Below are positions 1 to 64,000 of a stretch of 64,000 nt of DNA, piece by piece. The notes under the pieces were generated by a model. That model did not search any database. It worked only from the letters and a program-made list of their open reading frames with translations, and was not told where the DNA came from. How positions within the stretch are numbered: the stretch's first letter is position 1; each line of letters begins with the position of its first letter. This stretch comes from Candidatus Nomurabacteria bacterium (GTDB lineage: Bacteria; Patescibacteriota; Minisyncoccia; Phycocordibacterales; UBA918). The position numbers and the translations under genes were made by a program. The stretch is taken from positions 4,855 to 68,854 of the forward strand of contig JACKGG010000005.1 in NCBI GenBank assembly GCA_020632035.1. Reading direction: 5' to 3'.

Positions 1-201
1 CTACAACGAGAACTTTCAGATACTGAAAACAAGATTCAAGCTGCTCGTCGTTTCTTCAATGGTAATGTTCGTGATCTAAATATCGCCTTACAATCGTTTC
101 CTTCAAATATTGTTGGTAGTATGTTCAACTTTAAGGCTGAAGAATTCTTTGAACTAGAAGAGGGGAATGAACAAAGAGAACCAGTAAAAGTTGATTTTTA
201 G
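1..201 (+). CDS. lemA: LemA family protein, C-terminal fragment (5' end outside window)
   Basis: Frame 1 is open from base 1 to TAG at 199-201. The translation ...NGNVRDLNIALQSFPSNIVGSMFNFKAEEFFE... matches the conserved LemA C-terminus. It lies upstream of htpX, as in the conserved lemA-htpX pair. Confidence 0.6.
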   Translation, partial: LQRELSDTENKIQAARRFFNGNVRDLNIALQSFPSNIVGSMFNFKAEEFFELEEGNEQREPVKVDF

Positions 202-204
202 ACC

Positions 205-588
205 ATGTCAGAAATAAATCGAGTTTACTACAACAAACTAGTTCGGGACAATATTCCTGGAAAAATTGAAGCTAAGCATCAAGAATGTGAAATACGGAAA
301 ATTACTGACGTCCAGGAACTTCAACAAGAATTGTTCAAAAAAGTTCGAGAAGAGGCCGAATCTCTTTCTATGAGTCGAACCAAGGAAGATTTTCTAGAGG
401 AGTACAGTGACCTTATGGTGGTACTTGAGACGTTAATTAGACAATTAGACATAACCAAAGATGAACTGATTGCCGTGCGAAAAAATAATCTTATTACTAA
501 AGGTGGTTATAAACACGGGCACTACCTTCATTGGTCTGCTGATGTAGACTACCGTTCCAATGAAAGTGTGCAAGGAATTCCTCTATAA
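205..588 (+). CDS. MazG-like (all-alpha NTP pyrophosphohydrolase-like) small protein
   Basis: 127 aa. The N-terminal 'YNKLVRDNIP' resembles the start of MazG/HisE-like house-cleaning NTPases, and acidic 'EEAESL' and 'EEYSDL' stretches resemble the EExxE metal-binding motifs. Spacing to the flanking genes is 3 and 29 nt. Confidence 0.4.
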   Translation: MSEINRVYYNKLVRDNIPGKIEAKHQECEIRKITDVQELQQELFKKVREEAESLSMSRTKEDFLEEYSDLMVVLETLIRQLDITKDELIAVRKNNLITKGGYKHGHYLHWSADVDYRSNESVQGIPL

Positions 589-617
589 GCCGTATCTGAT
601 CAAGAAAGTCACGAAAC

Positions 618-1514
618 ATGGCGACGATATACACCCAACAATCAAATAATGTATTTAAAACTTTCGTGCTGATGGGGGTTTTCTTAGTGATGGTGATTGC
701 TATTTGCTTTGCTGTATCAGCCTACTTTGGTAATCCAATCATTTTGTACATTGGTGCTGCTTTTGCTGTATTCACCAGTATTGGTAGTTATTGGTTTTCG
801 GACAAAGTAGTTTTGAAAATGACTAGTGCCAAACAAGTAGCAAAAGAAGATGCTCCAGAGCTATATAATATTGTTGAGAATCTATCTATCACTGCTGGTC
901 TGCCTATGCCAAGAGTATTTATTGTTAATGACCCTGCACCCAACGCTTTCGCGACTGGTCGCGACCCAGAGCATGCTGTAGTAGCTGTTACTTCAGGGTT
1001 ACTACAGATCCTTGATCGAACAGAGCTTGAAGGAGTAATTGCTCATGAACTAGCTCATGTTGGCAACAGAGACATGTTAGTTATGACGGTGGCAGTTGTC
1101 TTGGCCGGTTTTGTTGCGATTGTAGCTGATATACTATCTCGTTCAATGATTTACGGTGGAGGTAATGACCGCAACCGCCACCCAGCTTTTTTGATACTCG
1201 GTATTGTAGGAATAATCTTGGCTCCTTTCGCAGCCAAACTTATTCAACTCGCAATTTCAAGAAAAAGAGAGTATCTGGCCGATGCCACCGGTGCTCTCCT
1301 TACCCGCTACCCAGAGGGTCTCGCTTCAGCGCTTGAGAAAATTAGTCAGTATGCCCAGCCAATGCGTAAGGCTTCTCACGCCACAGCCCATCTATTTATC
1401 TCAGATCCATTTCAGGATAAAAAATTAGGCATAAAACAAAAAATTAGTGGCCTCTTTCAAACCCATCCTTCAGCCGAAGACAGGATTGCGAAACTCCGAA
1501 GTATGGGAGAATAG
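618..1514 (+). CDS. htpX: HtpX-type M48 zinc metalloprotease
   Basis: 298 aa with N-terminal TM helices, the HEXXH motif 'HELAHVGNRD' and the 'FATGRDPEHAVVAVTSGLL' motif typical of HtpX. Further TM segments follow. Confidence 0.85.
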   Translation: MATIYTQQSNNVFKTFVLMGVFLVMVIAICFAVSAYFGNPIILYIGAAFAVFTSIGSYWFSDKVVLKMTSAKQVAKEDAPELYNIVENLSITAGLPMPRVFIVNDPAPNAFATGRDPEHAVVAVTSGLLQILDRTELEGVIAHELAHVGNRDMLVMTVAVVLAGFVAIVADILSRSMIYGGGNDRNRHPAFLILGIVGIILAPFAAKLIQLAISRKREYLADATGALLTRYPEGLASALEKISQYAQPMRKASHATAHLFISDPFQDKKLGIKQKISGLFQTHPSAEDRIAKLRSMGE

Positions 1515-1522
1515 TCACTGGT

Positions 1523-2599
1523 ATGGGTATCAAAGAAAAATTTCCAACCGAAGAGACCTTGCGACTTTATATTAACGAACATGCTTCTTTGTACACTAGT
1601 GAAATTTTTGCACAAATCGGTTACTTAGAGAAAGACTATAAAAAAGCAGTAAAAAATCAAATTCTTGGTATAGGACTTATTGTTATCGGATCTATTACTT
1701 TTCCTCTGCTCGAGTATTTATCCTCAGTAATTGAAGCAATATTCGCTTTAGCTATTGGTTTCTACCTAATTTTTCAAGGGCTTAAAATTATGGGTAATAG
1801 TGCAGAAGTAATTGCAAATTTTAACAATAAGTTAAATGAGTTGGCTTTTAACAAAGTTTTTAAAATTTTTTCGGTGTCAGGTATTCGAGATGTCCCTGCT
1901 GAAGCAATAGATCCTAGCTCGACTGTATATAAAATCAATAAAATAAGTTCATTATTTAGTCGACTTAACCTTAGTTCTAATAATAACAAGGTTTCTGCTG
2001 AACAAGTCACAAATCTATTAAATCAATCGGAGTTAATAACAGAAGCAAGGAATAAGATTGATGTTGATGACACCTTTAGTCTCACCTTAGACGAAAAAGA
2101 ATTAGTTGTGTCGGAATTAGATGTAAAAAATGAGACTGGAAGCGGGAAGAATCGTCATGTAAAAAACATCTTTCATGGTTATTTGTTTGCCATGAAATTA
2201 GAAAAGCAACTGGAAGGCAAGACTTTTGTATCGGCCGAGTCAGACAAAAGTGGCTTTGGCGATAAGTCATTTTTTGGTTCTAGTAAGGGAATGGAAGAAA
2301 CGATTCTGGAGTGGAATGAGTTTGAAGAAAAGCTTCATGTAATGACTTCTCATCCAGTTGAAGCAAGATATATCCTGACCACAAATTTCATGTCCGATTT
2401 ATACAATTGGTGGAAGGATCGTAAGCAAAAAATAAGATTGTCTTTTATCGGAAGTAGTTTGTACATACTTTACCCTGACACTAAAATACGTTTAAACAGA
2501 ACTGTTAGTAAGATAACTGAAGAAGAAATTGTGGAGTATTTAGAAAGCATTAGTGTTCCCTTACTTAATGTTTTGTACTTAGTAGATGATGTGAAGTAA
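1523..2599 (+). CDS. hypothetical membrane protein (two N-terminal TM helices; possibly the DUF3137-like partner of LemA/HtpX)
   Basis: 358-aa ORF starting 8 nt after the htpX stop, with two hydrophobic helices between aa 50 and 90. No catalytic motif was recognised. Confidence 0.45.
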   Translation: MGIKEKFPTEETLRLYINEHASLYTSEIFAQIGYLEKDYKKAVKNQILGIGLIVIGSITFPLLEYLSSVIEAIFALAIGFYLIFQGLKIMGNSAEVIANFNNKLNELAFNKVFKIFSVSGIRDVPAEAIDPSSTVYKINKISSLFSRLNLSSNNNKVSAEQVTNLLNQSELITEARNKIDVDDTFSLTLDEKELVVSELDVKNETGSGKNRHVKNIFHGYLFAMKLEKQLEGKTFVSAESDKSGFGDKSFFGSSKGMEETILEWNEFEEKLHVMTSHPVEARYILTTNFMSDLYNWWKDRKQKIRLSFIGSSLYILYPDTKIRLNRTVSKITEEEIVEYLESISVPLLNVLYLVDDVK

Positions 2600-2698
2600 A
2601 GCGCTGGGATTTCGTAGTTCTATACAACTCGTGGTATAACTTGTGACACTGGAGAGATGTTCACTGAGATGAGGATAATAATATCTGGTAATTATGGC

Positions 2699-2785
2699 GG
2701 AGAAGTGGCTGAGTGGTTTAAGGCGCACGCTTGGAAAGCGTGTGGGGAGCAATCCCTCGCAGGTTCAAATCCTGTCTTCTCCGCC
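2699..2785 (+). tRNA. tRNA-Ser (anticodon GGA), class II with long variable arm
   Basis: The acceptor stem GGAGAAG pairs with CTTCTCC, followed by discriminator G. The D-arm is GCTGAGTGGTTTAAGGC. The anticodon stem CACGC/GCGTG has loop TTGGAAA, giving anticodon GGA. The long variable arm is GGGGAGCAATCCCTC and the T-arm is GCAGG-TTCAAAT-CCTGT. The 3' CCA is not encoded (the sequence reads CCG). Confidence 0.75.
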
Positions 2786-2850
2786 GTAATTAGCAGGTGT
2801 TTCCTTGTAAAAAATACAAGATAATCATCATCAACTGCTATAATATATTC

Positions 2851-3357
2851 ATGAAAAAGCAGGATTTGGTTAGTATATTAATTACCTTTGCCTTTGGGGT
2901 GTTTGGTGGGGGATATCTTTACCTGACTGGCTTTGCGCCGCTTGAAAATAAAGTTTCCTTGCCTGACGTGGTGGCTTTGTCTCAGTTCGTGCTCGTTAGC
3001 GATACTTATGGTGGCTGTAGAGACAATTGTCCGTCTTTCCAAGTGGTTAACGATGGTTCGTATCGTTACTTGTATGTACCAACTGATGGCACTGGGCAAG
3101 TAGTGAGACAAGGAACATTACCTTCATCTATCCAGCGCAAACTAAAAAGTGTTCTTGATCCTGAGAAGCTTTCGGCACAGGCCGAATCGATCCAGCCAAC
3201 TTCTTGCAACTCGTTTTCGGATGGAGTTGACGTGGTCTACGACATCACTTTGGCCGGAGAGCAGTATATTTTAGATTCATGTGGTACCGCTGTAGATAGG
3301 AATAGTGAGCTTTGGTTGACTCTTCGAAGTATCTGGGAGTATTTGCAAACACTTTGA
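2851..3357 (+). CDS. hypothetical secreted/membrane-anchored protein
   Basis: The ORF track gives 2797-3357. The internal Met at 2851 (MKKQDLVSILITFAFGVFGGGYLYL...) gives a clean signal/anchor helix. Four Cys residues suggest an extracytoplasmic location. Confidence 0.45.
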   Translation: MKKQDLVSILITFAFGVFGGGYLYLTGFAPLENKVSLPDVVALSQFVLVSDTYGGCRDNCPSFQVVNDGSYRYLYVPTDGTGQVVRQGTLPSSIQRKLKSVLDPEKLSAQAESIQPTSCNSFSDGVDVVYDITLAGEQYILDSCGTAVDRNSELWLTLRSIWEYLQTL

Positions 3358-3393
3358 AATAGACCCTTGTGACTTGCGTACGTCTTTCAAAAA

Positions 3394-3424
3394 GGCGAAT
3401 TCCGTTTCGGAATTCGCCTTTTTG
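3394..3424 (+). terminator. rho-independent terminator
   Basis: GGCGAATTCCG-TTT-CGGAATTCGCC is a perfect 11-bp stem followed by TTTTTG. Confidence 0.6.
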
Positions 3425-3497
3425 AAATTAGAAAATATGCGCGCCGTAATAAGTGTGTAGGTGAGTCAGATTATCATTAAGTCACCTAGAGTTATTT

Positions 3498-4136
3498 TTG
3501 AATTATAATATGCAATCGAAATCATTACTTATTGCCATCGCCGCTTTTGCAGTTACTACAACCGGAGTTCAAGCCTATGGCGGAGTTGAAAAATTAGCAA
3601 GAGCAGGTATTAACAAAGAACAGATTCAAGCTTTTGAAGAAGCTAGAGAGCTTAGAGAGTCTGGCGACCTGAAATCAGCTCGCGACAGGCTGGTAAAGGC
3701 TGGAATAGATGAGGAGACACTAAAGAAAGTGCGAGAGGCTAAGAAAATGGTACACTCAGCCATTCAAGAGGCTGTAGAAAACAAAGATTATGAGACATTT
3801 AAAGTGGCCATAGCAGATTCACCACTCTCTGATATCGTCACAACTAAATCAGATTTTGACCTATTTGTGGAAGCTCACGAGCTCAAAATGGAAGGAGAGT
3901 GGATAGAGGCAGAAGAAATATTTTCTGAGTTAGGTATTAATAGACATGGTAAGCCTAGAAACCACTTCGGAATGAGAGGACATGTTCTTTCAGATTTAGA
4001 CGATGTACAGAGAGAGGCCTTTCAAGTTGCTAGACAATCAAATGATCGGGAGACCATGCATGCTATTTTAAAGGAAGCCGGAGTCGAATTGCACCATCGT
4101 CACCGTGAGCAAAAACCGATTAAATGGATTGAGTAA
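3498..4136 (+). CDS. hypothetical secreted protein (alpha-helical, Lys/Glu-rich)
   Basis: 212 aa. The signal peptide MQSKSLLIAIAAFAVTTTGVQA follows an alternative start at 3510. No recognisable domain. Confidence 0.5.
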   Translation: MNYNMQSKSLLIAIAAFAVTTTGVQAYGGVEKLARAGINKEQIQAFEEARELRESGDLKSARDRLVKAGIDEETLKKVREAKKMVHSAIQEAVENKDYETFKVAIADSPLSDIVTTKSDFDLFVEAHELKMEGEWIEAEEIFSELGINRHGKPRNHFGMRGHVLSDLDDVQREAFQVARQSNDRETMHAILKEAGVELHHRHREQKPIKWIE

Positions 4137-4140
4137 GCAA

Positions 4141-4168
4141 AACAGTACCTAGCGGTACTGTTTTTGTT
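4141..4168 (+). terminator. rho-independent terminator
   Basis: AACAGTACC-TAGC-GGTACTGTT followed by TTTGTTTG. Confidence 0.6.
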
Positions 4169-4183
4169 TGTTATGATAGAGGA

Positions 4184-4828
4184 ATGTACAAAGCACTTTT
4201 TTGCCTGCTAATATTTTTTTCTTCCTATGTACCAACCTTTGCTTATGATCTGTATGTAACTGAAGTCGAGAAACCCTACGATATTGTGCGAATCTCCGCC
4301 AGTGTTGAAGAAAGACAACTTCACCTCGGCACGTTGGCTGACTTTCCGGTCATGTATGAAGTTGAACTATCAGAAGCAACAGATTTCACCGCCAGTCTAC
4401 GACAGTTGTCTAATGGCAGATTAGAACCTCTTCCACTTGGAATGATTGTAGTTAAACGAGGCGAAAGGGGCGATGTAACAGAGGTGGCTCGATTTAACCC
4501 AGAAGCAGAAAAGTGGAATAAGGTGAAAGATAAAACTATTGGATTAACCTTCTGGGACAGCGAGGTCGTGGTAAAGCAACTTGAAGCCGGTACCTACGGT
4601 ATTGAGATAAGTACTCCAGATAATGTGGGTAAGTATATTTTGAGTACAGGAAGGGCTCCAGAAGGAGTTGGATATTTTGAAAAGCTAAGCAAGGCTTACC
4701 AGATACAAGATTTTTTTGGGTATTCTATATTCAGGATGCTGGTCTTACCAGCTGTCTACTACCCCTTAGGGCTTTTGTTACTACTGTTTGTTTCTAATAA
4801 AATCAGGAAATATCGACTTAACTTATAA
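4184..4828 (+). CDS. hypothetical secreted protein with C-terminal TM anchor
   Basis: 214 aa with an N-terminal signal peptide (LLIFFSSYVPTFA) and a C-terminal hydrophobic helix (VLPAVYYPLGLLLLLFV) followed by KIRKYR. Confidence 0.5.
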   Translation: MYKALFCLLIFFSSYVPTFAYDLYVTEVEKPYDIVRISASVEERQLHLGTLADFPVMYEVELSEATDFTASLRQLSNGRLEPLPLGMIVVKRGERGDVTEVARFNPEAEKWNKVKDKTIGLTFWDSEVVVKQLEAGTYGIEISTPDNVGKYILSTGRAPEGVGYFEKLSKAYQIQDFFGYSIFRMLVLPAVYYPLGLLLLLFVSNKIRKYRLNL

Positions 4829-5034
4829 TCATGCTGGCTAAATTTTTAGTAATAGTTATATGTGGAGTAATATTTGCCTATTTTGCCAACCTCGCTTTCC
4901 TTGGTGAGCTCTAGACAAAAGTAGAAAAAGCCGGTATTCTAGCGTTGTTCGTGGGTGGTCAACCCGAAAGGGCCGGCCACCTTTCTCATTTAATAGAAGA
5001 AGCCACGAAGCAGTTTTATTATTATTTATTATTT

Positions 5035-6816
5035 ATGTCACAAGAAATTAGAAATATCGCTATAATCGCTCACGTAGACCATGGTAAGACTACTCTTACT
5101 GACGGTCTCATGGAATTCACTGGTTCTCGTGAAGGCGACGCCTCAATGGATAATAATGCGCTTGAACAAGAGCGTGGTATCACTATCTACGCGAAAAATA
5201 CTTCTGTGACGTACAAAGATACTAAGATCAATATCGTTGATACTCCTGGTCACGCCGACTTTGGTTCTGAAGTAGAACGAGTGCTTCGATCGATTGATTC
5301 TGTACTTTTAGTGGTTGATGCCCAAGAAGGCCCAATGCCACAAACCCGTTTTGTACTTAAAAAGTCTCTAGAACTTGGTTTGAAGCCGATTGTGGTTATT
5401 AATAAGATAGACAAGCCAGCCGCAGACCCGGATCATTGTGAAGAGCTGGTGCTAGAACTTTTTCTAGAGCTTGGAGCCTCAGATGAGCAGTCTAGCTTTC
5501 CTGTAGTGTACGCAATTGGACGTGACGGCGTAGCTAAGCGCAAGATGGAAGATGAGTTGGTAGACTTGTCACCGGTATTGGATACTGTTCTAGAACATGT
5601 TGCACCTGCTAAGGGTTATGTGGAAGATGAAGCATTGCGGGCTCAAGTATTCAACCTTGGTTATGACAACTTTCTCGGTAGACTAGCTGTTGCTCGAATT
5701 TACGATGGTAAAATTGCAAAAGGTCAACAAGTTTTGATAAAAGCAGAAGGTGAAGAAATCAAAAAAGGTAAAGTCGTTAAACTTTCTGGTTATGAAGGTG
5801 TCCGTCAGGTAGAAATAAACGAAGCTTTTGCCGGAGACATTGTCTTGATTGCTGGATTAGAAGACATAAATATTGGTGAAACTATCACCGACAAAGAGAA
5901 TGCCGAAATTCTTCCAGCAATTTCAGTTGATGAACCTACTGTAGGAATGCAGTTTTTAGTAAACTCGTCACCATTTGCTGGTCGAGAAGGGAAGTACGTT
6001 ACCTCTCGTCAAATTGGGGAACGTCTTGAAAAAGAAATGGAAATTAACGTAGGACTTCAAGTAGAGCGCCAAGGTGACGTCTACGATGTGTACGGACGCG
6101 GGGAAATGCACATTGCAATCCTATTAGAAAATATGCGCCGAGAAGGCTATGAACTCTCTGTTTCTCAGCCGAAAGTAATTATTAAGGAAATTGATGGTGT
6201 AAAGTCAGAACCGTTTGAAGAAGTCACCATCGATATTCCTTCAGAGTTTCAGGGTCCTGTTATTGAACGTCTATCAAATCGAGGTTTCATTATGCAAAAC
6301 ATGGTACCGCACGAAAACCAAGTTCGACTATTATTTGAAGGACCAACTAGAGGACTCCTAGGTTATAAAAACCAGTTTATTATTGACACAAAAGGGGAAG
6401 GTATTCTAGCTTCACGCTTCATAGAGTTTCGAAAATACGTTGGCGAAATCAAAAAACGGCAAGTTGGTTCAATGATTTCAATGGCGACAGGAAAAGCACT
6501 TGGTTTCTCACTTTTTGGCCTACAAGACCGAGGAGAGTTATACATTGGAGCTGGAGAAGAGGTGTACGAAGGAATGGTAATTGGTAATACTAGTAAGGGT
6601 GAGGAAATGACAGTTAATCCAACCAAAGGAAAGCAACTTACAAACGTACGGGCCTCTGGTAGCGATGATGCTATAAACTTAGTGCCACACCGACCTCTTT
6701 CGATTGAAATTGGTCTCGAAATTATGCAGATTGATGAATACTTAGAAGTTTGTCCAAAATCAATCAGATTGCGGAAGCAAGGCTTAAAAGAGAGCGATAG
6801 AAAGAAAACGAAGTAA
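5035..6816 (+). CDS. typA: translational GTPase TypA/BipA
   Basis: '[19 protein letters not shown]' is the G1 motif and 'DTPGHADF' is G3. The length and C-terminal domain are TypA-like. The start was moved from the track's 4945 to the Met at 5035 to match the canonical N-terminus. Confidence 0.9.
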
Positions 6817-6830
6817 TAAACCAACAAAAG

Positions 6831-6855
6831 GCCGGCGCTAACACGTCGGCTTTTT
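6831..6855 (+). terminator. rho-independent terminator
   Basis: GCCGGCG-CTAACA-CGTCGGC is a 7-bp stem with one G-U pair, followed by TTTTT. Confidence 0.5.
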
Positions 6856-6880
6856 ATATGTATTGTTGTATTATTAAACT

Positions 6881-8116
6881 ATGAAATCTTTAACCACGTT
6901 TGTCTTATTTATTTACTTACTAGCGCAGGTGCCGCCAGTGGAAGCTAGCGAAACTGATAACGTAGTTATACCGCAGTTAACTGCGGTGGTGGAGTATCTA
7001 GAGCATATGTTACCAACTAGTTCAAATGAGCTAACAGCTGATAAGTTGAGAAATATAGTTACTGATGGTGCCGATTGGATTGTGGCTGCGCAAGAGGAGA
7101 GTGGGCACTTTGGTTATGAATATCACCCATTCGAAGGAACTTATAGTAGTGATGAAGGAATGGTGCGCCAAGCCGGTACCCTGTTTGCTTTGTCTGAAGT
7201 GTATCAACACCAAACTAAACAAAATCCAACCTACGCAAAGACAATAGAGAAGGCCATTTCATATTTTGAGAATATTAGTGGTAAAAGTGAGAAAGAAGAT
7301 GGAGATTTCTGGTGCATTAAAAATAATGGTAAGAGTAGTCGATGCGATTTAGGTAGCGTAGCACTGGCTTTGATTGGAATCCTTAATTATGTAGAAGCAG
7401 AACCAGATAAAGAAGCAAAGTACTCAGAAATTATTGATAAGTATTCTACATATTTAATATCTGCAAAATTTAAAGATCGAGGATTTAGCAACAAGTACAA
7501 CCTCGGTGATGGATTCGGTAAGGAAGAGTCTCCTTTCTACAACGGAGAATCCATGTTAGCTTTGGTAAAATACTATGAATACAGTCAGGATGAAAAAGTA
7601 AAAGTAATACTGGAAGAAACCTTCGACTATTTGAGTGCCAAAGAAGAGTACGAGACTCCATTGTATTTATGGATCATGGCAGCGTTAAAAGACATGAATC
7701 GGCTTTGGCCACATGAAAAGTACGTAAAGTATGCAAAAGACTTTACCGCTTGGCGAATTGACTTGTCGTTAATGAAGCATAGTACGAACAGTAACTACTG
7801 CGCTCCACTTGAGGGTATGACTAGTGCCTACAGTATTTTAGAAAACAATGTAAATTATGAACTTTTAAGTCGTCTAAGTAGTGAAATTAATTTTTGGCAA
7901 AACAAAACTACATATTTGCAGCTGAATAAAAACAGCCCATATCGCCTTATGAATTTAGATGGGCAACTGCAGTTACTCAAGCAAACAAATCCAAACTTGT
8001 CTCACGGTGGCTTTCTCTCGGCAGAAAATATACCCTTACAAAGAATTGATTTCACACAGCACTGCGTTAGCTCCTACTTGCAAAAACTAGTCGACATAAA
8101 TGGTGAAACGTTTTAG
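6881..8116 (+). CDS. hypothetical secreted protein (possible alpha/alpha-toroid repeat fold)
   Basis: 411 aa with a signal peptide (LFIYLLAQVPPVEA). The 'WIVAAQEESGHFGYEY' segment is reminiscent of prenyltransferase/terpene-cyclase-type repeats. This is a weak, unverified similarity. Confidence 0.45.
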   Translation: MKSLTTFVLFIYLLAQVPPVEASETDNVVIPQLTAVVEYLEHMLPTSSNELTADKLRNIVTDGADWIVAAQEESGHFGYEYHPFEGTYSSDEGMVRQAGTLFALSEVYQHQTKQNPTYAKTIEKAISYFENISGKSEKEDGDFWCIKNNGKSSRCDLGSVALALIGILNYVEAEPDKEAKYSEIIDKYSTYLISAKFKDRGFSNKYNLGDGFGKEESPFYNGESMLALVKYYEYSQDEKVKVILEETFDYLSAKEEYETPLYLWIMAALKDMNRLWPHEKYVKYAKDFTAWRIDLSLMKHSTNSNYCAPLEGMTSAYSILENNVNYELLSRLSSEINFWQNKTTYLQLNKNSPYRLMNLDGQLQLLKQTNPNLSHGGFLSAENIPLQRIDFTQHCVSSYLQKLVDINGETF

Positions 8117-8183
8117 GGACCAAGCTAATAGCTACAAAAAGGCATTTTCACCTTTATTTTTAAGCTAGGGTATAATCAAACAT

Positions 8184-8729
8184 ATGCAAATATTTGGATT
8201 AGTGGGATTACTTGTCACAGTAGTACTGGCGACCTGGTGGGTGACTAGTGCCGGACCAGTATCAAACACACTGGTAGACGAATCAGGTAATACCGTACAA
8301 GACTCGGCCTATAAAAACGCACTCGATTCCGCTCAGAAAGCGGCTGACAAAATGGAGAACCCTGTTTCTGTGTCTAGTAAAGCAATTTTCGTTTATGACG
8401 AAATAAGTGTACCTGACGATACTAGAATATTAGATTTGTCTGGTAAGAGCTTATCTGGGTCACTGAAGGCCGAAATACGGCACCTTACTAACTTAAGAGA
8501 GCTAGATATAAGTAACAACAACTTCACTGGTTTACCAGCTGAAGTCGGACAACTTAGTAGACTTGAGGTTTTAAACTTGTCTAACAATCCATTTACTGGA
8601 TTACCAAACGAGTTGGGTAATCTATCTAATCTACAAGTACTTGACTTACGTGGGACAAGTTATTCCGAACAAGATCTAAGCTTAATCAAACAAAGTCTGC
8701 CCAACACAGCCAAGGTTTTTGTTGATTAA
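8184..8729 (+). CDS. leucine-rich repeat (LRR) protein, secreted
   Basis: N-terminal TM/signal. The C-terminal repeats LxxLxLSNNxFTGLPxExGxLSxLxxLxL are canonical LRR units. Confidence 0.7.
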   Translation: MQIFGLVGLLVTVVLATWWVTSAGPVSNTLVDESGNTVQDSAYKNALDSAQKAADKMENPVSVSSKAIFVYDEISVPDDTRILDLSGKSLSGSLKAEIRHLTNLRELDISNNNFTGLPAEVGQLSRLEVLNLSNNPFTGLPNELGNLSNLQVLDLRGTSYSEQDLSLIKQSLPNTAKVFVD

Positions 8730-8738
8730 TACAAATTC

Positions 8739-9647
8739 TTACAAAAGAGTGGTCCAGTTACTTGAAGCATCTGACTGAGCTTCTAAAAGCAATTGTCGTA
8801 GCTTAGTTGTGACTGGTCCTGGCTGACCAGCATTAATCTGTCGGCCATCGATATCGATAATTGGAGAAACAAAAGCAGAAGTTCCACAAGCAAATACTTC
8901 GTCGGCCGTGTATACCTCAGTGAGTGCCACTTTTCTTTCGCTGATTCCTATATCTAATTTTTTAGCAATTTCAATAATGCTGCGTCTGGTAATACCCTCT
9001 AAAATATCTGAAGCACAGTCTGGAGTTATAAGCTCACCACGTTTGACCATGAATACGTTGGCGGCACTTAACTCACTAACATAACCATTTTGATTCAAAA
9101 AAAGACAGTCGTCGTAGCCGCAGTCAATCGCTTCTTGCTTGGCTAGGGCAGAGTTTACATAGGCCCCGTTTACTTTAGCTCTCGCAGGTATAGCCGTATC
9201 GGCAGTTCGTCGCCACAAGCTGGTTTTAAGGCGGGCTTTGTCTTGTGGAAGAATATTAACAGCGTCATACATAAATACGCTAGTAGTGAGTTCTAGGTTT
9301 GAGGTTCTTACCCCTGGAACCAACTCGGTTGCGTGAACCGTGACTCGGAAGAATTGGTCAGTGGTTGGTTGATTGATTCTTATCAACTCTTTAATTCTCT
9401 CGATGTCTAGATCTTTCGCTAGTTCTTCCTCTATGTTTGATAGGCCGATCATTTTGGCTGATTCCTTGAGCCTTTTCATGTGCTCAGGGATTCTAAAACA
9501 GAGTATTCCATCGCTGGTGTGCTTACCAAAAAAGACTGAGTAGACACTGAGTCCGTACAAGACAGCAGAGCTAGCCACCGACACTTTGGCTTCAGAAGTC
9601 TCGATCATTTCATTGCCCATAAGAGCGTATTTTCCTAATTTTGCCAT
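8739..9647 (-). CDS. ilvE: class IV (branched-chain / D-amino-acid) aminotransferase
   Basis: 302 aa. 'EVFACGTSAFVSPI', 'GITRRSIIEIAK' and the overall layout match the fold-type IV PLP aminotransferase family. Confidence 0.75.
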   Translation of the reverse strand: MAKLGKYALMGNEMIETSEAKVSVASSAVLYGLSVYSVFFGKHTSDGILCFRIPEHMKRLKESAKMIGLSNIEEELAKDLDIERIKELIRINQPTTDQFFRVTVHATELVPGVRTSNLELTTSVFMYDAVNILPQDKARLKTSLWRRTADTAIPARAKVNGAYVNSALAKQEAIDCGYDDCLFLNQNGYVSELSAANVFMVKRGELITPDCASDILEGITRRSIIEIAKKLDIGISERKVALTEVYTADEVFACGTSAFVSPIIDIDGRQINAGQPGPVTTKLRQLLLEAQSDASSNWTTLL

Positions 9648-9724
9648 TGCGAGTAATTATGACAGTAAAACCAGTCTAGCAACAGTACTAGACGGTGGAG
9701 TGTAGTGATTGGTATACTTTGATT

Positions 9725-10516
9725 ATGAAAATACTTCACGTTTTGATTACCATTACTGTAATCTTTTTAGCTGTAGCTTTATATTTATCTATGTCAAATG
9801 AAGCTAGTGCGCCAGATTTGGTGGGAGAGTTGCCGGAAGGAGTGTCTATTTATCCAATTTCTCACGCATCGTTTGTTTTGAAAATTAATGATACTACTTT
9901 TTTCAATGATCCAGTAGGAGAGACTTCACTATACGAAACCTACGGTACTCCAGACGTCATTTTGCTTAGTGATATTCACAGTGACCACCTTGATGTACAA
10001 ACCCTCACTGTAGTTGCTGGTGAAAATACTGTTATTGTTGCACCAGTTTCCATGCAAGATAAACTACCTTTAGAGCTACAGGAGAAAATAGTTGTTATGT
10101 CTAATGATGATATTCACCAGATTGATGAAATCTCTATAGAAGCAATCCCGATGTACAACCTACCACCTTCACCGGAGGCCTATCACGTGAAGGGTCGCGG
10201 TAATGGTTATGTCTTAGAGTGGAACGGTACTAAAATATACATAGCTGGAGATACGGCAGATATACCAGAAATGCGAGAACTTGAGAATATCAACATCGCT
10301 TTTGTTCCAATGAATCTCCCTTACACTATGGACGTCGATGTGGCAGCAGATGCGGTGCTAGATTTTGCGCCAAAAATTGTTTATCCATATCATTATAGAG
10401 GAACAGAAGGCTTGAGTGATATAAATGAGTTTAAAAGATTGGTGTCGGTCGGTAATCCAAACATAGAAGTCAGAACTCCAGATTGGTATTCAAATAAGGT
10501 AGAGGTAGAAGAATAA
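9725..10516 (+). CDS. MBL-fold metal-dependent hydrolase, membrane-anchored
   Basis: The His-rich 'DVILLSDIHSDHLD' resembles the metallo-beta-lactamase HxHxDH motif, and the N-terminal TM helix begins at the Met at 9725. Confidence 0.55.
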   Translation: MKILHVLITITVIFLAVALYLSMSNEASAPDLVGELPEGVSIYPISHASFVLKINDTTFFNDPVGETSLYETYGTPDVILLSDIHSDHLDVQTLTVVAGENTVIVAPVSMQDKLPLELQEKIVVMSNDDIHQIDEISIEAIPMYNLPPSPEAYHVKGRGNGYVLEWNGTKIYIAGDTADIPEMRELENINIAFVPMNLPYTMDVDVAADAVLDFAPKIVYPYHYRGTEGLSDINEFKRLVSVGNPNIEVRTPDWYSNKVEVEE

Positions 10517-10577
10517 TAAATCCTTATTGTAAATATAGGGAAGTCATGTTCTAATACTTCAAAGATTAATATAATAA

Positions 10578-11543
10578 ATGGAATACTTAATATCCTTAGT
10601 CCTTGTGCTTTTATCAGGGCTCTTCTCGGGCTTAACACTTGGACTACTCTCACTAGACACACAATCACTGGCACGAAGGGCTAAACATGGTGATAAATAC
10701 GCAGAAGTTATATACCCCATTCGAAAAAATGGTAATTTACTACTGGCCACGCTTTTGTTTGGTAATGTGGCGGTGAATACAACCTTATCGATTTTTCTTG
10801 GTAGTATTGCATCTGGCTTGGTGGCAGGCATCACTGCTACAGCTCTCATTGTAGTATTTGGAGAAATTATTCCCCAGGCAGTGATTTCACGCTATGCGCT
10901 TTGGTTTGGAGCTAAAACTATTTGGTTTACTAGAATAGCAATAGTTTTGGCTTATCCAATTGCTTGGCCGATTGCAACAATTTTAAACCGCTTTCTTGGT
11001 TCGGAGCTACCTACTACGTACTCCAAATCTGAGTTGATGGATATTATTTCTGAGCACGAAGACTCTGAACACAGCAACATTGATGCTGATGAAGAAAGAA
11101 TTGTTCATGGTGCTTTACAGTTTTCACACATGCGAGTGCGGGAGGTTATGACTCCAGTTGAAAAGGTTGTATCTTTTGATGAAAATCAACGCCTAAACGA
11201 TGATTTTTTTGAAAAAGTTAAAGAATCAGGATTTTCTAGGCTACCTATATACAAGGGTAATCCTACCAACATCACCGGAATTTTGTACGCAAAAGATCTG
11301 ATAGTTGAGGACGATCATATATCTATTGTTGAGACTGAAGAAGCTTTTGATAAGAAATTTATGACTGTCAAAAGCAGCAGCAAATTGGACTCTGTTTTGA
11401 CCAAAATGCTCCGCACCAGGCAGCACATTGCTATTGTTCGTGATAGTGATAAACACTATGTCGGAGTGGTTTCGCTAGAAGATATTATCGAAGAGATTAT
11501 TCAACAGGAGATTGAAGATGAGGATGATGAGATTGAAAATTAG
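10578..11543 (+). CDS. CNNM/HlyC-CorC family transporter (DUF21 + tandem CBS)
   Basis: The N-terminal DUF21-type TM region begins 'LISLVLVLLSGLFSGLTLGLLSLD'. Two CBS-like segments and an acidic tail follow. Confidence 0.75.
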   Translation: MEYLISLVLVLLSGLFSGLTLGLLSLDTQSLARRAKHGDKYAEVIYPIRKNGNLLLATLLFGNVAVNTTLSIFLGSIASGLVAGITATALIVVFGEIIPQAVISRYALWFGAKTIWFTRIAIVLAYPIAWPIATILNRFLGSELPTTYSKSELMDIISEHEDSEHSNIDADEERIVHGALQFSHMRVREVMTPVEKVVSFDENQRLNDDFFEKVKESGFSRLPIYKGNPTNITGILYAKDLIVEDDHISIVETEEAFDKKFMTVKSSSKLDSVLTKMLRTRQHIAIVRDSDKHYVGVVSLEDIIEEIIQQEIEDEDDEIEN

Positions 11544-11620
11544 CTATAGATAATAATACTTTTGAATAATTATTTGTTACACCAAAATACCCATATCCAA
11601 GCAGGGATAGTGGGTGGTGT

Positions 11621-12316
11621 TTATAAGCCAAGTTGTTTAAGAAAGGTTTTTAACTCATCACCTTGAATCTTTCGGTATTGGTTAGGTTTAAGTTTATCGA
11701 TTTTGATATTTCCAATTCTCACACGTTTTAAATTCTGCACTTGGTAGCCAAGAGCAGCACACATGCGACGAATTTGGTGCTTTTTTCCTTCCGTTAGAAT
11801 TATTTTGAATCTTTTGTCGTTTTTAGGATTTAAAATAGCTATAGCCGGCTTAGTTTGGTAGCCTTCTATATCTACTCCGATACCCATTGCTCTAATAAAC
11901 ATGCTGGATATTCTTTTGTCTACCAAAACTTCGTATTCTTTCTCGTGCTTAGCCTCCGGATCTAGTAGCGGTCCAGTGATACGACCATCGTTAGAAAGAA
12001 CCAGCAAACCCTCAGAGTCCTTGTCGAGACGTCCAACTGGCGATACGTTAGTTATTCCAAAATCCTTTGCTAGCCGACCAGCAATATCAGTTTCACCCTC
12101 AGCCGGGGAGTGAGTGATAATCCCGCGACCTTTGTAATAAGCTAAGTAGGTTTTAGATTTAGTTTGACCAACCACTTTAACATCATCCAATTCTTGCACT
12201 TGTTGTCCCATCTTGGCCTTTTTACCATTAATCTTGACCTTACCTTCAGTAATCAAAGTATCAGCCTCACGCCTTGAAGCCACCCCGTTGTGAGCGAGGT
12301 ATTTATTAATCCGCAT
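11621..12316 (-). CDS. rsuA: pseudouridine synthase, RsuA/RluB family (S4 domain + catalytic domain)
   Basis: The S4 RNA-binding motif is 'MRINKYLAHNGVASRREADTLITEGKVKING' and the catalytic motif is 'GRLDKDSEGLLVLSNDG'. The start was moved to the Met at 12316. Confidence 0.8.
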   Translation of the reverse strand: MRINKYLAHNGVASRREADTLITEGKVKINGKKAKMGQQVQELDDVKVVGQTKSKTYLAYYKGRGIITHSPAEGETDIAGRLAKDFGITNVSPVGRLDKDSEGLLVLSNDGRITGPLLDPEAKHEKEYEVLVDKRISSMFIRAMGIGVDIEGYQTKPAIAILNPKNDKRFKIILTEGKKHQIRRMCAALGYQVQNLKRVRIGNIKIDKLKPNQYRKIQGDELKTFLKQLGL

Positions 12317-12371
12317 TGGAAATTCCATAATGGCGTGATTATGCCACATTTACTCAATTATTTCAAGTTTA

Positions 12372-12914
12372 CTAGTCCTGGGGAGCCAAAAGAATGGATG
12401 GAGTTTTGTAATATTGTAGTTCCGAAGGGTTTAATTGTGCGGGTATTGGCGTCCCGTCCTTTACCATAGTGAACGGTAAGCTGGTTACTAAGAGTGATAA
12501 ATCTAAATCTTTAGTTTGCTCAGCCCTTGGTACGTGTAATAACGTAATGAGGGTAAATTCGGCTGATTTTTTGAGTGGTAAGTAATACTGACTGTCACGA
12601 ACTACGGCATCTTCGTCGCTGGTTAGGGCTACACTATAACTAGTACCTAAAGTACTAGTCGAGCCGTCTTGATTGATCAGCTCGTATTCGAGATGTGGAG
12701 CATTGCTGTCGGAGTGGCTCCCGCGCATGGCCATAATAGGCATGTAAAGTTCACGACCTAAAAAACCAAACTGATAGGTGATGGTGAATAGGATAGTCTC
12801 GTCATTTATTCTGGTGGCAGTTTGACCAGTGGTGAAATAAGCTTCGCTAGTTGACGGTAATAATAGTATTAGGTATACGATTCCAGCTAGGAGTTTCAAT
12901 TTATTTGTATTCAT
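12372..12914 (-). CDS. hypothetical secreted protein
   Basis: 180 aa with a clear signal peptide (LLAGIVYLILLLPSTSEA). Confidence 0.5.
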   Translation of the reverse strand: MNTNKLKLLAGIVYLILLLPSTSEAYFTTGQTATRINDETILFTITYQFGFLGRELYMPIMAMRGSHSDSNAPHLEYELINQDGSTSTLGTSYSVALTSDEDAVVRDSQYYLPLKKSAEFTLITLLHVPRAEQTKDLDLSLLVTSLPFTMVKDGTPIPAQLNPSELQYYKTPSILLAPQD

Positions 12915-12939
12915 GTCAGTATTCTACTACATCAACGAC

Positions 12940-13524
12940 ATGGAACAAATACTAAAATTACCACCAAGCGATGAAGAGCTGGTAAGAATGACTCTTAGAG
13001 ACAAGGAGCATTTTGGTGCTTTGGTTGACAGGTACCAAGCTAAGTTGACTAGGTACATAGCTAGGTTGGGTGTGCGAGACCCAGAAGACCAGATGGATGT
13101 TCTGCAGGATGTATTTCTTAAAACCTATCGTAACCTAAATGACTTTGATACTTCGTTGAAGTTTTCTTCGTGGGTTTATCGGATAGCCCACAATGAAGCG
13201 GTTAGCTGGTTCAGAAAAAGGAGCGTCAGACCGGAAGGTCACTTAATCGGCGATAGTGAAGAAATGATTTCTTTTTTGAGTTCTAAGGAAGAAACAGCTG
13301 ATGCCGAGTTTGATAAAACTATAAATTCTAAGGAAGTTAACGAGGCTATGCTAAAAATAGACGAAAAGTATCGGGAGGTACTCATACTAAGATTTTTTGA
13401 ACACAAAGAATACGATGAAATATCAGATATTCTTAAAATACCTCTTGGTTCAGTAGGAACATTACTGCATAGGGGTAAAAAACAACTTGCTTCTGCATTA
13501 AATCAAGAAGCTATACGTATATAA
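12940..13524 (+). CDS. ECF-type RNA polymerase sigma factor (sigma-70 family)
   Basis: The region-2 motif 'VYRIAHNEAVSWFRK' and the region-4 helix-turn-helix 'YREVLILRFFEHKEYDEISDILKIPLGSVGTLLHRGKKQL' are present. The start is placed at Met 12940 so that it does not overlap the divergent gene. Confidence 0.75.
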   Translation: MEQILKLPPSDEELVRMTLRDKEHFGALVDRYQAKLTRYIARLGVRDPEDQMDVLQDVFLKTYRNLNDFDTSLKFSSWVYRIAHNEAVSWFRKRSVRPEGHLIGDSEEMISFLSSKEETADAEFDKTINSKEVNEAMLKIDEKYREVLILRFFEHKEYDEISDILKIPLGSVGTLLHRGKKQLASALNQEAIRI

Positions 13525-13539
13525 GGGCATACAGATACT

Positions 13540-14460
13540 ATGGAAAAAAATGACAAACAACCAAAACAACTAAAAGAAGCTCTTTTTGAAAGAATAGAGG
13601 CTGAAAAGGTGTGTCCTAAACCCAGGCTCCTATTTCAAAGTAGGGAGTGTTTAGTTTGGTTCTTGTGGATTCTGTCAATTATAATTGGCGCTTTAGCTGT
13701 AGCGGTATCACTTTTTGTGATAATGCACCATCAATATGACTTTTATGAAGCTACCCATGAAAATTTTTTAACTTTTTTAGTTGAAGTCTTACCTTTTGCC
13801 TGGTTTTTTGTATTTGGTCTAATAGCGTATGTGTCTATCTATAATCTCCGGCACACAGCTCATGGCTATCGCTACCCAGTTTGGGTGATTATTTCCAGTA
13901 GCCTAGTACTTAGTTTTGCGGGCGGCTCAACTTTGCAGATGTTTGGCCTTGGCTTCACTGTTGATAAGATCCTTGGTGATAACATGCACATGTATATGTC
14001 TCAGGAGAAACTAGAACAAAGAGTTTGGCAAAACCCAGAGGATGGACGACTTTTGGGTAAGCAGGTACTTAGTACAACAGCTCCTACAACGACAGTAATT
14101 TTTGAAGATTCTGTTGGCAAACGCTGGCAAATGGATGTAAGTGAGCTAGAAGAACACGAAGTAGTGTTATTAAGGTCTGAAATGAAAGTTAAACTAATTG
14201 GAAAGACATCCAATCCAGACTTTAAAATATTTCATGCTTGCGGTGCCTTTCCGTGGATGATGGATAGAGAGACGACTCTGGAGGAACTAAACGAAGAACG
14301 AAAAGCGTTTGTTGAGAAGGTCTCGAGCCACGCTATAAAAGCTAGGCAGTTATTTTTTAAAGAGAAAGTTGCTTCTGGTACTGCAGAGTCACTAAAAGAA
14401 AGTATTTGCGCAGAGATCGCCCCGGTCAAAAGAATGCCGATTAGAGATCTTGATGCTTAA
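13540..14460 (+). CDS. membrane protein, putative cognate anti-sigma factor
   Basis: It begins 15 nt after the sigma-factor stop. A short cytoplasmic N-terminus is followed by several TM helices and a C-terminal soluble domain. The call rests on position only. Confidence 0.4.
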   Translation: MEKNDKQPKQLKEALFERIEAEKVCPKPRLLFQSRECLVWFLWILSIIIGALAVAVSLFVIMHHQYDFYEATHENFLTFLVEVLPFAWFFVFGLIAYVSIYNLRHTAHGYRYPVWVIISSSLVLSFAGGSTLQMFGLGFTVDKILGDNMHMYMSQEKLEQRVWQNPEDGRLLGKQVLSTTAPTTTVIFEDSVGKRWQMDVSELEEHEVVLLRSEMKVKLIGKTSNPDFKIFHACGAFPWMMDRETTLEELNEERKAFVEKVSSHAIKARQLFFKEKVASGTAESLKESICAEIAPVKRMPIRDLDA

Positions 14461-14604
14461 TAACTATTGTCACATTTAATTTTGTGTTGCAGAAACTTGC
14501 ATTTTTGTAAGATAAGAGTAAAGTTTACGTACACGATTGCTTTGGGGTGGCGTGTTTACAATTTAATAAAGATTTTAGTATTTACCTACGATTACAATAG
14601 ATTT

Positions 14605-17600
14605 ATGAATATACTTACTTATACACAACGAAACCTTTCTGCAAAATTCTTCGCAGCTATAACGATTGTTTCAATGATTCTGAGCGCCTTTCCGGTGGCT
14701 TTTTTTGTTGCGGACGCAGCAACAATTGATTTTACAGTTTATGCTGTACCTGACCCTGTTGGCACTGATGGAGATGGTGAATACGTAACTATTTCTTTTA
14801 TTGATACAGTTGATTTTGCGGGTTGGAAACTGGTTGATAATAATGGTGATGAAACAGATCTCACTTCACTTGGGATTGTAAGTGGTCCAGACGACCTGCA
14901 GATTTGTAGTAATATGGTTTTTTCAACAAATGGTGGGGTGAATTGTGATTTGACGTTCGGGACAAACTTCAATTTGGTAAATACTGCTGGTCAAGTTCAA
15001 CTAGTTTCTCCAGACCCTTCAGTGGTGGTTGATCTAACATGGGCATCTGTTACTGTAGGACAAACTGTAAGTGATTCTGGTCAATATATTGAGCCATCAG
15101 TAGCTTGTACTCCACAGCATGATGCAGCTGGAGTAACAAATATCCAAAACACTAGCACTGGAGATTACTTTGACTCTATTGAGGATGCTTTGGCTGACTG
15201 TGATACTTCAGACGGCGATATTGTGGAACTACTTGGCGATATTACCACTACTAAACAACAAAGAATTGCTCGACCAATCATACTAGACGGAAATGGTTAC
15301 ACGATTGATGCTGCTTTTGCTAAAAACGGAAATGATAACAATTCTGCTATCAATGTGTTCGGCACTTCTGACGTGACTGTTATGGACATTGTCCTTGATG
15401 GTACAAGTGGTACGGAATTACATGGTCTTAATGTCTACCGTTCTGATGATGTGGTGGTATCAAACCTAGAGGCGAAGAACTTCAGAACAGGACTATTAGT
15501 AAATGGTTCAGTTGTAGCTGCTAGTGATATCACTACTTCAGGTAATACTTGGCATGCAATAAATGTCGACAAAGGTTCAGATGACTATCCAGCAACACTG
15601 ATTATTAGCAATACTAGTAGTCATGCAGAAAACTCAGCTACACCCCCATCTGGACACATTCCAGGGGTAAACAAACCCCACATTTATGTAGATAACGCTA
15701 ATGGATTCAACACTGTTATTGATGATGATTCACAGTACGATATACATGAATTCTTTATTCCAACTGTGCCAGCAGTGCAAACTCAGCAGTTTGCAGTTGC
15801 TATTCAGGTGCCAGGAATAAAGCCACAAGTTTATACTCTAAAATCTGTTACGCCGGAACCAGTAGCAAATATACATACAAGTAAGATTGTTTGTACTGAT
15901 GAAGCTGATCTGCCTAACTGGGTTTCAGCACCAAGTACAATTACTGAAACTACTGCTACAGACTGGCTAGCTGAACACAAAGATTCGTCTTGTAGTCTAG
16001 TAAGAGGCTGGGAATTTGAATGGGCACCCAAAGGAACTTCTGATCCAGGAGATACTTTAGTTGGTACCGCTGGTCCTGACTGGACCACCTTTACTGGTTC
16101 AACTCAAGTTCCGGAATCAGCTTTTGATGGCGGAAGTTTCTGGGTGCGTGAAGTACTACAAGCTGACTATATCCCATTTACTCATGAATCTGAGGGAGAC
16201 AAAAATACTGATGATGTAACTGCAGAGATGTACTGTCATACTGATGGTCTGAATTATGATAATTACGACCGAATAGATGATCCAGAAGTAGGCGGTGATT
16301 ACTACTGTGTTGCTTGGAATGTTCCGGTTGAAAAGACTTCTGATGTAACAATCTGTAAGTATGATCAGTCAGAAGAGTCATTAGAAGGTTGGCAATTGGC
16401 TCTACTTGGAGCTGAGGTTGATTCATTATCGGTAAAACCAGACGGAACAACACAGTCAATGCTAAATGTTCCTGCTGGGTTTTACGTACTCAAAGCAGAC
16501 GGAGCGTATGAATATCGAGGTAATACAGGCTTACTAGCAGACGCTAGATTTTCTGAGAGACAAGCAGGTGACCCAGATTTTGGAACCTACCCATACCAAC
16601 CATGGCGAGAAGCCAGTGCTGGAACAGGAGGTCTTGCAGTTCAAGTTAATGGTGATTTGGGAGTATCGTGGGGAAGTACATTTAGTCCTTCTCATGTTTA
16701 CTACGGAGCTCTGTCACAAGCATCTCTAGACGATGTAGACTTCTATGTCTACGATAATGCTTACAACGACAACGTAGGAGAAATTGATGTGACTTTATAC
16801 CATGGGTACACAGGAATTACTGAAGAAGATGGTTGTGTGACGTTTGAGGACGTACCATATGGTGAGTACGAGGTTGAAGAATTACTACAACTAGATTGGA
16901 CAAATCTTTCAGGTCTTGGGCCGGTGGTAGTTGATGAAGAGTCAGAAGTGTTTGAGGTTGTAAACCAAGATCCAAATCAGGAACCAGTGACATGTACACT
17001 TAAGCTTACTAGTGATGATACAAACACAGTTGATGAAAAGGGAGGAGCGTTCGCAAAGGTTTTAAGCTTCATACACAATAATTGGACAACAACACTTAAT
17101 GATGCTGATTGGATATGGGGAGACGACGGTCCAGTAAACCCATCACAGGAAGAAACACAAACCTTCTCTAATAAATTTGGTTGGAGTGGAGCAACAGTAG
17201 TGAGCGCGACACTTTCAATTGCGGCTGACAACAGTTTCTCAGCTACTCTAGACGGAGACCTGGCAGGAGAAGATTTAGGTGAGTTCAACTTTGGCGCAAC
17301 CAAAGATTACGATGTTGCGAGTTTGATAGACGCTGGAAACAATGAACTTTCAGTAGTAGTGAAAAATATGGAGCCAAAAAATCCAAACACTGCGACTGGA
17401 AAAAGTAATCCTGCTGGACTCTATTACGAGTTAACAATCGTTGGTGAAGGAGAGGATTGTGGAGTGCCATATATTCCTGAACCAGAAGAGCCAGAATACG
17501 GAGCTTACTGTGGAGACGGTGAAATCAACCAAGATTGGGAACAATGTGATGGTGATGATGTCGAAGACGGTGAATCCTGTACAGATTACTGTACATTCGA

Positions 17601-19422
17601 TAATCAATGTTCAGTCTTGCAACTAGTTAAAGTCGAGGTGGAAGAAACAGATTCACCAAGCTTTGATTACAATACTATTTACTTAGGAAGCGATAGTAAT
17701 CCAATTCCAAACGGAACATGGTTCAACTTCGATGAACTAGGAGACACTTCAGCTCATACTGTGGCTGATGCGGTTGAAGGACTTGGCGTGAGTCGAGATC
17801 CGGGGACCGGACAACTAAGAATTGGTGCGGATGGTGCTAACAAGAAAGGTTTTGACAAAGTAGTTGGAACAGTTCAGATGTTAGGACTTGAAATCGATAG
17901 TATCAAAAGGGGGATCCCGTTTGTGCCAAGGTACAAACTAGAAGAAGAACCGCCGGCTAGACATACGGATTACGCTGATAAGATTAGTGACACAGAAGCA
18001 TTATTTGATTGGCAGGTTTATGGAGCTAGCGATGGTATGACCCTACAACTTGAAACAGGCGAAGAATATGATTGTGATGAATGTAAAGCAACAGTTGAGG
18101 CGAGAATAGTTGTTAAAGATTATGGGTCTGTTGGTGCAGGAGACATGAGTGATGAAATTATCCTTGGAGACGCTGGGTACAGCACAGTAAGCTTTGGTGA
18201 ATGGTTCCCAATTTCTGAGGCAACTAACCCAGGGGATTCGGCTGTGATGATTCAGGATCCAAATACAGTTACAGGATTTTCTACCCCAGCCGATAAGCCA
18301 GGACTGTTTGTAAGTCGAGAAAACGGTACAGTTAAGGTTGCGTTATACGGAAAACTAGAGAATGGTGGCAAGGATAATAATGAATGGATTGACGCTCGAA
18401 TCGAAGTTAGAGATGCTGGTATTACTAATTTCCAAGCATTAACTGGTCCATACAAGTTAGAAAACGGTTATGATTCTGCCTCTGCAGATGGTACTGGAGT
18501 AGACTTCAAAATGAAGGTTACTACTGCATCTGATGGATTTAGATTCGATATTGATGAGAAATCTATAGCGGTTTGTGACGAAGATACAACTGACCCTGAT
18601 CCAGAAACATACCGAATTGATGGATATAAGTATGAAGTTACAGATAACGGAGATGTGCCTAAGGCAGGTTGGAATATTTACGCAGAAAACAAAGATAACG
18701 CTACTAACAAAGCCACAGTAACTGACGAAAATGGTTACTACTACTTTGATGTGCTAGAAGGTAACTGGGAAATTACTGAAGAAGTATTAACAGATTGGAG
18801 TCAAGTAGAAGTGATAGAAAATGGTGTGACAGTAGACCATGAAGGAGACGGTGTAGAATATTGTCTCTTCGACATTCCTGAAGATGATTCAGACTACGAA
18901 TGCGACTTCTACAATGAGTACATTGGAGATGGAAATGATGGTGGAGGAAGTGATGGTGATGATGACGGTGGTTCTGGAGATACTCCAGATAAGAAAAAAT
19001 CTACTCAAACCAGCACTAGAATAAGTCGCGGTGCACCTGGACAAGTGCTCGGAGCATCTACTATTGGACAATGTCCATTCTTGCTAGAATACATGCAAAT
19101 TACTGCTGAAAACAATAGCCAAGAGGTGAGTAAGTTGCAGATTTTCCTTAACTTATTCAAAGACACGTTTGGTGGAACTGAAAACCCAGTCACTGGTTTC
19201 TTCGGACCTACTACAGACTCAAACGTCAAGGCTTTCCAGGAGTATTATCGATCAGAAGTACTAGATCCATGGTACATCAGGGGAATTGTTCCTCACACTA
19301 AGGCTACGGGGTACGTCTACAAAACAACTCTATGGAAGATTAATAGCATTGTTTGTCCAGATTACGCAGTATTACCAGTGTTTGACGGGGAAGACCTCAA
19401 CTCAAATGTAGATTTGGATTAA
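14605..19422 (+). CDS. large secreted surface protein: right-handed beta-helix region, Cys-rich repeat, Cna-B/prealbumin-like domain, C-terminal peptidoglycan-binding domain
   Basis: The signal peptide runs from Met 14605 (FFAAITIVSMILSAFPVAFFVADAA). A PbH1-like repeat stretch (GNGYTIDAAF...NVFGTSDVTVMDIVLDG...) spans about 15280-15600. 'CGDGEINQDWEQCDGDDVEDGESCTDYC' (about 17509-17595) resembles the myxo-type Cys-rich repeat. 'GWNIYAENKDN...ENGYYYFD' is Cna-B-like. 'LLEYMQITAENNSQEVSKLQIFLNLF...FFGPTTDSNVKAFQEYY' (about 19070-19250) is PG_binding_1-like. Confidence 0.7.
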   Translation: MNILTYTQRNLSAKFFAAITIVSMILSAFPVAFFVADAATIDFTVYAVPDPVGTDGDGEYVTISFIDTVDFAGWKLVDNNGDETDLTSLGIVSGPDDLQICSNMVFSTNGGVNCDLTFGTNFNLVNTAGQVQLVSPDPSVVVDLTWASVTVGQTVSDSGQYIEPSVACTPQHDAAGVTNIQNTSTGDYFDSIEDALADCDTSDGDIVELLGDITTTKQQRIARPIILDGNGYTIDAAFAKNGNDNNSAINVFGTSDVTVMDIVLDGTSGTELHGLNVYRSDDVVVSNLEAKNFRTGLLVNGSVVAASDITTSGNTWHAINVDKGSDDYPATLIISNTSSHAENSATPPSGHIPGVNKPHIYVDNANGFNTVIDDDSQYDIHEFFIPTVPAVQTQQFAVAIQVPGIKPQVYTLKSVTPEPVANIHTSKIVCTDEADLPNWVSAPSTITETTATDWLAEHKDSSCSLVRGWEFEWAPKGTSDPGDTLVGTAGPDWTTFTGSTQVPESAFDGGSFWVREVLQADYIPFTHESEGDKNTDDVTAEMYCHTDGLNYDNYDRIDDPEVGGDYYCVAWNVPVEKTSDVTICKYDQSEESLEGWQLALLGAEVDSLSVKPDGTTQSMLNVPAGFYVLKADGAYEYRGNTGLLADARFSERQAGDPDFGTYPYQPWREASAGTGGLAVQVNGDLGVSWGSTFSPSHVYYGALSQASLDDVDFYVYDNAYNDNVGEIDVTLYHGYTGITEEDGCVTFEDVPYGEYEVEELLQLDWTNLSGLGPVVVDEESEVFEVVNQDPNQEPVTCTLKLTSDDTNTVDEKGGAFAKVLSFIHNNWTTTLNDADWIWGDDGPVNPSQEETQTFSNKFGWSGATVVSATLSIAADNSFSATLDGDLAGEDLGEFNFGATKDYDVASLIDAGNNELSVVVKNMEPKNPNTATGKSNPAGLYYELTIVGEGEDCGVPYIPEPEEPEYGAYCGDGEINQDWEQCDGDDVEDGESCTDYCTFDNQCSVLQLVKVEVEETDSPSFDYNTIYLGSDSNPIPNGTWFNFDELGDTSAHTVADAVEGLGVSRDPGTGQLRIGADGANKKGFDKVVGTVQMLGLEIDSIKRGIPFVPRYKLEEEPPARHTDYADKISDTEALFDWQVYGASDGMTLQLETGEEYDCDECKATVEARIVVKDYGSVGAGDMSDEIILGDAGYSTVSFGEWFPISEATNPGDSAVMIQDPNTVTGFSTPADKPGLFVSRENGTVKVALYGKLENGGKDNNEWIDARIEVRDAGITNFQALTGPYKLENGYDSASADGTGVDFKMKVTTASDGFRFDIDEKSIAVCDEDTTDPDPETYRIDGYKYEVTDNGDVPKAGWNIYAENKDNATNKATVTDENGYYYFDVLEGNWEITEEVLTDWSQVEVIENGVTVDHEGDGVEYCLFDIPEDDSDYECDFYNEYIGDGNDGGGSDGDDDGGSGDTPDKKKSTQTSTRISRGAPGQVLGASTIGQCPFLLEYMQITAENNSQEVSKLQIFLNLFKDTFGGTENPVTGFFGPTTDSNVKAFQEYYRSEVLDPWYIRGIVPHTKATGYVYKTTLWKINSIVCPDYAVLPVFDGEDLNSNVDLD

Positions 19423-19440
19423 TCTCTGAGTTTATACAAA

Positions 19441-19466
19441 AAGACCCTTATCCACAGGGTCTTTTT
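19441..19466 (+). terminator. rho-independent terminator
   Basis: AAGACCC-TTATCCACA-GGGTCTT followed by TTTGTAT. Confidence 0.55.
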
Positions 19467-19514
19467 GTATCTATTGACAAATCATGAAAAAGGCATCATA
19501 ATACACGGACAAAT

Positions 19515-20636
19515 ATGAGTCCAAAACTTAAAGGATTAGACATTCTGCAAAAGATATCAATGTCTCTGATGGGTGTGCTGGTGCTTATTACTTTTATTGG
19601 TGCCAATCTACAAGCTCTAACATGGCAGTCTTCAGACTGGCTAGTTTCAACAGTTTTGCCAGCCGTTGTCGTTGAACTTACTAATGAAGAACGTACCGAC
19701 AACTTGGCTCAGCCATTACAGCGTAATGTCACTCTTGACGCTGCAGCAAAAATGAAAGCTCAACACATGGCCAAAAATCAATACTTTGCACACTTTAGTC
19801 CTGATGGTGTTTCACCCTGGTACTGGTTTGATGAAGCTGGTTATGTTTACGCCCACGCTGGAGAAAATCTGGCAATTCACTTCACAGATTCTTCCGAAGT
19901 GGTTGAAGCTTGGATGAACTCTCCAACTCACCGTCAAAACATTGTAAATGGTCTGTATACTGAAATCGGTGTCGGTACTGCTAAAGGTAAATTTGAGGGT
20001 TATGACACTGTATATGTCGTCCAACTTTTTGGTACACCAGCTATACCGCCAGCACCAGTACAGCCAAAATCACTAGCCGTAGCAACTCAACCTCAACCTC
20101 CAGTAGTTGTGCCTGAACCTGAAATAGTACCTGAAATCATCCCCGAAGTAACTGTTGAACCAGCCGAGACAGTCCTTGCTCAGTCTGAAACTGCTGTTTC
20201 TGGACCAGAACCTGAACGTATCTCAGAGGAACTATTTTCTGATAATTCTAAAACTGAACTAACTGAACTAACTGTCGAGCCGGAGCAGACAGTGCCAGAA
20301 AGTATGGCTGTGGCAGAAAGCGAACCTGAGGTCGTAGTCATTGAATCACCAGTTATATCTACTTCATCTGGCCTAGCGGTGGCGCAGATCGATACTTATT
20401 CACCAACTCATGCAGGAGCGACGATTGCTTCAGTGGTAACTCAACCTAATGTTTTATTGCAAATTATCTACTTTGTACTGGCCGTTGCAGTTGTGTTGAT
20501 GCTTGGAACCTCAATCGTACTAGAGGCCCGCCGAATGCGACTCCAGCAAGTTGCTTATGGTCTCTTATTGTTATTTGGTATGGGAGGCTTGTGGTTTATA
20601 AATTCACTGCTCACCACCGGAGCAGTAGTGGTATAA
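19515..20636 (+). CDS. CAP/SCP (PR-1-like, YkwD-type) domain protein with Pro/Glu-rich linker and C-terminal TM anchor
   Basis: The CAP motifs 'HFSPDGVSPWYW...GENLA...WMNSPTHRQNI' are present. A repetitive PEPE/ELTELT linker precedes two C-terminal hydrophobic helices. Confidence 0.7.
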   Translation: MSPKLKGLDILQKISMSLMGVLVLITFIGANLQALTWQSSDWLVSTVLPAVVVELTNEERTDNLAQPLQRNVTLDAAAKMKAQHMAKNQYFAHFSPDGVSPWYWFDEAGYVYAHAGENLAIHFTDSSEVVEAWMNSPTHRQNIVNGLYTEIGVGTAKGKFEGYDTVYVVQLFGTPAIPPAPVQPKSLAVATQPQPPVVVPEPEIVPEIIPEVTVEPAETVLAQSETAVSGPEPERISEELFSDNSKTELTELTVEPEQTVPESMAVAESEPEVVVIESPVISTSSGLAVAQIDTYSPTHAGATIASVVTQPNVLLQIIYFVLAVAVVLMLGTSIVLEARRMRLQQVAYGLLLLFGMGGLWFINSLLTTGAVVV

Positions 20637-20722
20637 GGCGTAGACTACAAATATGATGAGACACAGGGTGCGAGCCAGGTTTGTTGATTTACCTAATAAA
20701 GACAATAGACTATACTTGGTAA

Positions 20723-21169
20723 ATGAAAGAAAAAACCACTACTGTATTATCTGTATTCCCTGCCACACACTCAAAAAAACTTCACTCACAACCACTTTAC
20801 GTTAGTCAACCAGCGGCTGGTTTTCCTTCCCCAGGCGATGATTTAGTAGAAAAAGCCTTGGATCTAAACGATTTACTGGTCGAGAATGAAAGCGCGACAT
20901 TTTTTGTGCGAGTGAGCGGTGATTCTATGGAGGGTGCCAAAATCTTTGATGGAGATATTTTGGTGGTAGACCGCTCCGTGGAAGCCCGGTCCGGACACAT
21001 CGTAGTCGCGGCTGTCTATGGCGAACTAGTAGTTAAACGTCTTTTGAGCAAGGGCAACAAACTTTTTTTAATATCTGAAAACGATCAATATAAACCTATT
21101 CAGATAGATGAAACCGAAGGATGCTTCATCTGGGGCGTAGTAACTGGTAGTGCTAGGGTAATTTTGTAA
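20723..21169 (+). CDS. umuD: UmuD-like S24 peptidase (LexA/UmuD family, no HTH)
   Basis: 148 aa with a candidate autocleavage site A-G in 'QPAAGFPSPGDD', catalytic Ser in 'SGDSMEG' and Lys in 'LVVKRL'. There is no N-terminal DNA-binding domain. Confidence 0.7.
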   Translation: MKEKTTTVLSVFPATHSKKLHSQPLYVSQPAAGFPSPGDDLVEKALDLNDLLVENESATFFVRVSGDSMEGAKIFDGDILVVDRSVEARSGHIVVAAVYGELVVKRLLSKGNKLFLISENDQYKPIQIDETEGCFIWGVVTGSARVIL

Positions 21170-21173
21170 GAGT

Positions 21174-22397
21174 ATGACTGTCCCAGCGTCTACGATGAAT
21201 ATGGTATTAAACAAATCGGCTTTTTTTCTCAACTTTTATATTGCAATTATCCTGTTAGGGTTCTTTTTTGTGCCAGCAGTAGCTCAAGGTGCCAGCCAGG
21301 ATGTGGGTGTCTGGATTCCTTGGTGGACAGAAGAAGCTGGTACAGAAAGTGCTTTAGAGCATATTAAAGATATAGATATAATTTACCCATTTGTGTTTGA
21401 AGTTAATTCAGATGGTTCACTAAAGAATAGGGTAAATTTTAAAGATGATCACTGGGAAGAGCTGTTTGATAAAGCCGACGACGATCGAGTAGACATTATC
21501 CCTACGGTTGCTTGGTTTGATGGTGACGCTATACACAAAATCTTGAGTAGTAAAAGTTCACGCAAGAAACATGTAGATGAGATCGTTAAAATGGTTAATA
21601 AGTATCGCTTTGATGGAGTAAACATCGATTATGAGTCTAAGTTAGGAGAGACTATCGATTATTATTCTGATTTTCTTAAAGAGCTAGAAGACGCGCTTGG
21701 TCGCAAAGATTTGACTTGTACTATTGAAGCTCGTACTCCGCCAGACTCACGTTGGAAGGAAGTGCCTGAGGTGATCAAATATGCCAATGACTACAAAGAA
21801 ATGAACAAGTACTGTGATTGGGTCGAAATAATGGCCTATGACCAACAACGTGCAGATTTGAAGCTAAACGACAAGCGAAAGGGAGTGCCATATATGCCGG
21901 TGGCTGATACTGAGTGGGTAGAAAAGGTGGTTGAACTAGCCTTAGAGGATTTTGATAAAGATAAAGTAATGCTTGGAGTGGCTACTTATGGACGCGCCTG
22001 GGACGTTACTGTTGCTCCAGAATGGTACAGAGACTATAAGCAAGTAGCAGCTATAAATCATCCTAGAATCTTAGAGCTTTCAGAAAAATACAATTCCCCT
22101 ATCGGTCGCACCGAAGGAGGAGAGGCTGTAATAAGCTATTTCCCTGAAGATTCGGTTTGGAAGATATTTAATGCGCTGCCAACACCTGTCGGTACACCAA
22201 AGGGATTCGAAGCAGCTGCAAAAGCGCTCTTAGTGGCTACGTATGCAAAGGTGGAGGTGCCAGTTAGAGTCATTATCTGGAGTGATGCCGAGGCGATAGA
22301 AGAAAAACTAGATCTAGTTAAGAAATACGACCTCAGAGGCGTTGCCGTATTTAAGGTAGATGGTGAAGAAGATTCTAAAATGTGGAAGCTATTTTAA
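21174..22397 (+). CDS. secreted glycoside hydrolase family 18-like protein
   Basis: A signal/anchor helix is followed by the GH18 catalytic motif DxxDxDxE as 'FDGVNIDYE', with Tyr where the usual DxDWE has Trp. The start codon lies 5 nt after the umuD stop. Confidence 0.6.
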   Translation: MTVPASTMNMVLNKSAFFLNFYIAIILLGFFFVPAVAQGASQDVGVWIPWWTEEAGTESALEHIKDIDIIYPFVFEVNSDGSLKNRVNFKDDHWEELFDKADDDRVDIIPTVAWFDGDAIHKILSSKSSRKKHVDEIVKMVNKYRFDGVNIDYESKLGETIDYYSDFLKELEDALGRKDLTCTIEARTPPDSRWKEVPEVIKYANDYKEMNKYCDWVEIMAYDQQRADLKLNDKRKGVPYMPVADTEWVEKVVELALEDFDKDKVMLGVATYGRAWDVTVAPEWYRDYKQVAAINHPRILELSEKYNSPIGRTEGGEAVISYFPEDSVWKIFNALPTPVGTPKGFEAAAKALLVATYAKVEVPVRVIIWSDAEAIEEKLDLVKKYDLRGVAVFKVDGEEDSKMWKLF

Positions 22398-22448
22398 GTA
22401 ACCAAGAAATCAACAATCATTATCTCCTTGTTTTATCTTAGAAAACTT

Positions 22449-22472
22449 TAAGTTCGAATCCTGCCACCGGAG
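22449..22472 (+). repeat. copy A of a 24-27-bp direct-repeat family (AAGTTCGAATCCTGCCACCGGAG)
   Basis: Intergenic, 52 nt after the GH18 stop. It shares AAGTTCGAA..TCC..CACC..GGAG with copies B and C. Confidence 0.5.
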
Positions 22473-22602
22473 AATTTAAGTTTTAGCCGCCAAAGAGGCA
22501 CGAATTTTATTATGTTACTTTGCTTACTATACAACAGGATAGTTATAGAGTATAACTTCCGCATGTTCTTTTTAGTAATTTTCAGACATGAAGGGGTGTG
22601 AA

Positions 22603-23088
22603 ATGCAAAAATTAAACATTAAATACAACTCAGAGGATTGGAGGGGCGCTGTTTTGTCTAATTTGGCCACCACCCCTTTCTCTGTCGCAGGTTTTGACTT
22701 TCTGTCTGTGGAAAGTGCTATTCAGGGCATAAAGTTCCACAGTAAGAACGAAAGAGAGTCGGTATTTAGAATGACCGGCATGGATGCCCTTAAGGCTGGA
22801 CGCCCAATAACAAACTCAATAAGTGAAAGGGTAGAGTCTTTCGTGTACTGGGAAGGGCAGGAGTTTCCTTATAACTCAATGGATCATCGTCTGCTTCTCG
22901 CCATGTTTATTGGCGAGAAAGTCAGACAGAATCCAAACGTACAAGAAGCTCTCTTGGCAACTGACGGGACCTTTATTTACCACGATGTGGGGGAAGAGAA
23001 CCCCAACACTTCTTTGCCGGAGAAATTCTATATCCAAATACTACTTGCTCAAAGAAGCTTGCTGGCTCGACTTAGGAATATTTCCTAG
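22603..23088 (+). CDS. NADAR-like (YbiA-type) domain protein
   Basis: 'FSVAGFDFLSVESAIQGIKF' can be compared with E. coli YbiA 'FSNF...TSEHYFQAQKF', and 'LLATDGTFIYHDVGEENPN' with YbiA 'LLATAPAKLVEHTENDAYWGDG'. The SD AAGGGG sits 7 nt upstream of the ATG at 22603. Confidence 0.45.
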   Translation: MQKLNIKYNSEDWRGAVLSNLATTPFSVAGFDFLSVESAIQGIKFHSKNERESVFRMTGMDALKAGRPITNSISERVESFVYWEGQEFPYNSMDHRLLLAMFIGEKVRQNPNVQEALLATDGTFIYHDVGEENPNTSLPEKFYIQILLAQRSLLARLRNIS

Positions 23089-23112
23089 TTTGCTAATTTC
23101 TCACCAAGATAG

Positions 23113-23145
23113 ACAAGGCTGTCCGTAAGGACGGCCTTTCTTTTT
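23113..23145 (+). terminator. rho-independent terminator
   Basis: GGCTGTCCG-TAA-GGACGGCC followed by TTTCTTTTT. Confidence 0.55.
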
Positions 23146-23183
23146 ATACAAAGTTGACACCTTTAGAGGTGAGTTTGAAACTT

Positions 23184-23224
23184 TGTAGTGTTGTATTGAC
23201 ATTGTCACTACATAACTTATTATA
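23184..23224 (+). promoter_or_regulatory. promoter with overlapping inverted-repeat operator upstream of the relB/dinJ-yafQ pair
   Basis: The inverted repeat TGTAGTG (23184-23190) / CACTACA (23206-23212) brackets -35 TTGACA (23196-23201). The -10-like ATTATA (23219-23224) lies 7 nt before the ATG, implying a near-leaderless transcript. Confidence 0.4.
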
Positions 23225-23231
23225 GATACAT

Positions 23232-23507
23232 ATGAATTCACAAGAAACAATTCAAATTAGGATTGATGCCAAAACTAAGAAAGCAGCTAGGAAGACTCTA
23301 GATGAGCTAGGATTAGATATGTCTAGTGCTGTTAAGCTATTTTTAACTAATGTGGTAAACAGAAAAGGTATACCTTTTGATCTGCGGACTGAGAATGGGT
23401 TCACCTTGGCTCAAGAGCAGGCTTTAATAGCTGAGACAGAGGTAGCAAAGAAGACCGGTAAGAGTTTTAGTGATCTTGATGAACTTTTTTCAGATTTAAA
23501 ATTGTAG
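23232..23507 (+). CDS. relB: RelB/DinJ family antitoxin
   Basis: 91 aa. 'IQIRIDAKTKKAARKTLDELGLDMSSAVKLFL' is a ribbon-helix-helix DinJ/RelB signature. Confidence 0.75.
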   Translation: MNSQETIQIRIDAKTKKAARKTLDELGLDMSSAVKLFLTNVVNRKGIPFDLRTENGFTLAQEQALIAETEVAKKTGKSFSDLDELFSDLKL

Positions 23508-23509
23508 TC

Positions 23510-23791
23510 GTGAAGTATTCAGTACACTACACTACACGCTTTAAAAAATCCCTTAAGCGTGCAAAACAACTGCCTGCTTTCAAGTCAGAAAAACTTAAGG
23601 AGGCTATTTCAATTTTGGCACATGGTAATAGTCTTCCTCCAGAATTTAAAGACCACCGACTTACTGGAAACATGAAAAAGTTTAGAGAGTGTCATTTAGC
23701 TCCGGATATTATTCTTATCTATGAGACAGACGATGGAATTCTAATCCTTACTCTTGTTAATATCGGTAACCATTCTCAGTTGTTTAAATAA
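23510..23791 (+). CDS. yafQ: YafQ/RelE-family mRNA interferase toxin
   Basis: 93 aa with a GTG start 3 nt after the antitoxin stop. 'YTTRFKKSLKRAKQ' and 'KDHRLTGNMKKFRECHLAPDIILIY' match the YafQ/RelE fold signature. Confidence 0.75.
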   Translation: MKYSVHYTTRFKKSLKRAKQLPAFKSEKLKEAISILAHGNSLPPEFKDHRLTGNMKKFRECHLAPDIILIYETDDGILILTLVNIGNHSQLFK

Positions 23792-23792
23792 G

Positions 23793-23819
23793 TTCGAACA
23801 TCCTTCACCCAGCGGAGCC
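23793..23819 (+). repeat. copy B of the direct-repeat family (TTCGAACATCCTTCACCCAGCGGAGCC)
   Basis: It begins 2 nt after the yafQ stop. It differs from copy C at only 2-3 of 27 positions. Confidence 0.55.
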
Positions 23820-23904
23820 AATTGAAATACCCGTATTTTACAGGGATGTTTTTTATTACCTGAAATCGATATCGAACTTTTTGTGACTATTGTAATAAAA
23901 ATAT

Positions 23905-23932
23905 TTGACTTCTTATTTTTAGTATCTATAAT
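23905..23932 (+). promoter_or_regulatory. sigma-70-like promoter (-35 TTGACT, 16-bp spacer, -10 TATAAT)
   Basis: TTGACT is at 23905-23910 and TATAAT at 23927-23932. The predicted TSS at about 23939-23940 coincides with the uORF ATG. Confidence 0.45.
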
Positions 23933-23939
23933 CAAGTAA

Positions 23940-24011
23940 ATGACTAATAAATATCAATTCAACACTTGGTGGACTGCTTGGAGAAACGGGCAGTGGTGTT
24001 TTTGTATTTAA
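23940..24011 (+). CDS. candidate leader peptide MTNKYQFNTWWTAWRNGQWCFCI (23 aa; 4 Trp including a WW pair)
   Basis: The ATG at the predicted TSS indicates a leaderless mRNA. Four TGG codons fall in a 30-nt stretch of an AT-rich genome. GGGCAGT (23988-23994) inside the uORF can pair with ACTGCCC of the downstream terminator's 5' arm. Confidence 0.3.
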   Translation: MTNKYQFNTWWTAWRNGQWCFCI

Positions 24012-24040
24012 TAGTGATTATTCTCCATTAAGTGAAAAAT

Positions 24041-24064
24041 AACTGCCCTCAAGGCAGTTTTTTC
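24041..24064 (+). terminator. intrinsic terminator / attenuator 27 nt upstream of the oxidoreductase start
   Basis: AACTGCC-CTCAA-GGCAGTT followed by TTTTC. The upstream GGGCAGT can form an alternative, mutually exclusive helix with the 5' arm. Confidence 0.5.
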
Positions 24065-24090
24065 TTATAAATCTAAAAATTAATTAAAAT

Positions 24091-25071
24091 ATGAAAACAA
24101 TTAAAAAAACGGACGTGGTAATTATTGGAGCGGGATTCTCAGGGCTTTATTTGGCACATCATTTAGTAAAGGTTGGTAAACGTGATTTCCTCATTGTTGC
24201 GCCCGATATGCAAGCTGTGAGTGACAAGTCATACTTCAATATCAGGTCTAGGGGGGTAAAGCAGACTTCGTTAAAAGAATCTATGAATGTCGCAAGTTAC
24301 GGTATGAGCAACAGACAGTTAGTTAATGTGCTCGTTAACAATATTGATGATGAACTTACATACTTAAGTCATATAACGAAAATGAAACCATCTTTCCTTG
24401 GTGCAATTGTAGCAAGGCCTAAATCGTTGATGAACAAGATACGTAAGGAATCAATCCACAACAGGGTATATGCGGAGGTGTCTTCAGTTAAAAAAAGACA
24501 TGGATACGTAGAAGTCATAACAACTGAAGGTAAGATTCATTGCAAGAAGGTTGTATTTTGCTTCGGTGGTTTAAGAGCGAGATTGTCAGAAAAGTTTGTT
24601 GATGAGAAGGTTAAGAATAACCTTTTTAAGGCTGCTAAAGATGTTGGTTGTGATGTTTTGTATCAAGACCTGGTTATGAAGCATCCTTTCTACTCAAAAG
24701 GTGTCTGCATTCCTAGTGATGATTTGTATAACTTTGATTTCGTTGATGATAAGGAAAAACGTCTTGAGTTAACACATCACTTAGTTAGGGCACATAATGC
24801 CCATCATAGGTTTGATGATATTTGCAAAGAATATCAGAGGACAATAAAGCGCTACGCAATAAATAGAGATAAAATAATTGAATTGGATATAGAGCCTCAT
24901 TTTGTCTTGGGTGGAATAAAGATAAACAGAAGAGGAGAGACAAAGGTAAAAAATGTTTATGCTTTAGGAGAATGCGCTTATGGCATGCATGGCAAAGGTA
25001 GATTAGGAGGTGGTTCCATCGCAGAAATTCTCGTTATGTCTAGAGTGGTTGCAAAACAGATTATTGGTTAG
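24091..25071 (+). CDS. FAD-dependent oxidoreductase (short NadB/FrdA-like flavoprotein)
   Basis: The N-terminal Rossmann motif is 'DVVIIGAGFSGLYLA'. The C-terminal 'ALGECAYGMHGKGRLGGGSIAEILV' resembles the C-terminal FAD-binding motif of L-aspartate oxidase and succinate dehydrogenase flavoproteins. Confidence 0.6.
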   Translation: MKTIKKTDVVIIGAGFSGLYLAHHLVKVGKRDFLIVAPDMQAVSDKSYFNIRSRGVKQTSLKESMNVASYGMSNRQLVNVLVNNIDDELTYLSHITKMKPSFLGAIVARPKSLMNKIRKESIHNRVYAEVSSVKKRHGYVEVITTEGKIHCKKVVFCFGGLRARLSEKFVDEKVKNNLFKAAKDVGCDVLYQDLVMKHPFYSKGVCIPSDDLYNFDFVDDKEKRLELTHHLVRAHNAHHRFDDICKEYQRTIKRYAINRDKIIELDIEPHFVLGGIKINRRGETKVKNVYALGECAYGMHGKGRLGGGSIAEILVMSRVVAKQIIG

Positions 25072-25086
25072 TGCCTACGATATAAG

Positions 25087-25113
25087 TCCGAACATCCACC
25101 ACCCAGCGGAGCC
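25087..25113 (+). repeat. copy C of the direct-repeat family (TCCGAACATCCACCACCCAGCGGAGCC)
   Basis: It lies between the oxidoreductase stop (25071) and the umuC start (25139). Confidence 0.55.
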
Positions 25114-25138
25114 TAAGTTAGCTTGCTATAATACTTTT

Positions 25139-26389
25139 ATGAACCCTTCCTTGATTGGACTTTTGGATTGCAACAATTTTTTTGTATCGTGTGAAAGACT
25201 GTTCCGACCGGATCTAATAGGGAAGCCAGTGGTAGTGCTGTCCAGTAATGATGGTTGTGTAGTAGCTCGATCGAAAGAGATAAAGGACATGGGTATACCA
25301 ATGGGTGTCCCTTACTTTCAGATAAAGGACATTTTAAAAAAAGCTGATGCCGTAACGTTTTCTTCGCACTTTTCTTTGTATCGAGACATCTCAAAAAGAG
25401 TGTTTTCTGTCATGCACAAAGAACTTGGTTTTATTGAGCAATATTCGATAGATGAAGCTTTCTTTACTGTAAGTTCAGGAGCAGAAGAAGTCGCACATAA
25501 CTTAAAAAGAGTGATTGAAAAACAAGTAGGTATCCCAGTTTCAATTGGCTTGGCACAAACAAAAACTCAAGCAAAATATGCTAATTCAATAGCTAAAAAG
25601 GGCACAGGGGTCTGTGCCCTAAGGTTGTCTGATTGGCAGGCTATAGCTAAAGATATTCCCCTAGCTAGTATCTGGGGCGTCGGCGGAAAAACGGAGCTTT
25701 TATATAAAAAACACGGTCTTGAAACCGTTGCGGATTTTATTGTGTTGGATCAATCTAGAGTGGCTAGTTTATTTGGACTGTCTGGCATTAGACTACAACA
25801 AGAATTGATCGGTAATCCAGTGTTTTCGGTTGAACATAAAGTATCTACCCAACAAAGTATTTTGAGCTCAAGATCTTTTTCTGAGACGGCTACAGATTTG
25901 TCTGTTTTGGCTGATGCAGTGGCTTACCATGTGCGTCACGCCACTGCTAATTTGAGATCCTTGGGATTGGAGGCAGGTAAGATCAGAGTCTCGATTCGGC
26001 CGAGTAGACACAGTGATTTTATGCTTCGTGGGGGCTCTAAAGAAGCCTTTATGATTGCTCCTACTGCTGATTCTATATCATTGCTCAGAGTAGCAAACGA
26101 TCTCTTAAAAGATCTGCATGAACCGGGCGTACCCTACAAAAAAGTGGGTGTCGTGTTGTCTCTATTCAGCCCAGTAAACCAAGGACAAACTACGCTTTTT
26201 CCAGACGATACTAAAGTCAAACATGACACGCTGATGTCATTGGTGGACAGCCTTAATACTAAGATAAAAAAAGAATCAGTGTTACTAGGGTCGAGATTGT
26301 TAAGTTCGGCTTGGCAAGCAAAGAGTGAAGTGTGTTCACCGAGCTATACGACTAACTGGTCAGAGGTGGTAATAACTAAAGCTCAATAA
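25139..26389 (+). CDS. umuC: Y-family DNA polymerase, UmuC-like (Pol V catalytic subunit)
   Basis: 'GLLDCNNFFVSCERLFRPDLIGKPVVVLSSNDGCVVARSKEIKDMGI' matches the Y-family N-terminal palm motif. The 417-aa length is UmuC-like. The start was moved to the Met at 25139. Confidence 0.85.
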   Translation: MNPSLIGLLDCNNFFVSCERLFRPDLIGKPVVVLSSNDGCVVARSKEIKDMGIPMGVPYFQIKDILKKADAVTFSSHFSLYRDISKRVFSVMHKELGFIEQYSIDEAFFTVSSGAEEVAHNLKRVIEKQVGIPVSIGLAQTKTQAKYANSIAKKGTGVCALRLSDWQAIAKDIPLASIWGVGGKTELLYKKHGLETVADFIVLDQSRVASLFGLSGIRLQQELIGNPVFSVEHKVSTQQSILSSRSFSETATDLSVLADAVAYHVRHATANLRSLGLEAGKIRVSIRPSRHSDFMLRGGSKEAFMIAPTADSISLLRVANDLLKDLHEPGVPYKKVGVVLSLFSPVNQGQTTLFPDDTKVKHDTLMSLVDSLNTKIKKESVLLGSRLLSSAWQAKSEVCSPSYTTNWSEVVITKAQ

Positions 26390-26695
26390 TATAACCGACA
26401 CATGTACCAGATAGACCTTAAGGGTCATGTCCGTTGAAACGTAATAATATCTCTAAACTTAAAGATTATTTAAAGGATAAAAGGGCAGTCTTTTTGGGTT
26501 ATCAACAGCGCGTTTCGGACAAGTTGTTAAAGACTTAGTACAATGTTGTTAGATCAATCGAAGGGATGAGTTTCATAAAGGCTGAGTTTTTCTCAAATAA
26601 ATTGAACCCCTCATCTTCTCCACAGAAACTTCGATTGAGCTTGCTTCCACTACAGCGTAGAAGTAATTGTTATTTAAAATAATATATAAATAAAT

Positions 26696-27829
26696 ATGTT
26701 CGCAAAAGCAACAAACGTTGGCTTTGCGCAACGGGTGGTCGCGACACTTGTTGCCTGTTCATTAGTACTTTGGTCAATCGGAGTCTACTCAACAGCACAA
26801 GCAGCCAACCTAACATTATTCAGTGATACTTTGTCAGACTCAGACTTAAGTGTTACATCGTCTCATACTATTGAGTTCGATTTGCCAGCTGGATCACCAG
26901 GTATCCTGGCAGGAGATGACATTGTCATTACATGGGACAGCCAGGACGATGGAGCCGGTGGTCAAGACTTCGGTGGTATTGCCGCTATTGTCGACAACTC
27001 TGATTTAACTTACCAAGTTAACTTGGGCGGTCCGGCAGCACCAAACTATGTTGCATCAGACGGAAACTCACTAACAATTGACGGCATAGTAGCCTCAGCG
27101 GGAGACACTGTAGAAATCGTAGTCGCGGATGGAGTAATTACTAACCCAGCTGTGAGTGGCTCATTCGAAATTGAGGTCGCAATCGCAAACGTTGATAATG
27201 ACCTTGGTCGTACTCGTGTCGCTATTGTTGACAATGTAACTGTGACAGCAATAGTAGATACAAGTTTTGACTTTACTATTACTGGACTAGCCACTTCTTC
27301 TGCAGTTAATGGATCAGTTACTACTGGTTCAACATCTCCAGTTCTAATTGACTTCGGTAAGCTAGTAGCTGATACACCAGAGATTCTTGCTCAAGAACTA
27401 ACTGTTGTAACCAACTCTAGAAACGGGTTCGTAGTAACTGTTAATACTGACGGAGATCTTCAGTCTTCAAACGGCGCTATCATTGATAACTTTGATGAAG
27501 GCACAGATGTGTCTGACACAGGTACAGCCTGGAACTCACCAGCTCCAGACGTCAATGACGAAACCACTTGGGGACACTGGGGAATGACATCTACAGATGG
27601 TGACCTGAACTCACTAGGTGGATACTACACAGGAGAGTTTGGAGCCAATGATTACATTGCTGCTTCAACCACTCCACGAGCAGTGTTCCATCACGATGGT
27701 CCATCTGATGGTCTAACACAGAATATTGGAACAACAACAGTTGGATACCAGATAGAAATCACCTCGCTTCAAGAAGCGGCCGATGACTACACTGCAACTC
27801 TAACTTACGTAGCGACCCCTACTTTCTAA
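26696..27829 (+). CDS. secreted protein with WxL-like C-terminal domain
   Basis: Signal peptide (LVACSLVLWSIGVYSTAQA). The C-terminal end '...DDYTATLTYVATPTF' resembles the terminal LTWxLxDxP motif of WxL surface domains. An internal 'NIG..T' block is shared with the C-termini of the giant ORF and the 61694 gene. Confidence 0.45.
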   Translation: MFAKATNVGFAQRVVATLVACSLVLWSIGVYSTAQAANLTLFSDTLSDSDLSVTSSHTIEFDLPAGSPGILAGDDIVITWDSQDDGAGGQDFGGIAAIVDNSDLTYQVNLGGPAAPNYVASDGNSLTIDGIVASAGDTVEIVVADGVITNPAVSGSFEIEVAIANVDNDLGRTRVAIVDNVTVTAIVDTSFDFTITGLATSSAVNGSVTTGSTSPVLIDFGKLVADTPEILAQELTVVTNSRNGFVVTVNTDGDLQSSNGAIIDNFDEGTDVSDTGTAWNSPAPDVNDETTWGHWGMTSTDGDLNSLGGYYTGEFGANDYIAASTTPRAVFHHDGPSDGLTQNIGTTTVGYQIEITSLQEAADDYTATLTYVATPTF

Positions 27830-27844
27830 GTAAACGCTAAATCA

Positions 27845-27871
27845 AAAAACCTCCTAAATAGGAGGTTTTTT
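27845..27871 (+). terminator. rho-independent terminator
   Basis: AAAAACCTCCTA-AA-TAGGAGGTTTTTT. Confidence 0.6.
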
Positions 27872-27950
27872 GTGTATATAAGTTATAAACAAAATTATGG
27901 GAGGTGTTATTATTAGTCTTATTCCAAAATGTACAACAATTAACTAATCT

Positions 27951-29039
27951 ATGGCTATTTTACGCTTGTCCAATATTAAACTGAGAGCAGGAGCATTTAT
28001 GCTAGCGCTGATAGCTGTTATAATTTTTTTGATTACTCCTCATCAGGCAGGAGCTCAGCAGGTTGGTGTTAGTATAACTCCTGCTACAATTGAAGAAACT
28101 TTAGATCCTAGTCAAGAACAGACCTACACACTAACAATTGAAAACCTAAACAGTTCAGACCAAAAATACTATTTGTTTACTAAAAATATTTCTGGAGTTG
28201 AAAATGGAGGGGTGCCAATATTTGCAAAAAGTGATCAAGAAGTCACAGGTTATGAACTCACTGATTGGATAGATCTTCCACTAAATGAAGTCGACGTCAG
28301 TGCTGGGGAAGAATATAGTTTTCAGTTTAAGATTTCTGTTCCTGAAAATGCTACGCCGGGCAGCCACTTTGGAGGGATATTTATCTCAGTTGACCCACCA
28401 GAAATAGAGAAAAGTGGAGCAGCTGTGGGTTACCAGGTAGCTAATATAATTAGTATACGGGTGTCAGGTAAGGCCAAAGATGAAGCAACTATAAGACAGT
28501 TTTCGACTACTAAATTTTTTTACGGATCACAGAATGTAGATTTTTTGGCTCGTATAGAAAATACCGGTAACGTATTGATACGCCCAGTTGGTTTATTAGA
28601 AGTTTACAACATGCTGGGTAAAAAAGTTGGTGATGTAGGATTTAATACAGAAAGATCAGCAGTCTTCCCAAATGATACTCGAGAGTTCAATAAGATTTCT
28701 TGGCAAGGAAACTCGATTGGTTTTGGTCGATATGAGGCCCAGTTAAGTGCTAATTACGGTGATTCAGGAGCCAAAAAAAGCATGTATAGTACTGTTTCAT
28801 TTTGGATATTGCCAATGAACATAATTGGCCCGGCGCTTGCGGTTTTGGCAGTCTTGTTCCTAATTATATTTATATTTGTTAGAGTCTATATAAAGCGGTC
28901 ATTGTCTCACATAAACTATGGACGAAGGATTGTAAAAAAACGAAGGAACAACAGCTCTTCAACAACGTTGCTGGTTATAGTGGTTACTCTTACGGTTACG
29001 GCTTTATTCCTCATTGTAATGCTGGCACTTTTTGCATAG
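27951..29039 (+). CDS. DUF916-like cell-surface protein with C-terminal TM anchor and basic tail
   Basis: Signal peptide. The N-terminal beta-rich region 'VGVSITPATIEETLDPSQEQTYTLTIENL' is like DUF916 (CscB-type). A C-terminal TM helix is followed by 'KRRNNSSS' and a second hydrophobic segment. Confidence 0.45.
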   Translation: MAILRLSNIKLRAGAFMLALIAVIIFLITPHQAGAQQVGVSITPATIEETLDPSQEQTYTLTIENLNSSDQKYYLFTKNISGVENGGVPIFAKSDQEVTGYELTDWIDLPLNEVDVSAGEEYSFQFKISVPENATPGSHFGGIFISVDPPEIEKSGAAVGYQVANIISIRVSGKAKDEATIRQFSTTKFFYGSQNVDFLARIENTGNVLIRPVGLLEVYNMLGKKVGDVGFNTERSAVFPNDTREFNKISWQGNSIGFGRYEAQLSANYGDSGAKKSMYSTVSFWILPMNIIGPALAVLAVLFLIIFIFVRVYIKRSLSHINYGRRIVKKRRNNSSSTTLLVIVVTLTVTALFLIVMLALFA

Positions 29040-29059
29040 GCGAGTAAAATAGAAATACT

Positions 29060-29464
29060 GTGACACACAACTCTACCTATCATAGAATCTTAAGGATTTC
29101 TGCCCTCGTCTGTGCAGTGGTTCTTCTATTTGAGAGTGGATTGTTAAGCCAAACTTCAGCAAAAATGGCTCATGATACTAGTGTGTATCTGGCCAATGCA
29201 ATTGGTATGTCAGCCTCAGTTCAGCCAACAGAGCTAAATACCTATACTGCAGCTTTGACGCAAAAGGAACGTGAGCTTGATTCTAGGGAAGCAGCTTTAA
29301 GAGAAAGAGAAGTTGCAGTAAATCTTTCAACTGATAGTAATTCATCAGATACTGTAACTTATATTTTGGCTAGCATTCTTTTTGTCCTACTAGTGCTTAT
29401 ACTTCTAAACTACACACTTGACTATATAAGAGCAAAAGAAGCGAGAATGTCGCAAACTGTGTAG
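29060..29464 (+). CDS. small bitopic membrane protein with coiled-coil segment
   Basis: 134 aa with N- and C-terminal hydrophobic helices flanking 'KERELDSREAALREREVAV'. Confidence 0.4.
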   Translation: MTHNSTYHRILRISALVCAVVLLFESGLLSQTSAKMAHDTSVYLANAIGMSASVQPTELNTYTAALTQKERELDSREAALREREVAVNLSTDSNSSDTVTYILASILFVLLVLILLNYTLDYIRAKEARMSQTV

Positions 29465-29507
29465 TGCTAAGAAAAAATATCTTTTTGCAGGTTACAATAT
29501 ATATTGT

Positions 29508-31412
29508 ATGGATTTCGTGATAAAACAACGAGCGCTGTTTTATGCTTTGCTCCTAGCTTTTTTAGGAAGTCTATTTTTTGTCAACTCAGATTTTGCTGAA
29601 GCTGTGAATGTTGTTGAGTACAAAGACGTTATATCTGATTCCGGTCCATCAGAGCAATCCAATCATAGTCTATCGTTTGTCTTGAATACTAATCTTTCGC
29701 CTGGAAGTACATTTGAGGTCACTCCACCAGATGGGTTTAGCGTTATTTCTGCTGCCACTTTTGCAGAAAGAAACGTAGAGTTAGTTATCGATGGTATACC
29801 AAGAGTAGCCAGTGATGCGCTTGCTCCTGGAGTCGATATGGTAGAAATTACTCCAGGTTCACCTGGCTTTATTAAGTACACCCTAGCGCCAGATGCTTCT
29901 GTGAGTTCTGGCAGTCAAATCGAATTCAAGATCGGTAACCATACTTCTAATTCTCAGCAAATAGGAACAGCCTACAGTTCGACAACTGGTACGACCACTG
30001 TACCAGCAGACATAGAGCCAATTATTAACTCATCAGATTTAGGGAAACACGATGTCCAGTTAGAGATATATGACGGTAGCTTAGTTGCCAACGCTGACTT
30101 TGTAGTTTTCTTAGTTGAAAAAGTGCAAATGCCAGGTATTGATACTACTGAAGAAATTCCTCCATTTCGTTTTAATCCGGCTCCAACTAGTACAGTAGGA
30201 GGAACTACGCTCAGTGTAGAAATATCTCTGGAAACAGATGAGTTTGCAATTTGTCGGTATAGCACTAGTCCAGATGTTGCTTACGTTGCAATGACCAATA
30301 CTTTCAGTAATACTGGTTTAATCTACCACTCAACTGTGGTGACGGTCACTCCAAGTACAGTCGCTTCATATTATGTAAGATGTATCGATGATGAAGGCAA
30401 CTTCAACATAGACGACTTCTTAATACAGTTTACTGTTAATGATACTCCAACCGGGACTTCAAACGAAGAGGGTGACGTAGACGGAGATGGTACTGGTACT
30501 GGGAATTCTGGTAGTGGGGATGGTTCTGGTGGAGGAGGTACATCTGGTGCTTCAGATGGTGTAGAACCATTGGCAGGGGGTAGTACTGGTTCTGGTGGTT
30601 CTGGCGGTGGCGGGGGAGGCGGCTCAGGCGGTAGTTCTGGTAGTTCAGGAGGAGGAGGTTTTGAGAGTACTGATGCTCCATACAGAAGTGGTGACGGTCG
30701 GGTAGAAATCTCTGGCTACGCTTATCCAAACAGTTCGGTCACGATTTTGGTTGACGGTAACATTTTTTCGACAGTGAAAGCAAATAGCTCTGGCTCTTAC
30801 TCTGAGACTCTAGATGAAATTGCTAGAGGTGTATACACCTTTGGTGTGTACGCCGACGATTCTAATAGAGTACGGTCTTCTACTTTTAGCACCTCGTTCA
30901 CTGTCACAGGAGCGCGGACCTCTGCTTTGAGTAACATCAATGTCTCACCATCAATCTCAGTAGACCCAGACCCGGTTAATCCTGGCCAGACGCTAACCTT
31001 GTCTGGTTACGCATTACCAAATTCAGTTGTCACTATAGAAAACGGTCGACTAAATCGAGCTAGTAGTCAAACATTGTCTGCAAATTCTGATTCAAGTGGT
31101 AAGTGGAGTACAATCATACCAACCAATGGATTTACAGTTGATACATATCAAGTTAGAGCCAAATCACAGCAGGACGGAGGCCAAACAACTCAGTTTTCGA
31201 AGTATACTTTTTATGGAGTCGGCAAGTCAGCTGATGTCCCACTAAACGCCGACTTAAATAGAGATGGTAAGGTTAACCTTATAGACTTTTCTATCTTGCT
31301 ATTCTGGTGGGGTGGAACTGGTGGTGACTCAGACCCGCCTGCCGATATAAACCTAGATGGTAACGTGAGTCTAACCGACTTCTCGATCCTTCTCTTCAAC
31401 TGGACTGGATAA
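29508..31412 (+). CDS. secreted multi-domain protein with Gly/Ser-rich linker, Ig-like repeats and C-terminal dockerin
   Basis: Signal peptide. An about 60-aa Gly/Ser linker sits near 30470-30670. The C-terminal tandem calcium-binding repeats 'ADLNRDGKVNLIDFSILL' and 'ADINLDGNVSLTDFSILL' (about 31231-31409) form a type-I dockerin signature. Confidence 0.65.
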   Translation: MDFVIKQRALFYALLLAFLGSLFFVNSDFAEAVNVVEYKDVISDSGPSEQSNHSLSFVLNTNLSPGSTFEVTPPDGFSVISAATFAERNVELVIDGIPRVASDALAPGVDMVEITPGSPGFIKYTLAPDASVSSGSQIEFKIGNHTSNSQQIGTAYSSTTGTTTVPADIEPIINSSDLGKHDVQLEIYDGSLVANADFVVFLVEKVQMPGIDTTEEIPPFRFNPAPTSTVGGTTLSVEISLETDEFAICRYSTSPDVAYVAMTNTFSNTGLIYHSTVVTVTPSTVASYYVRCIDDEGNFNIDDFLIQFTVNDTPTGTSNEEGDVDGDGTGTGNSGSGDGSGGGGTSGASDGVEPLAGGSTGSGGSGGGGGGGSGGSSGSSGGGGFESTDAPYRSGDGRVEISGYAYPNSSVTILVDGNIFSTVKANSSGSYSETLDEIARGVYTFGVYADDSNRVRSSTFSTSFTVTGARTSALSNINVSPSISVDPDPVNPGQTLTLSGYALPNSVVTIENGRLNRASSQTLSANSDSSGKWSTIIPTNGFTVDTYQVRAKSQQDGGQTTQFSKYTFYGVGKSADVPLNADLNRDGKVNLIDFSILLFWWGGTGGDSDPPADINLDGNVSLTDFSILLFNWTG

Positions 31413-31436
31413 AACCTGACTAGTGTCAGGTTTTAT
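31412..31436 (+). terminator. rho-independent terminator
   Basis: AAACCTGAC-TAGT-GTCAGGTTT followed by TAT. Its 3' half is the first bases of the tandem repeat unit. Confidence 0.55.
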
Positions 31437-31708
31437 CTGGTGCCGACGAGAGTCGGCAATCACCGTTGTGAGGCTTAATGCCGAACAGGTGATAGGAGGG
31501 CACCAACTCTGTCCTCGGCACTTACGCTGCGAATTGGCTATGTTCGTCCAGATTGACTAGTGTCAGGTTTTATCTGGTGCCGACGAGAGTCGGCAATCAC
31601 CGTTGTGAGGCTTAATGCCGAACAGGTGATAGGAGGGCACCAACTCTGTCCTCGGCACTTACGCTGCGAATTGGCTATGTTCGTCCAGATTGACTAGTGT
31701 CAGGTTTT
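31418..31708 (+). repeat. 137-bp GC-rich unit in exact tandem, 2.1 copies
   Basis: Unit starts are at 31418, 31555 and 31692, and the third copy ends after about 17 bp. The first two full units look identical by eye. The unit has no ORF longer than 6 codons and contains several internal helices (see findings). Confidence 0.8.
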
Positions 31709-31733
31709 ATCATAATTTTAGTTCTGCGTAATC

Positions 31734-31748
31734 TGTGGGTAACCCACA
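31734..31748 (+). promoter_or_regulatory. perfect palindrome TGTGGGTAACCCACA upstream of hsp20
   Basis: The 6-bp arms are TGTGGG/CCCACA. It lies 21 nt upstream of the TATAAT at 31769-31774. Confidence 0.3.
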
Positions 31749-31782
31749 ATTAAACTTAAGCTTCTAAGTATAATGTTAAGGT

Positions 31783-32265
31783 ATGTCGTTCTTGCAAAGA
31801 TTGAAAGGTCGGGGAGTTAGGAGTGGCGAAGCTTCTCTTTTGTCAGACGCCGAAGAAACGGCGGTAGATAAAGTAGCTCAATTGCACGTTGATGTTTTTC
31901 AAACTGAACGCATGATTGTTGTGTATGCACAATCAGCTGGAGCTGATATGAATGACGTTCATGTCTCGATTGAAGGAGATGCAGATATTGTTCTTATCGA
32001 AGGTAAAAGAATCAGGCCAGAATATATTGTTTTCCCTAAAAAGAAAGTCAGTGGATCTTTCGTGGCAGAAGAATGTATTTGGGGAGATTTTTACCGAAGG
32101 ATTATCTTGCCTGAAAGTGTAAATATAGATAAAGCTGAAGCAAAAATAAAAAATGGTGTTCTGATCCTCGTCCTGCCACTTTTGAAGCCAAGTGAAAAAG
32201 AAAAAGTTCAGTTAAAAGTTATGGGAGGTAAAGGCATTACTAAGCCTAGGCAGAAGCCAAATTAG
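31783..32265 (+). CDS. Hsp20/alpha-crystallin family small heat-shock protein
   Basis: 160 aa. The alpha-crystallin domain motifs are 'VHVSIEGDADIVLIEGKR' and 'GSFVAEECIWGDFYRRIILPESVNIDKAEAKIKNGVLILVLPL'. Confidence 0.8.
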   Translation: MSFLQRLKGRGVRSGEASLLSDAEETAVDKVAQLHVDVFQTERMIVVYAQSAGADMNDVHVSIEGDADIVLIEGKRIRPEYIVFPKKKVSGSFVAEECIWGDFYRRIILPESVNIDKAEAKIKNGVLILVLPLLKPSEKEKVQLKVMGGKGITKPRQKPN

Positions 32266-32286
32266 TTTGAATCAGATCTTGTTCCT

Positions 32287-33816
32287 ATGTTGTACCTTTT
32301 AAATAAAATTTCAAAACTAACACTAGCAGTCGGATTTACTGTAGCTTTGTTTCTGTCTCTATTTTCTTATACATATGCAGCGGATTTATCAATTTCTCCA
32401 AGCACAGGCTCTTACACTGTAGGTCAAACTTTCACTGCTACCATACGAGCAATCCCAAATGGTGACAGTGTAAACGCAGTTGAGGCAACTTTATCTTACA
32501 ACCCTGCCGTTTTGTCGGTAGTGAGTGTTAGTAAGACTGGTTCAGCTTTCTCGCTTTGGACTACAGAACCAACGTTTTCAAACTCGGCTGGCACTATTCA
32601 GTTCGGAGGTGGTAGTCCGACACCATTTACATCTTCCTCAAACTTGTTGAGCGTCACTTTCAGAACAGTTGCAGAAGGTACAGGATCAATAAAGTTTACA
32701 GAAGCATCAGTTTTAGCCGCAGATGGTAGAGGAACTGATGTATATAAAGCAGCAACAGACGGATCTTTTACGGTTACAGCCGGCACCGCTCCAACACCAA
32801 CTCCAACACCAACTCCTACTCCGACAGACACTGCAGAAGAATCAGATAATGAAGAAGCAATTATCTTTGGTGATCCTCCAAGGCAACCAGAAGTAGGTTC
32901 CCAGACTTTCCTTGATCCCGAAATTTGGTACAACCGAACAGATGGTGTCTTTACTTGGACCCTACCGTTTGATGTTAGTGCCGTAGCAGTGGAAATCTCA
33001 GATGACCCTAATAACATTCCTCAAGACCATGAAGATTCGATTATTGATCCACCGGTTGAAGAATTTTCTGTCAGTAAAGAAACTGTTAAGGATGGAGTAC
33101 AGTACATCAGTGTTAACTTTCAAAACCAAGTCGGTTGGGGAGCAGTTACAAACAGAAAAGTTCAAATCGATACAACTCCACCCGAACCTTTTGCAATAAA
33201 TGTTCAGGCTGGAAATTCGCCAACCTCATTCCCGCTACTAAAGTTTGAAGCTACTGACAAAACTTCAGGTATCGAGTATTACGACATGACGATTGCTGAT
33301 AAGGAACCATTACGGGTTACACCAGATGAGGCTAGATTGGGTTACTTACTAAAAGAACTTGAAGATGGTACTTATACTGTCAAAGTCATTGCTACTGACA
33401 GGGCAGGAAACGTTAGAGAAAGTAGTGTGGCTGTCCTTATAACTGCTGGTTGGATTAAGCCAGTTGAAAATCTAGACGAAGGTTCATTCTGGGACTTTAT
33501 CACAGCTGTCAACCTGTTTATTTTCTTCCTAGTTGTTATAATCTTATTGCAGATAGTATACTTCTGGTATGAGCATAAACGTCTAAAAGAAAAAGATGAA
33601 AAGTTGAGAAGAGAGACTCGAGAAATTCAAGATCAGATGGAAAAGATATTCTCTGCTTTAAGGGACGAAATATACGACCAGATAAACACAATAACAAAAA
33701 GGAAAAGAATGTCAGTCAAAGAAAAGGAGGCGGTTGAACAACTTACACAAGCGCTTGAAGTGTCAGAGACCTTGATTGAGAAGGAAATCAATGACGTAAA
33801 GACAATTTTGAAGTAA
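32287..33816 (+). CDS. membrane-anchored cohesin-domain protein (scaffoldin-like) with TP-repeat linker and cytoplasmic coiled-coil tail
   Basis: Signal peptide. The cohesin-like beta-sandwich is 'ADLSISPSTGSYTVGQTFTATIRAIPNGDSVNAVEATLSYNPAVLSVVSV...IKFTEASVLAADG' (about 32380-32785). A (TP)n linker follows. The TM helix is 'FITAVNLFIFFLVVIILLQIVYFWY', and a charged coiled coil (KEKDEKLRRETREIQDQMEK...) follows it. Confidence 0.6.
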   Translation: MLYLLNKISKLTLAVGFTVALFLSLFSYTYAADLSISPSTGSYTVGQTFTATIRAIPNGDSVNAVEATLSYNPAVLSVVSVSKTGSAFSLWTTEPTFSNSAGTIQFGGGSPTPFTSSSNLLSVTFRTVAEGTGSIKFTEASVLAADGRGTDVYKAATDGSFTVTAGTAPTPTPTPTPTPTDTAEESDNEEAIIFGDPPRQPEVGSQTFLDPEIWYNRTDGVFTWTLPFDVSAVAVEISDDPNNIPQDHEDSIIDPPVEEFSVSKETVKDGVQYISVNFQNQVGWGAVTNRKVQIDTTPPEPFAINVQAGNSPTSFPLLKFEATDKTSGIEYYDMTIADKEPLRVTPDEARLGYLLKELEDGTYTVKVIATDRAGNVRESSVAVLITAGWIKPVENLDEGSFWDFITAVNLFIFFLVVIILLQIVYFWYEHKRLKEKDEKLRRETREIQDQMEKIFSALRDEIYDQINTITKRKRMSVKEKEAVEQLTQALEVSETLIEKEINDVKTILK

Positions 33817-33848
33817 AATAAAGAAGTAATCCACATATAATTAACGAT

Positions 33849-33882
33849 ACCGCGCCACTCACATCGAGTGGCGCGGTATACT
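33849..33882 (+). terminator. strong GC hairpin (ACCGCGCCACTC-ACAT-CGAGTGGCGCGGT), possible terminator
   Basis: A perfect 12-bp stem. The downstream tract is TATACTTATAA, which is T/A-rich but not a clean U-run. Confidence 0.4.
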
Positions 33883-33931
33883 TATAATTGGCCCCTATTC
33901 TAAATTAGCGGGGTGGGGCTTACGTGTACTG

Positions 33932-36900
33932 GTGAATAAAAAACAATTTCACAACACAATAAAAAATCGAATAAAAGCATTGTTTAAAGCGCCAGATGGG
34001 AGAAAGCGGGTTTTTGATGTGCTTAAATTTAATACTAAACAAGTTCCTTTCCTCATTTTGGCTGTCTTTGTAACTTGCGCTCTACCTTACGTACATGCCC
34101 AGTTTTACGCGAATGCTGTTATTGTTCGCACTGTTAATGTTTTCCCAGCGAAAATCACTGCACCTGGATGGAAGAATGCAGAAACTTTAAATTTTCAAAA
34201 TCTCGATGAATATGCGTTGCTCCAAGAGTTTAATTCGATAAACTCAGCAACGATAGACAAAGGTTGGTCTTTACAGCCTGGAGAAACAAAACTTCCTGCG
34301 GATAAACCTGAGGCGATTAATACTCAGAAAAATGCCCAGTCTGCTTCTTCTTTAGATTCTTCAACTTCAACACCAGAAAGTGAAGTGGAAGTGACCGGAG
34401 CGTCTACCACAACAGTCCAGTTTGATGTAATTGAAAACGATGTTACCGAATCAGCTTTTGATGAAATTATTTCTAGTCAAGATACCTCGACTCAGGAAGT
34501 TATTGAGCCAGAAATTATTATAGATAAAGATGTTCCTGACGAAGCAACAACTACAGTAATGAGAAGAGTAGAATCGTTATTTGCTCTAGCTGTATCCAGC
34601 GTTACGTCTTTCTTTGATTCTTCGGCTACTACCGATGAACAACCGCCTAAAGAAGAAGTTGTTGATTCAACCGAGTTAGAGAATCCAGAAGTACTAGTTA
34701 ATGAATTAGATTTTAGTACACTAAACTCATCGACTATAACTACTGAGGAAGTCTTTGAGGAAAATCTATCTCCCGCTACACCAAATACTCAGGAAGTAGA
34801 AATAGTTGCCACTAGTACGGAAGTAAGTACTGAAATAGAGGCTTTCAACACTAGCAGTGAAACAGCTACAGGAATAGTAGAAGAGACACTTAATATCGCT
34901 TCTACCACTAATCAGCCAGTAGAAAAAATAGCAGACCAGGTAAATCAAGAACTTAAATTAGAAACAGAGGATAAAATCGAATGTCTAGAGAATTGTATTC
35001 CATATGTAATATCTCTATCTGACTTTGGTTTTCCTTTAGATGAAAAAGTCGAAATAACCGGTGCCCAATTAAGACTATCCTTTGCGGCTCGTAAAAAAGA
35101 AACCCGTAATCATATCCCAGAATTTTCAATCCGCTATTCATTAGATGGTGCTAAGTCTTGGACGGAGGCTGGATCGGTAGTGATTGATGATGAATCTTCT
35201 AATAGTGTAAACGGGGGTTATTATCTTTTTGCTTTACCAGAGGTTGTCGATCAAGAAGCTCTGAACAACTTACAAGTAGAATTGGTTTACTTAGATAATC
35301 CTGAAGTGCTAGATAATTTATATGTAGAAAGCGCTTGGTTAGAATTATTTACCCTAGAAACTTCAACCGATCAACCACTTGTCGATTTTGAAGAGTTGTT
35401 AAGAGATGATGGCTTTGATGAAGAGTTGTTGTCTGGTGACAACCTAGTCCTTCCAGACGGTAAAGAATTAAAGTTTGAGTTTACTGACAACAATAAAGAT
35501 GAAACTCTCATTATCAAAACTAACGAAGTAACATACGCAGGTCTGTCAGAAGCGACTACCTACTTTAGTGTCACTAACACATCAAATAGCTCTGATGAAT
35601 TCTCAGTTAAAACCTATTTCCCAGCTGGTGTCGGTGAAGTAACTTCTCTTGAAGTTTTTAATCAAAACAAGCCAAGACAAGCTGTTATTCCTGAATATCG
35701 ACCTTATGTTTATCATTGTGAGGGTGGTTGGGAGTATGCTGGGGAAGTTCTTCCACAAACTCTACAAGAATTATCAGAAAGCCTGTCTGGTGGAGGTGCA
35801 CTGTCTCCAGAAGACTCTTCAGTCACCACAACGCCAGAAATAACTGAATTTATTGAATCCATAGAGACTAAAGATAATAGTGAAGCAGTGGAGGAAACAA
35901 ACGTAGATTTCTCTTTACCAACCAGCACTGAAGAGAACGTTATAGAGTTCAATTTGCCTACATCTAGTAATACGACCACTGTTTTACGCCAATTAAACAC
36001 CCTTTCACAGTTGCTGCAGTTTTCTACAGTTACGACTAATACTGTCGACTTCGCACAAACACTAGACCAGATTGACTCAGCATCATCAACCGCTGTGTCT
36101 GGTGAAGACCTGGTCCAATCGTACAGTTGTCGAAACACCAACGTGGTTAGAGTATGCGATGAATTAGATGGCTCTAATACAGCGTGCAAGATGAGCCAGG
36201 TTAAGGTTCAGGATCATCAGATTACAAAGTATGCTCCTGGTTGGGATACTTCAACCATAAAAGAAGGATCTGCACCAAGACCGAGCTTCTTACGGCGAGT
36301 AGCTGAATTCATCGGCTTTGGTCCAAACCGTAAAGAGATCCCAGAAGACTTTGAAGTCCGAGTTCATACTCCTGATACATACGCTATAGAACCAGGTGAA
36401 ACGAAGTACTTCAAGATGGACATTTCTTTTCCTCCATTTTCAAGAGGTGAATATTGGATCGAAGCAGTTGGTAATAGTGAATATGGACTATTGGATCCAT
36501 TCTGGTCATCTGAGTGGCAATATCGTATACCGGTAAAAGTATCTAACCCAACTGATGAACCTCAGTCTGAATATCAAGTATTATTTGAGTTGGATTCGTC
36601 ATTGGCTGATTTCTGGAGTAACGTAAATAGTGACGGTTCAGATATTCGTTTTGTACAAGAGACGAGATTAGGTAATTTGTATGATAGTACTGGACCAGAA
36701 TTTGGTAATTTATTTGGTGAAGCATGGGGTGGACGTATTGCTCTGGTGATAGCCTCTACCAGCGTAAGTACAGGCGTTACTGATTTCCCTGTGTTTGTTG
36801 ATTTATCCACTCTTGGTTCAGTCTTTTGGAGTGGAGTCGCTTCAGATGGTTCAGATATTCGTATAACGAAACAGGACGGTTTTTCAGAATTACCATATGA

Positions 36901-39900
36901 TTTAGTTGAAATTGATGCTGTTGCACAAACAGGCGAATTACACTTCTTGGCTGATTCCTTGAGTAGTGTTTCAGACAATATTTTCCACATATATTTTGAT
37001 AATTCTAGTGCCACTGCTTATGCACCAACTGATCCATACGGCTCACAAGCCGTCTGGACTAACTATGAAGCCGTATACCACTTTTCTGACGACCCAACTA
37101 CAGTTACTAGTGTGATTACTGATGAAACTGGAAACGGACAAGAAATTGAAGTAGAAGGGGCTGGATTAGCTACCACGACTGGAGCGATGGGTACTGCTCT
37201 TGATATGATTGGCTCAGCTGGAATTTTGCGTGATGTCGGTGATGATTGGGCTTGGATAGGAGGTGATGACTTAGTGTCTACAGGTCTTTACTACCAGACG
37301 ACTTCTTCTGGAGAAGCTATTTGGGAATTTGGTAGTAGTGCAAACCCAAACTGGGCTGCCTACATGCCTTGGTACTCAAACGCCTCTACAACTGGTCGTG
37401 GGTACCTGTACTTTGGTTCAAACCAAAGTGGGACATGGGCACGAGACATAGATGTATGGCATCACTTTACTACTATTGCACCAGCTACCACAGGTCAATT
37501 GCATGGGATTTATGACAATGCTGTACTCGAACTGAGTAATACCCAAAGCACGGCTGCTCCATCAAACTTAGGTGGCTTACAAATAGGGCGATGGACAACT
37601 GCTGGTTCATATAATGGAATGATTGACGAACTTCGTTTTGCATCAAATGATGACGCTTTTAGTTCTGGCTGGGTTGCAACCGAACACCTTAATCAGACAG
37701 ATCCAACAAATTTCTATTCGACTAGTACAAGTATATTGGTAGGTGGAGAGAATGTATCTGGTTGGTTTTCTACTAGTTGGGATAATCGTGTTAAATTCAC
37801 TCTGGCCCAAGCAGAAGACAATATTTCTGATTTTCCAGTTTATTTGGACTTATCTACTTTAGGTGATGATTTTTTCACTAATGTGGCAAGTGACGGTAGA
37901 GATATTCGTGTAACGACTGGTGATAGTAGAACAGAGTTACCTTTTGAACTAGTGTCTATAGACACTAGTGCTAAAACCGGTGAGCTCTACTTTAAAACTG
38001 ATTTGACTCAAGATTCAACTACTGATTATTACATTTATTACAATAATAGCGACGCGGCAGCTTATTCGCCAACTGCAACATATGGTTCAGAGAATGTTTG
38101 GACTAATGGTTTCCAAGCGGTTTACCACCTTGAGGAAAGTGCTGCTGGTACAAGTAATCCTGATGTATATAAAGATTCTACTAGTAACCATTATCATGGA
38201 GATGATGAAAATGCTTCGGTTGGAAAGTACGGCTTGTTTGGAAAAGGACAGCAATTTGGATTAGATTCATCGGATTACTTAAGCTTACCTTATCAAGCAA
38301 TGGATGGATTAACCGATAATTCTGTGTCTTGGTGGCACATATCTTCATCATCCGATGATCAAACAATTCTTAGTGGCGCAAATGCTGTTCAGTTTAATGA
38401 ATTTTGGGAGCGTCTAGACAACAACAATTCGTTGATAATTTACTCACAAGGAGGTGGTAGGACTTTTAACTTATCTGATACTGTTGTTAATTATGCAGAT
38501 AATACCTGGCAGTATTATTTAACTACTTCAGAGGATGCGATCGATGAGGTGAATGCTTATATAAACGGGGTGGGAGACAGTGCCAATCCTGATCCTTTGA
38601 CCATATCAGCTTTGGATATTGATAGTGGTGGATTAATTGTTGGACAAGATCAAGATGCTCTTGGTGGAGGGTTTAGCACTGCTGAAAACTTTGAAGGTTT
38701 TCTAGATGAACTACGTATTGCTAGTGTGGTTAGATCTGCTGCTTGGGCAGCGGCTGAGTACGAAAACATGGCCAATCAGAATAGTTTTATTTCTGTCTCT
38801 GACAGTGAAACATTAACTGAGACAAATTTTGTAGAGTTAGATTTTTGGATACAGCATTTCGATGATACTGCAGAAGAAGCAGACATTTGGGTCCAGGTCG
38901 AGGATCTAGCTGTCGGTGACGATACAATTATCTACCTATATTACGGAAGTCCAGGGGCTTCGACAGCAAGTGACGAAATGGCCACATTTACATATAGCAC
39001 CTCTACAGATATCTTCTATGTGGTCGATGATCATGGAGCCACTAGTATTTCAATACAAAGTCTAGTTGATAACAACGAGGTTTCGCTTGATGGAGGAACT
39101 CCAATTCCTTTGAATCAGGGAGAGTCAACTATTTTCACTTCTGGTACATTCGATGGAGATTCTGTAATTAGTATTCTTGGTCCTATTTCAGGAACTGTAA
39201 CAGGAGCTGGTAATGATGGTGGGGACATGCTCGCTCCAATATCATTTGCGACTTCAAGTTTTGCTATACCGACCAGTCGTAGCACTGATCAATGGTTTGT
39301 TTATGCACCGTTTGCTAGTACAACAGCAAGGATATATAAAGGATCTTCCGGAACAGCCTTAGGCACGGCTAATATTGCTACCAGTACATCACATACGTTT
39401 AGTGTCAACATAACAAATACAAACCAAGGTGTTGATGGTGATGGAGCTGTAGTAGAAGCTTCCTCTCCAGTTCTTTTGACACACCGTCATACTACTCAAG
39501 GAGACGGTATGGTTGTGTATCCTCCTACTATTAGAGATATTTTTGGTTTCAATAACCAGTATATGCATTTCTCTGCATTAGCTTCAAACTCAGACCCACT
39601 ACTGAGCTGTTCGGCTGGAGCAGGCGGAACTCTCACTGGTATTACTCGAGGTGATCAAGAAGCAGATGCGTCTTGTACAGCTGGTGGTGAAGGTAGTGGG
39701 TCTGCGGTAAGGGCCAGTGGTCAAGCAGGTCCTATTGCTGCTCTTAGTCAGGCTGATGGAGATGGTAATGAATCAACAATATTTTGGCCTCAACATGAAT
39801 TTGGGACAAGGTACGCTATGACAAATGATAGTGCTTACGCTGCAGTAGTCTGTTCACCAAGATTTGGAGCTACTACACTAGAGATACAAGATAGTGCAGG

Positions 39901-42900
39901 TAATACTGTCGATACCGGTACTTGTACACCAGGAGCAACAACCCCAGGCAAGGCCTTTTTCAATAATGGAAATGGAACTGATGGTGACGCAGTTAATTAT
40001 GTTGCCGGTCACCAAGTTGTGTCTACAAATGGAGTTCCGTTCAAGGTAATTTATGAAGATGTCAAAGTAGAGCAAGACGAAAAAAATATCTCAGGATCAG
40101 TTCAAGCTAGAAAATTTGCTGGAGAATACACCACCTTTATATTTGGCGAACAAGAAATTGCAAACGATGCAGAATATGAACAACTTTCGTTTCGTTGGTA
40201 TCAAAACAATGGACTTCTTGCACCTGCTACAGCTTGGGCACTTAATGATACAGAATTCGTTTCTGAAGGTGGTGCAATAATAGGGGCTGGAGCCGTAGCT
40301 GACACTGATGTATTACGATTAAGAATGAACCTAAGAGCTAGTAATGCAACTGGAACTGAGAATTCTGCTGCCTTTAATCTACAATATGCAGTCGGTACCG
40401 CAGGACAATGTGATCTAGTGTCTGACTGGTTTGATATTGGTGAACAGGGTAGTACCACGGCTGCATTCTCTGGTTATGATAATCCAAGTGTAGGTGACGG
40501 AAAGACTTTATCTACTACCAAGTTAGCGGCATCTACAGTACTTGGAACTTACGAAGAACGTAATCACTCTGACTTTTTACCAAATGACGTACCAGTGAAT
40601 GGTGTTGTGGAATTCGATTGGGTAATTGAAGCTACCAACGTTGATGTTAACACTAACTATTGCTTCAGGATGACGCGTGTAAGTGGGGTCGAACTAGTTA
40701 CTTATACTCTGTATCCAGAACTTGAAACTGTTGGTCCCCCAAATACTCCCACTAACGTTGTATTCTTTGATAATGAAAAAACTAATGTTCTGACACCTGT
40801 TCTTGAGTTTTATACGATCGATATCGCTGGTGATGATGTTCATTATCGAGTTCAGATAGACGATGATTACGACTTTACCTCAGTTGTATTAGATAGAAAT
40901 TCTGATAGTCACTTCTCAGAATTCGAAAATCTAGATTTACCATCAGATAAGGCTCCATTTACATCAGGTAATAGAATCAGGTTTACTTCTAGTTCAGGAT
41001 TATCTCCAACTACTACTTATTGGTATAGGGTACGAGCTAGTGATCCTGATGGTTCTGCAACTAGTAGCGATTGGTCGGTTCCAACTAGCTTTACTACTGA
41101 TACTGTTATAACTGTTTCTGAGTGGTTACAAACTACCACTGAACAATTTCAAACTAATTCACTGTCGGGTGTAACAGTAAGTGGTAATCAGGTGTCTGTC
41201 TCTGTCAACCCAGGTACTATGACAAGTACTCCAATTGATTTTGATGATGCTGTTGTTGGTAATGCTTGGGGTGAGGTATCCTGGAACGACACCGAGACTT
41301 CCGGGGCAATAACTATTCAGGTACAATACAATAATAATGGAAATTGGACTTTAATACCTGATTCACAAATCACCGGAAATAGTGTTGGTATTTCTACTTC
41401 TCCAATTAATATTCTTTCTCTCGACACTAGTATTTATAATGAGATTAGATTAGTGGCCACTTTCACTGGGACTACACTCTCTCTGCAGGATTGGTCAGTC
41501 AAGTGGGGTCTACGAGTAGAAACTCCAGTTCAGGGTGACCTATTTGATAATCAAAAAGTCAATACAACTGTTCCTCATTTTGATTTTCTTTCGAACGACC
41601 CGCAAGGAGATGATTTAGAGTACGAAATTTCGTTTAGTACAGATATTAACTTTATTTTAAGTTCATCAACCTATAATTCTAGTACTAGTCCAGGCTTCGC
41701 AAGTCAACTCTATACATCTGGTGATACTGCTGTTTACATTACCCAACCTGGCGATGCCTTCACCAACGGTCTTACTTACTGGTGGCGTACAAGAGCTAGG
41801 GATACTCTCGGTGGTAATTCTTGGTCTTCATGGGCTGAGCCAGATTCTTTCACTGTCGATACAGGTATATCACTTTCAACCTGGTTTCAAACAACAAAAG
41901 AACAGTTTGAGCAAGGATTTACAGAGGGTACAATTGCTTCGACATCTAATTCAGTGATTATGTCTGATGACGTTGGTGAGTATGGCACGGTTGCATTGAC
42001 AGACAACAATGAAGTCACTATTACAACTCAACGAACTTACGAAAATATGGTGGTGGTCGCTTCACCAGAATATTCTAGTACCATCTTTACTGATGCGAGA
42101 ACCCCGCGTGTCTACGATAAGACATCCAACTCCTTTAAAATTAAAGTTGATAATTATACCGGTGGTTTTGTTGGTTCTACGGCTGTTGACTATATCGTCA
42201 TGGAAGCTGGAGATTGGACTATTGCTGATGGAGCCACTGGCTTTAGAGTACTAGCAGGAACGGAATCTGTCACAGCTGTTCAAAATCAACCTTATTTAAA
42301 TGGTGTAGGAAGCCTAATTACATTTAGTCCAGCCTTTTCAACTGCTCCAGTCCCGCTCGCAACACTAGCAAGTAATAATGATAGTACTTGGGCCGGTATT
42401 GCGATAGATGACCGGGTAGGATATTTGAACGAAGTAACAACATCTCAGATGGGATTGTCTTTATCTAAGAGTCGCTCACTTTTGTCTCATTCTGAAGCTG
42501 AAGATGTAGATTACATAGTTTTTGCTCCTAAGATTGGTACTAATAATGGAGTTAAATTTAGGAGTTTTAACTCGTCAGATAATGTCGATGATTATCCTAC
42601 AAATGGAGGATATGGTCAGGCACTTGGCGCCGGCTTTACCTCAACACCAGGGGTAACACTTACAGCGAACAATGGTACAGACGGAAGTGACGGAGCATTT
42701 ATTTTTAAGAACTTATCTGGAACTCAATCTAACTCTTCGCTGTTCTTGTCTGCCCATGAAATGGGAGCTACAGCAGACGCTCACACCCAGGAAATCTCAT
42801 CAATTGTGGCCTTTGAAAGTAGCTCTGGAATGATCGCAAGACAAAATTCAGGTAATTTGAGTGGGACTTTTGCAGGTGAGGATATCGTCTTTAGTGATGG

Positions 42901-45900
42901 AGCTGGTCCGAAATTTGATAATTTCTCTTGGAGTGCAACTACACCTGGTGCTAGTACCGTCTCTGTCCAAATACAATATCAGGTAAGTGAAGGAGTGTAT
43001 GCACTGATTCCAAATTCACAAATTCCTGGAAATAGTGTCGGTACAACAACTTCACCAATTGATTTAACAGGAGTCGATATAGATTTGTATCCAGTCATCC
43101 GAGCCTTTGCAACTTTGTCTTGCAATAGTGGTAATTGTCCTTCTCTGGATGATTGGAAGCTTGAGTGGAGTGAGGGTGTAAATATGTCTGGTACTTTAAA
43201 GGAGTATGACCGACTGACTAATGTAGCAACCGGGACCATTATGGCTGCTGTGAATGGTATACCTGTAGCTAGTTCTGCTACAGCTTCATCTGGAGTATGG
43301 ACTATCAGTAATGTGACTGCTTTCGCTGGTGACATTGTTACTGTATGGGTTGATGGAGCGACCGAATCTGAAGAAGCTGTAGCGGCTTTTGTATATGATG
43401 GCATTGGTGATATCAGTGGGGTTGAACTTTTTGAACAACACCTTTCTATCTCTTCCAATGAAGAAGAGACCGTTACAAATACTTTGCTTGGAATGTATGA
43501 CAATCTAGCTTCTGGCGATGAGGATATATTTTTTGACGTAGATGGGTCAAACAATCTAGTGCTTTGTAGTGTTGGAACCTGTTCAGATGCAAATATATAT
43601 ATTGGTCTTGGCAATACATATATTCCAGCTTCTACAGGAGGAGTCAGTGTGTCGACTCACGATTTTGTAAATGATGGATTTATTGAGTTAGACTCGAACA
43701 CATTTAATGTCTCTGGCTCGTGGAAGAATTATGCGACCTCATCTACTGATACATCAGTCTTAAATATGACCGCTGCAACTGGGACAGAATCTATTAGTAG
43801 TACTGAGAGTCCTCTAAATTTCCATACTGTTAGTTTTGGAAGCGGTATTGGTGATGCAACATTCTTAATTCCAGATAATCTGGATTTATCTGGAAGTCTG
43901 ACAGTAGCTAGTGGTACCCTGAGTCGTGATGGATTGATGTTGTCTGTGGCCGGTAATATAACAACTGGAACTGCAGGCTTTTGGTTAGGAACAGGTACTA
44001 CAACATTTGATGGAGCTGGTTCAAAAACTTGGCGTGATGATAATCCTGTAACCCAAATAATAGGTGATGTATTGATCGATGGTGCATCAACTATAGTTAC
44101 AGCGTTAACAGATGTTGGTGCATATGATATTCGTATTGGTACAAATGATCGCTTAAATGGTTCTTCAGGAAACACTATTTTTGTGGCTGGGGACTGGAAG
44201 AATAGTGGTACTTATAGTGCACAAAATGGGACTGTTGAAATCATCAATGATAACAGATCATATCCACCGATAGTTCCTGGTTCACAGGACTGGTACGTTG
44301 ACAGTAGTTTCGATAGTCGAATAATGTTGGAACTTAATCATGCAGAAGTGCCTGGAGATTTAAGTGACTTCCCACTTTATGTTGACTTATCGACACTTGG
44401 TAACTCGTTCTGGTCTGAGGTAGCTAATGATGGTCATGATATTCGTGTCACGAGTGGTGATGGCCAAACTGAATTACCGTACGACTTAGTAAGAATTAAT
44501 ACCACCACAAAAAATGGAGAGTTACATTTCTTAGCTGATAATGTTGAAAGTTCAACATCAACCTACTTCTTTATTTACTTTAATAATCCAACAGCTACTA
44601 CTTATCAAACCTATGATACATATGGAAGTGAAGCAGTATGGACAGACTACGAAGCGGTATATCACTTTAATGATGACCCAACAGCAGTAGACAACTATGT
44701 ACTTGATTCTACTACTAATCAACGTCACTTGTTGGTAGAAGCAGCTGCTCTTGCAACATCTACAGGTAAACTAGGTTTGGGCATTAATTTAATTGGCTCG
44801 ACTGGTATTCTTCGGAATGCTGGCTTTACATGGCAGTCTGGAAATCCTTTAATAACTTCAGGTTGGTACAAGATGCCGGCAGCTAGTAATGAATCTTTGT
44901 GGCAATGGGGGACTGGTGCTTCACCAGACAACCTGGAATATCGTCCTTGGTATAGTGGTGTAACCGGGCTCCATTACTTTGGTGTTACTAGTGGTGCTAC
45001 TTACAGTCAGACTCCTAGAGATACTACAAACTGGGTGCACTTCACGACAGTTGGTGCAACTTCAACAAGTCAGGATAACGTCGTGTATCAGAACTCTCTA
45101 GAAGTCGAGAGGATTACTCAGACAGTTGCAAATCCTTACAATAACGGTGCTACTGGTTTGCAAGTTGGTAGAAACGGGACAACAAATTCGCTACAAGCTC
45201 AGCTTGATGAATTTCGTATTACAACAATTACCAGAAATCAATCCTGGGTTCAGGCTGAATACAATAACCAGCACTCACCGACTATCTTCTATAGTACAAC
45301 AACTGTACAGTCGTACACCCCTGACTTAGTAATTGATGAACCGACTCACAACATCAGTACTGGAGGTTCATCCTTCTACAATTTGATAATTAATGATGCT
45401 ACTACTTCACCGGCGTTTATCAATCCATCAGTCTCGGTACTAGGGACCTTTACTGTTGCTACTGGTACAATAGCTCTTCCGACTGGGACACTTACTGTGG
45501 GTCGTTCGTTCATTAATAATGGTTACTTCATGCATAATAATGGTGAAGTTAAGTTCACCAGTACAGTACCTGCCACAATTACGCTCAATGGTACTCAGTT
45601 TTTCAATGCTCTCTACAATGTTACTTTTAGCGGTACTGGCAGCTGGACTTTCTCCGATTTAAATGCAACTTCTAGTAACGATGTCATTATTAATAATGGC
45701 TCTGTAGTATTTCCAACTGGCGTCATGACCATTGGTGGAACACTAGATGTAAATGCTGGAAGCTTCAATGCTAATAATGGTACTGTAAAATTCACTTCAT
45801 CAGAAAATGAAGACGTAACAACTAAGGGATCTTCATTTAATAATGTTATTTTTGGACTAAATGATAGCACTGTTGGTTGGTACAACTCGGATTGGGCTAG

Positions 45901-48900
45901 ACGTTCTGTTATAACAATTGCTTCGACTTCGGTGGCTGGAGCCGTCACTGGTTTTCCAGTGTATATTGATCTCAGTATGCTCGGGGATGAGTTCTGGAGT
46001 AACGTACAGTCAGATGGAGATGGTATCAGAATCACTAGTGCAAATGGAAAGACGGAGTTGCCTTACGACTTAGTTGAATTTAGTGCTGGTCTAAGAACAG
46101 GAGAGCTACATTTTCTAGCTCCGTCTCTGTCTTCAATTTCTGACACAAACTTTTATTTATACTACGATAATCCAGAAGCTACAGCATATGAGAGCGGAGA
46201 CACCTATGGAAGCGAAGCAGTATGGGTAGAGTACGAAGCGGTCTACCACTTTAATGAAGATCCGGTCGGCGGTATCACAGATGCCTCCGGTAACGGTAAA
46301 GATCTTGTTCCAACTGTAGGAACACCTTTAACTACAGCTGGTGTCTTGGGTACTGCGCTAGATACCACTCCTTCTAGTGTAATGCTTGAAGATTCTGACT
46401 GGACCTGGACTTCAGGAGAAGACTTAGTTTCTTCTGGTCTATATTTCCAGAGTGCAGTCGACACAGGAGCATTATGGGAATGGGGTAGCTCATGTTCAAC
46501 AGACGATTGTCTGGCTTATATGCCATGGTACGACAGTGGAGATAGGGGGTACAATAGATTTGGAGAAACTTCTGGAAATGATTTCAGGTTTACGCGAGAT
46601 AATAGTAAATGGCATCACTTTACAACAAATGGTCGAGCTACTGACGGAGAACCAGTTCAGATTTTTGAAGATAGTATTTTACGCGGTAGTTATCTACAGT
46701 CTTCAACAGGGGAAAATCCATCCCAAACCGGACTTCAAATTGGACGTTATGTCACTAACACTTATATGGATATAGATATAGATGAACTTCGTTTCGCTAC
46801 AACTACCAGGAGTCAACAATGGATAACTACTGAATACAATAACCTTACAAACGTCGATGATTTCTATAGTACCTCAACAGAACTTTATCTGGAGGTTGTC
46901 CCATCTTTTACTCTAGATGAAGTAACCACAGATGTAAATGGAGATGTAACTATATACTATGCTAATTTAGTAGCTCCAAGCAATAATTTGAAAATTGGAG
47001 GATCAGCCTTAAATGTTGGTGGGTCATATGATCCAAATAATGCCACAACAACTTTTGATAGCAATGACATTGGTGAGACTGTCGAGTTTGGAGATGGAGC
47101 TTTTTACAACTTAAGCTTCAATGGAATTGGCGGCGGTTGGACAATTTCAACTACAACAGTAGCAAATAATACATCATTAGTAGCAGGAGCTGATTTTACA
47201 TTGTCTCCAGGAAATACCTTATTTGTAGGAGGAATATTTAGCAATGCTTTTAGTGCGGTTTCCACGACTTGGACGGGTAGTACCCTGGCTCTATCAGGAG
47301 GTGATTATACCGTCACTGGACGACTCGACTCTGGAGATGATTATGCTCGATTGATTGTCTCAGGAGATTCTGACTTAGTTATTTGGAATTCAAGTGTCAG
47401 CACCTCTACTATTCGTGACACTTCATCTCTATATATGCCAGACTACGACACTGTAGATGGCCAACTCCGAATTTATGGTGACTACACAAGAGCGAGTGGA
47501 GTTGAGTACTGGAGTTACGATACTGATTTTGATGGTACTAACCTATCTGGGGGCGGTGAACGACCTGTCGCTGTTTCAATCGGTAGAGGTTCAGCTATTC
47601 TATTTGCCACTAGCACATCTCTGGAGGTAATTGGAACTATTGGTGCAACTACTACAGTCCAAGCAATAACTGGTATTTATTCACTAAAGGTAAATGCTGG
47701 AACATTTGACGGTCAGTATGCTTCATTCTCTAATATTGGACCACTTGGATTGCAACTATCTAATGGTACGGTCATTAATAATTTCTCAAATAGTGAGTTT
47801 TCTGTAGCAGGTGGCCGAACTGGTATAACGGCAGATGCTACTACCATCAATGCCCAGCCTTCCGCTGAATATGTCGGTATAATATTTAGTACTTCTTCAG
47901 CTAATAGTATTTATGAACCGGCATGGATTGATCAAGTGGTTGTCAAAATATTTTCTGGTACTGTCAACGAAGATTTGATTGATTATCCTGTTTATATTGA
48001 TTTATCTACCCTCGGTAGTAGTTTTTGGTCTGGTGTCCAAAGTGATGGTAGGGATATTAGAATAACGACCAACAATGGGCTTGAATTACCTTTTGATCTG
48101 GTGGAAATTAATACTATTACAAAAACAGGAGAACTTCATTTCTTGGCACCACTAGTCTCTTCGGGTCAGGATACTGCTTTCTATGTACACTTTAATAATC
48201 CAGCTGCAACATCTTATTTGGCAACAGATGAATACGGTGCAAATGCAGTTTGGAGTAATTACGAAGCGGTCTACCACTTTAATGAAGATCCGACATTATC
48301 AATAACTGATATGACAGGGAATGGTCGCGACTTGTATCCAACAGTAGGATCAATGGCAACTACTTCTGGTCTACTTGGTACTGCACTAGATACCACCGCG
48401 AGTAACGCTAGGATTGAGAATGTCGCTTGGACATGGACCCCTGGCGATGATTTGATTTCTTCCGGCCTCTATTATATGAGCAATTTCGATACTGGTGCTT
48501 TATGGCAATTTGGTGCTGGAAATGGCTCAAATAATGGTACCTACCTTGCTTATTTACCTTGGTATAACAGCGCGACTAGGGGTTATCACTTCTTTGGTAT
48601 AACTTCAGGAGGTGATTACGACTTTGCTAGAAATAATGCTATATGGCATCACTTCACAACCATAGGTCGAGCAGCTGATGGTGCTACTAGTGAATTTTAT
48701 GAAGACAATCTCTTGCGTGACAGCGTTACTCAGATTACATCATCTGCTAATCCTTCGAACACTGGTTTGCGTATCGGTGCCTATCAAAACTCCACATACT
48801 TGGATGTTGATGTAGACGAGCTTCGCTTTGCTACTGTCGTACCGTCGACAAATAGAATTGATGCAGAACACTTAAACTTTACAGACCCTTCTTCTTTCTA

Positions 48901-51900
48901 TTCGACTAGTTCTGCTGAAGTTTTGACCTATAACGTTACCGCTGATGGGGTTCCTTCGACTTTCTGGTTGTTTTCTGCTGGTTCAGGAAATATCTACGGG
49001 GAATCTTTTGATAATGATGATGGGGATCCAGGATCAATCCAGTGGGATGACAGTAATTTTGCTGTAACTATATCCGGTGTTGTATATAGTGATGATGGAG
49101 TGACTCCAGAAGGCTTTCCTGTATGTAATGGTTCGACAGAGGTGGTAACTATCGTGCTTGATGGGGTTACTACATACACCGCTCCTTGTAATCCAATCGA
49201 TGGTACTTATAGAGTTGAAGGTATAGCTTATGTAGGAGAGCCAATAATAACTGCTTATATTGAAAGCAGTGCAACAGAAAACCAAACAAATGTAACTATT
49301 TATGATGAGACCACTGGGGTGGGGACTGTGGCAAGTAACATAATGACAGTAGCAAGGCCTAGTGTCGTGGACGATTCAGTTCTTGTTTTAATCGCTGGTA
49401 AGGATGATGATATTAATTTCGGAACGGCATCAGGTTGGACTTCTGTGGATATTCAAGGAGTCAACTCAGACGATCAAATTGCTGTTGGTATCTGGTACAA
49501 AGTTGTTTCAGATGCTGGTACGGAACCTGCAACATATGATTTTCCTATTGTTGACGGTGGTGAAGAATATAATTACTGGATGGGTTCATTACTAAATGTG
49601 GACACTGTTACACCAGTTGATGTTGCAAGTACATGGACGAAACTGATAAACAGTATTGCACCAAATGCACCTCAAATCACTACTGTAACAAATGGAGCAT
49701 TGGTACTTTCTGCCTGGTACGTAGATTCTGAAGTGGAAGTCACACCACCAGTTTATGGTTGGGATGATCGGGCTAGAAATGTCGTTGGAGCTGGTCTTAA
49801 TAACCTAACGGTTTCATCTCAACTCTTTGAAACAGCTGGTCCGACCGGTAGCTCTACATTAACCGGGGCAACTCTAAACAGCGATCCTTATGTTGGTCAG
49901 TTCGCCTTCAGGCCAGCTGCTAACCCGACTGCAACTGGAAGTATGGTTGCTGCGGTAGTGACAAAAACGCCACTTGGTAATTCTGGATCACCTTATGAAG
50001 ACATTGAATTACGTGATACTCGGGCAGGAACTGGATTGGTGGACTTCGCTACTAACATCACTGTCAATCGACCAGTGGTTGAAAACGGTGACGTTTTAGT
50101 AATGTTTATTGCCAGAGAAGATGATTTTAGTATTGCTGGTCCGCCTGGTTGGGTGGCTGCACAAGAAAGAATTGAAGGCACAGGAAATGATATGTACTCT
50201 GGTATATGGTATAAGGTTGTCACTAATGCTGGAGCGGAACCGGCCACTTATGATTTCTTAAATAATGATACTGCTGGTACAGAAGAGTATTCATATTGGA
50301 TAGGTTCATTTGATGGTGTTGATACAGGTAATGTATTTGATACTTCTGATTCATGGTCAAATCTCCAAAACACCTCTACTCCAGCTGCACCAAGTATTAC
50401 TACTGTAACCAATGGATCTTATGTGCTAGCTGGTTGGTATGTAATTGATGATGCTTCTTTGGATATGCCGGGTGCCCCATGGACCACCTTAGCTGATGAT
50501 ATCCAAACTGGTAGTAGACTACTAGCTGTTGCTGGACGATCATTTGCTACGGCTGGAGCAACTGGAGCAGTCACTCTTACAAACGGAAGTACAGATGATG
50601 TAAACGTCGGTCAGTTTGCTCTACGTCCAGCTCAAGTCTCTGTAGCAAGCAAGATTAAAGACATGGACTTGTATCAGAATCGGGTAATAGTAAGGCATGA
50701 AAACATTGACCCACTGACTATTGCCGATATGGACATATTCGACAATGGTAACGAATCAGACTTGCCATTTACGGTCACAATTGGATCACCAGACCAACTA
50801 AATGTATTATCAGGATCAGGTTTGTTTGTGTGGGGAGGTAAAACCTTTGCTCCAACTGGAGAAATTAATTTACAAGGAAACGGCTCAACTGTAGCAGATG
50901 GTTCCTTGAACTTAGGGACAGGAAGTACTTTCACGAGTGTTGGAACGAATCCAATTACCATTGGTGGTTCGCTCTACACTGGTACAGGAGCTACTTTTAC
51001 AGGTGCGTCTAGCCTGGTCACATTCACGGCAACAAATGCTGGGCAGCAGATTGGTTCAGCTGCCAGTTCAACGCTTACTTTTAACAGCTTAGCGTTTAAT
51101 GGTGTTGGTGGTAACTGGGCAGTAAAAACACCAATCTTGTCGCAAACAGGTATCTCAGTTGCAACAGGAACAGTTAGTGGTATTGCAAATATCACCGTAG
51201 ATACAGGTTCATTTTCAGGAAATGGTACTGTTGATATGACGGGAGGATTAACTACTATTAGGCGTACAAATACTCTTGGTGGTGCTAGAGCTTGGACATT
51301 CAATAGTTTGACACTCGGTAATGGATCTACTGCTGGAGTAACTACACCAGCAGGAATAGCTACCACATCAGTCCGTAGTGTGTTAACGATTGCAGCTGCT
51401 CACTTTTTGGATGCTAATAATTCACTGTGGGATTTAAGAGGAAACGGAAATGCATTTGTCGAAACAGGAACTTTGCTTGAAGATACAAGTACAATTCGCT
51501 TTAGTGGTATCACGCCAAACGTCAAGCAAACTCCTTATTACAACCTAACAATTGATACAGATCGAGGTGGAAGTGTGGTAGCGACAGCACCAGTAACTGG
51601 ATTACAGGTTCTGAATAATTTAAGGATTGGAGCGATCAGTACCTCTACGTTGAATGCAAATATCAATGATCCAGTATTAGCCGTTGGAAAGAATCTCTAT
51701 ATTGGCTCACGAGGTACGCTTGAAGCAAGTAACGTTCAGACTTTAACTGTAAACGGTAATTGGGATAATGACGGTGTCTTTAATGCGAATGGTGGAACTG
51801 TCACTTTCTCTAAGACAGGCGGAAGCGCAACGGTTGCAGCTGGTAATTCATCTTTTGCAAAATTAAATATCTTAGGTACAGCTGGATATATATTTACTGA

Positions 51901-54900
51901 AAATGCCACTACAACCAATAATATGGTTATTCAAACGGGTACCTTTACTCTTAATCCTGGACTAACACTGGCTGTCGGTGGCTCGTTTACTAACACCATG
52001 AACGACATAAATACTACCTGGACGGGGACCACTTTAAGTTTATATAGTGGAACAGCCTTTCAAGTAAATACTAAGGCAACAGGTGAGAAATATAACAATA
52101 TCGTTACTGCCAATGATACCCATCCTCGTCTTTGGAACTCTACTACTACCTCAGTAACTACACACGGCATTAGTTCAGTTTATTCGATGGATCACCAGAG
52201 GGTAGATGGAAGTCTTTATATTTTCGGTGATTATGTAAATGAAGGATATAACGATTATTGGAATTATGCAGAAGATTTTGACGGTGCTGTCTTAGGAACA
52301 AAGCGACAAGCCAAAGTTCGAGTTGAGGCTGGTGGATCAATAAAGTATCCAAGTGGTTCATTATATATTGTGGGTTCTTCCACGGCTTCAACTACTGTTT
52401 CTGTGCAGACTGCTGGCACTTATCAATTATTGATTGGTGGAGATACTGATGTAGAAATGAATCATTATGTGATACGTGACACTACTGCTGACGGCCTAAT
52501 CTTCACTGGAGCGCCAGATATCATTGATTTGTCTTACGGTGATCTTGAAGTTCAGATTGCTGAAGGGACAGCAATGACTGTAGGTGGAACAGTAATCAAT
52601 GCTAATCCCGCAATGGAATTCAATCGAGTAGGATTAGCTACGACTACAGCGATTAATGCCTACAATGTCACAGCGACTGGTACTAGTGCCAGTGCTTGGC
52701 GGTTTGTGAATGTAGTTGGAAACCTCGGTGGAGAAGCTAAAGACGTTGATCCGGGCGGAGACCCAGGTTACGTAACCTGGCAAGATTCAGCTGCGATCAT
52801 CAATATTTCCGGTACTGTTTATAGTGACGAAGCATCAAATGTATCCGCCGCTTGTGACAGCACAACCGGTAATATTTACTTAAGTATTAATGGAACAACT
52901 TTTGCTACCACAACCTGTAACGGGGATGGTCTCGGAGGAGGAACAGGAGCCTACACCTTTACTGGCATTAATTATGGACTTGGCAACACCCTGACAGTCT
53001 ATATAAACAACGAGGCAGAAAAAGCTGTTACAGTGACTCAAGATCCGATTTCTTCAATAACAAATCTAGATTTGTATGAAAATAGAGTCGTTGTGCGACA
53101 CGAGAGTGGGGCCGCCATGACTATTGCAGATATGGGAACCTGGGATAGTGATGATGATCCAGATGTACTTTTTGATGTAGAAACAGTAGGCGCAGATACT
53201 TTAACTCTACCAGCTGATACTAAACTAATAGTCACTAGTAACAAGAAGTTCACACCTGCTGGAAGCATCATAGTGCCGGGAGGAGGAAGTGGTTCAACTT
53301 ATGACGGTACGGTTGAGCTAAAAGCTGGAGCAATATTTACTGGAGGTAGCAATCAGTCACATGTCATTGGTGGAAGTCTGATTTCAGGTGCTGGAGCATC
53401 GTTTGTCTCTGGACAATCTACCACTACCTTTACCTCTGTGGTGACTGGACGCACGATCGACACTAATGAAGCTGGTTTCTATAATTTGACTTTAAACGGT
53501 GCTGGAGACTGGACAGTTTCAGATACAGAATTAAGCATTGGCAACGACTTAGTAATTACTTCAGGAGATCTAACTTTGCCGGCTGCCACCACAACCATAT
53601 CGGGATCGTTGGAAAACACTGGAGGAACCTTTGATAATAATGGGGGAATTCTTTTGTTTGATTCTGGTAGCGGAGGGAACACTGTTGAGCTTGGTGGTTC
53701 AGATGCAAATCGAATTGAGTTTAGTGGGGCAGGCAGTTGGTCATTCGCAGACGTAAATGCAACGGCCACCGATTCATTTATTGTTGATACTGGTACAGTT
53801 ACGCTACCGTCTGGTACTCTAACTATAGGAGAAGATTTTATAGTAACCGACACAGTAGCTCACGCTGGCGGAACAGTTAAACTAATTGCTACTGATGCTG
53901 GTAACTTTATTACATTATCTGGAAATGATTTGGCTGATTTGCGTGTGGTGGCTGGTGCAGGTGATTACACCCTTACTGACGCATCGGCTGCCCTAACTGG
54001 TAATCTGTTTATTGAAAGTGGAACGTTTAAATCCGGAGCAGGGACTCTATCTATTGCTGGATCCTTCGATGCGACTGGCGGTGTTTTCCTAAATAACTCT
54101 GGAACAATATTGTTCAATTCTGGAGATACTGGTGAGTTTGTCGATCCGGGTATAAATAATTTTTATAACCTGCAGTTTGCTGGAGCTGGTGGAGGATGGA
54201 CTATTCTAAATAATGCTACTACAACACATAACTTCACTTTAAGTACTGGTTCTTTATTTACTATGAGTTCTGGGACAGTGCTCTACGTCGGTGGAGTATT
54301 TACCAACACTCTAGGAGGCTCTGCGACTGAGTGGCTCGGTTCAAATATTGTGTTAGATTCTGGTACAGAATATGAAACAAACTTAAAAAATACTCCAGCT
54401 GAGCGCTATAACATATTAACTCTAGGTGAAAATACAGACATAAGTAGTTGGAATTCAAGTGCTACCAGCACATCTATACCATCCAATTCATCTTGGTACT
54501 CACAAGATCATAGTGCTGTCGATGGTAGCTTGTATATTTATGGTGATTATCATATTACTACCACTACAGAATATTGGAGCAGATCAACTGACTTTGATGG
54601 TGTCGCTCTTGGCTCACCAAGAGCAGTCAGTGTTGCGATCGCAAGTAGTTCAGTCATTTATGTAGACGGCGGATCGTTGAACATGGTTGGTGCTACAAAC
54701 GCCACTACTACAGTAACGAACCAGGGAACAGGAAGATACTCTTTCTTTGCTACTAGCGGAACCATCAATGGTAGTTATTACTCATTTAGAAATCTTGATA
54801 CTAGTGGGCTACAGATGATCGGAAACATCAATGTAACGTCATTAAGTAATGGTGATTTTGAGATTGCTCAGGATGATTCAGTAGCTATTACAATCAACTC

Positions 54901-57382
54901 TAATACTGTTAACAATAATGCCTCACTAATTATTACTAGTACTAGATTTGCCGATAATGGTTTTGCTGGTGGGGTAAACGTATCTTTGGACGCAACAACC
55001 ACCAATAGTTGGTTATTTACTGGACAGATTGGAAATATGTGGGGTGAAGGATTTGATATAGACGGAACAGATGATTGTAGTTCGATCCGTTGGGATAATA
55101 GTTCTTGTTTGTTAACAGAGCAAGCAACATATAGATGGAGAAACGATGACGGTGGTGAAGGTGCGCCATCCGGAACTTGGTATAATTCTGACTTCACAGC
55201 TCGTAAAAGGGTGAGAGTTGTTAATGATGATTCGGTAACTTATACAAACGTACCTGTTAAATTTGAGGTTCAGTATGATGCAGATATGCAGGCAGACTTT
55301 GACGACATTAGATTTACGGACGCTACTGGAGTAAATGTTCTTGAGTATTGGCGTGAACGGTATACTAGTGCCACTGATGCAGATTTCTGGGTAAAAATAC
55401 CAACTCTTGCGACTAGTAGCGTAACCGAGATTTACATGTACTACGGAGATGTTAGTACTACAACTACTAGTGAAATTAGCAACATCTTCAATGCTTACGA
55501 TGACTTTGATGATAATAATATAACTGAATATTCAGGTGAAGTTGCAAAATTTGCTACTGCCGGAACTTTTGCATTTGGTGGAGGATACGGTCTCGATTCA
55601 TCACCTAATGCAAACGCAAAAGCACTTGATGGTATTGGAAGAACTGATTTTACTGTTTCTCAGGGTGAGATAATTAGATATATGCAGTATGTAGATACTG
55701 CAGCAGGTAGTGGTGATGAAGTCTGTACACTATTCGGTATGCAATCTCCTGTTACGATAAACCAAAATTATGCTGTCTGTCTTGAACAATTTGGTATCGA
55801 CCGTGTCTCATTGGTAAAAAATGCTCAAAATACTGATTCTTCTGGTACGAAAATTGGTACCACAACTATTACTTACAGTACTGGTTGGTACGAAATTGAA
55901 GTTGATTGGCAGACAAATAATCGCATTGACGTGTCTGTATACAATAACGCTGGTACTTTAGTAGCCACAACTTCAGCCATTGATAGTACTTACACTACAG
56001 GTGGATTTGGTTTCACTTTCTGGGGACAACATGGAGGTTGGGATAGTTTTGTATCATGGCCAAGAACTGAATCAAAACCAACGGTCTACTTTGGTGCTGA
56101 ACAAGTTGATGGTGGTGCTAGTTGGGCTGCGTTGCAGAATACTCCGGTTGGTGGGTTTAATATAAGTCAAACTGCAAGACTTCGAATCGGAATTGAGAAC
56201 ACTGGATTGCCAATAACTAATCAAAACTTCCGACTTGAATTTGCACCAAAGTTGACTGCTCCGAGCTGTCAAGCTGTATCATCTGGATCGTTTGTTCAAG
56301 TGCCAGTCCTAGCTAGTTGTGGTTCATCTGAAATATGTATGACTACTTCGTCATTTACTTCAAACGGAGATACTACTACTGATCACTTAGTAACTGTAAA
56401 CGGTGAGTTTTCCCCTGGAAAAATAGTGGCCAATACAGCAAATCAAACTACTGCTATGGATGTTGATCAGAATAAGTATACAGAACTAGAATACTCTCTA
56501 AAACTTACAGTCAATGCTGTAAATGATGCTTATTGCTTCCGTGTGACTGATGGAGGATCACTACTAGACTCATATGCATCGCTGCCAGAACTGACACTAG
56601 CTTTTGATCCGTTTTTGGATACTCTCACACTAAATAATGGATTCGATATTTCATTGAATCCAGGTGCTACAACTACTGTAATAGCTTCAACTACGGTTAC
56701 TGACTACAATGGTGTCGCAGATTTATTTTCAGCAACTACAACTTTCTATAAAACGTCAGTTGGAGCAGCTTGTACACCGGACAATAACAATTGTTATGTA
56801 GCCTCAGGCACTGCTTGTTCGTTTACTGACTGTACTGCTAACTCATGTACACTTAGTTGTTCAGTAGATATGCAATTCCACGCTGACCCAACAGACTCAG
56901 ATGGTGGAGAACAATGGTTCGCCTTTATGGAGGTTGAAGATTTGTCTGGTGGTAATGACTTTGGTACTTCTCCAGCAGTAGAGTTGCTAACACTAAGGGC
57001 ACTAGATGTTCAAAACTCAATCGGATATGGAACAGTAGACATAAATCAAAACACTGGTTCATACAATCCTGATACAGAGATACTTAACATTGGTAATGAG
57101 TCAATTGATGTACAGATCTCCGGAACAGATATGACGGACGGTGTCACTTCTGTGATTCCAGCTACCCAACAAGTCTTTGCAACAACTACTTTTGATTACT
57201 CTACATGCGTCTCTTGTAACTCGCTTTCTGTGACCGGAACAAATGTAGAGGTAGATTTAACCAAACCAGTAGTAGATGATCCGTTAGTGTCAGATGATAT
57301 CTACTGGGGAATTGAAGTACCTTTCGGAACTGCCAGTAACCCACACAGCGGAGTTAACACGTTTACAGCGATTGCTGATTAG
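33932..57382 (+). CDS. giant secreted protein (7,816 aa) with seven DUF2341-like + LamG/ConA-like modules and a WxL-like C-terminal domain
   Basis: A single uninterrupted frame begins with GTG at 33932. The N-terminal signal anchor is 'FLILAVFVTCALPYVHAQ'. Repeated module starts fall near 36515 (partial), 36725, 37778, 44290, 45893, 47924 and 55190. Each contains ...DFPVY(I/V/L)DLSTLG..FW..V.SDG.DIR(V/I)T...G.TELPY(D/E)LV... and is followed by a LamG_3-like block (VYHF.(D/E)DP...(T/S)GNG...DE(L/F)R(F/I)A). The C-terminal 150 aa is homologous to the C-terminus of the 61694-63598 product. Confidence 0.8.
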   Translation: MNKKQFHNTIKNRIKALFKAPDGRKRVFDVLKFNTKQVPFLILAVFVTCALPYVHAQFYANAVIVRTVNVFPAKITAPGWKNAETLNFQNLDEYALLQEFNSINSATIDKGWSLQPGETKLPADKPEAINTQKNAQSASSLDSSTSTPESEVEVTGASTTTVQFDVIENDVTESAFDEIISSQDTSTQEVIEPEIIIDKDVPDEATTTVMRRVESLFALAVSSVTSFFDSSATTDEQPPKEEVVDSTELENPEVLVNELDFSTLNSSTITTEEVFEENLSPATPNTQEVEIVATSTEVSTEIEAFNTSSETATGIVEETLNIASTTNQPVEKIADQVNQELKLETEDKIECLENCIPYVISLSDFGFPLDEKVEITGAQLRLSFAARKKETRNHIPEFSIRYSLDGAKSWTEAGSVVIDDESSNSVNGGYYLFALPEVVDQEALNNLQVELVYLDNPEVLDNLYVESAWLELFTLETSTDQPLVDFEELLRDDGFDEELLSGDNLVLPDGKELKFEFTDNNKDETLIIKTNEVTYAGLSEATTYFSVTNTSNSSDEFSVKTYFPAGVGEVTSLEVFNQNKPRQAVIPEYRPYVYHCEGGWEYAGEVLPQTLQELSESLSGGGALSPEDSSVTTTPEITEFIESIETKDNSEAVEETNVDFSLPTSTEENVIEFNLPTSSNTTTVLRQLNTLSQLLQFSTVTTNTVDFAQTLDQIDSASSTAVSGEDLVQSYSCRNTNVVRVCDELDGSNTACKMSQVKVQDHQITKYAPGWDTSTIKEGSAPRPSFLRRVAEFIGFGPNRKEIPEDFEVRVHTPDTYAIEPGETKYFKMDISFPPFSRGEYWIEAVGNSEYGLLDPFWSSEWQYRIPVKVSNPTDEPQSEYQVLFELDSSLADFWSNVNSDGSDIRFVQETRLGNLYDSTGPEFGNLFGEAWGGRIALVIASTSVSTGVTDFPVFVDLSTLGSVFWSGVASDGSDIRITKQDGFSELPYDLVEIDAVAQTGELHFLADSLSSVSDNIFHIYFDNSSATAYAPTDPYGSQAVWTNYEAVYHFSDDPTTVTSVITDETGNGQEIEVEGAGLATTTGAMGTALDMIGSAGILRDVGDDWAWIGGDDLVSTGLYYQTTSSGEAIWEFGSSANPNWAAYMPWYSNASTTGRGYLYFGSNQSGTWARDIDVWHHFTTIAPATTGQLHGIYDNAVLELSNTQSTAAPSNLGGLQIGRWTTAGSYNGMIDELRFASNDDAFSSGWVATEHLNQTDPTNFYSTSTSILVGGENVSGWFSTSWDNRVKFTLAQAEDNISDFPVYLDLSTLGDDFFTNVASDGRDIRVTTGDSRTELPFELVSIDTSAKTGELYFKTDLTQDSTTDYYIYYNNSDAAAYSPTATYGSENVWTNGFQAVYHLEESAAGTSNPDVYKDSTSNHYHGDDENASVGKYGLFGKGQQFGLDSSDYLSLPYQAMDGLTDNSVSWWHISSSSDDQTILSGANAVQFNEFWERLDNNNSLIIYSQGGGRTFNLSDTVVNYADNTWQYYLTTSEDAIDEVNAYINGVGDSANPDPLTISALDIDSGGLIVGQDQDALGGGFSTAENFEGFLDELRIASVVRSAAWAAAEYENMANQNSFISVSDSETLTETNFVELDFWIQHFDDTAEEADIWVQVEDLAVGDDTIIYLYYGSPGASTASDEMATFTYSTSTDIFYVVDDHGATSISIQSLVDNNEVSLDGGTPIPLNQGESTIFTSGTFDGDSVISILGPISGTVTGAGNDGGDMLAPISFATSSFAIPTSRSTDQWFVYAPFASTTARIYKGSSGTALGTANIATSTSHTFSVNITNTNQGVDGDGAVVEASSPVLLTHRHTTQGDGMVVYPPTIRDIFGFNNQYMHFSALASNSDPLLSCSAGAGGTLTGITRGDQEADASCTAGGEGSGSAVRASGQAGPIAALSQADGDGNESTIFWPQHEFGTRYAMTNDSAYAAVVCSPRFGATTLEIQDSAGNTVDTGTCTPGATTPGKAFFNNGNGTDGDAVNYVAGHQVVSTNGVPFKVIYEDVKVEQDEKNISGSVQARKFAGEYTTFIFGEQEIANDAEYEQLSFRWYQNNGLLAPATAWALNDTEFVSEGGAIIGAGAVADTDVLRLRMNLRASNATGTENSAAFNLQYAVGTAGQCDLVSDWFDIGEQGSTTAAFSGYDNPSVGDGKTLSTTKLAASTVLGTYEERNHSDFLPNDVPVNGVVEFDWVIEATNVDVNTNYCFRMTRVSGVELVTYTLYPELETVGPPNTPTNVVFFDNEKTNVLTPVLEFYTIDIAGDDVHYRVQIDDDYDFTSVVLDRNSDSHFSEFENLDLPSDKAPFTSGNRIRFTSSSGLSPTTTYWYRVRASDPDGSATSSDWSVPTSFTTDTVITVSEWLQTTTEQFQTNSLSGVTVSGNQVSVSVNPGTMTSTPIDFDDAVVGNAWGEVSWNDTETSGAITIQVQYNNNGNWTLIPDSQITGNSVGISTSPINILSLDTSIYNEIRLVATFTGTTLSLQDWSVKWGLRVETPVQGDLFDNQKVNTTVPHFDFLSNDPQGDDLEYEISFSTDINFILSSSTYNSSTSPGFASQLYTSGDTAVYITQPGDAFTNGLTYWWRTRARDTLGGNSWSSWAEPDSFTVDTGISLSTWFQTTKEQFEQGFTEGTIASTSNSVIMSDDVGEYGTVALTDNNEVTITTQRTYENMVVVASPEYSSTIFTDARTPRVYDKTSNSFKIKVDNYTGGFVGSTAVDYIVMEAGDWTIADGATGFRVLAGTESVTAVQNQPYLNGVGSLITFSPAFSTAPVPLATLASNNDSTWAGIAIDDRVGYLNEVTTSQMGLSLSKSRSLLSHSEAEDVDYIVFAPKIGTNNGVKFRSFNSSDNVDDYPTNGGYGQALGAGFTSTPGVTLTANNGTDGSDGAFIFKNLSGTQSNSSLFLSAHEMGATADAHTQEISSIVAFESSSGMIARQNSGNLSGTFAGEDIVFSDGAGPKFDNFSWSATTPGASTVSVQIQYQVSEGVYALIPNSQIPGNSVGTTTSPIDLTGVDIDLYPVIRAFATLSCNSGNCPSLDDWKLEWSEGVNMSGTLKEYDRLTNVATGTIMAAVNGIPVASSATASSGVWTISNVTAFAGDIVTVWVDGATESEEAVAAFVYDGIGDISGVELFEQHLSISSNEEETVTNTLLGMYDNLASGDEDIFFDVDGSNNLVLCSVGTCSDANIYIGLGNTYIPASTGGVSVSTHDFVNDGFIELDSNTFNVSGSWKNYATSSTDTSVLNMTAATGTESISSTESPLNFHTVSFGSGIGDATFLIPDNLDLSGSLTVASGTLSRDGLMLSVAGNITTGTAGFWLGTGTTTFDGAGSKTWRDDNPVTQIIGDVLIDGASTIVTALTDVGAYDIRIGTNDRLNGSSGNTIFVAGDWKNSGTYSAQNGTVEIINDNRSYPPIVPGSQDWYVDSSFDSRIMLELNHAEVPGDLSDFPLYVDLSTLGNSFWSEVANDGHDIRVTSGDGQTELPYDLVRINTTTKNGELHFLADNVESSTSTYFFIYFNNPTATTYQTYDTYGSEAVWTDYEAVYHFNDDPTAVDNYVLDSTTNQRHLLVEAAALATSTGKLGLGINLIGSTGILRNAGFTWQSGNPLITSGWYKMPAASNESLWQWGTGASPDNLEYRPWYSGVTGLHYFGVTSGATYSQTPRDTTNWVHFTTVGATSTSQDNVVYQNSLEVERITQTVANPYNNGATGLQVGRNGTTNSLQAQLDEFRITTITRNQSWVQAEYNNQHSPTIFYSTTTVQSYTPDLVIDEPTHNISTGGSSFYNLIINDATTSPAFINPSVSVLGTFTVATGTIALPTGTLTVGRSFINNGYFMHNNGEVKFTSTVPATITLNGTQFFNALYNVTFSGTGSWTFSDLNATSSNDVIINNGSVVFPTGVMTIGGTLDVNAGSFNANNGTVKFTSSENEDVTTKGSSFNNVIFGLNDSTVGWYNSDWARRSVITIASTSVAGAVTGFPVYIDLSMLGDEFWSNVQSDGDGIRITSANGKTELPYDLVEFSAGLRTGELHFLAPSLSSISDTNFYLYYDNPEATAYESGDTYGSEAVWVEYEAVYHFNEDPVGGITDASGNGKDLVPTVGTPLTTAGVLGTALDTTPSSVMLEDSDWTWTSGEDLVSSGLYFQSAVDTGALWEWGSSCSTDDCLAYMPWYDSGDRGYNRFGETSGNDFRFTRDNSKWHHFTTNGRATDGEPVQIFEDSILRGSYLQSSTGENPSQTGLQIGRYVTNTYMDIDIDELRFATTTRSQQWITTEYNNLTNVDDFYSTSTELYLEVVPSFTLDEVTTDVNGDVTIYYANLVAPSNNLKIGGSALNVGGSYDPNNATTTFDSNDIGETVEFGDGAFYNLSFNGIGGGWTISTTTVANNTSLVAGADFTLSPGNTLFVGGIFSNAFSAVSTTWTGSTLALSGGDYTVTGRLDSGDDYARLIVSGDSDLVIWNSSVSTSTIRDTSSLYMPDYDTVDGQLRIYGDYTRASGVEYWSYDTDFDGTNLSGGGERPVAVSIGRGSAILFATSTSLEVIGTIGATTTVQAITGIYSLKVNAGTFDGQYASFSNIGPLGLQLSNGTVINNFSNSEFSVAGGRTGITADATTINAQPSAEYVGIIFSTSSANSIYEPAWIDQVVVKIFSGTVNEDLIDYPVYIDLSTLGSSFWSGVQSDGRDIRITTNNGLELPFDLVEINTITKTGELHFLAPLVSSGQDTAFYVHFNNPAATSYLATDEYGANAVWSNYEAVYHFNEDPTLSITDMTGNGRDLYPTVGSMATTSGLLGTALDTTASNARIENVAWTWTPGDDLISSGLYYMSNFDTGALWQFGAGNGSNNGTYLAYLPWYNSATRGYHFFGITSGGDYDFARNNAIWHHFTTIGRAADGATSEFYEDNLLRDSVTQITSSANPSNTGLRIGAYQNSTYLDVDVDELRFATVVPSTNRIDAEHLNFTDPSSFYSTSSAEVLTYNVTADGVPSTFWLFSAGSGNIYGESFDNDDGDPGSIQWDDSNFAVTISGVVYSDDGVTPEGFPVCNGSTEVVTIVLDGVTTYTAPCNPIDGTYRVEGIAYVGEPIITAYIESSATENQTNVTIYDETTGVGTVASNIMTVARPSVVDDSVLVLIAGKDDDINFGTASGWTSVDIQGVNSDDQIAVGIWYKVVSDAGTEPATYDFPIVDGGEEYNYWMGSLLNVDTVTPVDVASTWTKLINSIAPNAPQITTVTNGALVLSAWYVDSEVEVTPPVYGWDDRARNVVGAGLNNLTVSSQLFETAGPTGSSTLTGATLNSDPYVGQFAFRPAANPTATGSMVAAVVTKTPLGNSGSPYEDIELRDTRAGTGLVDFATNITVNRPVVENGDVLVMFIAREDDFSIAGPPGWVAAQERIEGTGNDMYSGIWYKVVTNAGAEPATYDFLNNDTAGTEEYSYWIGSFDGVDTGNVFDTSDSWSNLQNTSTPAAPSITTVTNGSYVLAGWYVIDDASLDMPGAPWTTLADDIQTGSRLLAVAGRSFATAGATGAVTLTNGSTDDVNVGQFALRPAQVSVASKIKDMDLYQNRVIVRHENIDPLTIADMDIFDNGNESDLPFTVTIGSPDQLNVLSGSGLFVWGGKTFAPTGEINLQGNGSTVADGSLNLGTGSTFTSVGTNPITIGGSLYTGTGATFTGASSLVTFTATNAGQQIGSAASSTLTFNSLAFNGVGGNWAVKTPILSQTGISVATGTVSGIANITVDTGSFSGNGTVDMTGGLTTIRRTNTLGGARAWTFNSLTLGNGSTAGVTTPAGIATTSVRSVLTIAAAHFLDANNSLWDLRGNGNAFVETGTLLEDTSTIRFSGITPNVKQTPYYNLTIDTDRGGSVVATAPVTGLQVLNNLRIGAISTSTLNANINDPVLAVGKNLYIGSRGTLEASNVQTLTVNGNWDNDGVFNANGGTVTFSKTGGSATVAAGNSSFAKLNILGTAGYIFTENATTTNNMVIQTGTFTLNPGLTLAVGGSFTNTMNDINTTWTGTTLSLYSGTAFQVNTKATGEKYNNIVTANDTHPRLWNSTTTSVTTHGISSVYSMDHQRVDGSLYIFGDYVNEGYNDYWNYAEDFDGAVLGTKRQAKVRVEAGGSIKYPSGSLYIVGSSTASTTVSVQTAGTYQLLIGGDTDVEMNHYVIRDTTADGLIFTGAPDIIDLSYGDLEVQIAEGTAMTVGGTVINANPAMEFNRVGLATTTAINAYNVTATGTSASAWRFVNVVGNLGGEAKDVDPGGDPGYVTWQDSAAIINISGTVYSDEASNVSAACDSTTGNIYLSINGTTFATTTCNGDGLGGGTGAYTFTGINYGLGNTLTVYINNEAEKAVTVTQDPISSITNLDLYENRVVVRHESGAAMTIADMGTWDSDDDPDVLFDVETVGADTLTLPADTKLIVTSNKKFTPAGSIIVPGGGSGSTYDGTVELKAGAIFTGGSNQSHVIGGSLISGAGASFVSGQSTTTFTSVVTGRTIDTNEAGFYNLTLNGAGDWTVSDTELSIGNDLVITSGDLTLPAATTTISGSLENTGGTFDNNGGILLFDSGSGGNTVELGGSDANRIEFSGAGSWSFADVNATATDSFIVDTGTVTLPSGTLTIGEDFIVTDTVAHAGGTVKLIATDAGNFITLSGNDLADLRVVAGAGDYTLTDASAALTGNLFIESGTFKSGAGTLSIAGSFDATGGVFLNNSGTILFNSGDTGEFVDPGINNFYNLQFAGAGGGWTILNNATTTHNFTLSTGSLFTMSSGTVLYVGGVFTNTLGGSATEWLGSNIVLDSGTEYETNLKNTPAERYNILTLGENTDISSWNSSATSTSIPSNSSWYSQDHSAVDGSLYIYGDYHITTTTEYWSRSTDFDGVALGSPRAVSVAIASSSVIYVDGGSLNMVGATNATTTVTNQGTGRYSFFATSGTINGSYYSFRNLDTSGLQMIGNINVTSLSNGDFEIAQDDSVAITINSNTVNNNASLIITSTRFADNGFAGGVNVSLDATTTNSWLFTGQIGNMWGEGFDIDGTDDCSSIRWDNSSCLLTEQATYRWRNDDGGEGAPSGTWYNSDFTARKRVRVVNDDSVTYTNVPVKFEVQYDADMQADFDDIRFTDATGVNVLEYWRERYTSATDADFWVKIPTLATSSVTEIYMYYGDVSTTTTSEISNIFNAYDDFDDNNITEYSGEVAKFATAGTFAFGGGYGLDSSPNANAKALDGIGRTDFTVSQGEIIRYMQYVDTAAGSGDEVCTLFGMQSPVTINQNYAVCLEQFGIDRVSLVKNAQNTDSSGTKIGTTTITYSTGWYEIEVDWQTNNRIDVSVYNNAGTLVATTSAIDSTYTTGGFGFTFWGQHGGWDSFVSWPRTESKPTVYFGAEQVDGGASWAALQNTPVGGFNISQTARLRIGIENTGLPITNQNFRLEFAPKLTAPSCQAVSSGSFVQVPVLASCGSSEICMTTSSFTSNGDTTTDHLVTVNGEFSPGKIVANTANQTTAMDVDQNKYTELEYSLKLTVNAVNDAYCFRVTDGGSLLDSYASLPELTLAFDPFLDTLTLNNGFDISLNPGATTTVIASTTVTDYNGVADLFSATTTFYKTSVGAACTPDNNNCYVASGTACSFTDCTANSCTLSCSVDMQFHADPTDSDGGEQWFAFMEVEDLSGGNDFGTSPAVELLTLRALDVQNSIGYGTVDINQNTGSYNPDTEILNIGNESIDVQISGTDMTDGVTSVIPATQQVFATTTFDYSTCVSCNSLSVTGTNVEVDLTKPVVDDPLVSDDIYWGIEVPFGTASNPHSGVNTFTAIAD

Positions 57383-57431
57383 TCTTAGTATGTATACTTT
57401 TATCAGAATGTTGCATGCTACACTTAAGGTA

Positions 57432-58985
57432 ATGAATCGTACTTCTGTCGTATTTTTGAGTTCAGTATTGATTTTTGTTGTTGCTTTTCCGGCAACTTCT
57501 TTCTCTCAATCTAATGATCAAACAGCACCTGAAATCTCAGCTGTTGAAATTTCTGAGGTAAGCAATAATAGTGTAACTATAACTTGGGAAACCGATGAAG
57601 ACGCTGACTCTTTGGTTAACTATGGCCTACAACCAGACTACGGTATTGTTAGAATCCCAGTGGCTGATCGTACTTCACACTCAATTACTCTAGATGACCT
57701 TGAGCCAGGACGAATCTATTACTTCAGAGTTGTTTCGGCCGACGAGGAAGGAAACCAGGGAATCTCAGCCGATTATCGTGTACAGACTTCTGGTTCTGCC
57801 CAAGCAGGTGAAGGTTTAGGTGCTGGCAATGAAGATGGTCTTGGTGACGGACAGGATGTTCAAGTAGGAGATGGACCAAATCGCGATCAAGAGTCACAAA
57901 TAACAACTGATACGATTTCTGATTCGACTGCCACTTTAAGAATTATCGAACAGATTAATCAAATTACTAATCCAGAGCAACTACAAGAGATTGTTAACGA
58001 AACTGTCAAAGCCATTCAAGGTATTACAGAAGACTTGACTATCGTTGGCCCACCAACAGTTATACCGGAAACTAACACAGCAGTAATAAAATGGACAACT
58101 GACCGCGAAGCTTCATCTGAGGTCATCTTTTCCCCAACGGCTTCATTTGACGGCTCAAATTATGCTTATTCTCAGCAGTCTACTGGCGGAAACACGACAG
58201 ATCATGAAATTCAAGTCATCGGTTTGGATGCTTTTACAGGTTATTCGTTTAAGGTTTTGTCTACTGATACGTTTGGAATAACTGGAGAAAGTCGTAATTA
58301 CACCTTTAAAACAAAAGCCACGGCTCCAAATATCCGTAATCTTAGAGTGGTTAAAGTTGAGGAAAATGCTGCCACTCTGGCCTGGGATACTAATGTCCCC
58401 GCTAAGGCTTTGGTTGAGTATCAAGATCAAACCACTGGTGCTCAAAATTCAGTTGGTCGTCCAACTTTGTCGACTACACACCAGATGCGCTTAGCGGATC
58501 TTACGCTTGGTACAAGATATGTTGCTTTTGTAACAGCTGAAAACTCAGGTGGTGATAGAATTAAGAGTCAACCAATCCAGTTTATTACAGTCAAAGATAT
58601 TGCTGCTCCAATAATTACTAATGTTACAAATGAGTCTACTTTGTTTCCAGGGAGTGAGTCTAGAATTCAGACTATTATCGAATGGGATACGGATGAGCCC
58701 TCATCTTGTCTTATGACATATCAAGAAGGAGTGGCTGGAGGAACTGACTCGTTTACGATTGAAAAAGAACAGGTGGAATATAAATCAAAACACGTGGAAG
58801 TAGTAATCGACTTTGCACCAGCAACTGTTTACCAGTTTTATCTTGAATGTGTCGACGAAGCAGGCAATGAAGTAAAGTCTGAAAACTTTGTCCTCTTTAC
58901 TCCTATTCAGGAGAAAAACATTATTGATTTGATTCTTGAAAACTTCCAGTCAACCTTTGGTTGGGTCAAGAATATTGGAGGTTAA
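57432..58985 (+). CDS. secreted protein with four fibronectin type III-like repeats
   Basis: The start is placed at Met 57432, which has an AAGG 6 nt upstream and a clean signal peptide (VVFLSSVLIFVVAFPATSFSQ). Four repeats follow of the form 'AP.I......V..T...W.T.......V.YG....Y.......T.H...L..L...T.Y.F.V.S.D..GN'. Confidence 0.6.
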   Translation: MNRTSVVFLSSVLIFVVAFPATSFSQSNDQTAPEISAVEISEVSNNSVTITWETDEDADSLVNYGLQPDYGIVRIPVADRTSHSITLDDLEPGRIYYFRVVSADEEGNQGISADYRVQTSGSAQAGEGLGAGNEDGLGDGQDVQVGDGPNRDQESQITTDTISDSTATLRIIEQINQITNPEQLQEIVNETVKAIQGITEDLTIVGPPTVIPETNTAVIKWTTDREASSEVIFSPTASFDGSNYAYSQQSTGGNTTDHEIQVIGLDAFTGYSFKVLSTDTFGITGESRNYTFKTKATAPNIRNLRVVKVEENAATLAWDTNVPAKALVEYQDQTTGAQNSVGRPTLSTTHQMRLADLTLGTRYVAFVTAENSGGDRIKSQPIQFITVKDIAAPIITNVTNESTLFPGSESRIQTIIEWDTDEPSSCLMTYQEGVAGGTDSFTIEKEQVEYKSKHVEVVIDFAPATVYQFYLECVDEAGNEVKSENFVLFTPIQEKNIIDLILENFQSTFGWVKNIGG

Positions 58986-59051
58986 GTTTGCTAAAACTAT
59001 ATTGGGGATATATATAACTAGTTTTTGGTAAAGCAGTGTCATAATACATAA

Positions 59052-60374
59052 ATGGCAAAACCGCTCATTGTAGCTCGGGATCTTTCGATTATTTATAATA
59101 AAGGAAAATCCAACGAATTTAAGGCTCTCCAGGGTGTTAACACGGACATCTTTGAAGGAGAGTACATTATTTTGTTTGGCCCTTCTGGTTGTGGAAAGTC
59201 AACGCTCATGTACTCAATCCAGGGATCTCTTCCGCCTGGAGAAGGTACTTTGCTAATTAAAGGCGATGATGTTTATTCTTACCCACCCTCAGAACGCGTT
59301 TATTTCCAACGCCACGTTATGGGTATTATTTTTCAATCTTTTAACCTGATCGGGTCACTATCGGTACTCGACAACGTGGCATTACCAATGATCTTTTGTG
59401 ATGCCGACCGCACTACGCGTGAAAGACGAGCTCAGTCCTTGCTTGACCGTTTTGGAGTTGGTCACGTATCACACAAAATCCCTGCTATGCTTTCAGGAGG
59501 ACAGCAACAAAGAGTTTCAGTAGCTCGGTCAATGGTTAATGACCCCAAGATTCTTTTGGCTGACGAACCAACTGGTAACCTAGACTCAATCTCAACCCAA
59601 CAAGTTATGGATAAGATCGATGAGATTAACACCTTCGATCGAAGAACTATTATTATGGTTTCCCATAATGCAGCGCACCTGAGTTATGCTCATAGGGTTT
59701 ACTATCTTAGAGATGGTAGAATCGTGCGTGAGGTTGTTAACCCACAGCGAAAGCAAATAAAACCAGTAAGAGAAGGAGAGACTATTGTAACTGAGCTGGA
59801 ACAGTTAGCCAGGTTATTTCCGTACGACTCAGTAGAAACCCTAAGGGTAAAAAGTTTAGTCAACTACCTTACTCAAGACTATAGCTTTGACCAGATAATA
59901 AAGCTCGAACGGGCCACCTCACTTTTTATTCAAGGAAAAATTGACAGAGCCTCTTATATAAAAAGTTTAATCCTACCAACTGAAAGGGGCGGGGTACAAA
60001 TTGACGAGAAAGAGGCTCGCCGTATGGCCAACATTTCAGAAAAAATGATAAAAAACGCTGATGATATACGTAGATTTAGAGCCAGAAAAGACAATAACGA
60101 TATATTTTTTAGCCAGCATATTTTAGCTGAAAGAATGCAGGAACATTTACTCCAAACCTACCGAATAAAGTTGGACAAAAAACAAGCTAGTAACATGACT
60201 GAAGTTATAGCTGATAGAGTAACTGGCGTTATTGAGGAAGAAGAACTAAATCAAAGATTAATGAAAAGTGTTCGCTCGCATGGTTTGGGGCTGAGCGAGA
60301 AGGAGGCAGATGATTTAACTAGATACTTCGAAAAAATAATTGCTCAAGGAGTTGATGTAAACTATAAGAACTAG
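59052..60374 (+). CDS. ABC transporter ATP-binding protein (MacB/LolD/FtsE-like) with about 210-aa C-terminal extension
   Basis: Walker A is 'GPSGCGKST', the signature is '[15 protein letters not shown]' and Walker B is '[12 protein letters not shown]'. After about aa 230 there is a charged helical domain with no recognised homology. Confidence 0.85.
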
Positions 60375-60376
60375 AT

Positions 60377-61591
60377 ATGAGAATCCAAGACTTGGCACAA
60401 CTTTCGACTAGAATGTTCAAGACAAATCCACTTCGAACCTGGCTTACTATTTTGGGTATGGGAGTGGGTACTGGTGCAGTAGTGGTCTTGGTTGGTCTTG
60501 GCTTTGGGTTGCAGCAAATTATTTTGGAACAGATTGTTTTTGGCGAGACCCTGCTTTCGCTTGGAGTATCATCAACCGGCTCGCAAGGATTACGACTCAC
60601 CCCAGAAACAGTTTTAGATTTTGAAAAAAATGAAGCTGTGCTCGATGCTGCGCCACTGGCTAGATTTCCGGCCTTGGTTACCTACAAAGGTCTTACAGGA
60701 AATGTGTTTGTACAAGGTGTAGAACCGCCATATCTTCGCTATGCCGGAGTCACGGCCGTAGCGGGAGACGTTTTTCTAGAAGAAGATTTAGGCGACACCA
60801 ACTCAATTATGATTTCCCCGGCAACCTTGAAATTGTTCGGAATTCCAGATGAAGAGATGGACAATTTTATTGGTGAAAAAGTATCAATCCGTCTATTGGT
60901 GCCAGCAGATGACGGAACAGAAAATGTGAATGAAATCGTAATTGATAAAGAATACCGAGTGCGCGGTATCTCCAAAGAAGAAGGGGTGTTAAACATTATG
61001 ATGATGCTACCTGAACTTAGAAATTATGTCGGTATCGAAGAATATGAACGTATACAGGTAAGAGTTGATTCTAACGAGAATCTACCTTTGGTAGAAACCA
61101 AGCTGATTGAGGAAGGGTATCGAGTGACAGCTCTTTCAAAAACAGTTGAGCAAGCTTCAAAAATCTTTCAAGGTATCCAGGCCGTATTGGCTACTTTTGG
61201 TGGTATCGCACTTATTGTGTCTGCTATCGGAATGTTTAATACCATGACAGTGACCTTGCTAGAAAGAACAAAAGAAATTGGAATCATGCGTACGATTGGA
61301 GCCTCTCCAAACGATGTAAAATATTTGTTCGTCTCGGAGTCAGTGGTAGTAGGTTTTCTTGGTGGAGTAAGCGGAATCTTGATGGGTGTAACTCTGGGAG
61401 TGACAGTAAATCTTTTCTTAAATATCGTGGCCGGTCAGTTTGGTGGACAAGCAGTTAAACTATTTGCTTTTCCTTTCAATTTCCTAGCTTTTATTACCAT
61501 TTTTTCTGCAGCTGTCGGCTACTTAACTGGTATCTTCCCAGCAAGAAGAGCTTCCACTCTTAATCCACTAGACGCTATCAGGTACGAGTAA
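60377..61591 (+). CDS. ABC transporter permease, FtsX/MacB-type (4 TM, large extracytoplasmic domain)
   Basis: It starts 2 nt after the ATPase stop. An N-terminal TM helix is followed by an extracytoplasmic domain of about 220 aa, and the C-terminal three TM helices contain the FtsX-like 'TKEIGIMRTIGASPNDV' motif. Confidence 0.8.
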   Translation: MRIQDLAQLSTRMFKTNPLRTWLTILGMGVGTGAVVVLVGLGFGLQQIILEQIVFGETLLSLGVSSTGSQGLRLTPETVLDFEKNEAVLDAAPLARFPALVTYKGLTGNVFVQGVEPPYLRYAGVTAVAGDVFLEEDLGDTNSIMISPATLKLFGIPDEEMDNFIGEKVSIRLLVPADDGTENVNEIVIDKEYRVRGISKEEGVLNIMMMLPELRNYVGIEEYERIQVRVDSNENLPLVETKLIEEGYRVTALSKTVEQASKIFQGIQAVLATFGGIALIVSAIGMFNTMTVTLLERTKEIGIMRTIGASPNDVKYLFVSESVVVGFLGGVSGILMGVTLGVTVNLFLNIVAGQFGGQAVKLFAFPFNFLAFITIFSAAVGYLTGIFPARRASTLNPLDAIRYE

Positions 61592-61693
61592 ATAAGAGTT
61601 GTCCACAGTTTAGCTTGCGCTGTGTATAACTCACTCAAATAATTACTTAAAACAAGTACAATAAAGAAAAAGTTATTTATTTATTATATTATT

Positions 61694-63598
61694 ATGATGT
61701 ACAACAAGGAAAATTTACCAAACTACGTTCGAACAGCAGGGAAGATCACAGTCGTAACGGCTTTATCTGGACTGCTAGTTTTTATAGTTGCTTTCATTTT
61801 CGATTTTGGTGCACAAGAGCTCAACAAGGCTTCCGCTGCTGCAAACGGAGTTGCTACTACAACTCTTATTGTGCTTAACACCCCTCCGTCCTTCACTGTA
61901 CCTGCTTATGAAGTCATTGAGTCTTCAACTTCAACTCCAACAAACTCCGGTGACGTAATTCAGTGGTCTGCAGTTGCAAACGATAGTAACAGTGCACCAT
62001 ATTTTCTTTTGATATGTAGTACTAATGCGTCTCCAACACCGAATAATGCATCAGGGCCGGGCTTCCTTGGAACAGCTCCACCAGTTTGTGGTGGTGGAAC
62101 CCAGTGGGGAGTCTCTGCAAGTACACCAAGTGATGCTACTGCGACTGTCTCTACAACTACAACAGAACTAGCTCCTTTTCTAGAAGCAAATCACTGGTTT
62201 GCCTGGGTATGTGACGATGATCCAAACACTCCACGTTGCAACTCAATTCCTGTTCAGGGGTACAGTGCAACCAACACTTCTCCTTTCCATGTCAATAATC
62301 GTCCTGTGTTTGACCCAATCATGACCAACAATGGTCCAGTTGATCCCAGCGGAACGGTCACCTTTAACTCAACTTCTTCAGACCCGGACGTAGTTGGAGG
62401 ATCAGACCAGATCTACTTGATTATTTGTAGTACAAACACTGATTACGATACAAACACAAATACTTGCCCTAATGATTTCTTAGCTTCTACTACTTTGGCT
62501 GGTATTCTAACAGATGCTGCTGCAACCTACACGGTCCCTTCAGTCCAAAGAGATCAGAGCTATGATGCCTTCGGCTACTTAGTCGACGAACATGGACATG
62601 AAGCTCTAAACAACGGACAACAAGCCAACTTCTATGTAAACAACGTAGCACCTTATGTGCTGGGAGCTGAGATTTCACTTAATGGAGGAGGGGACATGAC
62701 TCTCTCTAACGCAGATGCTGGAGAAACTCAAGGCTTTAGTTTGACTTTTGAAATTCACGACTCAAACAGTTGTCTAAATGCAGCTTCCTCTAGTGAAATT
62801 TCGCTTGACTCTGATGATCATCTTGTGTCAGTTTTCCGAAGTAATAACAGTACAACTACTTGCACTGGTGCGGCTGGGGACTATGATCCTAACGATTGTT
62901 ACGTAAACGGCGTAGCTACTACTACATGGAATTTGGTTTGTACTGCGGACAATACATGTGATAGTCCACTTCAAGATAGTATTAACTATACGTGTAGCTT
63001 CCCACTCTGGTTCTTGACAGACCCTACTGACGCAGCTGGAACTACCCCTCTTTCGTTTGCTAACACCAACTGGACCGCTGGTATCGCGGGAGTTGACGAC
63101 GATTATGCTACTGGAACAATGGCTACTACGACTAACCCTGTAGAAGTAATAAGTGCCACTTTCATTGAAATTGCAGCTAACGAAATTGTCTATGGTTCAA
63201 TTGCTCCTGGTGACTTCACAGCAAATCTAACCTCGACTTCAACAGCCTTCAATATTGGTAACACAGGGTTAGACCAAAGCGTACTCGGAGAGTCTATGTG
63301 TGGTACTTTCACACCTTCAACAGAATGTGCTATATCTTCAACCTCAACTATAAATGAAAATGAACAAAGATTTTCCGCAACCTCATCACTATCCTTTACT
63401 AGTCCGTTTGCACTCGTTTTATCATCATCAACACCTAGTGAAGTTGAGTTAAACGTCAAGAAGTCAACTTCTACTTCAGTTTACCAAGAAGGTGATACTT
63501 ACTGGGGAATCAATGTACCGATTTCTATCTCACTATCTGGTAGCTACTCTGGACTCAACAGTTTCATGGCTGTGACAGCCGAGGCTGAGGATTGGTAG
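61694..63598 (+). CDS. secreted/anchored protein paralogous to the C-terminal ~400 aa of the giant protein (WxL-like C-terminal domain)
   Basis: N-terminal TM/signal. Segments alignable to the giant protein include 'ANHWFAWVCDDD' versus 'GEQWFAFMEVED', 'FNIGNTGLDQSVLGESM' versus 'LNIGNESIDVQISGTDM', and the terminal 'GDTYWGINVP...GLNSFMAV' versus 'DDIYWGIEVP...GVNTFTAI'. Confidence 0.6.
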   Translation: MMYNKENLPNYVRTAGKITVVTALSGLLVFIVAFIFDFGAQELNKASAAANGVATTTLIVLNTPPSFTVPAYEVIESSTSTPTNSGDVIQWSAVANDSNSAPYFLLICSTNASPTPNNASGPGFLGTAPPVCGGGTQWGVSASTPSDATATVSTTTTELAPFLEANHWFAWVCDDDPNTPRCNSIPVQGYSATNTSPFHVNNRPVFDPIMTNNGPVDPSGTVTFNSTSSDPDVVGGSDQIYLIICSTNTDYDTNTNTCPNDFLASTTLAGILTDAAATYTVPSVQRDQSYDAFGYLVDEHGHEALNNGQQANFYVNNVAPYVLGAEISLNGGGDMTLSNADAGETQGFSLTFEIHDSNSCLNAASSSEISLDSDDHLVSVFRSNNSTTTCTGAAGDYDPNDCYVNGVATTTWNLVCTADNTCDSPLQDSINYTCSFPLWFLTDPTDAAGTTPLSFANTNWTAGIAGVDDDYATGTMATTTNPVEVISATFIEIAANEIVYGSIAPGDFTANLTSTSTAFNIGNTGLDQSVLGESMCGTFTPSTECAISSTSTINENEQRFSATSSLSFTSPFALVLSSSTPSEVELNVKKSTSTSVYQEGDTYWGINVPISISLSGSYSGLNSFMAVTAEAEDW

Positions 63599-63619
63599 AA
63601 TCTCTAATCCTATATAGTT

Positions 63620-63658
63620 GCAACAGCCATTGTTATCCAACAATGGCTGTTGCTTTTT
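63620..63658 (+). terminator. rho-independent terminator
   Basis: GCAACAGCCATTGTT-ATCCA-ACAATGGCTGTTGC followed by TTTTT. Confidence 0.65.
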
Positions 63659-63689
63659 AGGTGTTTTTTTCCGATAATGTAACGACTAC

Positions 63690-64000
63690 ATGAATTTATT
63701 TTCGCGAACGTTTTTTCTAGTTCTCTTTGTGCCTGTGCTTTTTGTAAGTACTGGTTTAAATAAAGCTGAAGCAGGTTTTGGGATTACTCCACCCTACGTA
63801 AGAAATGTTAGCTTGACTCGAAACTCTACTTATGAACAACAAATTTTGCTGGTGAGAGGAGATCCAAACGTGGCACAAAAGGCAGAAATAATCGTTGACG
63901 CTCCTGAAATACAAGATTGGATAGAAGTACTAGAAGGAGATGAGATAAAAATGCCAGTTGGTACTACTAAGGTCCCGATGACTGTAAGGGTTACCGTTCC
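63690..64000 (+). CDS. DUF916-like secreted protein, N-terminal fragment (3' end outside window)
   Basis: ATG at 63690 with signal peptide 'FFLVLFVPVLFVSTGLNKAEA'. The N-terminal 'GITPPYVRNVSLTRNSTYEQQILLVRG' parallels the N-terminus of the 27951 product. The ORF is absent from the track because it runs off the window. Confidence 0.4.
   Translation, partial: MNLFSRTFFLVLFVPVLFVSTGLNKAEAGFGITPPYVRNVSLTRNSTYEQQILLVRGDPNVAQKAEIIVDAPEIQDWIEVLEGDEIKMPVGTTKVPMTVRVTV

Follow-up and report, generated by a model that had tools for sequence, protein, structure and literature searches.

In model organisms, umuD and umuC are located side by side, and the closest described counterparts of the pol V genes discussed here are the umuDC operon of E. 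coli and plasmid-encoded mucAB, impAB and rumAB. Three further systems are relevant to the genes found between them. Asparagine tDNAs are classic hotspots for the integration of genomic islands (PMC4891358), and tandem site-specific accretion, formulated in streptococci as the CIME/IME concept, leaves att-flanked elements that lack an integrase (PMC7168690). AdfN (T4 gp30.3) is an orphan NADAR protein of a phage, which reverses the ADP-ribosylation of DNA by DarT1 (PMC11257639). The window analyzed here, a stretch of 64,000 nt from Candidatus Nomurabacteria bacterium (contig JACKGG010000005.1), contains umuD and umuC genes split by a glycosidase gene, which, judging from the sequences compared, is the normal inherited layout of the whole lineage. 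The locus as a whole is best explained, in our view with good though not full confidence, by two layers: an old inherited umuD-GH18-umuC layer and a recent layer of repeat-delimited cassettes. All features described below are on the forward strand.

The pol V genes

Between umuD (20723–21169) and umuC (25139–26389) are genes for a GH18 glycosidase, a NADAR protein of the T4 gp30.3/AdfN family, a RelB-YafQ pair and a small flavoprotein. The preliminary description had named a UmuD-type S24 peptidase, a UmuC-type Y-family polymerase and these intervening genes, and strong profile matches bear out every assignment at the same coordinates. The umuD product matches Peptidase_S24 of Pfam (E=7e-32) and the NCBIfam model of the autoproteolytic subunit of pol V (148.5 bits, cutoff 110). 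Like the S24-type self-cleaving subunit of the umuDC operon, it is devoid of a DNA-binding (HTH) domain and has the Ala-Gly cleavage site (AAG/FPSP, A32-G33) and the Ser/Lys dyad (serine in GDSM, lysine in VVKRL). The 148-aa protein sides with UmuD rather than with repressors, scoring 151.7 bits against the UmuD-like family of PHROG versus 79.5 against a repressor family, and, among PDB entries, 93 bits against E. coli UmuD versus at most 69 against LexA. The second protein contains the IMS and IMS_C domains and, as in UmuC of the umuDC operon, a C-terminal DUF4113 domain; the catalytic D (LLDCNNFF) and DE (SIDEAF) residues of the Y-family are kept. Its best NCBIfam match is the UmuC model (264.9 bits, versus 163.5 for the best DinB model), although this score is below the curated cutoff of that subfamily model (431), which counts against our interpretation. 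Homology predicts that UmuD, when stimulated by RecA, cleaves itself between Ala32 and Gly33 and that the resulting UmuD' makes up a translesion polymerase together with UmuC.

A promoter-like site (TTTACC-17-TATACT) is located at 20688–20716. Only 6 nt separate the end of its -10 box from the ATG of umuD, so that the umuD mRNA is probably leaderless; a (G)TATACT box is found 6–8 nt ahead of the umuD ATG in most relatives. The extended -10 promoter of umuC, TTGCTATAAT (25123–25132), is likewise 6 nt from the ATG, and a TGnTATAMT box precedes the umuC ATG by 6–8 nt in about 40 relatives. umuC is probably transcribed separately, as a leaderless mRNA, from a TGnTATAAT box of its own. Thus, unlike in the umuDC operon, the two genes are neither adjacent nor coupled, a gene for a secreted GH18 enzyme lies between them, umuC has a leaderless-type promoter of its own, and no SOS/LexA box was recognized for either gene.

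The insert and its cassettes

In the nearest relatives (L007, L100), GH18 and umuC are separated by a spacer of 67 nt. Alignment with these empty sites delimits a species-specific insert of about 2.7 kb (22398–25113), which replaces the spacer in the window. The resulting gap is the largest among 42 loci, whose GH18-to-umuC gaps measure between 16 and 2741 nt; the cargo in them is varied, and in one locus (L008) it is present at both junctions of GH18. In relatives with an empty site, terminators follow GH18 and precede umuC. The spacer is probably a neutral stretch with a terminator on one side and a promoter on the other, and in relatives it is a recurrent insertion hotspot. The insert would constitute a recent layer of autonomous expression units.

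Three repeats bound and subdivide the insert in the order repeat A, NADAR and toxin-antitoxin genes, repeat B, flavoprotein gene, repeat C. Repeat A (22451–22480) is a piece of the 3' end of a tRNA-Asn; starting at the T-loop, it reaches the acceptor end and continues for 8 nt into the downstream flank. It shares 27 of 30 bases with the 3' end of tRNA-Asn(GTT) in a related array, L099 (z=13.4), and is not part of an intact tRNA. Repeat B (23792–23818) is a 27-nt tRNA-3'-like motif, GTTCGAACATCCTTCACCCAGCGGAGC, 26 positions of which are identical to 5110–5136 of L099; the homology includes ~85 nt downstream, with 74% identity between 23792–23901 and 5110–5219 of L099. Repeat C (25086–25112), GTCCGAACATCCACCACCCAGCGGAGC, was recovered both as a direct repeat and in a scan with a position weight matrix (PWM) of the 27-mer. 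The short direct repeats mentioned in the preliminary description are genuine, with 29 of 32 bases matching between 23788–23819 and 25082–25113, whereas none of 100 shuffles of the window yielded any match. With these repeats as bounds and a toxin-antitoxin pair within, the proposal that cargo had been inserted between umuD and umuC is well founded for this segment.

Other Patescibacteria have the same repeats and the same flavoprotein cassette in variable arrays that immediately follow a genuine tRNA-Asn gene. In L095/L096, the cassette is framed by the tRNA-Asn 3' end on one side and a 27-mer on the other (spacing of 1265 nt, versus 1294 nt here), and in L014 by two 27-mers; in L099 tRNA-Asn is followed by an array of 27-mers. 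The likeliest origin of the cargo is tandem accretion of integrase-less cassettes from such a tRNA-Asn-adjacent array. We infer that the insert is a piece of an array of this kind, delivered or assembled by site-specific recombination at the repeat cores, with the recombinase encoded elsewhere; the toxin-antitoxin pair may help to retain it.

A less likely alternative is that the 27-mers are not recombination sites but functional 3'-end elements (RNA-processing, terminator-associated or protein-binding) or decaying pieces of tRNA pseudogenes, and that, following DNA uptake, homologous or illegitimate recombination brought the cargo into the GH18–umuC spacer. The 27-mer has a fixed length, 5 nt longer than the true T-loop-to-3'-end segment of tRNA, is always on the coding strand and in most cases is followed by an intrinsic terminator within 10–15 nt. 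Given the fixed length and the usual terminator, it could be a functional RNA or a terminator-associated element rather than an att core. Moreover, no recombinase was found in the window or within about 10–20 kb of the comparison arrays, and the homology between the window and L099 extends past the core. By contrast, the three copies in L013 are identical over exactly 27 nt and have unrelated flanks, as for a recombination core. In both L095 and L099, the leftmost copy is the 3' end of the tRNA-Asn gene itself; in L099, the downstream flank of the tRNA is duplicated after the 27-mer at 9214. In the PWM scan, strong copies were restricted to these variable loci, with none in ordinary Kaiserbacteria-like loci totalling about 800 kb. 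Two observations count against accretion from a tRNA-Asn-adjacent array: no pseudo-att site could be identified in the empty spacer of relatives, where repeat C compared with the L007 spacer gave only z=2.3, and the toxin-antitoxin and flavoprotein units are not marked as foreign by composition.

The first unit encodes an orphan NADAR-family protein, a putative DNA ADP-ribosyl-glycohydrolase (22588–23088, alternative start possible at 22603; PF08010 Phage_30_3, E=2e-18), and is followed by an intrinsic terminator at 23115–23138. The predicted structure (pLDDT 95.5) agrees in fold with all three NADAR structures of the PDB, and its top matches there are YbiA (2B3W) and the NADAR structures 8BAT and 8BAU. 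Like AdfN, the protein belongs to PF08010, would adopt the NADAR fold and is encoded without an adjacent DarT gene; unlike AdfN, it is chromosomal and found in a CPR bacterium. Its nearest homologues, at most 72% identical, are labelled as Patescibacteria, with no relatives from viral contigs found in the homologue search. The gene has the highest GC3 in the window and is the only exception to ordinary codon usage across the block. The second unit is a predicted addiction module comprising a RelB/DinJ-family antitoxin (23232–23507) and a YafQ/RelE-family toxin (23510–23791), a predicted mRNA interferase, both identified by profile matches. Their operon promoter (TTGACA-16-TATTAT, 23196–23223) has a -35 box overlapped by the palindrome TGACATTGTCA.

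The third unit encodes a miniature flavoprotein of 326 aa (24091–25071) with an FAD_binding_2 domain and a fold of the fumarate reductase/L-aspartate oxidase/urocanate reductase type; the family is confined to Patescibacteria. Upstream of this gene, the reported promoter, leader and terminator are real and conserved. The promoter (TTGACT-16-TATAAT, 23905–23932) recurs in homologous cassettes and is followed by a leader ORF of 23 aa, MTNKYQFNTWWTAWRNGQWCFCI (23940–24011), with a conserved WW[TAS]AW core. The attenuator RNA (23973–24059; fold z=-3.4) comprises helix 1:2 (23973–23994) and a terminator helix 3:4 (24041–24059) followed by a T-run, with an alternative helix 2:3 pairing GGGCAGT with ACTGCCC. 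In pair counts, helices 1:2 and 3:4 together are 95.6% paired; the pairing of helix 2:3 is complete (100%) and includes one compensatory pair. This comparative sequence evidence identifies the flavoprotein leader as a conserved attenuator whose leader peptide is rich in Trp (WWxAW). The attenuator resembles those of the trpL type in the short leader ORF with tandem Trp codons overlapping RNA segment 1, in the alternative 1:2, 2:3 and 3:4 helices, and in the U-run terminator directly upstream of the structural gene. It differs in that the controlled gene is a miniature FrdA/NadB-fold flavoprotein rather than a gene of Trp biosynthesis, the ORF for the leader peptide is leaderless, the organism is a Patescibacterium and Rfam contains no matching family.

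We regard it as unlikely that the Trp-rich ORF instead yields a small peptide with a function of its own, perhaps as a substrate of the flavoenzyme or as its partner. Precursor-peptide genes are often followed by leaky terminators, and the core is kept at the amino acid level in six cassettes, both of which are consistent with such a role. However, the peptide is not conserved beyond the core, including its C-terminal Cys residues, and the conserved nucleotides are those of RNA segments 1 and 2. The maintenance of three mutually exclusive helices, including the fully paired antiterminator with its compensatory change, also argues for a regulatory leader.

GH18 as an inherited part of the locus

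The GH18 gene (21174–22397; E=2e-26) encodes a protein with an N-terminal signal/anchor segment and the motif DGVNIDYE; this enzyme would be secreted, and it is similar to spore-cortex and peptidoglycan glycosidases. The gene starts 4 nt past the stop codon of umuD; in the lineage, the gap between the two genes is usually 3–90 nt, often <50 nt, and sometimes they overlap. Given this tight linkage, the two genes are presumably co-transcribed. A CAP/YkwD-family secreted protein (19515–20636; Pfam CAP, E=2e-18) is encoded immediately upstream of umuD here and in nearly all related loci. The order CAP-umuD-GH18-umuC-pilin-like was found in 40 non-redundant related loci, one of them a complete genome of 0.95 Mb, and cargo-free CAP-umuD-GH18-umuC arrangements are present in L005, L007, L010 (complete genome CP060228) and L100. 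Among the non-redundant GH18 loci of a metagenome scan, umuD was directly upstream of GH18 in 52 of the 58 that extend 1 kb or more upstream, and umuC was downstream in 29 of the 33 that extend 2.5 kb or more downstream. Therefore, umuD-GH18-umuC, and not adjacent umuDC, is the normal state of the lineage. The older layer would be vertically inherited in Kaiserbacteria-like Patescibacteria, with the pol V genes lying within a conserved cell-surface gene neighborhood and GH18 being a positional passenger rather than a partner of pol V.

The tight and strongly conserved linkage to umuD, together with the high conservation of GH18, could also signify a functional tie to pol V, such as wall remodelling in the DNA-damage response, with the interleaving selected for co-regulation. 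We consider this improbable: GH18 is predicted to be extracytoplasmic from its signal/anchor segment, a sister clade retains GH18 in another neighborhood with no umuDC nearby, and cargo is tolerated on either side of GH18. Position alone explains the linkage, because the whole neighborhood consists of surface proteins.

The preliminary description had also counted GH18 among the accessory cargo of a once contiguous umuDC operon in this genome. Adjacency of the two genes in model organisms is in line with this proposal, and the sister clade does imply that GH18 and umuDC were joined at some ancient point. Nevertheless, we find the proposal very hard to sustain, and for any recent event it is already contradicted. 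Related genomes have the same gene order, with GH18 at 55–100% identity across the 40 loci, including the complete genome. Homology with the empty sites continues through GH18 to its stop codon, and, in comparison with L005, GH18 is more conserved (55% identity) than UmuC (49%).

Least credible of all is the horizontal acquisition of the entire 20.7–26.4 kb as a mutagenesis and defence islet: a Y-family polymerase, a toxin-antitoxin pair and an anti-DarT-type NADAR are all often found on mobile elements and direct repeats are present, but the repeats bound only 22.4–25.1 kb, GC content and codon usage of umuD, GH18 and umuC are ordinary, neither an integrase or transposase among the large ORFs of the window nor a PADLOC hit was found, and synteny with relatives reaches well past both ends (sigma factor, giant SpaA-like protein and CAP upstream; pilin-like, WxL-interacting, dockerin, HSP20, cohesin and giant ORF downstream). 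Hence, of the preliminary interpretation, the insertion of cargo stands, whereas GH18 as cargo, the acquisition of the whole block and the term "defence islet" do not.

Comparison with integrons and tRNA-associated islands

The cassette layer resembles two known types of arrays. As in integrons, small cassettes of one or two genes are arranged serially, mostly in one orientation, with a conserved short site at their ends, and the arrays of relatives are tied to a fixed platform. However, an IntI integrase, an attI site and a Pc promoter are all missing here, the 27-mer is not an imperfect palindrome of the attC type, and the cassettes have their own promoters and terminators. Compared with tRNA-associated islands and CIMEs, the window lacks both a tRNA gene and an integrase, its units are very small (1.3 kb), the array is located inside a pol V locus, and the repeat is a distinct 27-nt variant rather than a plain copy of the tRNA end. 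The likeness to these elements consists in units placed between direct repeats derived from a tRNA 3' end, in the tandem core-unit-core-unit-core organization, in the presence of a toxin-antitoxin module, and in the fact that the same units adjoin an intact tRNA-Asn gene in relatives.

The pol V genes and their inherited layout

Profile searches recovered every gene of the preliminary description where it had been placed. The umuD-like gene (20723-21169, + strand) encodes a protein of 148 aa with a Pfam Peptidase_S24 domain (E=7e-32), which scores 148.5 bits on the NCBIfam model PRK10276 of the pol V autoproteolytic subunit (cutoff 110) and only 79 bits on the LexA model. It matches a 'UmuD-like' phage protein family with 151.7 bits versus 79.5 bits for a repressor family, and its best match among solved structures is E. 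coli UmuD (8gmt_B, 93 bits), with LexA chains at 69 bits or less. The functional residues of E. coli UmuD are Cys24-Gly25, Ser60 and Lys97. The alignment to 8gmt_B matches AAGFPSP with CGFPSP, where the E. coli protein is cleaved, and SGDSM with the SGDSM motif of the catalytic serine. The protein has the S24 domain, the (Ala/Cys)-Gly site and the Ser-Lys dyad of UmuD and no DNA-binding domain, and the cleavage motif is kept in ~55 orthologues. Since profile, phage-family and structure scores all favour UmuD, the grouping with LexA-like repressors, which had been considered as an objection, is not borne out. The umuC-like gene (25139-26389, + strand) encodes IMS, IMS_C and DUF4113 domains. UmuC is its top NCBIfam model at 264.9 bits, under the curated cutoff of 431, the best DinB model reaching 163.5 bits, and Pol IV structures align with it at the catalytic D and DE motifs.

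Between the umuD-like gene and the cargo lies a GH18 gene (21174-22397, + strand). Its product shows a hydrophobic segment at the N-terminus, a signal or an anchor, together with the invariant motif DGVNIDYE; the spore-cortex enzymes YdhD, SleL and YaaH are among its closest relatives of solved structure. We read it as a probable envelope glycosidase, which would be simply a positional neighbour of pol V. Searches with GH18 returned 1470 matches, the best 120 of which are 66-100% identical, and 80 additional loci came from scanning metagenomes with a GH18 alignment; these GH18-based searches were far richer than a genome-contig scan by UmuC alone, which yielded two loci only. Loci were tabulated with custom HMMs for CAP, UmuD, GH18, UmuC and the pilin-like protein, resulting in 73 non-redundant GH18 loci. 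The umuD gene is directly upstream of GH18 in 52 of the 58 loci with at least 1 kb of upstream sequence, umuC is downstream in 29 of the 33 with at least 2.5 kb of downstream sequence, and both neighbours are present at 40 loci. No more than 100 nt separate umuD from GH18 in 48/60 loci, and in the window the distance is 4 nt. In the Kaiserbacteria locus L005, whose UmuC is 49% identical, the genes run in the order CAP, umuD, GH18, umuC, pilin-like, and GH18 is just 246 nt away from umuC. The same order, with spacers of 58-67 nt and collinear flanks on both sides, is found in three further relatives (L007, L100 and L010, the last being the complete genome CP060228 of 951,832 bp). In a sister GH18 clade (55-60% identical), neither umuD nor umuC is in the vicinity, and GH18 is flanked by alpha/beta-hydrolase and TatD genes, near MetRS. 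GH18 thus exists independently of pol V, and its interleaving with umuD and umuC would go back to a single origin deep in the lineage.

These results modify the proposal that cargo had been inserted between umuD and umuC: it holds for 22.4-25.1 kb, and fails for GH18, an ancestral resident. A split pol V locus (umuD-GH18 | umuC) is what members of a large uncultured lineage normally inherit, so annotation pipelines and studies of the SOS regulon should not expect a umuDC operon there. The layout corrects a natural misreading of the locus and indicates that the pol V subunits can persist over long evolutionary times as separate transcription units in a genome of ~1 Mb.

In the window and ~40 relatives, a TGnTATA(A/C)T box ends 6-8 nt before the umuC ATG, and at most of the loci with a cargo-free GH18|umuC spacer an intrinsic terminator stands between GH18 and this box. 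In the case of umuD, (G)TATACT is mostly found at the equivalent place before the ATG, and in some loci umuD abuts CAP instead. The separate umuC -10 box and the terminators preceding it point to two transcription units, (CAP-)umuD-GH18 and umuC. The Gram-positive-type SOS box GAAC-N4-GTTC is absent near the locus, its sole match in the window (at 56909) being at chance level, and the LexA motif of the lineage may differ; inspection by eye of the sequences upstream of umuD and umuC in relatives revealed no conserved palindrome. Shine-Dalgarno motifs are rare throughout the window, and a -10-like hexamer ends 6-9 nt before the start codon of many genes, including umuD, relB, the leader ORF of the flavoprotein gene, umuC and those at 8184, 8739, 19515, 31783 and 59052. 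This suggests that leaderless mRNAs are common and that translation in this organism may be predominantly leaderless.

Nearly all genes of the window are on the + strand. Homologues are labelled Kaiserbacteria, Nomurabacteria or Patescibacteria. NCBI assembly GCA_020428885.1 has contigs that encode the exact UmuD protein, and a Logan contig shares 99.98% identity with the window over 5.9 kb. The neighbourhood encodes mostly surface proteins: upstream, CAP/YkwD and a SpaA-like protein with a peptidoglycan-binding domain (1651 aa, 14467-19422); downstream, pilin-like, WxL-interacting-like, dockerin, HSP20 and cohesin proteins and an ORF of 7816 aa (33932-57382). Relatives keep both giant ORFs at the corresponding places, with 8128 aa and 1682 aa in L007, for instance. 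The conserved cluster past umuC (26696-31412) comprises pilin-like, WxL-interacting-like peptidoglycan-binding, small membrane and dockerin proteins, with the pilin-like protein weakly matching the NCBIfam model CPR_Pam_pilin_C (E=0.0011, below cutoff).

An insertion hotspot between GH18 and umuC

Compared with its nearest relatives (GH18 85-86% identical), homology of the window ends at the GH18 stop codon and restarts only at TAAGT..TTGCTATAAT, just ahead of umuC, which delimits a strain-specific insert from 22398 to about 25113. The possibility that the last repeat of the insert (25086-25112) is the native GH18|umuC spacer of L007 was dropped (z=2.3), only the TAAGT..TTGCTATAAT promoter part being common. 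The gap between GH18 and umuC is at most 100 nt in 20/42 loci and 336-755 nt in 16/42, where it mostly holds one RppH-like NUDIX gene on either strand. Four of the 42 have gaps of 1.3-2.1 kb with a Y1-transposase-like, Fic/RhuM-like, pilin-like or phosphatase gene, and the 2741 nt of the window are the largest gap. Both junctions appear permissive, since in the umuDC locus L008 the umuD|GH18 junction holds a 1734-aa S74-peptidase protein, ParE/RelB and DUF285, and a NUDIX gene precedes umuC. RppH-like NUDIX hydrolase genes, absent from the window, are found at 20 pol V loci of relatives, on either strand and either side of GH18 (e.g. L008 11429-11899, L015 9200-9736, L047 5188-5703). A 219-aa ORF resembling Y1 (IS200/RAYT-like) transposases occupies the GH18|umuC slot at L047 7575-8234 and L058 5617-6276.

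The preliminary description offered as an alternative that the whole of 20.7-26.4 kb is an acquired mutagenesis and defence islet. This does not agree with the collinear flanks in relatives, nor with the Pfam scan, in which no integrase or transposase family was detected among the scanned window ORFs of at least 90 aa, a set that excludes the 7816-aa ORF. The block as a whole is inherited vertically, and the inserted cargo spans only 22.4-25.1 kb. Synteny gives the same picture, umuD-GH18-umuC being the order in relatives and the NADAR, toxin-antitoxin and FAD genes being found at none of the other loci of the set. As to defence, PADLOC recognises none of the seven proteins. Composition and codon usage, suggested as markers of foreign origin, are uninformative except for the NADAR gene, whose GC3 of 0.49 (z=-1.7) is the highest in the window; the toxin-antitoxin and FAD genes are ordinary. 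GH18|umuC is a concrete, recurrent insertion hotspot.

Each cargo unit is self-contained. The NADAR-like label of the first unit (22588-23088, + strand) was right, given its match to PF08010 (66.9 bits, cutoff 36) and the fold of its model (pLDDT 95.5), whose sole significant PDB matches are the three NADAR structures 2B3W, 8BAT and 8BAU (Foldseek probability 1.00); a sequence search of the PDB with the same protein returned nothing. T4 gp30.3, now called AdfN, belongs to PF08010 and is a NADAR enzyme that counters DarT1 (PMC11257639). Judging from the family, the window protein may act as a guanine-ADP-ribose glycohydrolase on DNA; no DarT gene lies next to it. The gene has its own terminator (23115-23138). 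Most relatives of the protein bear a Patescibacteria label, none exceeding 72% identity, and a scan of viral contigs with it found no relative. In the second unit, RelB (23232-23507, + strand; TIGR02384, 80.5 bits, cutoff 45.65) and YafQ (23510-23791, + strand; Pfam YafQ_toxin, 102.5 bits, cutoff 30) both score above their cutoffs, as expected for the relB/dinJ-yafQ pair reported earlier, and are 2 nt apart. The near-consensus promoter TTGACA-16-TATTAT has a palindrome, TGACATTGTCA, overlapping its -35 box. With the small antitoxin gene upstream, a toxin of roughly 90 aa with the RelE/YafQ fold and an operator-like palindrome at the promoter, the pair fits the type II RelB/DinJ-YafQ systems.

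A tryptophan-codon leader ahead of a CPR flavoprotein

The third unit encodes an FAD_binding_2 protein of 326 aa (24091-25071, + strand). That the gene has its own promoter, leader and attenuator was already noticed, and all three elements were found: the promoter TTGACT-16-TATAAT, a leader ORF of 23 aa (MTNKYQFNTWWTAWRNGQWCFCI) starting 7 nt past the -10 box, and a hairpin (23973-23994) followed by a terminator (24041-24059). The terminator and a TGGTGG.CTGC.TGG core, encoding WW[TAS]AW, are kept in six homologous cassettes in unrelated genomic contexts. The WW[TAS]AW leaders are located at 23940-24090 in the window and, in the comparison loci, at L099 9845-10000, L013 4842-5000, L014 4844-5000, L095 5844-6000 and L097 about 2850-3000; L098, with a flavoprotein homologue at 46% identity, has no WW motif. 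Two arrangements of the RNA can be drawn. Helices 1:2 and 3:4, the latter the terminator, are 95.6% paired (n=6). In the mutually exclusive antiterminator helix 2:3, pairing reaches 100% and one pair is compensatory (GC x4, AU x1, UA x1), a result equalled in 11/500 shuffles at this small sample size (n=6). Rfam, at gathering and permissive thresholds, matched neither the leader nor the repeats of the insert. The terminator scan of 25072-25138 detected none from the end of the flavoprotein gene to the promoter of umuC, unlike in other genomes, where a terminator comes after the 27-nt core of the repeat, which makes read-through from the attenuator into umuC conceivable.

The flavoprotein is predicted to have the FrdA/NadB/urocanate-reductase fold. 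Its model (pLDDT 91.6) is a trimmed version of the fold of fumarate reductase, flavocytochrome c3, urocanate reductase and L-aspartate oxidase, with TM-scores of 0.7-0.8 at ~15% identity. The family has ~60 members, and every name given by a source is a Patescibacteria-group label. The Trp leader supplies a testable hint as to what this uncharacterised, CPR-specific protein does. The window and L001, a Logan assembly from the same strain, differ in one place only, where six G at 24251-24256 stand against five at L001 4814-4818. The G5 run frameshifts the flavoprotein gene into ORFs of 55 aa and 262 aa; the difference could stem from an error in sequencing or from a true on/off polymorphism.

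Repeats resembling the tRNA-Asn 3' end and comparison with known systems

The short direct repeats mentioned in the preliminary description proved more specific than expected of chance. A 32-nt repeat at 23788-23819 and 25082-25113 (29/32 bases matching, spacing 1294 nt) exactly brackets the FAD unit, and shuffled windows contained no such match. A third, related sequence after GH18 (22451-22480) is 27/30 identical to the 3' end and downstream flank of tRNA-Asn in L099 (z=13.4), a locus from the same genome as L008. The repeats of the insert are tRNA-derived. In L095/L096, an intact tRNA-Asn(GTT) directly precedes the closest FAD homologue (85% identical), and part of the tRNA-Asn 3' end recurs 50 nt past the FAD stop codon, the two copies being spaced 1265 nt apart. 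The cores of the window repeats at 23792-23818 and 25086-25112 are 27-mers that pair with the genuine tRNA-Asn end in L095. In L014, the FAD cassette is likewise bracketed by two copies.

Arrays of the 27-mer (GTTCGAAC..GCGGAGC) extend over L099 4061-9240, L095 5708-9238, L014 910-6713 and L013 1799-6040. The 27-mers are always on the coding strand and set apart cassettes of one or two genes that follow tRNA-Asn(GTT). Among the cassette products are a DDE transposase, a methyltransferase, a beta-lactamase-fold protein, MOSC and Bro-N, and an integrase was not detected in these four arrays. In L099, tRNA-Asn is followed by 27-mers at 5110, 7350 (weak) and 9214, ahead of ion-channel and FAD genes. 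The copy at 5110 is 26/27 identical to the window repeat at 23792-23818, positions 23792-23901 of the window are 74% identical to L099 5110-5219, and the FAD units share 70% nucleotide identity. Right after the tRNA-Asn, L099 4134-4200 holds about four copies of the tandem repeat GGTGAATGGGGAG, the first of which is duplicated after the 9214 27-mer. A PWM scan found strong 27-mers only in FAD-type variable loci and the window; ~800 kb of umuDC-type loci gave two marginal matches versus five in shuffled controls, and viral contigs gave no match. In L013, three copies are identical over exactly 27 nt with unrelated flanks. The 24 nt following two identical 27-mers in this locus (1826-1849 and 2907-2930) are mutual reverse complements (TTTTGTAAAGCAAAGTAAAGTATT), which hints at an inversion between 27-mer sites.

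Such a pattern resembles that left by site-specific recombination cores and tandem element accretion, a mechanism we put forward as a proposal. Asn tDNAs are known island hotspots (PMC4891358), and in streptococci accretion leaves att-flanked elements devoid of integrases (PMC7168690). An alternative, to which we assign a rather low probability, is that the 27-mer is a functional RNA or a terminator-associated element. It is usually followed by a terminator, it is 5 nt longer than the real segment from the T-loop to the 3' end, and no recombinase was found among the scanned window ORFs or in the comparison loci; Rfam on the latter returned tRNAs only. The extension of the recombination proposal to a Patescibacteria cassette-exchange system has a similarly low probability. 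Self-expressed cassettes ending in a 27-nt mimic of the tRNA-Asn 3' end would accumulate in tandem after tRNA-Asn and be redeployed, e.g. into GH18|umuC, by a recombinase working in trans, and a widely shared cassette would place a new Trp-sensing attenuator on a miniature fumarate-reductase-fold flavoprotein in hosts thought to be unable to make tryptophan. If real, the system may be previously undescribed. The mobile elements of CPR bacteria are poorly known, and the motif, linking the hotspot contents to tRNA-Asn-anchored arrays, offers a searchable handle on their gene flow.

Compared with tRNA-targeted islands, the insert shares the direct repeats derived from a tRNA 3' end and differs in most other respects. 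No integrase or transposase family was found among the scanned ORFs of at least 90 aa, the 7816-aa ORF not being one of them, and only the NADAR gene deviates in composition. An intact tRNA adjoins the homologous cassettes in L095 and L099 and not the insert: the window's only tRNA, in the tRNA search and as the single Rfam match, is tRNA-Ser at 2699, and tRNA genes that could serve as a native attB were not found inside umuDC-type loci of relatives. The insert also differs from integrons: it has neither IntI nor attI, the 27-mer lacks the inverted-repeat symmetry of attC, and the cassettes have their own promoters. The leader of the FAD gene has a short ORF with clustered codons, alternative helices and conservation across homologues, which is the architecture of a Trp-codon leader-peptide attenuator as in trpL. 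The umuDC operon, with adjacent and overlapping or translationally coupled genes, is replaced here by an arrangement with GH18 between the two, a lineage-specific variant of a known system, and the cargo represents genome plasticity of a familiar sort in an unusual form. The most novel leads are the cassette-delimiting tRNA-Asn mimic, present in several Patescibacteria, and the Trp-leader attenuator, both documented as sequence features with a proposed mechanism.

Follow-up and report, generated by a model that had tools for sequence, protein, structure and literature searches.

The window, i.e. the whole 64-kb stretch of DNA that was analysed, carries on its + strand three copies of a short repeat (A, B and C), each located after a gene unit and all in direct orientation. 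This arrangement had been proposed in the initial annotation, and a check of the sequence confirmed it. The features of the locus, with the two flanking genes, are as follows.

21174–22397, + strand: GH18 gene, the conserved left flank, outside the array
22449–22454 and 25114–25119, + strand: 6-nt direct repeat TAAGTT, at the left junction of the block and directly after copy C
22450–22472, + strand: copy A, AAGTTCGAATCCTGCCACCGGAG, an A-type site 52 nt 3′ of the GH18 stop (22397)
22473–23150, + strand: cassette 1, with a NADAR / phage gp30.3-like gene at 22588–23088
23151–23173, + strand: possible decayed fourth site, AAGTTGACACCTTTAGAGGTGAG, read from sequence with low confidence
23174–23789, + strand: cassette 2, relB (23232–23507) and yafQ (23510–23791), a toxin–antitoxin pair (Pfam RelB, YafQ_toxin)
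23790–23819, + strand: copy B, B-type, core GTTCGAACATCCTTCACCCAGCGGAGC (23792–23818)
23820–25083, + strand: cassette 3, with a FAD-dependent oxidoreductase gene at 24091–25071 (Pfam FAD_binding_2, Pyr_redox_2)
23830–23854, + strand: hairpin and T-run 3′ of copy B (fold and terminator scan)
25084–25113, + strand: copy C, B-type, between the oxidoreductase stop (25071, 12 nt away) and the umuC ATG (25139, 25 nt away)
25139–26389, + strand: umuC (Y-family polymerase), the conserved right flank (Pfam IMS, IMS_C, DUF4113)

Two of the positions given earlier needed slight correction: copy A, said to occupy 22449–22472, is present but starts at 22450, and copy B, said to lie 2 nt after the yafQ stop, is also present but its first two bases fall within that stop codon (23789–23791), with the core from 23792. 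Copies B and C represent a 27-nt relative, GTTCGAACATCCTCCACCCAGCGGAGC, and differ from each other at 3 of 30 positions, in agreement with the two or three reported. The B/C consensus taken from the initial annotation matched only B and C in the 64 kb (0 matches in 100 shuffles), and an nhmmer search of the window with a profile from 27 related copies found only B (E=3e-13) and C (E=3e-10). The possible fourth site has a typical position, 3′ of the NADAR-like gene terminator, a T-run and ATACAAA; it was not reported by nhmmer at E<=10 and is without statistical support.

The suspicion that the motif faintly recalls the T-loop/acceptor part of a tRNA proved well founded for copy A, which, judging by its sequence, is a true tRNA-Asn 3′ end and no mere chance relative. 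It corresponds to a 5′-truncated tRNA-Asn 3′ end (T-loop, 3′ T-stem strand, 3′ acceptor strand and discriminator G), with TAAG in place of the T-stem before it. Its 21-mer GTTCGAATCCTGCCACCGGAG (22452–22472) is the exact tRNA-Asn(GTT) 3′ end, from T-loop to discriminator, of two viral contigs (L016 and L017) and differs from Patescibacteria tRNA-Asn 3′ ends by 1–4 bases. We rejected the possibility that the sites are tRNA genes or pseudogenes: in 22380–25140 no cloverleaf was called by Rfam RF00005 even at E<=1, or by ARAGORN, and copy A keeps only the last 21–22 nt. The window's sole tRNA gene is tRNA-Ser (2699–2785, ARAGORN/Rfam), with no tRNA-Asn next to the array. Folding of both strands around A, B and C was no better than for shuffles (z from −0.9 to +1.6).

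The NADAR-like gene of cassette 1 (Pfam PF08010, E=2e-18) has an intrinsic terminator at 23115–23138 (terminator scan). Cassette 2 has its own promoter at 23196–23223 (TTGACA-16-TATTAT); its counterpart, with 79% and 72% amino acid identity, was found inside a related array (L007), where a shortened site remnant AAGTTCCTACCAGCGGAGC lies ~75 nt upstream of the promoter of the relBE cassette. Cassette 3 has a promoter at 23905–23932 and a leader with terminator-like hairpins at 23973–23994 and 24041–24059 (scan), which matched no Rfam family. The initial annotation had divided the cargo into NADAR plus relB–yafQ and leader plus oxidoreductase; the partition into units holds, but NADAR and relB/yafQ probably form two cassettes, not one. 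We think it likely that A, B and C are the boundary sites in a gene-cassette block of three or four units.

This block is an ectopic array segment in a variable slot between GH18 and umuC. The gene order CAP – Peptidase_S24 – GH18 – variable slot – umuC is conserved in relatives (L060–L072), and the A-to-C block (2.67 kb, ~22449–25113) is missing from 13 syntenic loci in relatives. In alignment to the empty-site relative L064, TAAGTTAGCTTGCTATAAT, directly 3′ of copy C, is matched by TAAGTGGTTTTGCTATAAT, placing the right end of the inserted block at the last base of copy C; the same alignment of the umuC flank covers its native extended −10, TTGCTATAAT (25123–25132, + strand). The left junction is the left edge of copy A (TAAGTT) and does not lie 3′ of a GGAGC. 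The TAAGTT repeat around the insertion is either microhomology or target duplication, and a left junction of this kind suggests that the window insertion may have come by another route. The window array may no longer be active.

Exact 25-mer searches for the B/C-type site gave matches in 14 of the 185,579 GTDB species representatives and 42 metagenome contigs. Thirteen of these genomes are labelled Patescibacteria and the other match is one 2.6-kb contig binned as a cyanobacterium; these counts come from exact-match scans and give no estimate of prevalence. The 27-mer is absent from IMG/VR, INPHARED and PLSDB. The 87 distinct copies have a common 27-nt core, with information content falling sharply at both edges, and the 27-nt variant, GTTCGAA-CATCC-TCCACCCAGCGGAGC, is near-invariant across Patescibacteria. 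Each site is the counterpart of the tRNA-Asn segment from T-loop to discriminator plus C74. A-type ends, including copy A (the 22-nt tRNA version), match the tRNA-Asn 3′ segment exactly, whereas B and C have a 5-nt insertion and a different acceptor sequence, i.e. they are not plain copies. Still, the B site varies less between classes than the tRNA-Asn ends do, which argues for selection on the site. Reading of the sequence showed no inverted arms in the 27-nt core apart from GTTCGAAC and CTCC/GGAG, and the consensus lacks the dyad symmetry usual in core sites of tyrosine or serine recombinases.

In the related loci the sites form same-strand direct-repeat arrays of up to 10 copies, which start at the 3′ end of a tRNA-Asn gene, intact or containing a group I intron. 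The tRNA-Asn gene was upstream and on the same strand in 18 of the 19 loci where it was visible (11 by ARAGORN and 8 with a group I intron), the sole exception being L021; e.g. in L046 tRNA-Asn at 220–293 is followed by 10 sites across 8.4 kb. On the upstream side of tRNA-Asn there are core genes, among them def-fmt, HPF and glutaredoxin. In a cassette, an optional hairpin precedes promoter, gene(s) and terminator, and the site comes last; the units are regular and very small (median ~1.3 kb, minimum 27 nt). A hairpin with T-run follows 51 of 93 sites and TTGACA follows 11 of 93; many sites are downstream of the cassette's own terminator. Co-orientation with the sites was observed for 75% of cassette ORFs, 25 of 100 being on the opposite strand. 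The accessory cargo (toxin–antitoxin pairs, type I restriction–modification, reverse transcriptase, APH, GT4, ice-binding protein, MsrAB and others) is highly diverse and almost never common to two arrays. Occurrence behind unrelated housekeeping genes, or absence elsewhere, would have refuted the mobile-boundary idea; the motif is not scattered behind such genes (A, B and C are the only copies in the 64 kb), and its occurrences elsewhere are in arrays.

Comparison of flanks gave evidence on mobility. Thirty-three site pairs share the upstream flank only, 16 of them pairing true tRNA-Asn genes; in such pairs at B and long-element sites homology ends right after GGAGC. Eight pairs share the downstream flank only, and two of these eight link a tRNA-Asn end to a B-type site. 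L030 and L033 share a 5.3-kb block (99.4% identity over 5416 nt), which comes after tRNA-Asn in the former and after a B site in the latter. The pairs L027/L042 (99.7%) and L019/L031 (100%) are identical as far as the site end and unrelated past it. Near-identical cassettes occur in different contexts and move as units bounded at the site, homology breaks at the 3′ site edge (...GGAG C|), and the tRNA-Asn end and the 27-nt site are interchangeable as left neighbour of one cassette. No circular intermediates, or empty and filled pairs within a single strain, were seen.

Many related arrays, though not the window, also contain a structured element of ~135 nt without an Rfam match. It folds into a tRNA-like acceptor/T-stem stack with compensatory changes at 15 of 24 pairs, and is a candidate new RNA or folded-DNA motif.

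No recombinase was identified. A Pfam search of the 150 largest ORFs of the loci gave no integrase, resolvase or transposase family in at least two members, and phmmer with XerD, IntI1 and gamma-delta resolvase had no match at E<=1 in the window or in the 58 loci, while in the positive control the XerD query recovered IntI1. Neither an integrase or integrase fragment nor a replication module was found in or beside the 58 loci. One Y1_Tnp gene is inside an array (L053). In three other genomes, no tRNA-Asn, B or long-element site occurs within 10 kb of its homologues, and all copies are bordered by their own inverted GGGGACAGGGACAAT repeats; an IS200/IS605 or REP/RAYT (Y1 HUH) system, in which the Y1 transposase goes together with its hairpin-bearing ends or repeats, was rejected on these grounds.

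The suggestion of att-like sites or cassette boundaries is thus supported: the 27-nt family delimits shuffled cassettes 3′ of tRNA-Asn in many Patescibacteria. Our favoured interpretation, probable though short of firm, is that these are att-type sites of an integron-like, tRNA-Asn-anchored cassette system with an unidentified recombinase acting in trans. Cassettes would be excised and inserted by conservative site-specific recombination, with the tRNA-Asn end in the attI role and the 27-nt site (plus the 135-nt tRNA-like element) in the attC role. We infer a crossover at the extreme 3′ end, so that the tRNA would never be damaged, and a recombinase gene located elsewhere in the genome. One could go further, only tentatively, and speculate about a lineage-specific gene-capture platform of Patescibacteria, an integron analogue assembled from other parts: a tRNA-Asn 3′ end for docking, a 27-nt tRNA-end mimic and the 135-nt element as sites, an unlinked recombinase and GC-rich foreign captures. 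The 135-nt element, keeping the acceptor/T-arm stack, may then be recognised as a folded single strand like attC; the recombinase might belong to an unknown, possibly new, family or be a co-opted housekeeping or tRNA-binding enzyme; and some GC-rich cassettes might have been captured from foreign (host?) DNA.

Other explanations should be weighed against this one. The sites could be passive if integrase-bearing elements (prophages, ICE/IME-like or tycheposon-like) had repeatedly entered the tRNA-Asn 3′ end and decayed to cargo plus an attR scar. Such tandem accretion would fit arrays beginning at tRNA-Asn, direct repeats related to its 3′ end, the tRNA-identical A-type ends, copy A among them, and the tRNA-linked islands with scattered partial tRNAs known in Prochlorococcus (10.1101/2020.12.28.424599). 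We find it unlikely, however, given integrases or their fragments in 0 of 58 loci, the very small and regular units, a B site that is no tRNA copy yet outdoes tRNA-Asn ends in conservation, the lack of this site in viral and plasmid collections, and the re-use of identical cassettes in new contexts with boundaries exactly at the site edge. More doubtful still is an RNA-level origin of the pattern, in which transcribed sites and long elements serve as tRNA-like punctuation (RNase P/Z processing, 3′-end formation or stabilisation) and shuffling is a by-product of repeat recombination. Sites A, B and C are short and lack a partner strand on the 5′ side, their folding does not surpass that of shuffled sequence, many sites follow the cassette's own terminator, a quarter of the cargo is on the other strand, and the motif is confined to arrays, not genome-wide. 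Moreover, the tRNA end and the B site share only blocks of 6–7 nt, too short for homologous recombination, yet exchange partners precisely. In favour of the RNA-level origin are the compensated tRNA-like stack of the 135-nt element, the prevailing co-orientation, the frequent hairpin with T-run after sites and the GCCA at the 3′ end of copy B. A generic terminator, processing signal or protein-binding site, also considered in the initial annotation, is not favoured, though an added RNA-level role cannot be excluded.

Patescibacteria have been reported to be naturally competent. Cassettes flanked by the conserved repeats might be swapped by RecA after DNA uptake, in the style of Neisseria minimal mobile elements and without a dedicated recombinase; the absence of an array-linked recombinase and the 6-nt microhomology bounding the window block agree with it. 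We give this little credence: the site is just 27 nt long and sharply delimited, homology does not taper off into the flanks, and A-type and B-type sites exchange though sharing only GTTCGAA and CGGAGC. A regulatory protein-binding site, e.g. a SOS/LexA-type box for an umuDC-like cluster, could be imagined from copy C alone, which contains CGAAC 25 nt 5′ of umuC with a Peptidase_S24 (UmuD/LexA-like) gene nearby. The second half-site is missing, however, and dozens of arrays adjoining tRNA-Asn have this site beside unrelated genes; its absence from syntenic relatives with the S24–GH18–umuC cluster effectively refutes this possibility.

Returning to the integron-like reading, we found no description in the literature of such a cassette system at tRNA-Asn in Patescibacteria. 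In an integron the tyrosine recombinase IntI is encoded beside attI, at the array head; a CALIN, a cluster of attC sites without an integrase, does not require it. The attC site is a 57–141-nt imperfect palindrome (R″-L″...L′-R′) that folds single-stranded, with crossover in GTTRRRY; most integron cassettes lack a promoter, share one orientation and rely on Pc for expression. The present arrays resemble integron arrays and CALINs in having small and highly diverse cassettes, for the most part with one gene, that are arranged in direct orientation and end in a recombination-type site, in toxin–antitoxin cassettes, in the homology break at the distal site edge, in an anchoring end site (here the tRNA-Asn 3′ end) interchangeable with cassette sites, and in that many arrays lack an integrase. 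They differ in that the sites are conserved in sequence (27 nt) rather than in structure, without imperfect palindrome or GTTRRRY box; there is no IntI-type integrase beside them; the cassettes, those of the window likewise, have their own promoters, with terminators, and one in four is inverted; a tRNA gene serves as anchor; and the host range is Patescibacteria. The 135-nt element, absent from the window, does fold, but is tRNA-like.

A dif-type site is made of two inverted 11-bp arms with a 6-bp spacer between them, and the orientation of such sites alternates around modules. The Xer-dependent pdif modules of Acinetobacter plasmids are similarly small, often carry toxin–antitoxin or resistance genes, are bounded by ~28 bp conserved sites and depend on a recombinase encoded elsewhere and acting in trans. 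The criteria for Xer/dif modules are not met, since the consensus here has no dyad symmetry and all copies are direct repeats; no plasmid link was seen either. With tRNA-linked islands that contain tandem integrations and partial-tRNA repeats (Prochlorococcus tycheposon, 10.1101/2020.12.28.424599; CIME/ICE accretion) the arrays share anchoring at the 3′ end of a tRNA gene left intact (true of the related loci, 18 of 19, and not of the ectopic window array), direct repeats related to that end, successive units pushed distally, and adaptive or defence cargo. Elements of such islands encode an integrase of their own, usually next to the tRNA; the arrays have no integrase or replication module, in or beside any of the 58 loci, and differ further in much smaller units of greater regularity, in a dominant 27-mer repeat that is not tRNA sequence and is conserved across classes, and in the extra 135-nt element.

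The exact 27-nt site may be used as a search key to find arrays, probably a cause of breaks in many MAG assemblies, and to catalogue their cargo (toxin–antitoxin systems, restriction–modification, reverse transcriptase and others). It is also a defined starting point in the hunt for a new recombinase by phylogenetic profiling, and could serve as a ready-made integration site in genetic tools for the few cultivable Saccharibacteria. Patescibacteria (CPR) have tiny genomes that are thought to be poor in mobile elements, and their gain of accessory and defence genes is poorly understood. A conserved tRNA-Asn-anchored cassette system, if true, would be a second, independent case of integron-style cassette capture and would provide a concrete mechanism of gene flux across Saccharibacteria, Paceibacteria and Parcubacteria.

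All three short direct repeats described in the initial annotation (copies A, B and C) were confirmed, on the + strand of the window. The annotation's B/C consensus matched the 64-kb window at only two places, copies B and C, and gave no match in 100 shuffles. The repeats and the genes around them are as follows.

Repeat copies in the window and neighbouring genes identified by Pfam
19515-20636, CAP-domain protein
20723-21169, Peptidase_S24 (UmuD-like)
21174-22397, GH18
22450-22472, + strand, copy A, 52 nt past the GH18 stop
22588-23088, NADAR / phage gp30.3-like gene
23232-23791, relB-yafQ
23790-23819, + strand, copy B, overlapping the yafQ stop codon by two bases
24091-25071, FAD oxidoreductase
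25084-25113, + strand, copy C, ending 25 nt ahead of the umuC start
25139-26389, umuC

A promoter and terminator scan assigned to every cassette of the window (the gene unit between sites) its own promoter and its own terminator. In the FAD-oxidoreductase cassette (23905-24090) a strong promoter, TTGACT-16-TATAAT, is followed by a leader of ∼150 nt with two terminator-like hairpins sharing ACTGCC/GGCAGT; the leader looks like an attenuator, and no Rfam family matched this interval. A possible decayed fourth site at 23151-23173 has no statistical support in a profile search of the window; if real, it would separate the NADAR-like unit from relBE. The occurrence of CCACCGGAGCA at 20614-20624 inside the CAP gene was judged a chance match of 9-11 nt in a conserved core gene.

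The site represented by copies B and C (B-type) has a 27-nt core, GTTCGAACATCCTCCACCCAGCGGAGC, derived from 87 distinct copies, with information content falling abruptly on either side. Across classes this 27-mer is conserved better than the tRNA-Asn ends of the same genomes, an indication that the site itself is under selection. Dyad symmetry is lacking in the sites. On the upstream side, the terminator of the preceding gene and a stretch rich in A and C (...TTTTATACAAA) are often found. On the downstream side, a hairpin with a T-run lies no more than 55 nt away in 51 of 93 sites, and a TTGACA promoter box is present in 11 of the 93. When one genome per GTDB species was searched, the 25-mer of copies B and C was found at 14 loci, 13 of them labelled Patescibacteria (Saccharibacteria, Paceibacteria/Paceibacterota and Parcubacteria) and the fourteenth situated on a 2.6-kb contig binned as a cyanobacterium. 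A slightly relaxed 22-mer was found in 42 metagenome contigs. There were no matches to the site in IMG/VR, in GenBank phages (INPHARED) or in PLSDB plasmids, and on these grounds a phage or plasmid origin of the 27-mer was rejected. The profile search showed that the sites form arrays of 2-10 copies, all on one strand, at intervals of 0.03-6 kb (median ∼1.3 kb).

Copy A connects these arrays with a tRNA. Its tail corresponds to the T-loop, 3′ T-stem strand, 3′ acceptor strand and discriminator G of a tRNA whose implied 5′ end, UCCGGUG, has the pattern of tRNA-Asn; in alignment with tRNA-Asn genes, copy A retains only the part from GTTCGAA onwards. A search of viral contigs with its 21-mer gave two matches, both at 3′ ends of tRNA-Asn(GTT) genes. 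The sole tRNA gene of the window (tRNA-Ser, 2699-2785) was excluded as the source of copy A because of its different 3′ end. Set beside the tRNA end GTTCGAA-TCCTGCCGCCGGAGC (A-type), the 27-nt core looks like the same segment with five bases added after GTTCGAA and with another acceptor sequence; the blocks GTTCGAA, TCC and GGAGC are common to all site types.

Among the loci with sites collected from related genomes and metagenomes (designated by L numbers), a tRNA-Asn gene, where present, lies upstream of the array on the same strand, with L021 as the sole exception in orientation. ARAGORN predicted tRNA-Asn ahead of the array in 11 loci (L005, L010, L011, L013, L030, L037, L039, L046, L048, L053 and L058); in L046 ten sites spread over 8.4 kb lie downstream of the tRNA gene at 220-293. 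In eight further loci (L002, L008/L026, L014, L021, L022, L025, L044 and L052) the tRNA-Asn gene carries a group I intron within its anticodon loop. These introns in Patescibacteria tRNA-Asn(GTT) score 58-85 bits with Rfam (e.g. L002:∼500-912 and L008/L026:∼3881-4310); group I introns in CPR tRNAs have been mentioned in passing (PMC8172020). Core genes (def-fmt, HPF, glutaredoxin, DUF167) occupy the region upstream of tRNA-Asn.

All site pairs were compared by their flanks; the clearest cases came from BLAST. The upstream flank alone was common to 33 site pairs, 16 of which were true tRNA-Asn gene pairs; in the remaining pairs, at B-type sites and at long elements (a ∼135-nt structured element of related arrays), homology ends directly after GGAGC. 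The downstream flank alone was common to eight pairs. Identity between L027 and L042 is 99.7% as far as the end of the site, beyond which the two are unrelated; between L019 and L031 it is 100% as far as the site end. L030 and L033 share 5416 nt at 99.4% identity, the common block following tRNA-Asn in L030 and a 27-nt site preceded by another cassette in L033. A cassette thus starts immediately behind one ...GGAGC and finishes with the following ...GGAGC, and the tRNA end and the 27-mer are interchangeable as left partners; a join placed at the extreme 3′ end would explain the tRNA staying intact. Since A-type and B-type sites share only blocks of 6-7 nt, homologous recombination cannot explain the exchanges, and site-specific recombination is inferred.

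Different arrays almost never have cargo in common. The accessory cargo includes a glycosyltransferase, an ice-binding protein, MsrAB, APH, ATP-grasp, histidine phosphatase, hydrolases, a type I restriction enzyme, a reverse transcriptase, a UvrD-like helicase and toxin-antitoxin pairs; of 100 ORFs, 75 are oriented like the sites and 25 the opposite way. The GC content of some cassettes is 7-10 points above that of the locus (L009:4937-5455, 0.53 versus 0.46; L010:1425-1937, 0.51 versus 0.41), suggesting capture of cargo from foreign donors of higher GC.

The long element, present in many arrays, has the form 5′ GCTCCGNCGG-AGAAAG-hairpin-TTTCGTCAGGATTCGAAAAGC ... ACTG-hairpin(TGTAA loop)-CGAAACTCCTGCCGYCGGAGC 3′. 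Its ends pair like the acceptor stem of tRNA-Asn, CAGGA/UCCUG pairs like a T-stem, and the T-loop is expanded by ∼85 nt. RNAalifold predicted 24 pairs, with compensatory changes in 15 of them; no Rfam family matched the element, either at gathering thresholds or even at E≤10. A covariance model located 43 copies in the loci.

Copies of the long element
L030, 1554-1692
L053, 129-263, 4872-4998, 5945-6079 and 6120-6255
L009, 4694-4830 and 5966-6096
∼35 more copies

All 34 copies checked run with the array, and in 19 of 28 cases the element starts 32-47 nt past the end of the preceding site, i.e. just after the terminator-like hairpin. It ends in an A-type site, and sequences downstream diverge directly after its GGAGC (L019, L034, L036); thus the long element, too, delimits cassettes. 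In L004, L019, L034 and L036 the A-type fragments are 3′ ends of long elements. Copy A (TTTAAGTTCGAATCC...) resembles the 3′ end of one long-element subtype (TGTAAGATTCGAATCC...), the remainder being missing; the covariance model found no long element in the window or its syntenic relatives. The element could work either as RNA or as folded single-stranded DNA in the manner of attC.

The position of the window's array was assessed from the contexts of seven UmuC homologues of 60-66% identity, in 13 loci (L060-L072); the exact UmuC protein of the window is labelled Candidatus Nomurabacteria at NCBI. The order CAP, S24, GH18, slot, umuC and conserved downstream genes is maintained throughout, with variable slot content.

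Content of the slot between GH18 and umuC in the syntenic loci
Empty: L061, L062, L072, L064
NUDIX gene: L063, L065, L066
Two small ORFs: L067-L070
He_PIG protein: L060

None of the 13 loci carries an A-type, B-type or long-element site. In L064, 67 nt separate the GH18 stop from the umuC start, and the sequence directly after copy C in the window, TAAGTTAGCTTGCTATAAT...ATG, aligns to TAAGTGGTTTTGCTATAAT...ATG of L064, so the right end of the inserted block is exactly the last base of copy C. The left end is at TAAGTT, where copy A starts. The 2,665-bp insert lies between 6-nt direct repeats TAAGTT (22449-22454 and 25114-25119), which may reflect microhomology with the left edge of the site or a target duplication; TAAGTY precedes all three window copies. 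The insertion in the window may have used the left edge of the site, unlike the GGAGC-edge joins elsewhere. The more distant L009 (UmuC 47% identical) holds another array in the same slot in opposite orientation. The relBE cassette of the window recurs within the L007 array (79% and 72% amino-acid identity), flanked there only by degenerate site remnants ∼75 nt upstream of the promoter and ∼110 nt downstream of yafQ. The array of the window is ectopic.

Several other readings of the window were considered. That cassettes split a umuDC operon is true only in part: S24-GH18-umuC is the native order in relatives, and the array occupies the GH18-umuC slot. The UmuD-like and UmuC genes of this conserved cluster (19515-26389 in the window, and L060-L072) are natively parted by the GH18 gene. 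A LexA/SOS box at copy C was excluded by the absence of the motif from the syntenic relatives. Around A, B and C neither strand folded better than shuffles, and attC-like hairpins there were rejected. Elsewhere in the window, a 137-nt unit is perfectly duplicated in tandem (31417-31711, 2.15 copies) in the spacer ahead of an HSP20 gene, a spacer much shorter in relatives; 33932-57382 is a giant ORF (7,816 aa) containing internal repeats, and the proteins at the same position in relatives are 3,600-6,600 aa long and carry DUF2341 and Ig-like domains.

No enzyme for these exchanges could be assigned. All-against-all BLAST of 439 ORFs revealed no recurrent recombinase candidate; among the 150 largest ORFs, Pfam found no family of integrases, resolvases or transposases with at least two members, and no linked recombinase in ∼40 further ORFs scanned individually (∼190 ORFs in all). 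In phmmer --max searches of six-frame translations of the window and 58 loci, Escherichia coli XerD, IntI1 and gamma-delta resolvase gave nothing at E≤1; as a control, XerD found IntI1 at 7e-24. Three candidates were rejected. A Y1_Tnp (IS200/RAYT-like) gene lies inside one array (L053:5199-5870); its conserved 223-aa family, which is abundant in CPR and found chiefly on very short contigs, occurs also in L073, L075 and L077 at 10001-10672. The homologues in three other genomes have no tRNA-Asn, B-type or long-element site nearby, and the L053 gene was dismissed for this reason and for the homologues' own inverted GGGACAGGGACA repeats; every copy of the gene has its own inverted GGGGACAGGGACAAT repeats, several upstream and one or two downstream, and the family with its repeats seems to be a separate REP/RAYT-type system. 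In six loci (L002, L014, L021, L022, L044, L052) the intron-containing tRNA-Asn is adjoined by a short ORF weakly similar to HNH; as this ORF co-occurs with the group I intron, a homing endonuclease is its probable identity. A 424-aa reverse transcriptase (RVT_1) forms a cassette ending directly at a B-type site (L027:1658-2932, L042:1282-2556, L054:9200-10474 and L051). It is only one of many cargoes and adjoins a gene for a type I restriction R subunit. A defence-type reverse transcriptase is probable; Rfam detected no group II intron at this cassette. We infer, then, that the recombinase is encoded unlinked and acts in trans; the enzyme remains unidentified, which is the main weakness of the model.

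Functionally the arrays resemble integrons and CALINs, with small diverse cassettes that each terminate 3′ in a site, and with an anchoring site, but they lack IntI, a folded attC and the GTTRRRY box, and their cassettes have their own promoters. They are also similar to tRNA-linked islands with partial-tRNA repeats (tycheposon islands), yet have neither integrase nor replication module, and their main repeat is not a tRNA copy. The sites are not dif-like. Full-text searches of the literature, the motif string included, turned up no description of the system.

As to mechanism, we favour, with moderate confidence, a model in which an unlinked recombinase carries out conservative site-specific recombination at the GGAGC edge of the sites. 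The proposal that copies A-C mark mobile boundaries is supported, as the B/C family bounds tRNA-Asn-anchored cassettes elsewhere, and our confidence is high that copies A-C are homologous to the boundary sites of such cassette arrays.

Follow-up and report, generated by a model that had tools for sequence, protein, structure and literature searches.

A putative tryptophan-sensing transcription attenuator upstream of a FrdA/NadB-like flavoprotein gene in Candidatus Nomurabacteria

The region upstream of a gene for a FAD-binding protein in Candidatus Nomurabacteria (Patescibacteria/CPR) is very probably a ribosome-mediated, Trp-sensing transcription attenuator of the trpL type that controls this gene. 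The attenuator reading is based on sequence anatomy, folding energetics, conservation and gene contexts, from which we infer the transcription start site, ribosome stalling, termination and the physiological response at the locus. Of the features typical of trpL-type attenuation, those found are a leader ORF with Trp codons, a terminator, mutually exclusive pairings, the geometry for a stalled ribosome and conservation in orthologues. An earlier note on this DNA had proposed trp-operon-style attenuation, and both the conservation in orthologues and the folds computed under a ribosome footprint support this proposal. Positions refer to the window, the whole 64-kb stretch of DNA analyzed, which has a GC content of 40.8%.

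Leader anatomy, folding and proposed mechanism

The elements of the locus are listed in the order in which they occur on the forward strand.

23905-23932, + strand: sigma-70-type promoter, TTGACT (23905-23910), 16 nt, TATAAT (23927-23932); 11/12 match
23940-24011, + strand: leader ORF of 23 codons, putatively leaderless, MTNKYQFNTWWTAWRNGQWCFCI; four TGG codons
23967-23972, + strand: tandem Trp codons W10-W11, proposed stall site; TGGTGG invariant in nine close leaders
23973-23979, + strand: segment 1, ACTGCTT; pairs with segment 2; anti-antiterminator or pause hairpin
23988-24012, + strand: segment 2 with its 3' extension, GGGCAGT at 23988-23994; 5' strand of the antiterminator; pairs with 24025-24048
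24025-24048, + strand: segment 3; antiterminator 3' strand, with the terminator 5' arm at its end (24041-24047)
24041-24063, + strand: predicted intrinsic terminator (3:4), AACTGCC-CTCAA-GGCAGTT (24041-24059) followed by a T run
24091-25071, + strand: flavoprotein gene, 326 aa, compact FrdA/NadB-like FAD protein (Pfam PF00890/PF07992)

The promoter, with its 16-bp spacer, lies exactly where the earlier note had placed it, and its TATAAT box ends 7 nt before the leader ATG at 23940. Taken alone the promoter match is not significant, with 19 promoter-like sites in the region against 20.0 expected in shuffles. Both the -35 and the -10 box are kept in orthologues, the latter 6-7 nt 5' of the leader start codon. 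A leaderless start fits the host genome, since none of 32 ORFs has a Shine-Dalgarno site, while in 10 of the 32 a TATAAT-like box ends exactly 6 nt 5' of the ATG, the distance at which -10 boxes peak ahead of ATGs.

The 23-codon ORF with four Trp codons, including the tandem TGG-TGG, was likewise read correctly before. It is the only one among 574 small ORFs of the window that carries four W, and tandem WW occurs in nine of the 574. The claim that G-rich codons are scarce in this genome did not hold up, as they are not especially rare at the GC content given above, and Trp makes up 1.38% of residues in the long ORFs of the window. Shuffling gave a probability of 0.051 for a small ORF with at least two W in the 200 nt upstream at the window locus and of 0.007-0.12 in the upstream region of seven other representative loci; jointly over the leader classes, counting only four independent ones, it is below ~1e-5. 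The leader ORF is absent from the NCBI annotation.

The terminator hairpin has 7 pairs, 4 of them G-C, with a folding energy of -8.8 to -9.8 kcal/mol. The region has 15 terminator-like sites, an enrichment over the 4.9 expected. It sits 27 nt before the flavoprotein gene ATG at 24091, a gap too short for a separate promoter. Hairpin and position agree with the earlier description, as does the complementarity between GGGCAGT (23988-23994) and ACTGCCC (24042-24048). Missing from that description was a 1:2 hairpin, in which ACTGC(TT) at 23973-23979 pairs with 23988-23994 at -10.4 kcal/mol and which completes the four-segment topology. The 2:3 antiterminator spans 61 nt (23988-24048) and reaches -20.2 kcal/mol. 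The 1:2, 2:3 and 3:4 pairings are mutually exclusive, and 2:3 sequesters the terminator 5' arm. None of 200 shuffles of the leader folds as well (z = -3.75), and as free RNA the leader adopts 1:2 plus 3:4. At the window locus, the leader is more complementary to the terminator 5' arm than 97.7% of shuffles are. Pairing of the post-Trp leader with the terminator 5' arm and loop was compared with dinucleotide shuffles at 14 loci, and 12 of them rank in the top 3.3%; the test as implemented is failed by L003 and by L027, by the latter because the arm definition truncated its pairing.

We simulated the ribosome as a 30-nt footprint constraint on minimum-energy folding. A footprint placed at W10 or W11 made the antiterminator the fold of lowest energy (-21.6 versus -9.8 kcal/mol for the terminator) and no terminator formed, which answers the earlier call for a folding check with a stable antiterminator. 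When it was placed at W14, W19 or the stop codon instead, the terminator was obtained. The outcome was the same in L001, L002, L018, L004, L034, L022, L027 and L044. Stalls at W14 or W19 would favor termination; RNA pairing, and not sensing, may be the reason why these two codons are conserved. In L003, L006 and L035-L039 the terminator is still the thermodynamic minimum of footprint-constrained folding even with a stalled ribosome, and antitermination would need kinetic trapping there.

In the mechanism that we propose, transcription would start at the leader ATG at 23940 or no more than one base away from it, which would leave the mRNA leaderless and have the ribosome load on a 5'-terminal AUG. 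Under a shortage of charged tRNA-Trp, this ribosome would stall with W10 or W11 (23967-23972) in the A site, so that its footprint would cover segment 1 (23973-23979) and leave segment 2 free. Segment 2 (23988-23994 and the extension to 24012) could then pair with segment 3 (24025-24048) to form the antiterminator. This would sequester the terminator 5' arm (24041-24047) and let RNA polymerase continue into the flavoprotein gene at 24091. With charged tRNA-Trp available, the ribosome would instead proceed to the later codons or the stop codon (24009-24011), where it would cover segment 2 together with the extension. Formation of the 3:4 terminator (24041-24059 with its T run) would then end transcription 27 nt before the gene. 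If the leader is not translated at all, 1:2 and 3:4 would both form and transcription would be expected to terminate too.

Leaders of orthologous genes

A short ORF with Trp codons is kept in 16 distinct orthologous loci, whose proteins share 46-100% identity. In these 16 loci the Trp codons lie directly 5' of or within RNA segment 1, and in all of them the 1:2 / 2:3 / 3:4 topology ends in a terminator. Loci at 74-85% identity have an invariant TGG TGG NCT GYC TGG while the remaining peptide varies. In an alignment of nine close leaders, TGGTGG and segments 1 and 2 are invariant and the flanking codons vary; the 1:2 pairs are kept in 9/9 of these close relatives. RNAalifold analysis of the nine leaders yielded 1:2 plus an outer helix with 4 compensatory pairs. 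The terminator was left out of the covariation counts, as L004 and L046 were misaligned there by MAFFT (alignment A3).

Between subfamilies, peptide and hairpin sequences are wholly different and form at least five unalignable leader classes. The leader peptides of the distant subfamilies (46-61% identity) are unrelated, as seen below, yet Trp placement and topology are the same.

L022: MIRVSTIQTWWWTLSEVSQSPILSC
L027: ..INWRWALRIF..
L006: ..FFWTLFFSWRRF..
L035-39: ..FW[RG]Q.IFSWR..
L044: ..GFWHIGFSRAFWCML

The segment sequences of distant subfamilies are equally unrelated (GGACTTTG/CAAAGTCC; GACGCTAT/ATGGCGTC), with unchanged topology. Tandem WW or WWW is found in four independent classes (window-type, L022, L034 and L041), and no amino acid other than Trp recurs in every leader class within segment 1 or just 5' of it. 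The earlier note had asked for conservation of the uORF, its Trp codons and the alternative pairing, and all three are kept in orthologous loci. We regard this conservation, as read from the sequences, as decisive support for the predicted attenuator. Neither leader nor T-box was seen in three orthologous loci, L009, L029 and L047.

In another four orthologues (L005, L007, L008 and L043) a T-box leader takes the place of the leader ORF. L005, L007 and L043 match RF00230 with 42.8, 45.2 and 52 bits (E 4e-8 to 1e-10), scores that lie below the Rfam gathering score of 93 bits, and L008 was recognized through a shared GGUGGCACC motif rather than by bit score. Following the T-box anatomy in PMC7583486, these leaders have a minimal stem I, whose loop or bulge has UGG-G as its 3' end, and a T-box bulge of sequence UGGC, which matches a G73-CCA end by complementarity. 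For tRNA-Trp, TBDB (PMC7778990) gives G as the discriminator, and both the UGG-G specifier and the UGGC bulge would thus fit tRNA-Trp. UGG-G is the only specifier candidate common to the four T-boxes, and it was assigned by hand on these four sequences, two of which are closely related. For L007, cmscan placed the specifier elsewhere (GAA-A-GUC-G). We rejected this placement because conservation of the stretch is lacking when L005 is compared with L007, and because the specifier (Val) would not fit the UGGC bulge. The window locus itself has no T-box, as no RF00230 match was obtained in an Rfam scan of 23000-25000 at E <= 10.

The flavoprotein and its gene context

The AF2 model of the regulated flavoprotein has a pLDDT of 91.7, and Foldseek matches it to FrdA, flavocytochrome c3, UrdA and NadB (E 1e-19, TM(query) 0.7-0.8). 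With the FrdA/SdhA/NadB/UrdA superfamily it shares the fold, the FAD-binding motifs and the His/Arg substrate anchors: H270 aligns with FrdA H355, R304 with FrdA R390 and H198-P with FrdA H232-P. It differs in its length of only 326 aa, compared with about 470-600 aa for NadB/FrdA, in the lack of the C-terminal helical domain, in a reduced capping domain and in an identity to the superfamily of about 15%. An invariant HNAH motif takes the place of the catalytic Arg region, and the family has 3-4 conserved Cys. No NCBIfam match is above cutoff: the best reach 44-54 bits, where 452-932 would be required; for NadB the score is 54 bits with a cutoff of 472. Scoring below the curated cutoffs and having no full three-domain architecture, the protein is not a NadB/FrdA equivalog. 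The NCBI gene model of the flavoprotein begins 20 codons too late.

An exhaustive profile search recovered a tight family, consisting of one 50% cluster at 494 bits; after it the score falls to 176 bits for the full-length protein next in rank (378 aa), not counting a fragment of 200 aa that scored 315 bits. All members with a source taxon name are Patescibacteria, and the sister groups are un-named NadB/FrdA-like proteins. The window flavoprotein contains no Trp, and the family as a whole has 1 Trp in 11,181 residues versus 1.38% genome-wide, measured on the long window ORFs.

No trp gene was seen within the 64-kb window, where the neighbors of the flavoprotein gene are RelB/YafQ and UmuC, and the link to the cognate pathway therefore comes from other genomes. 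In seven loci the orthologous gene (X) lies within trpB-trpA-X-trpS or aroA-aroC/PDH-PDT/DAHPS clusters. L040-L042 have trpB-trpA-X with a 4-nt overlap, followed by trpS, which was called in this context by TIGR00233 at 280 and 299 bits against a cutoff of 177. In L041 a WW leader (MSKIDVKFNSVSSWWSQNSV) and attenuator precede the whole trpB-trpA-X-trpS operon. The order is aroA-aroC-aminotransferase IV-X-PDH/PDT in L010 and AT4-CM-PDH/PDT-X-DAHPS in L023. Some orthologues are inside such trp/aro operons with no peptide directly upstream of the gene.

At the window locus the whole regulated unit lies between two copies of an imperfect repeat.

23788-23819, + strand: direct repeat, left copy, 32 nt, imperfect; overlaps the yafQ stop codon
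25082-25113, + strand: direct repeat, right copy, 32 nt; 11 nt 3' of the flavoprotein gene stop codon

The copies are identical at 29/32 positions and spaced 1294 nt apart. In L002 the regulated unit is likewise bracketed by a repeat pair, of a different sequence. Promoter, Trp attenuator and gene appear to travel as a 1.3-kb cassette bracketed by the 32-nt repeats.

The earlier note had suggested tryptophan or an aromatic amine as a possible substrate of the enzyme. T-boxes, operon context and the Trp-free family lend strong independent support to the connection with Trp, but degradation of Trp is not favored: an enzyme needed when charged tRNA-Trp is scarce points to Trp supply. The association is unusually strong for an argument from context, drawing on Trp leader peptides, UGG T-boxes, trpBA-trpS/aro fusions and a Trp-free protein, and on these four lines we provisionally assign the family to Trp supply, which the flavoprotein would serve by biosynthesis or salvage. 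Its chemistry is presumably of the FrdA/NadB type on a carboxylate substrate. The candidate step could be salvage or biosynthesis on an indole-bearing carboxylate, and substrates could include the imine of indole-3-pyruvate, D-Trp or indole-acrylate/propionate. The gene appears to be under three independent tRNA-Trp controls, by leader peptide, by T-box and by insertion into trpBA/aro operons. Only tentatively do we go further and suggest that the flavoprotein is an unrecognized Trp-supply enzyme of Patescibacteria, carried together with its own regulation on the 1.3-kb cassette and placed under these three controls. A 'hypothetical FAD-binding protein' would then become a testable candidate for a Trp acquisition step in auxotrophy-prone symbionts. 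Trp is an expensive amino acid.

Alternative explanations and relation to known systems

A short ORF that is rich in Trp and Cys, preceded by a strong promoter and followed by a terminator and an oxidoreductase gene, might also encode a functional peptide, such as a RiPP or bacteriocin precursor, a signaling peptide or a small protein. The hairpin would then be its terminator, with partial read-through to a modifying flavoenzyme as after lantibiotic precursor genes. The WWxAW motif kept in close relatives is in line with such a peptide, but outside the Trp codons and pairing nucleotides the sequence drifts even among these relatives and is unrelated in distant subfamilies. The ORF has no leader/core organization, no protease, transporter or immunity gene is nearby, and the enzyme has the FrdA/NadB fold rather than an HFCD/LanD-type or other known RiPP tailoring fold; in peptide conservation, neighbors and enzyme fold the locus does not resemble a RiPP precursor with its tailoring enzyme. 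The replacement of the ORF by a T-box in four orthologous loci, the orthologues in trp/aro operons that have no peptide directly upstream and the 2:3 complementarity, which would be left without a role, make a functional peptide very improbable. Mere coincidence, that is, a spurious ORF between a fortuitous promoter-like site and the terminator of a small RNA or of some transcript from upstream, with the gene expressed from elsewhere, would agree with promoter-like matches being as common as in shuffles and with nine WW small ORFs arising in the window by chance. It is scarcely credible, however, given that ORF, Trp codons, promoter spacing and topology persist in 16 loci down to 46% identity, at the joint shuffle probability given above. 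Moreover, the space before 24091 is too short for a further promoter, and the direct repeats bracket the whole unit as one cassette. The upstream RelB/YafQ operon ends at 23791, and a weak hairpin with a T run at 23830-23855, 3' of this operon, may be its own terminator.

A translation-coupled switch could also be real without being specific for Trp, responding to general translation capacity or to other codons such as Arg. Trp is often followed by Arg in the leaders (AWR, SWR, WRW), and several subfamilies have single Trp codons inside the pairing segments, where conservation could be structural. We nevertheless consider this unlikely, as Trp alone is common to all leader classes at or before segment 1, WW or WWW recurs in four independent classes, the alternative sensor in orthologues is a T-box with a UGG specifier, the gene is linked to trpBA and trpS and its product is Trp-free.

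The Trp-specific attenuator preferred here closely resembles trpL. The E. coli trpL leader peptide, 14 residues long, has tandem Trp codons at positions 10-11. The window leader shares this position with the E. coli/enterobacterial leaders (Rfam RF00513, Trp_leader), as it does the four segments with exclusive 1:2, 2:3 and 3:4 hairpins and the 3:4 intrinsic terminator just before the first structural gene. In trpL, antitermination results when a ribosome stalled at the Trp codons covers segment 1, which is what we propose for the window leader. The element is not a sequence member of that family, as the Rfam scan of 23000-25000 gave no RF00513 match at E <= 10; it returned only weak sRNA/snoRNA noise centered on the terminator and no credible family. 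Unlike trpL, the window leader mRNA is putatively leaderless and without a Shine-Dalgarno site, the host belongs to the Patescibacteria (CPR) and the target is a single flavoprotein gene instead of trpEDCBA. Its antiterminator is long (61 nt, -20 kcal/mol), and the unit is bracketed by 32-nt direct repeats.

Operonic attenuators with leaderless polycysteine short ORFs are described for mycobacteria (bioRxiv 10.1101/834739). They resemble the window leader as predicted here in having a leaderless mRNA whose first, short ORF is enriched in one amino acid, and translation of the short ORF sets expression of the downstream operon by amino-acid supply, as proposed here. They differ in sensing Cys rather than Trp, in their actinobacterial host and in sharing no homology with the window leader. 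Trp T-boxes (RF00230) have the same output, terminator read-through when tRNA-Trp is uncharged, and occupy the same position upstream of orthologues; in the window leader, tRNA charging would be sensed through the ribosome and not by direct tRNA binding.

The mechanism class, trpL-type attenuation, is already known. The features that appear new are the phylum, the putative leaderless start and a FrdA/NadB-like enzyme as the predicted target; full-text literature searches turned up neither amino-acid attenuators nor Trp T-boxes described for Patescibacteria/CPR. The locus suggests that uncultured CPR bacteria with reduced genomes use classic ribosome-coupled attenuation, and from a leaderless mRNA. 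Sister lineages have T-boxes with a minimal stem I that current Rfam thresholds miss.

The leader and its predicted switch

Upstream of the putative FrdA/NadB-like FAD flavoprotein gene, an earlier note had described a promoter, a small ORF, two complementary segments and an intrinsic terminator, and had read them as trp-operon-style ribosome-mediated attenuation. These elements and the start codon of the gene all lie where that note put them, matching base for base. It had overlooked a further segment (1), directly 3' of the tandem Trp codons W10-W11 (23967-23972). Segment 1 pairs with segment 2 in a hairpin of -10.4 kcal/mol, which completes the four-segment layout of a classic attenuator.

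Elements of the window leader
23905-23910 (TTGACT) and 23927-23932 (TATAAT), + strand: near-consensus promoter, 16-nt spacer
23940-24011, + strand: leader ORF, 23 codons, MTNKYQFNTWWTAWRNGQWCFCI, ATG 7 nt past the -10 box
23973-23979: segment 1, ACTGCTT
23988-23994: segment 2, GGGCAGT
24042-24048: segment 3, ACTGCCC
24041-24059: terminator (3:4), AACTGCC-CTCAA-GGCAGTT, followed by a T run
24091: ATG of the flavoprotein gene

By itself, the window provides only moderate evidence for an attenuator. Promoter-like sites are not enriched (19 observed, 20.0 expected in shuffles), and WW is present in 9 of the 574 small ORFs of the window, while four Trp are found only in the leader ORF at 23940. None of 32 window ORFs has a Shine-Dalgarno motif. 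A TATAAT-like hexamer ends exactly 6 nt 5' of the ATG in 10/32, and such a box lies 6-8 nt 5' of it in 14/32 (for example at starts 2851, 4184, 6881, 8184, 9725, 20723, 25139, 31783 and 59052). With no Shine-Dalgarno motif and a -10 box about 6 nt before the ATG, leaderless mRNAs appear to be the rule in this genome, which seems to lack Shine-Dalgarno sites. A transcription start at the leader ATG, as the mechanism would have it, fits this rule; the spacer from the -10 box is 7 nt in the window and 6 nt in most orthologues.

The leader fold is more stable than 200/200 shuffles (z = -3.75). We modeled the ribosome as a 30-nt footprint constraint on folding of the window leader. A footprint whose A site holds W10 or W11 makes the antiterminator (23988-24048, -21.6 kcal/mol) the minimum-energy fold, and the terminator is absent; once the A site has moved on to W14, W19 or the stop codon, the terminator forms. 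In ribosome-free RNA, 1:2 and 3:4 both form. The competing conformations postulated earlier are thus both found in the model. The same footprint-dependent switch was obtained for eight of the loci collected around homologues of the flavoprotein (L001, L002, L018, L004, L034, L022, L027, L044). In L003, L006 and L035-L039 the terminator is still the thermodynamic minimum under the footprint of a stalled ribosome. At these loci antitermination would depend on kinetics, 2:3 having to form while segment 4 is still untranscribed, which is a genuine weak point of the case there. In 12/14 loci, the complementarity of the post-Trp leader to the terminator 5' arm plus loop ranks within the top 3.3% against dinucleotide shuffles; for the window leader the figure is 2.3%.

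The 1:2 hairpin (23973-24004) is directly followed by GGTGTTTTTG, and a scan marks it as terminator-like. On the model of E. coli trpL, whose pause hairpin synchronizes polymerase and leader ribosome, it could be a pause site of this kind or a weak early terminator.

Trp leaders and T-boxes across the family

We gathered 48 loci around homologues of the flavoprotein. In the close set (L001-L004, L018-L020 and L046 at 74-85% identity, L034 at 61%), every locus has a -35/-10 promoter, a start codon 6-7 nt past the -10 box, a 19-24-codon ORF and then an ACTGCC..GGCAG terminator. An alignment of nine of these leaders shows TGG TGG, segment 1 and segment 2 to be invariant, with differing codons on either side (MNHIRRTTNTWWAAWQSGQLYFGV, MNYTYQTNATWWPAWHKRQHFFGV, MNSYRQINTSWWTAWLLGRLCFDV, MSTVSQMNVRWWSAWRYWR, MNNYHQHNTFWWTVWLSGRL). 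RNAalifold finds the 1:2 hairpin in 9/9 and, enclosing it, a helix with four compensatory pairs.

Leaders of distant orthologues (46-59% identity) cannot be aligned with those of the close set. Nevertheless, in every leader class the Trp codons lie inside segment 1 or immediately 5' of it, segment 1 approximately repeats segment 3, and segment 2 is complementary to either. The ORF, its Trp codons and the alternative pairing are hence kept across orthologous loci. A small ORF with at least two Trp has a shuffle probability of 0.007-0.12 per upstream region; jointly, even for just four independent leader classes, this is below about 1e-5.

Leaders outside the close set
L022: MIRVSTIQTWWWTLSEVSQSPILSC; segments GGACTTTG / CGCAAAGTCC / GGACTTTGCG inside the terminator CCCTCTCC..GGAGAGGG
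L027: ..FINWRWALRIF..; same segment scheme, different terminator
L006: ..FFWTLFFSWRRF..; segments GACGCTAT / ATGGCGTC / GACGCTAT
L035-L039: ..FW[RG]Q.IFSWR..
L044: ..GFWHIGFSRAFWCML

At four loci a T-box leader, complete with a terminator of its own, takes the place of the leader ORF. Using cmscan with RF00230, we obtained 42.8, 45.2 and 52.0 bits (E 4e-8 to 1e-10) in L005, L007 and L043, all lower than the gathering score of 93 bits; L008 was recognized by the invariant GGUGGCACC motif common to the set. Standard annotation would overlook T-box leaders of this kind, whose stem I is minimal. In each of the four, the short stem I leaves UGG and the following G unpaired at the 3' edge of a loop or bulge, and the T-box bulge is UGGC, the complement of a G73-CCA acceptor end. 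TBDB gives G as the tRNA-Trp discriminator (PMC7778990), and UGGN/NCCA pairing, a purine after the codon and short stem-I variants are all described for T-boxes (PMC7583486). A UGG specifier, with tRNA-Trp as putative partner, is well supported, although assigned by hand in four sequences of which two are closely related.

T-box leaders (Paceibacteria)
L005, 2671-2873: stem-I bulge GUUGG|G
L007, 2620-2886: stem-I bulge CUGG|G
L008, ~2320-2605: stem-I loop AGAAUGGG
L043, 1380-1623: stem-I loop (U)AGUGG(G)

L005 (~2440-2470) and L041 (1-50) have a common upstream flank made up of the RNase J end and TTTTAACATTTTAACAT repeats. Past it, L005 continues with the T-box and flavoprotein, L041 with a WW leader, a small ORF, trpB, trpA, flavoprotein and trpS; the two Trp sensors therefore appear interchangeable at one locus. 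The WW leader of L041, MSKIDVKFNSVSSWWSQNSV, has a matching attenuator upstream of this operon. The order trpB-trpA-flavoprotein is found in L040, L041 and L042, where the gene start overlaps the trpA end by 4 nt and trpS lies 3' of the gene (TIGR00233: 280 and 299 bits, cutoff 177). In L035, L036 and L039 the gene adjoins chorismate mutase, class IV aminotransferase and flavokinase; in L039 the flavokinase is fused to an EamA domain and PDH/PDT is also present.

Aromatic operons (X, flavoprotein gene)
L010: aroA-aroC-aminotransferase IV-X-(CM)-PDH/PDT/ACT
L023: AT4-CM-PDH/PDT/ACT-X-DAHP synthase

The gene stands alone, with sufficient sequence upstream, in 23 distinct loci: 16 show a Trp leader plus terminator, 4 a T-box whose hand-assigned specifier reads UGG, and 3 (L009, L029, L047) neither. 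In seven further loci the gene lies inside trp or aromatic operons. Taken together, these leaders, T-boxes and operon placements support the mechanism of the earlier note, a predicted trpL-like ribosome-mediated Trp attenuator. Chance resemblance is contradicted by this conservation. The reading as a RiPP or other peptide gene is contradicted too: the peptide drifts, a T-box can replace the ORF, and the enzyme's fold and neighbours also speak against it. A signal other than Trp is contradicted as well, as Trp is the sole constant of the leaders and the T-box specifier is UGG.

In the predicted attenuator, ribosomes would stall in the leader ORF and the gene would be switched on with uncharged tRNA-Trp. 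This polarity argues for a role of the enzyme in Trp supply, not catabolism. The element resembles E. coli trpL in its working, even to Trp at codons 10-11 in both. It is no sequence member of the trpL family (RF00513), and differs from E. coli trpL in being leaderless, in a CPR genome and targeting a single enzyme. Sensing of cysteine by leaderless regulatory short ORFs is known from mycobacteria (10.1101/834739). For Patescibacteria, our literature searches turned up no account of either attenuators or Trp T-boxes. The main value of the attenuator is as a functional lead on the flavoprotein family.

The flavoprotein family

The window flavoprotein matches a Candidatus Nomurabacteria protein at NCBI with 100% identity, and all homologues with a source taxon name are Parcubacteria/Paceibacterota/Patescibacteria. 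The NCBI model P0001 (306 aa) has its start placed 20 codons too far downstream, missing the first β-strand and the GxGxxG FAD motif (window 24091-24150); the ATG at 24091 is supported by the alignment and all other family members. The family is tight, with one 50% cluster at 494 bits and the next full-length protein at 176 bits (leaving aside a fragment of 200 aa that scores 315 bits). No NCBIfam model scores the protein near its cutoff.

The AF2 model (pLDDT 91.7) resembles FrdA, flavocytochrome c3, urocanate reductase and NadB with TM ~0.7-0.8 at ~15% identity. Substrate-anchor residues align with those of FrdA (H270 = H355, R304 = R390, H198-P = H232-P). From the family chemistry, a redox step on a His/Arg-anchored carboxylate at its Cα-Cβ or Cα-N, an indole-bearing acid would be a reasonable guess at the substrate. 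Among 34 aligned members, C187, C206, C295 and H-N-A-H (235-238) are invariant and C157 nearly so, a hint at a metal or redox-active site absent from FrdA/NadB. The same alignment holds a single Trp in 11,181 residues, compared with 1.38% in the ORFs of the window genome, as expected for a protein that must be made under Trp lack.

Genomic setting of the unit

A 32-nt imperfect direct repeat (29/32 identical; 23788-23819 and 25082-25113, spacing 1294 nt) brackets the whole unit of promoter, leader, terminator and gene. L002 has a different 32-nt pair around its unit (2755-2786 and 4060-4091, spacing 1305 nt). Neighbours vary in close relatives: yafQ/umuC in the window, tRNA genes in L002, L003 and L019, an epimerase in L046. 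No recombinase lies inside the repeat-bracketed unit. The bracketing and differing flanks point to a mobile cassette that carries its own regulation, the repeats being att-like or target duplications.

In the window, the halves of a umuDC-type operon, a umuD-like S24 peptidase gene (20723-21169) and umuC (IMS family, 25139-26389), lie ~4 kb apart. Between them are a GH18-like gene, a phage gp30.3-like gene (22588-23088), RelB/YafQ (23232-23791) and the flavoprotein cassette, which suggests serial insertions. Elsewhere in the window, two very large ORFs (14467-19422, 1651 aa; 33932-57382, 7816 aa) encode repeated β-rich modules, which we take to be typical CPR surface proteins.
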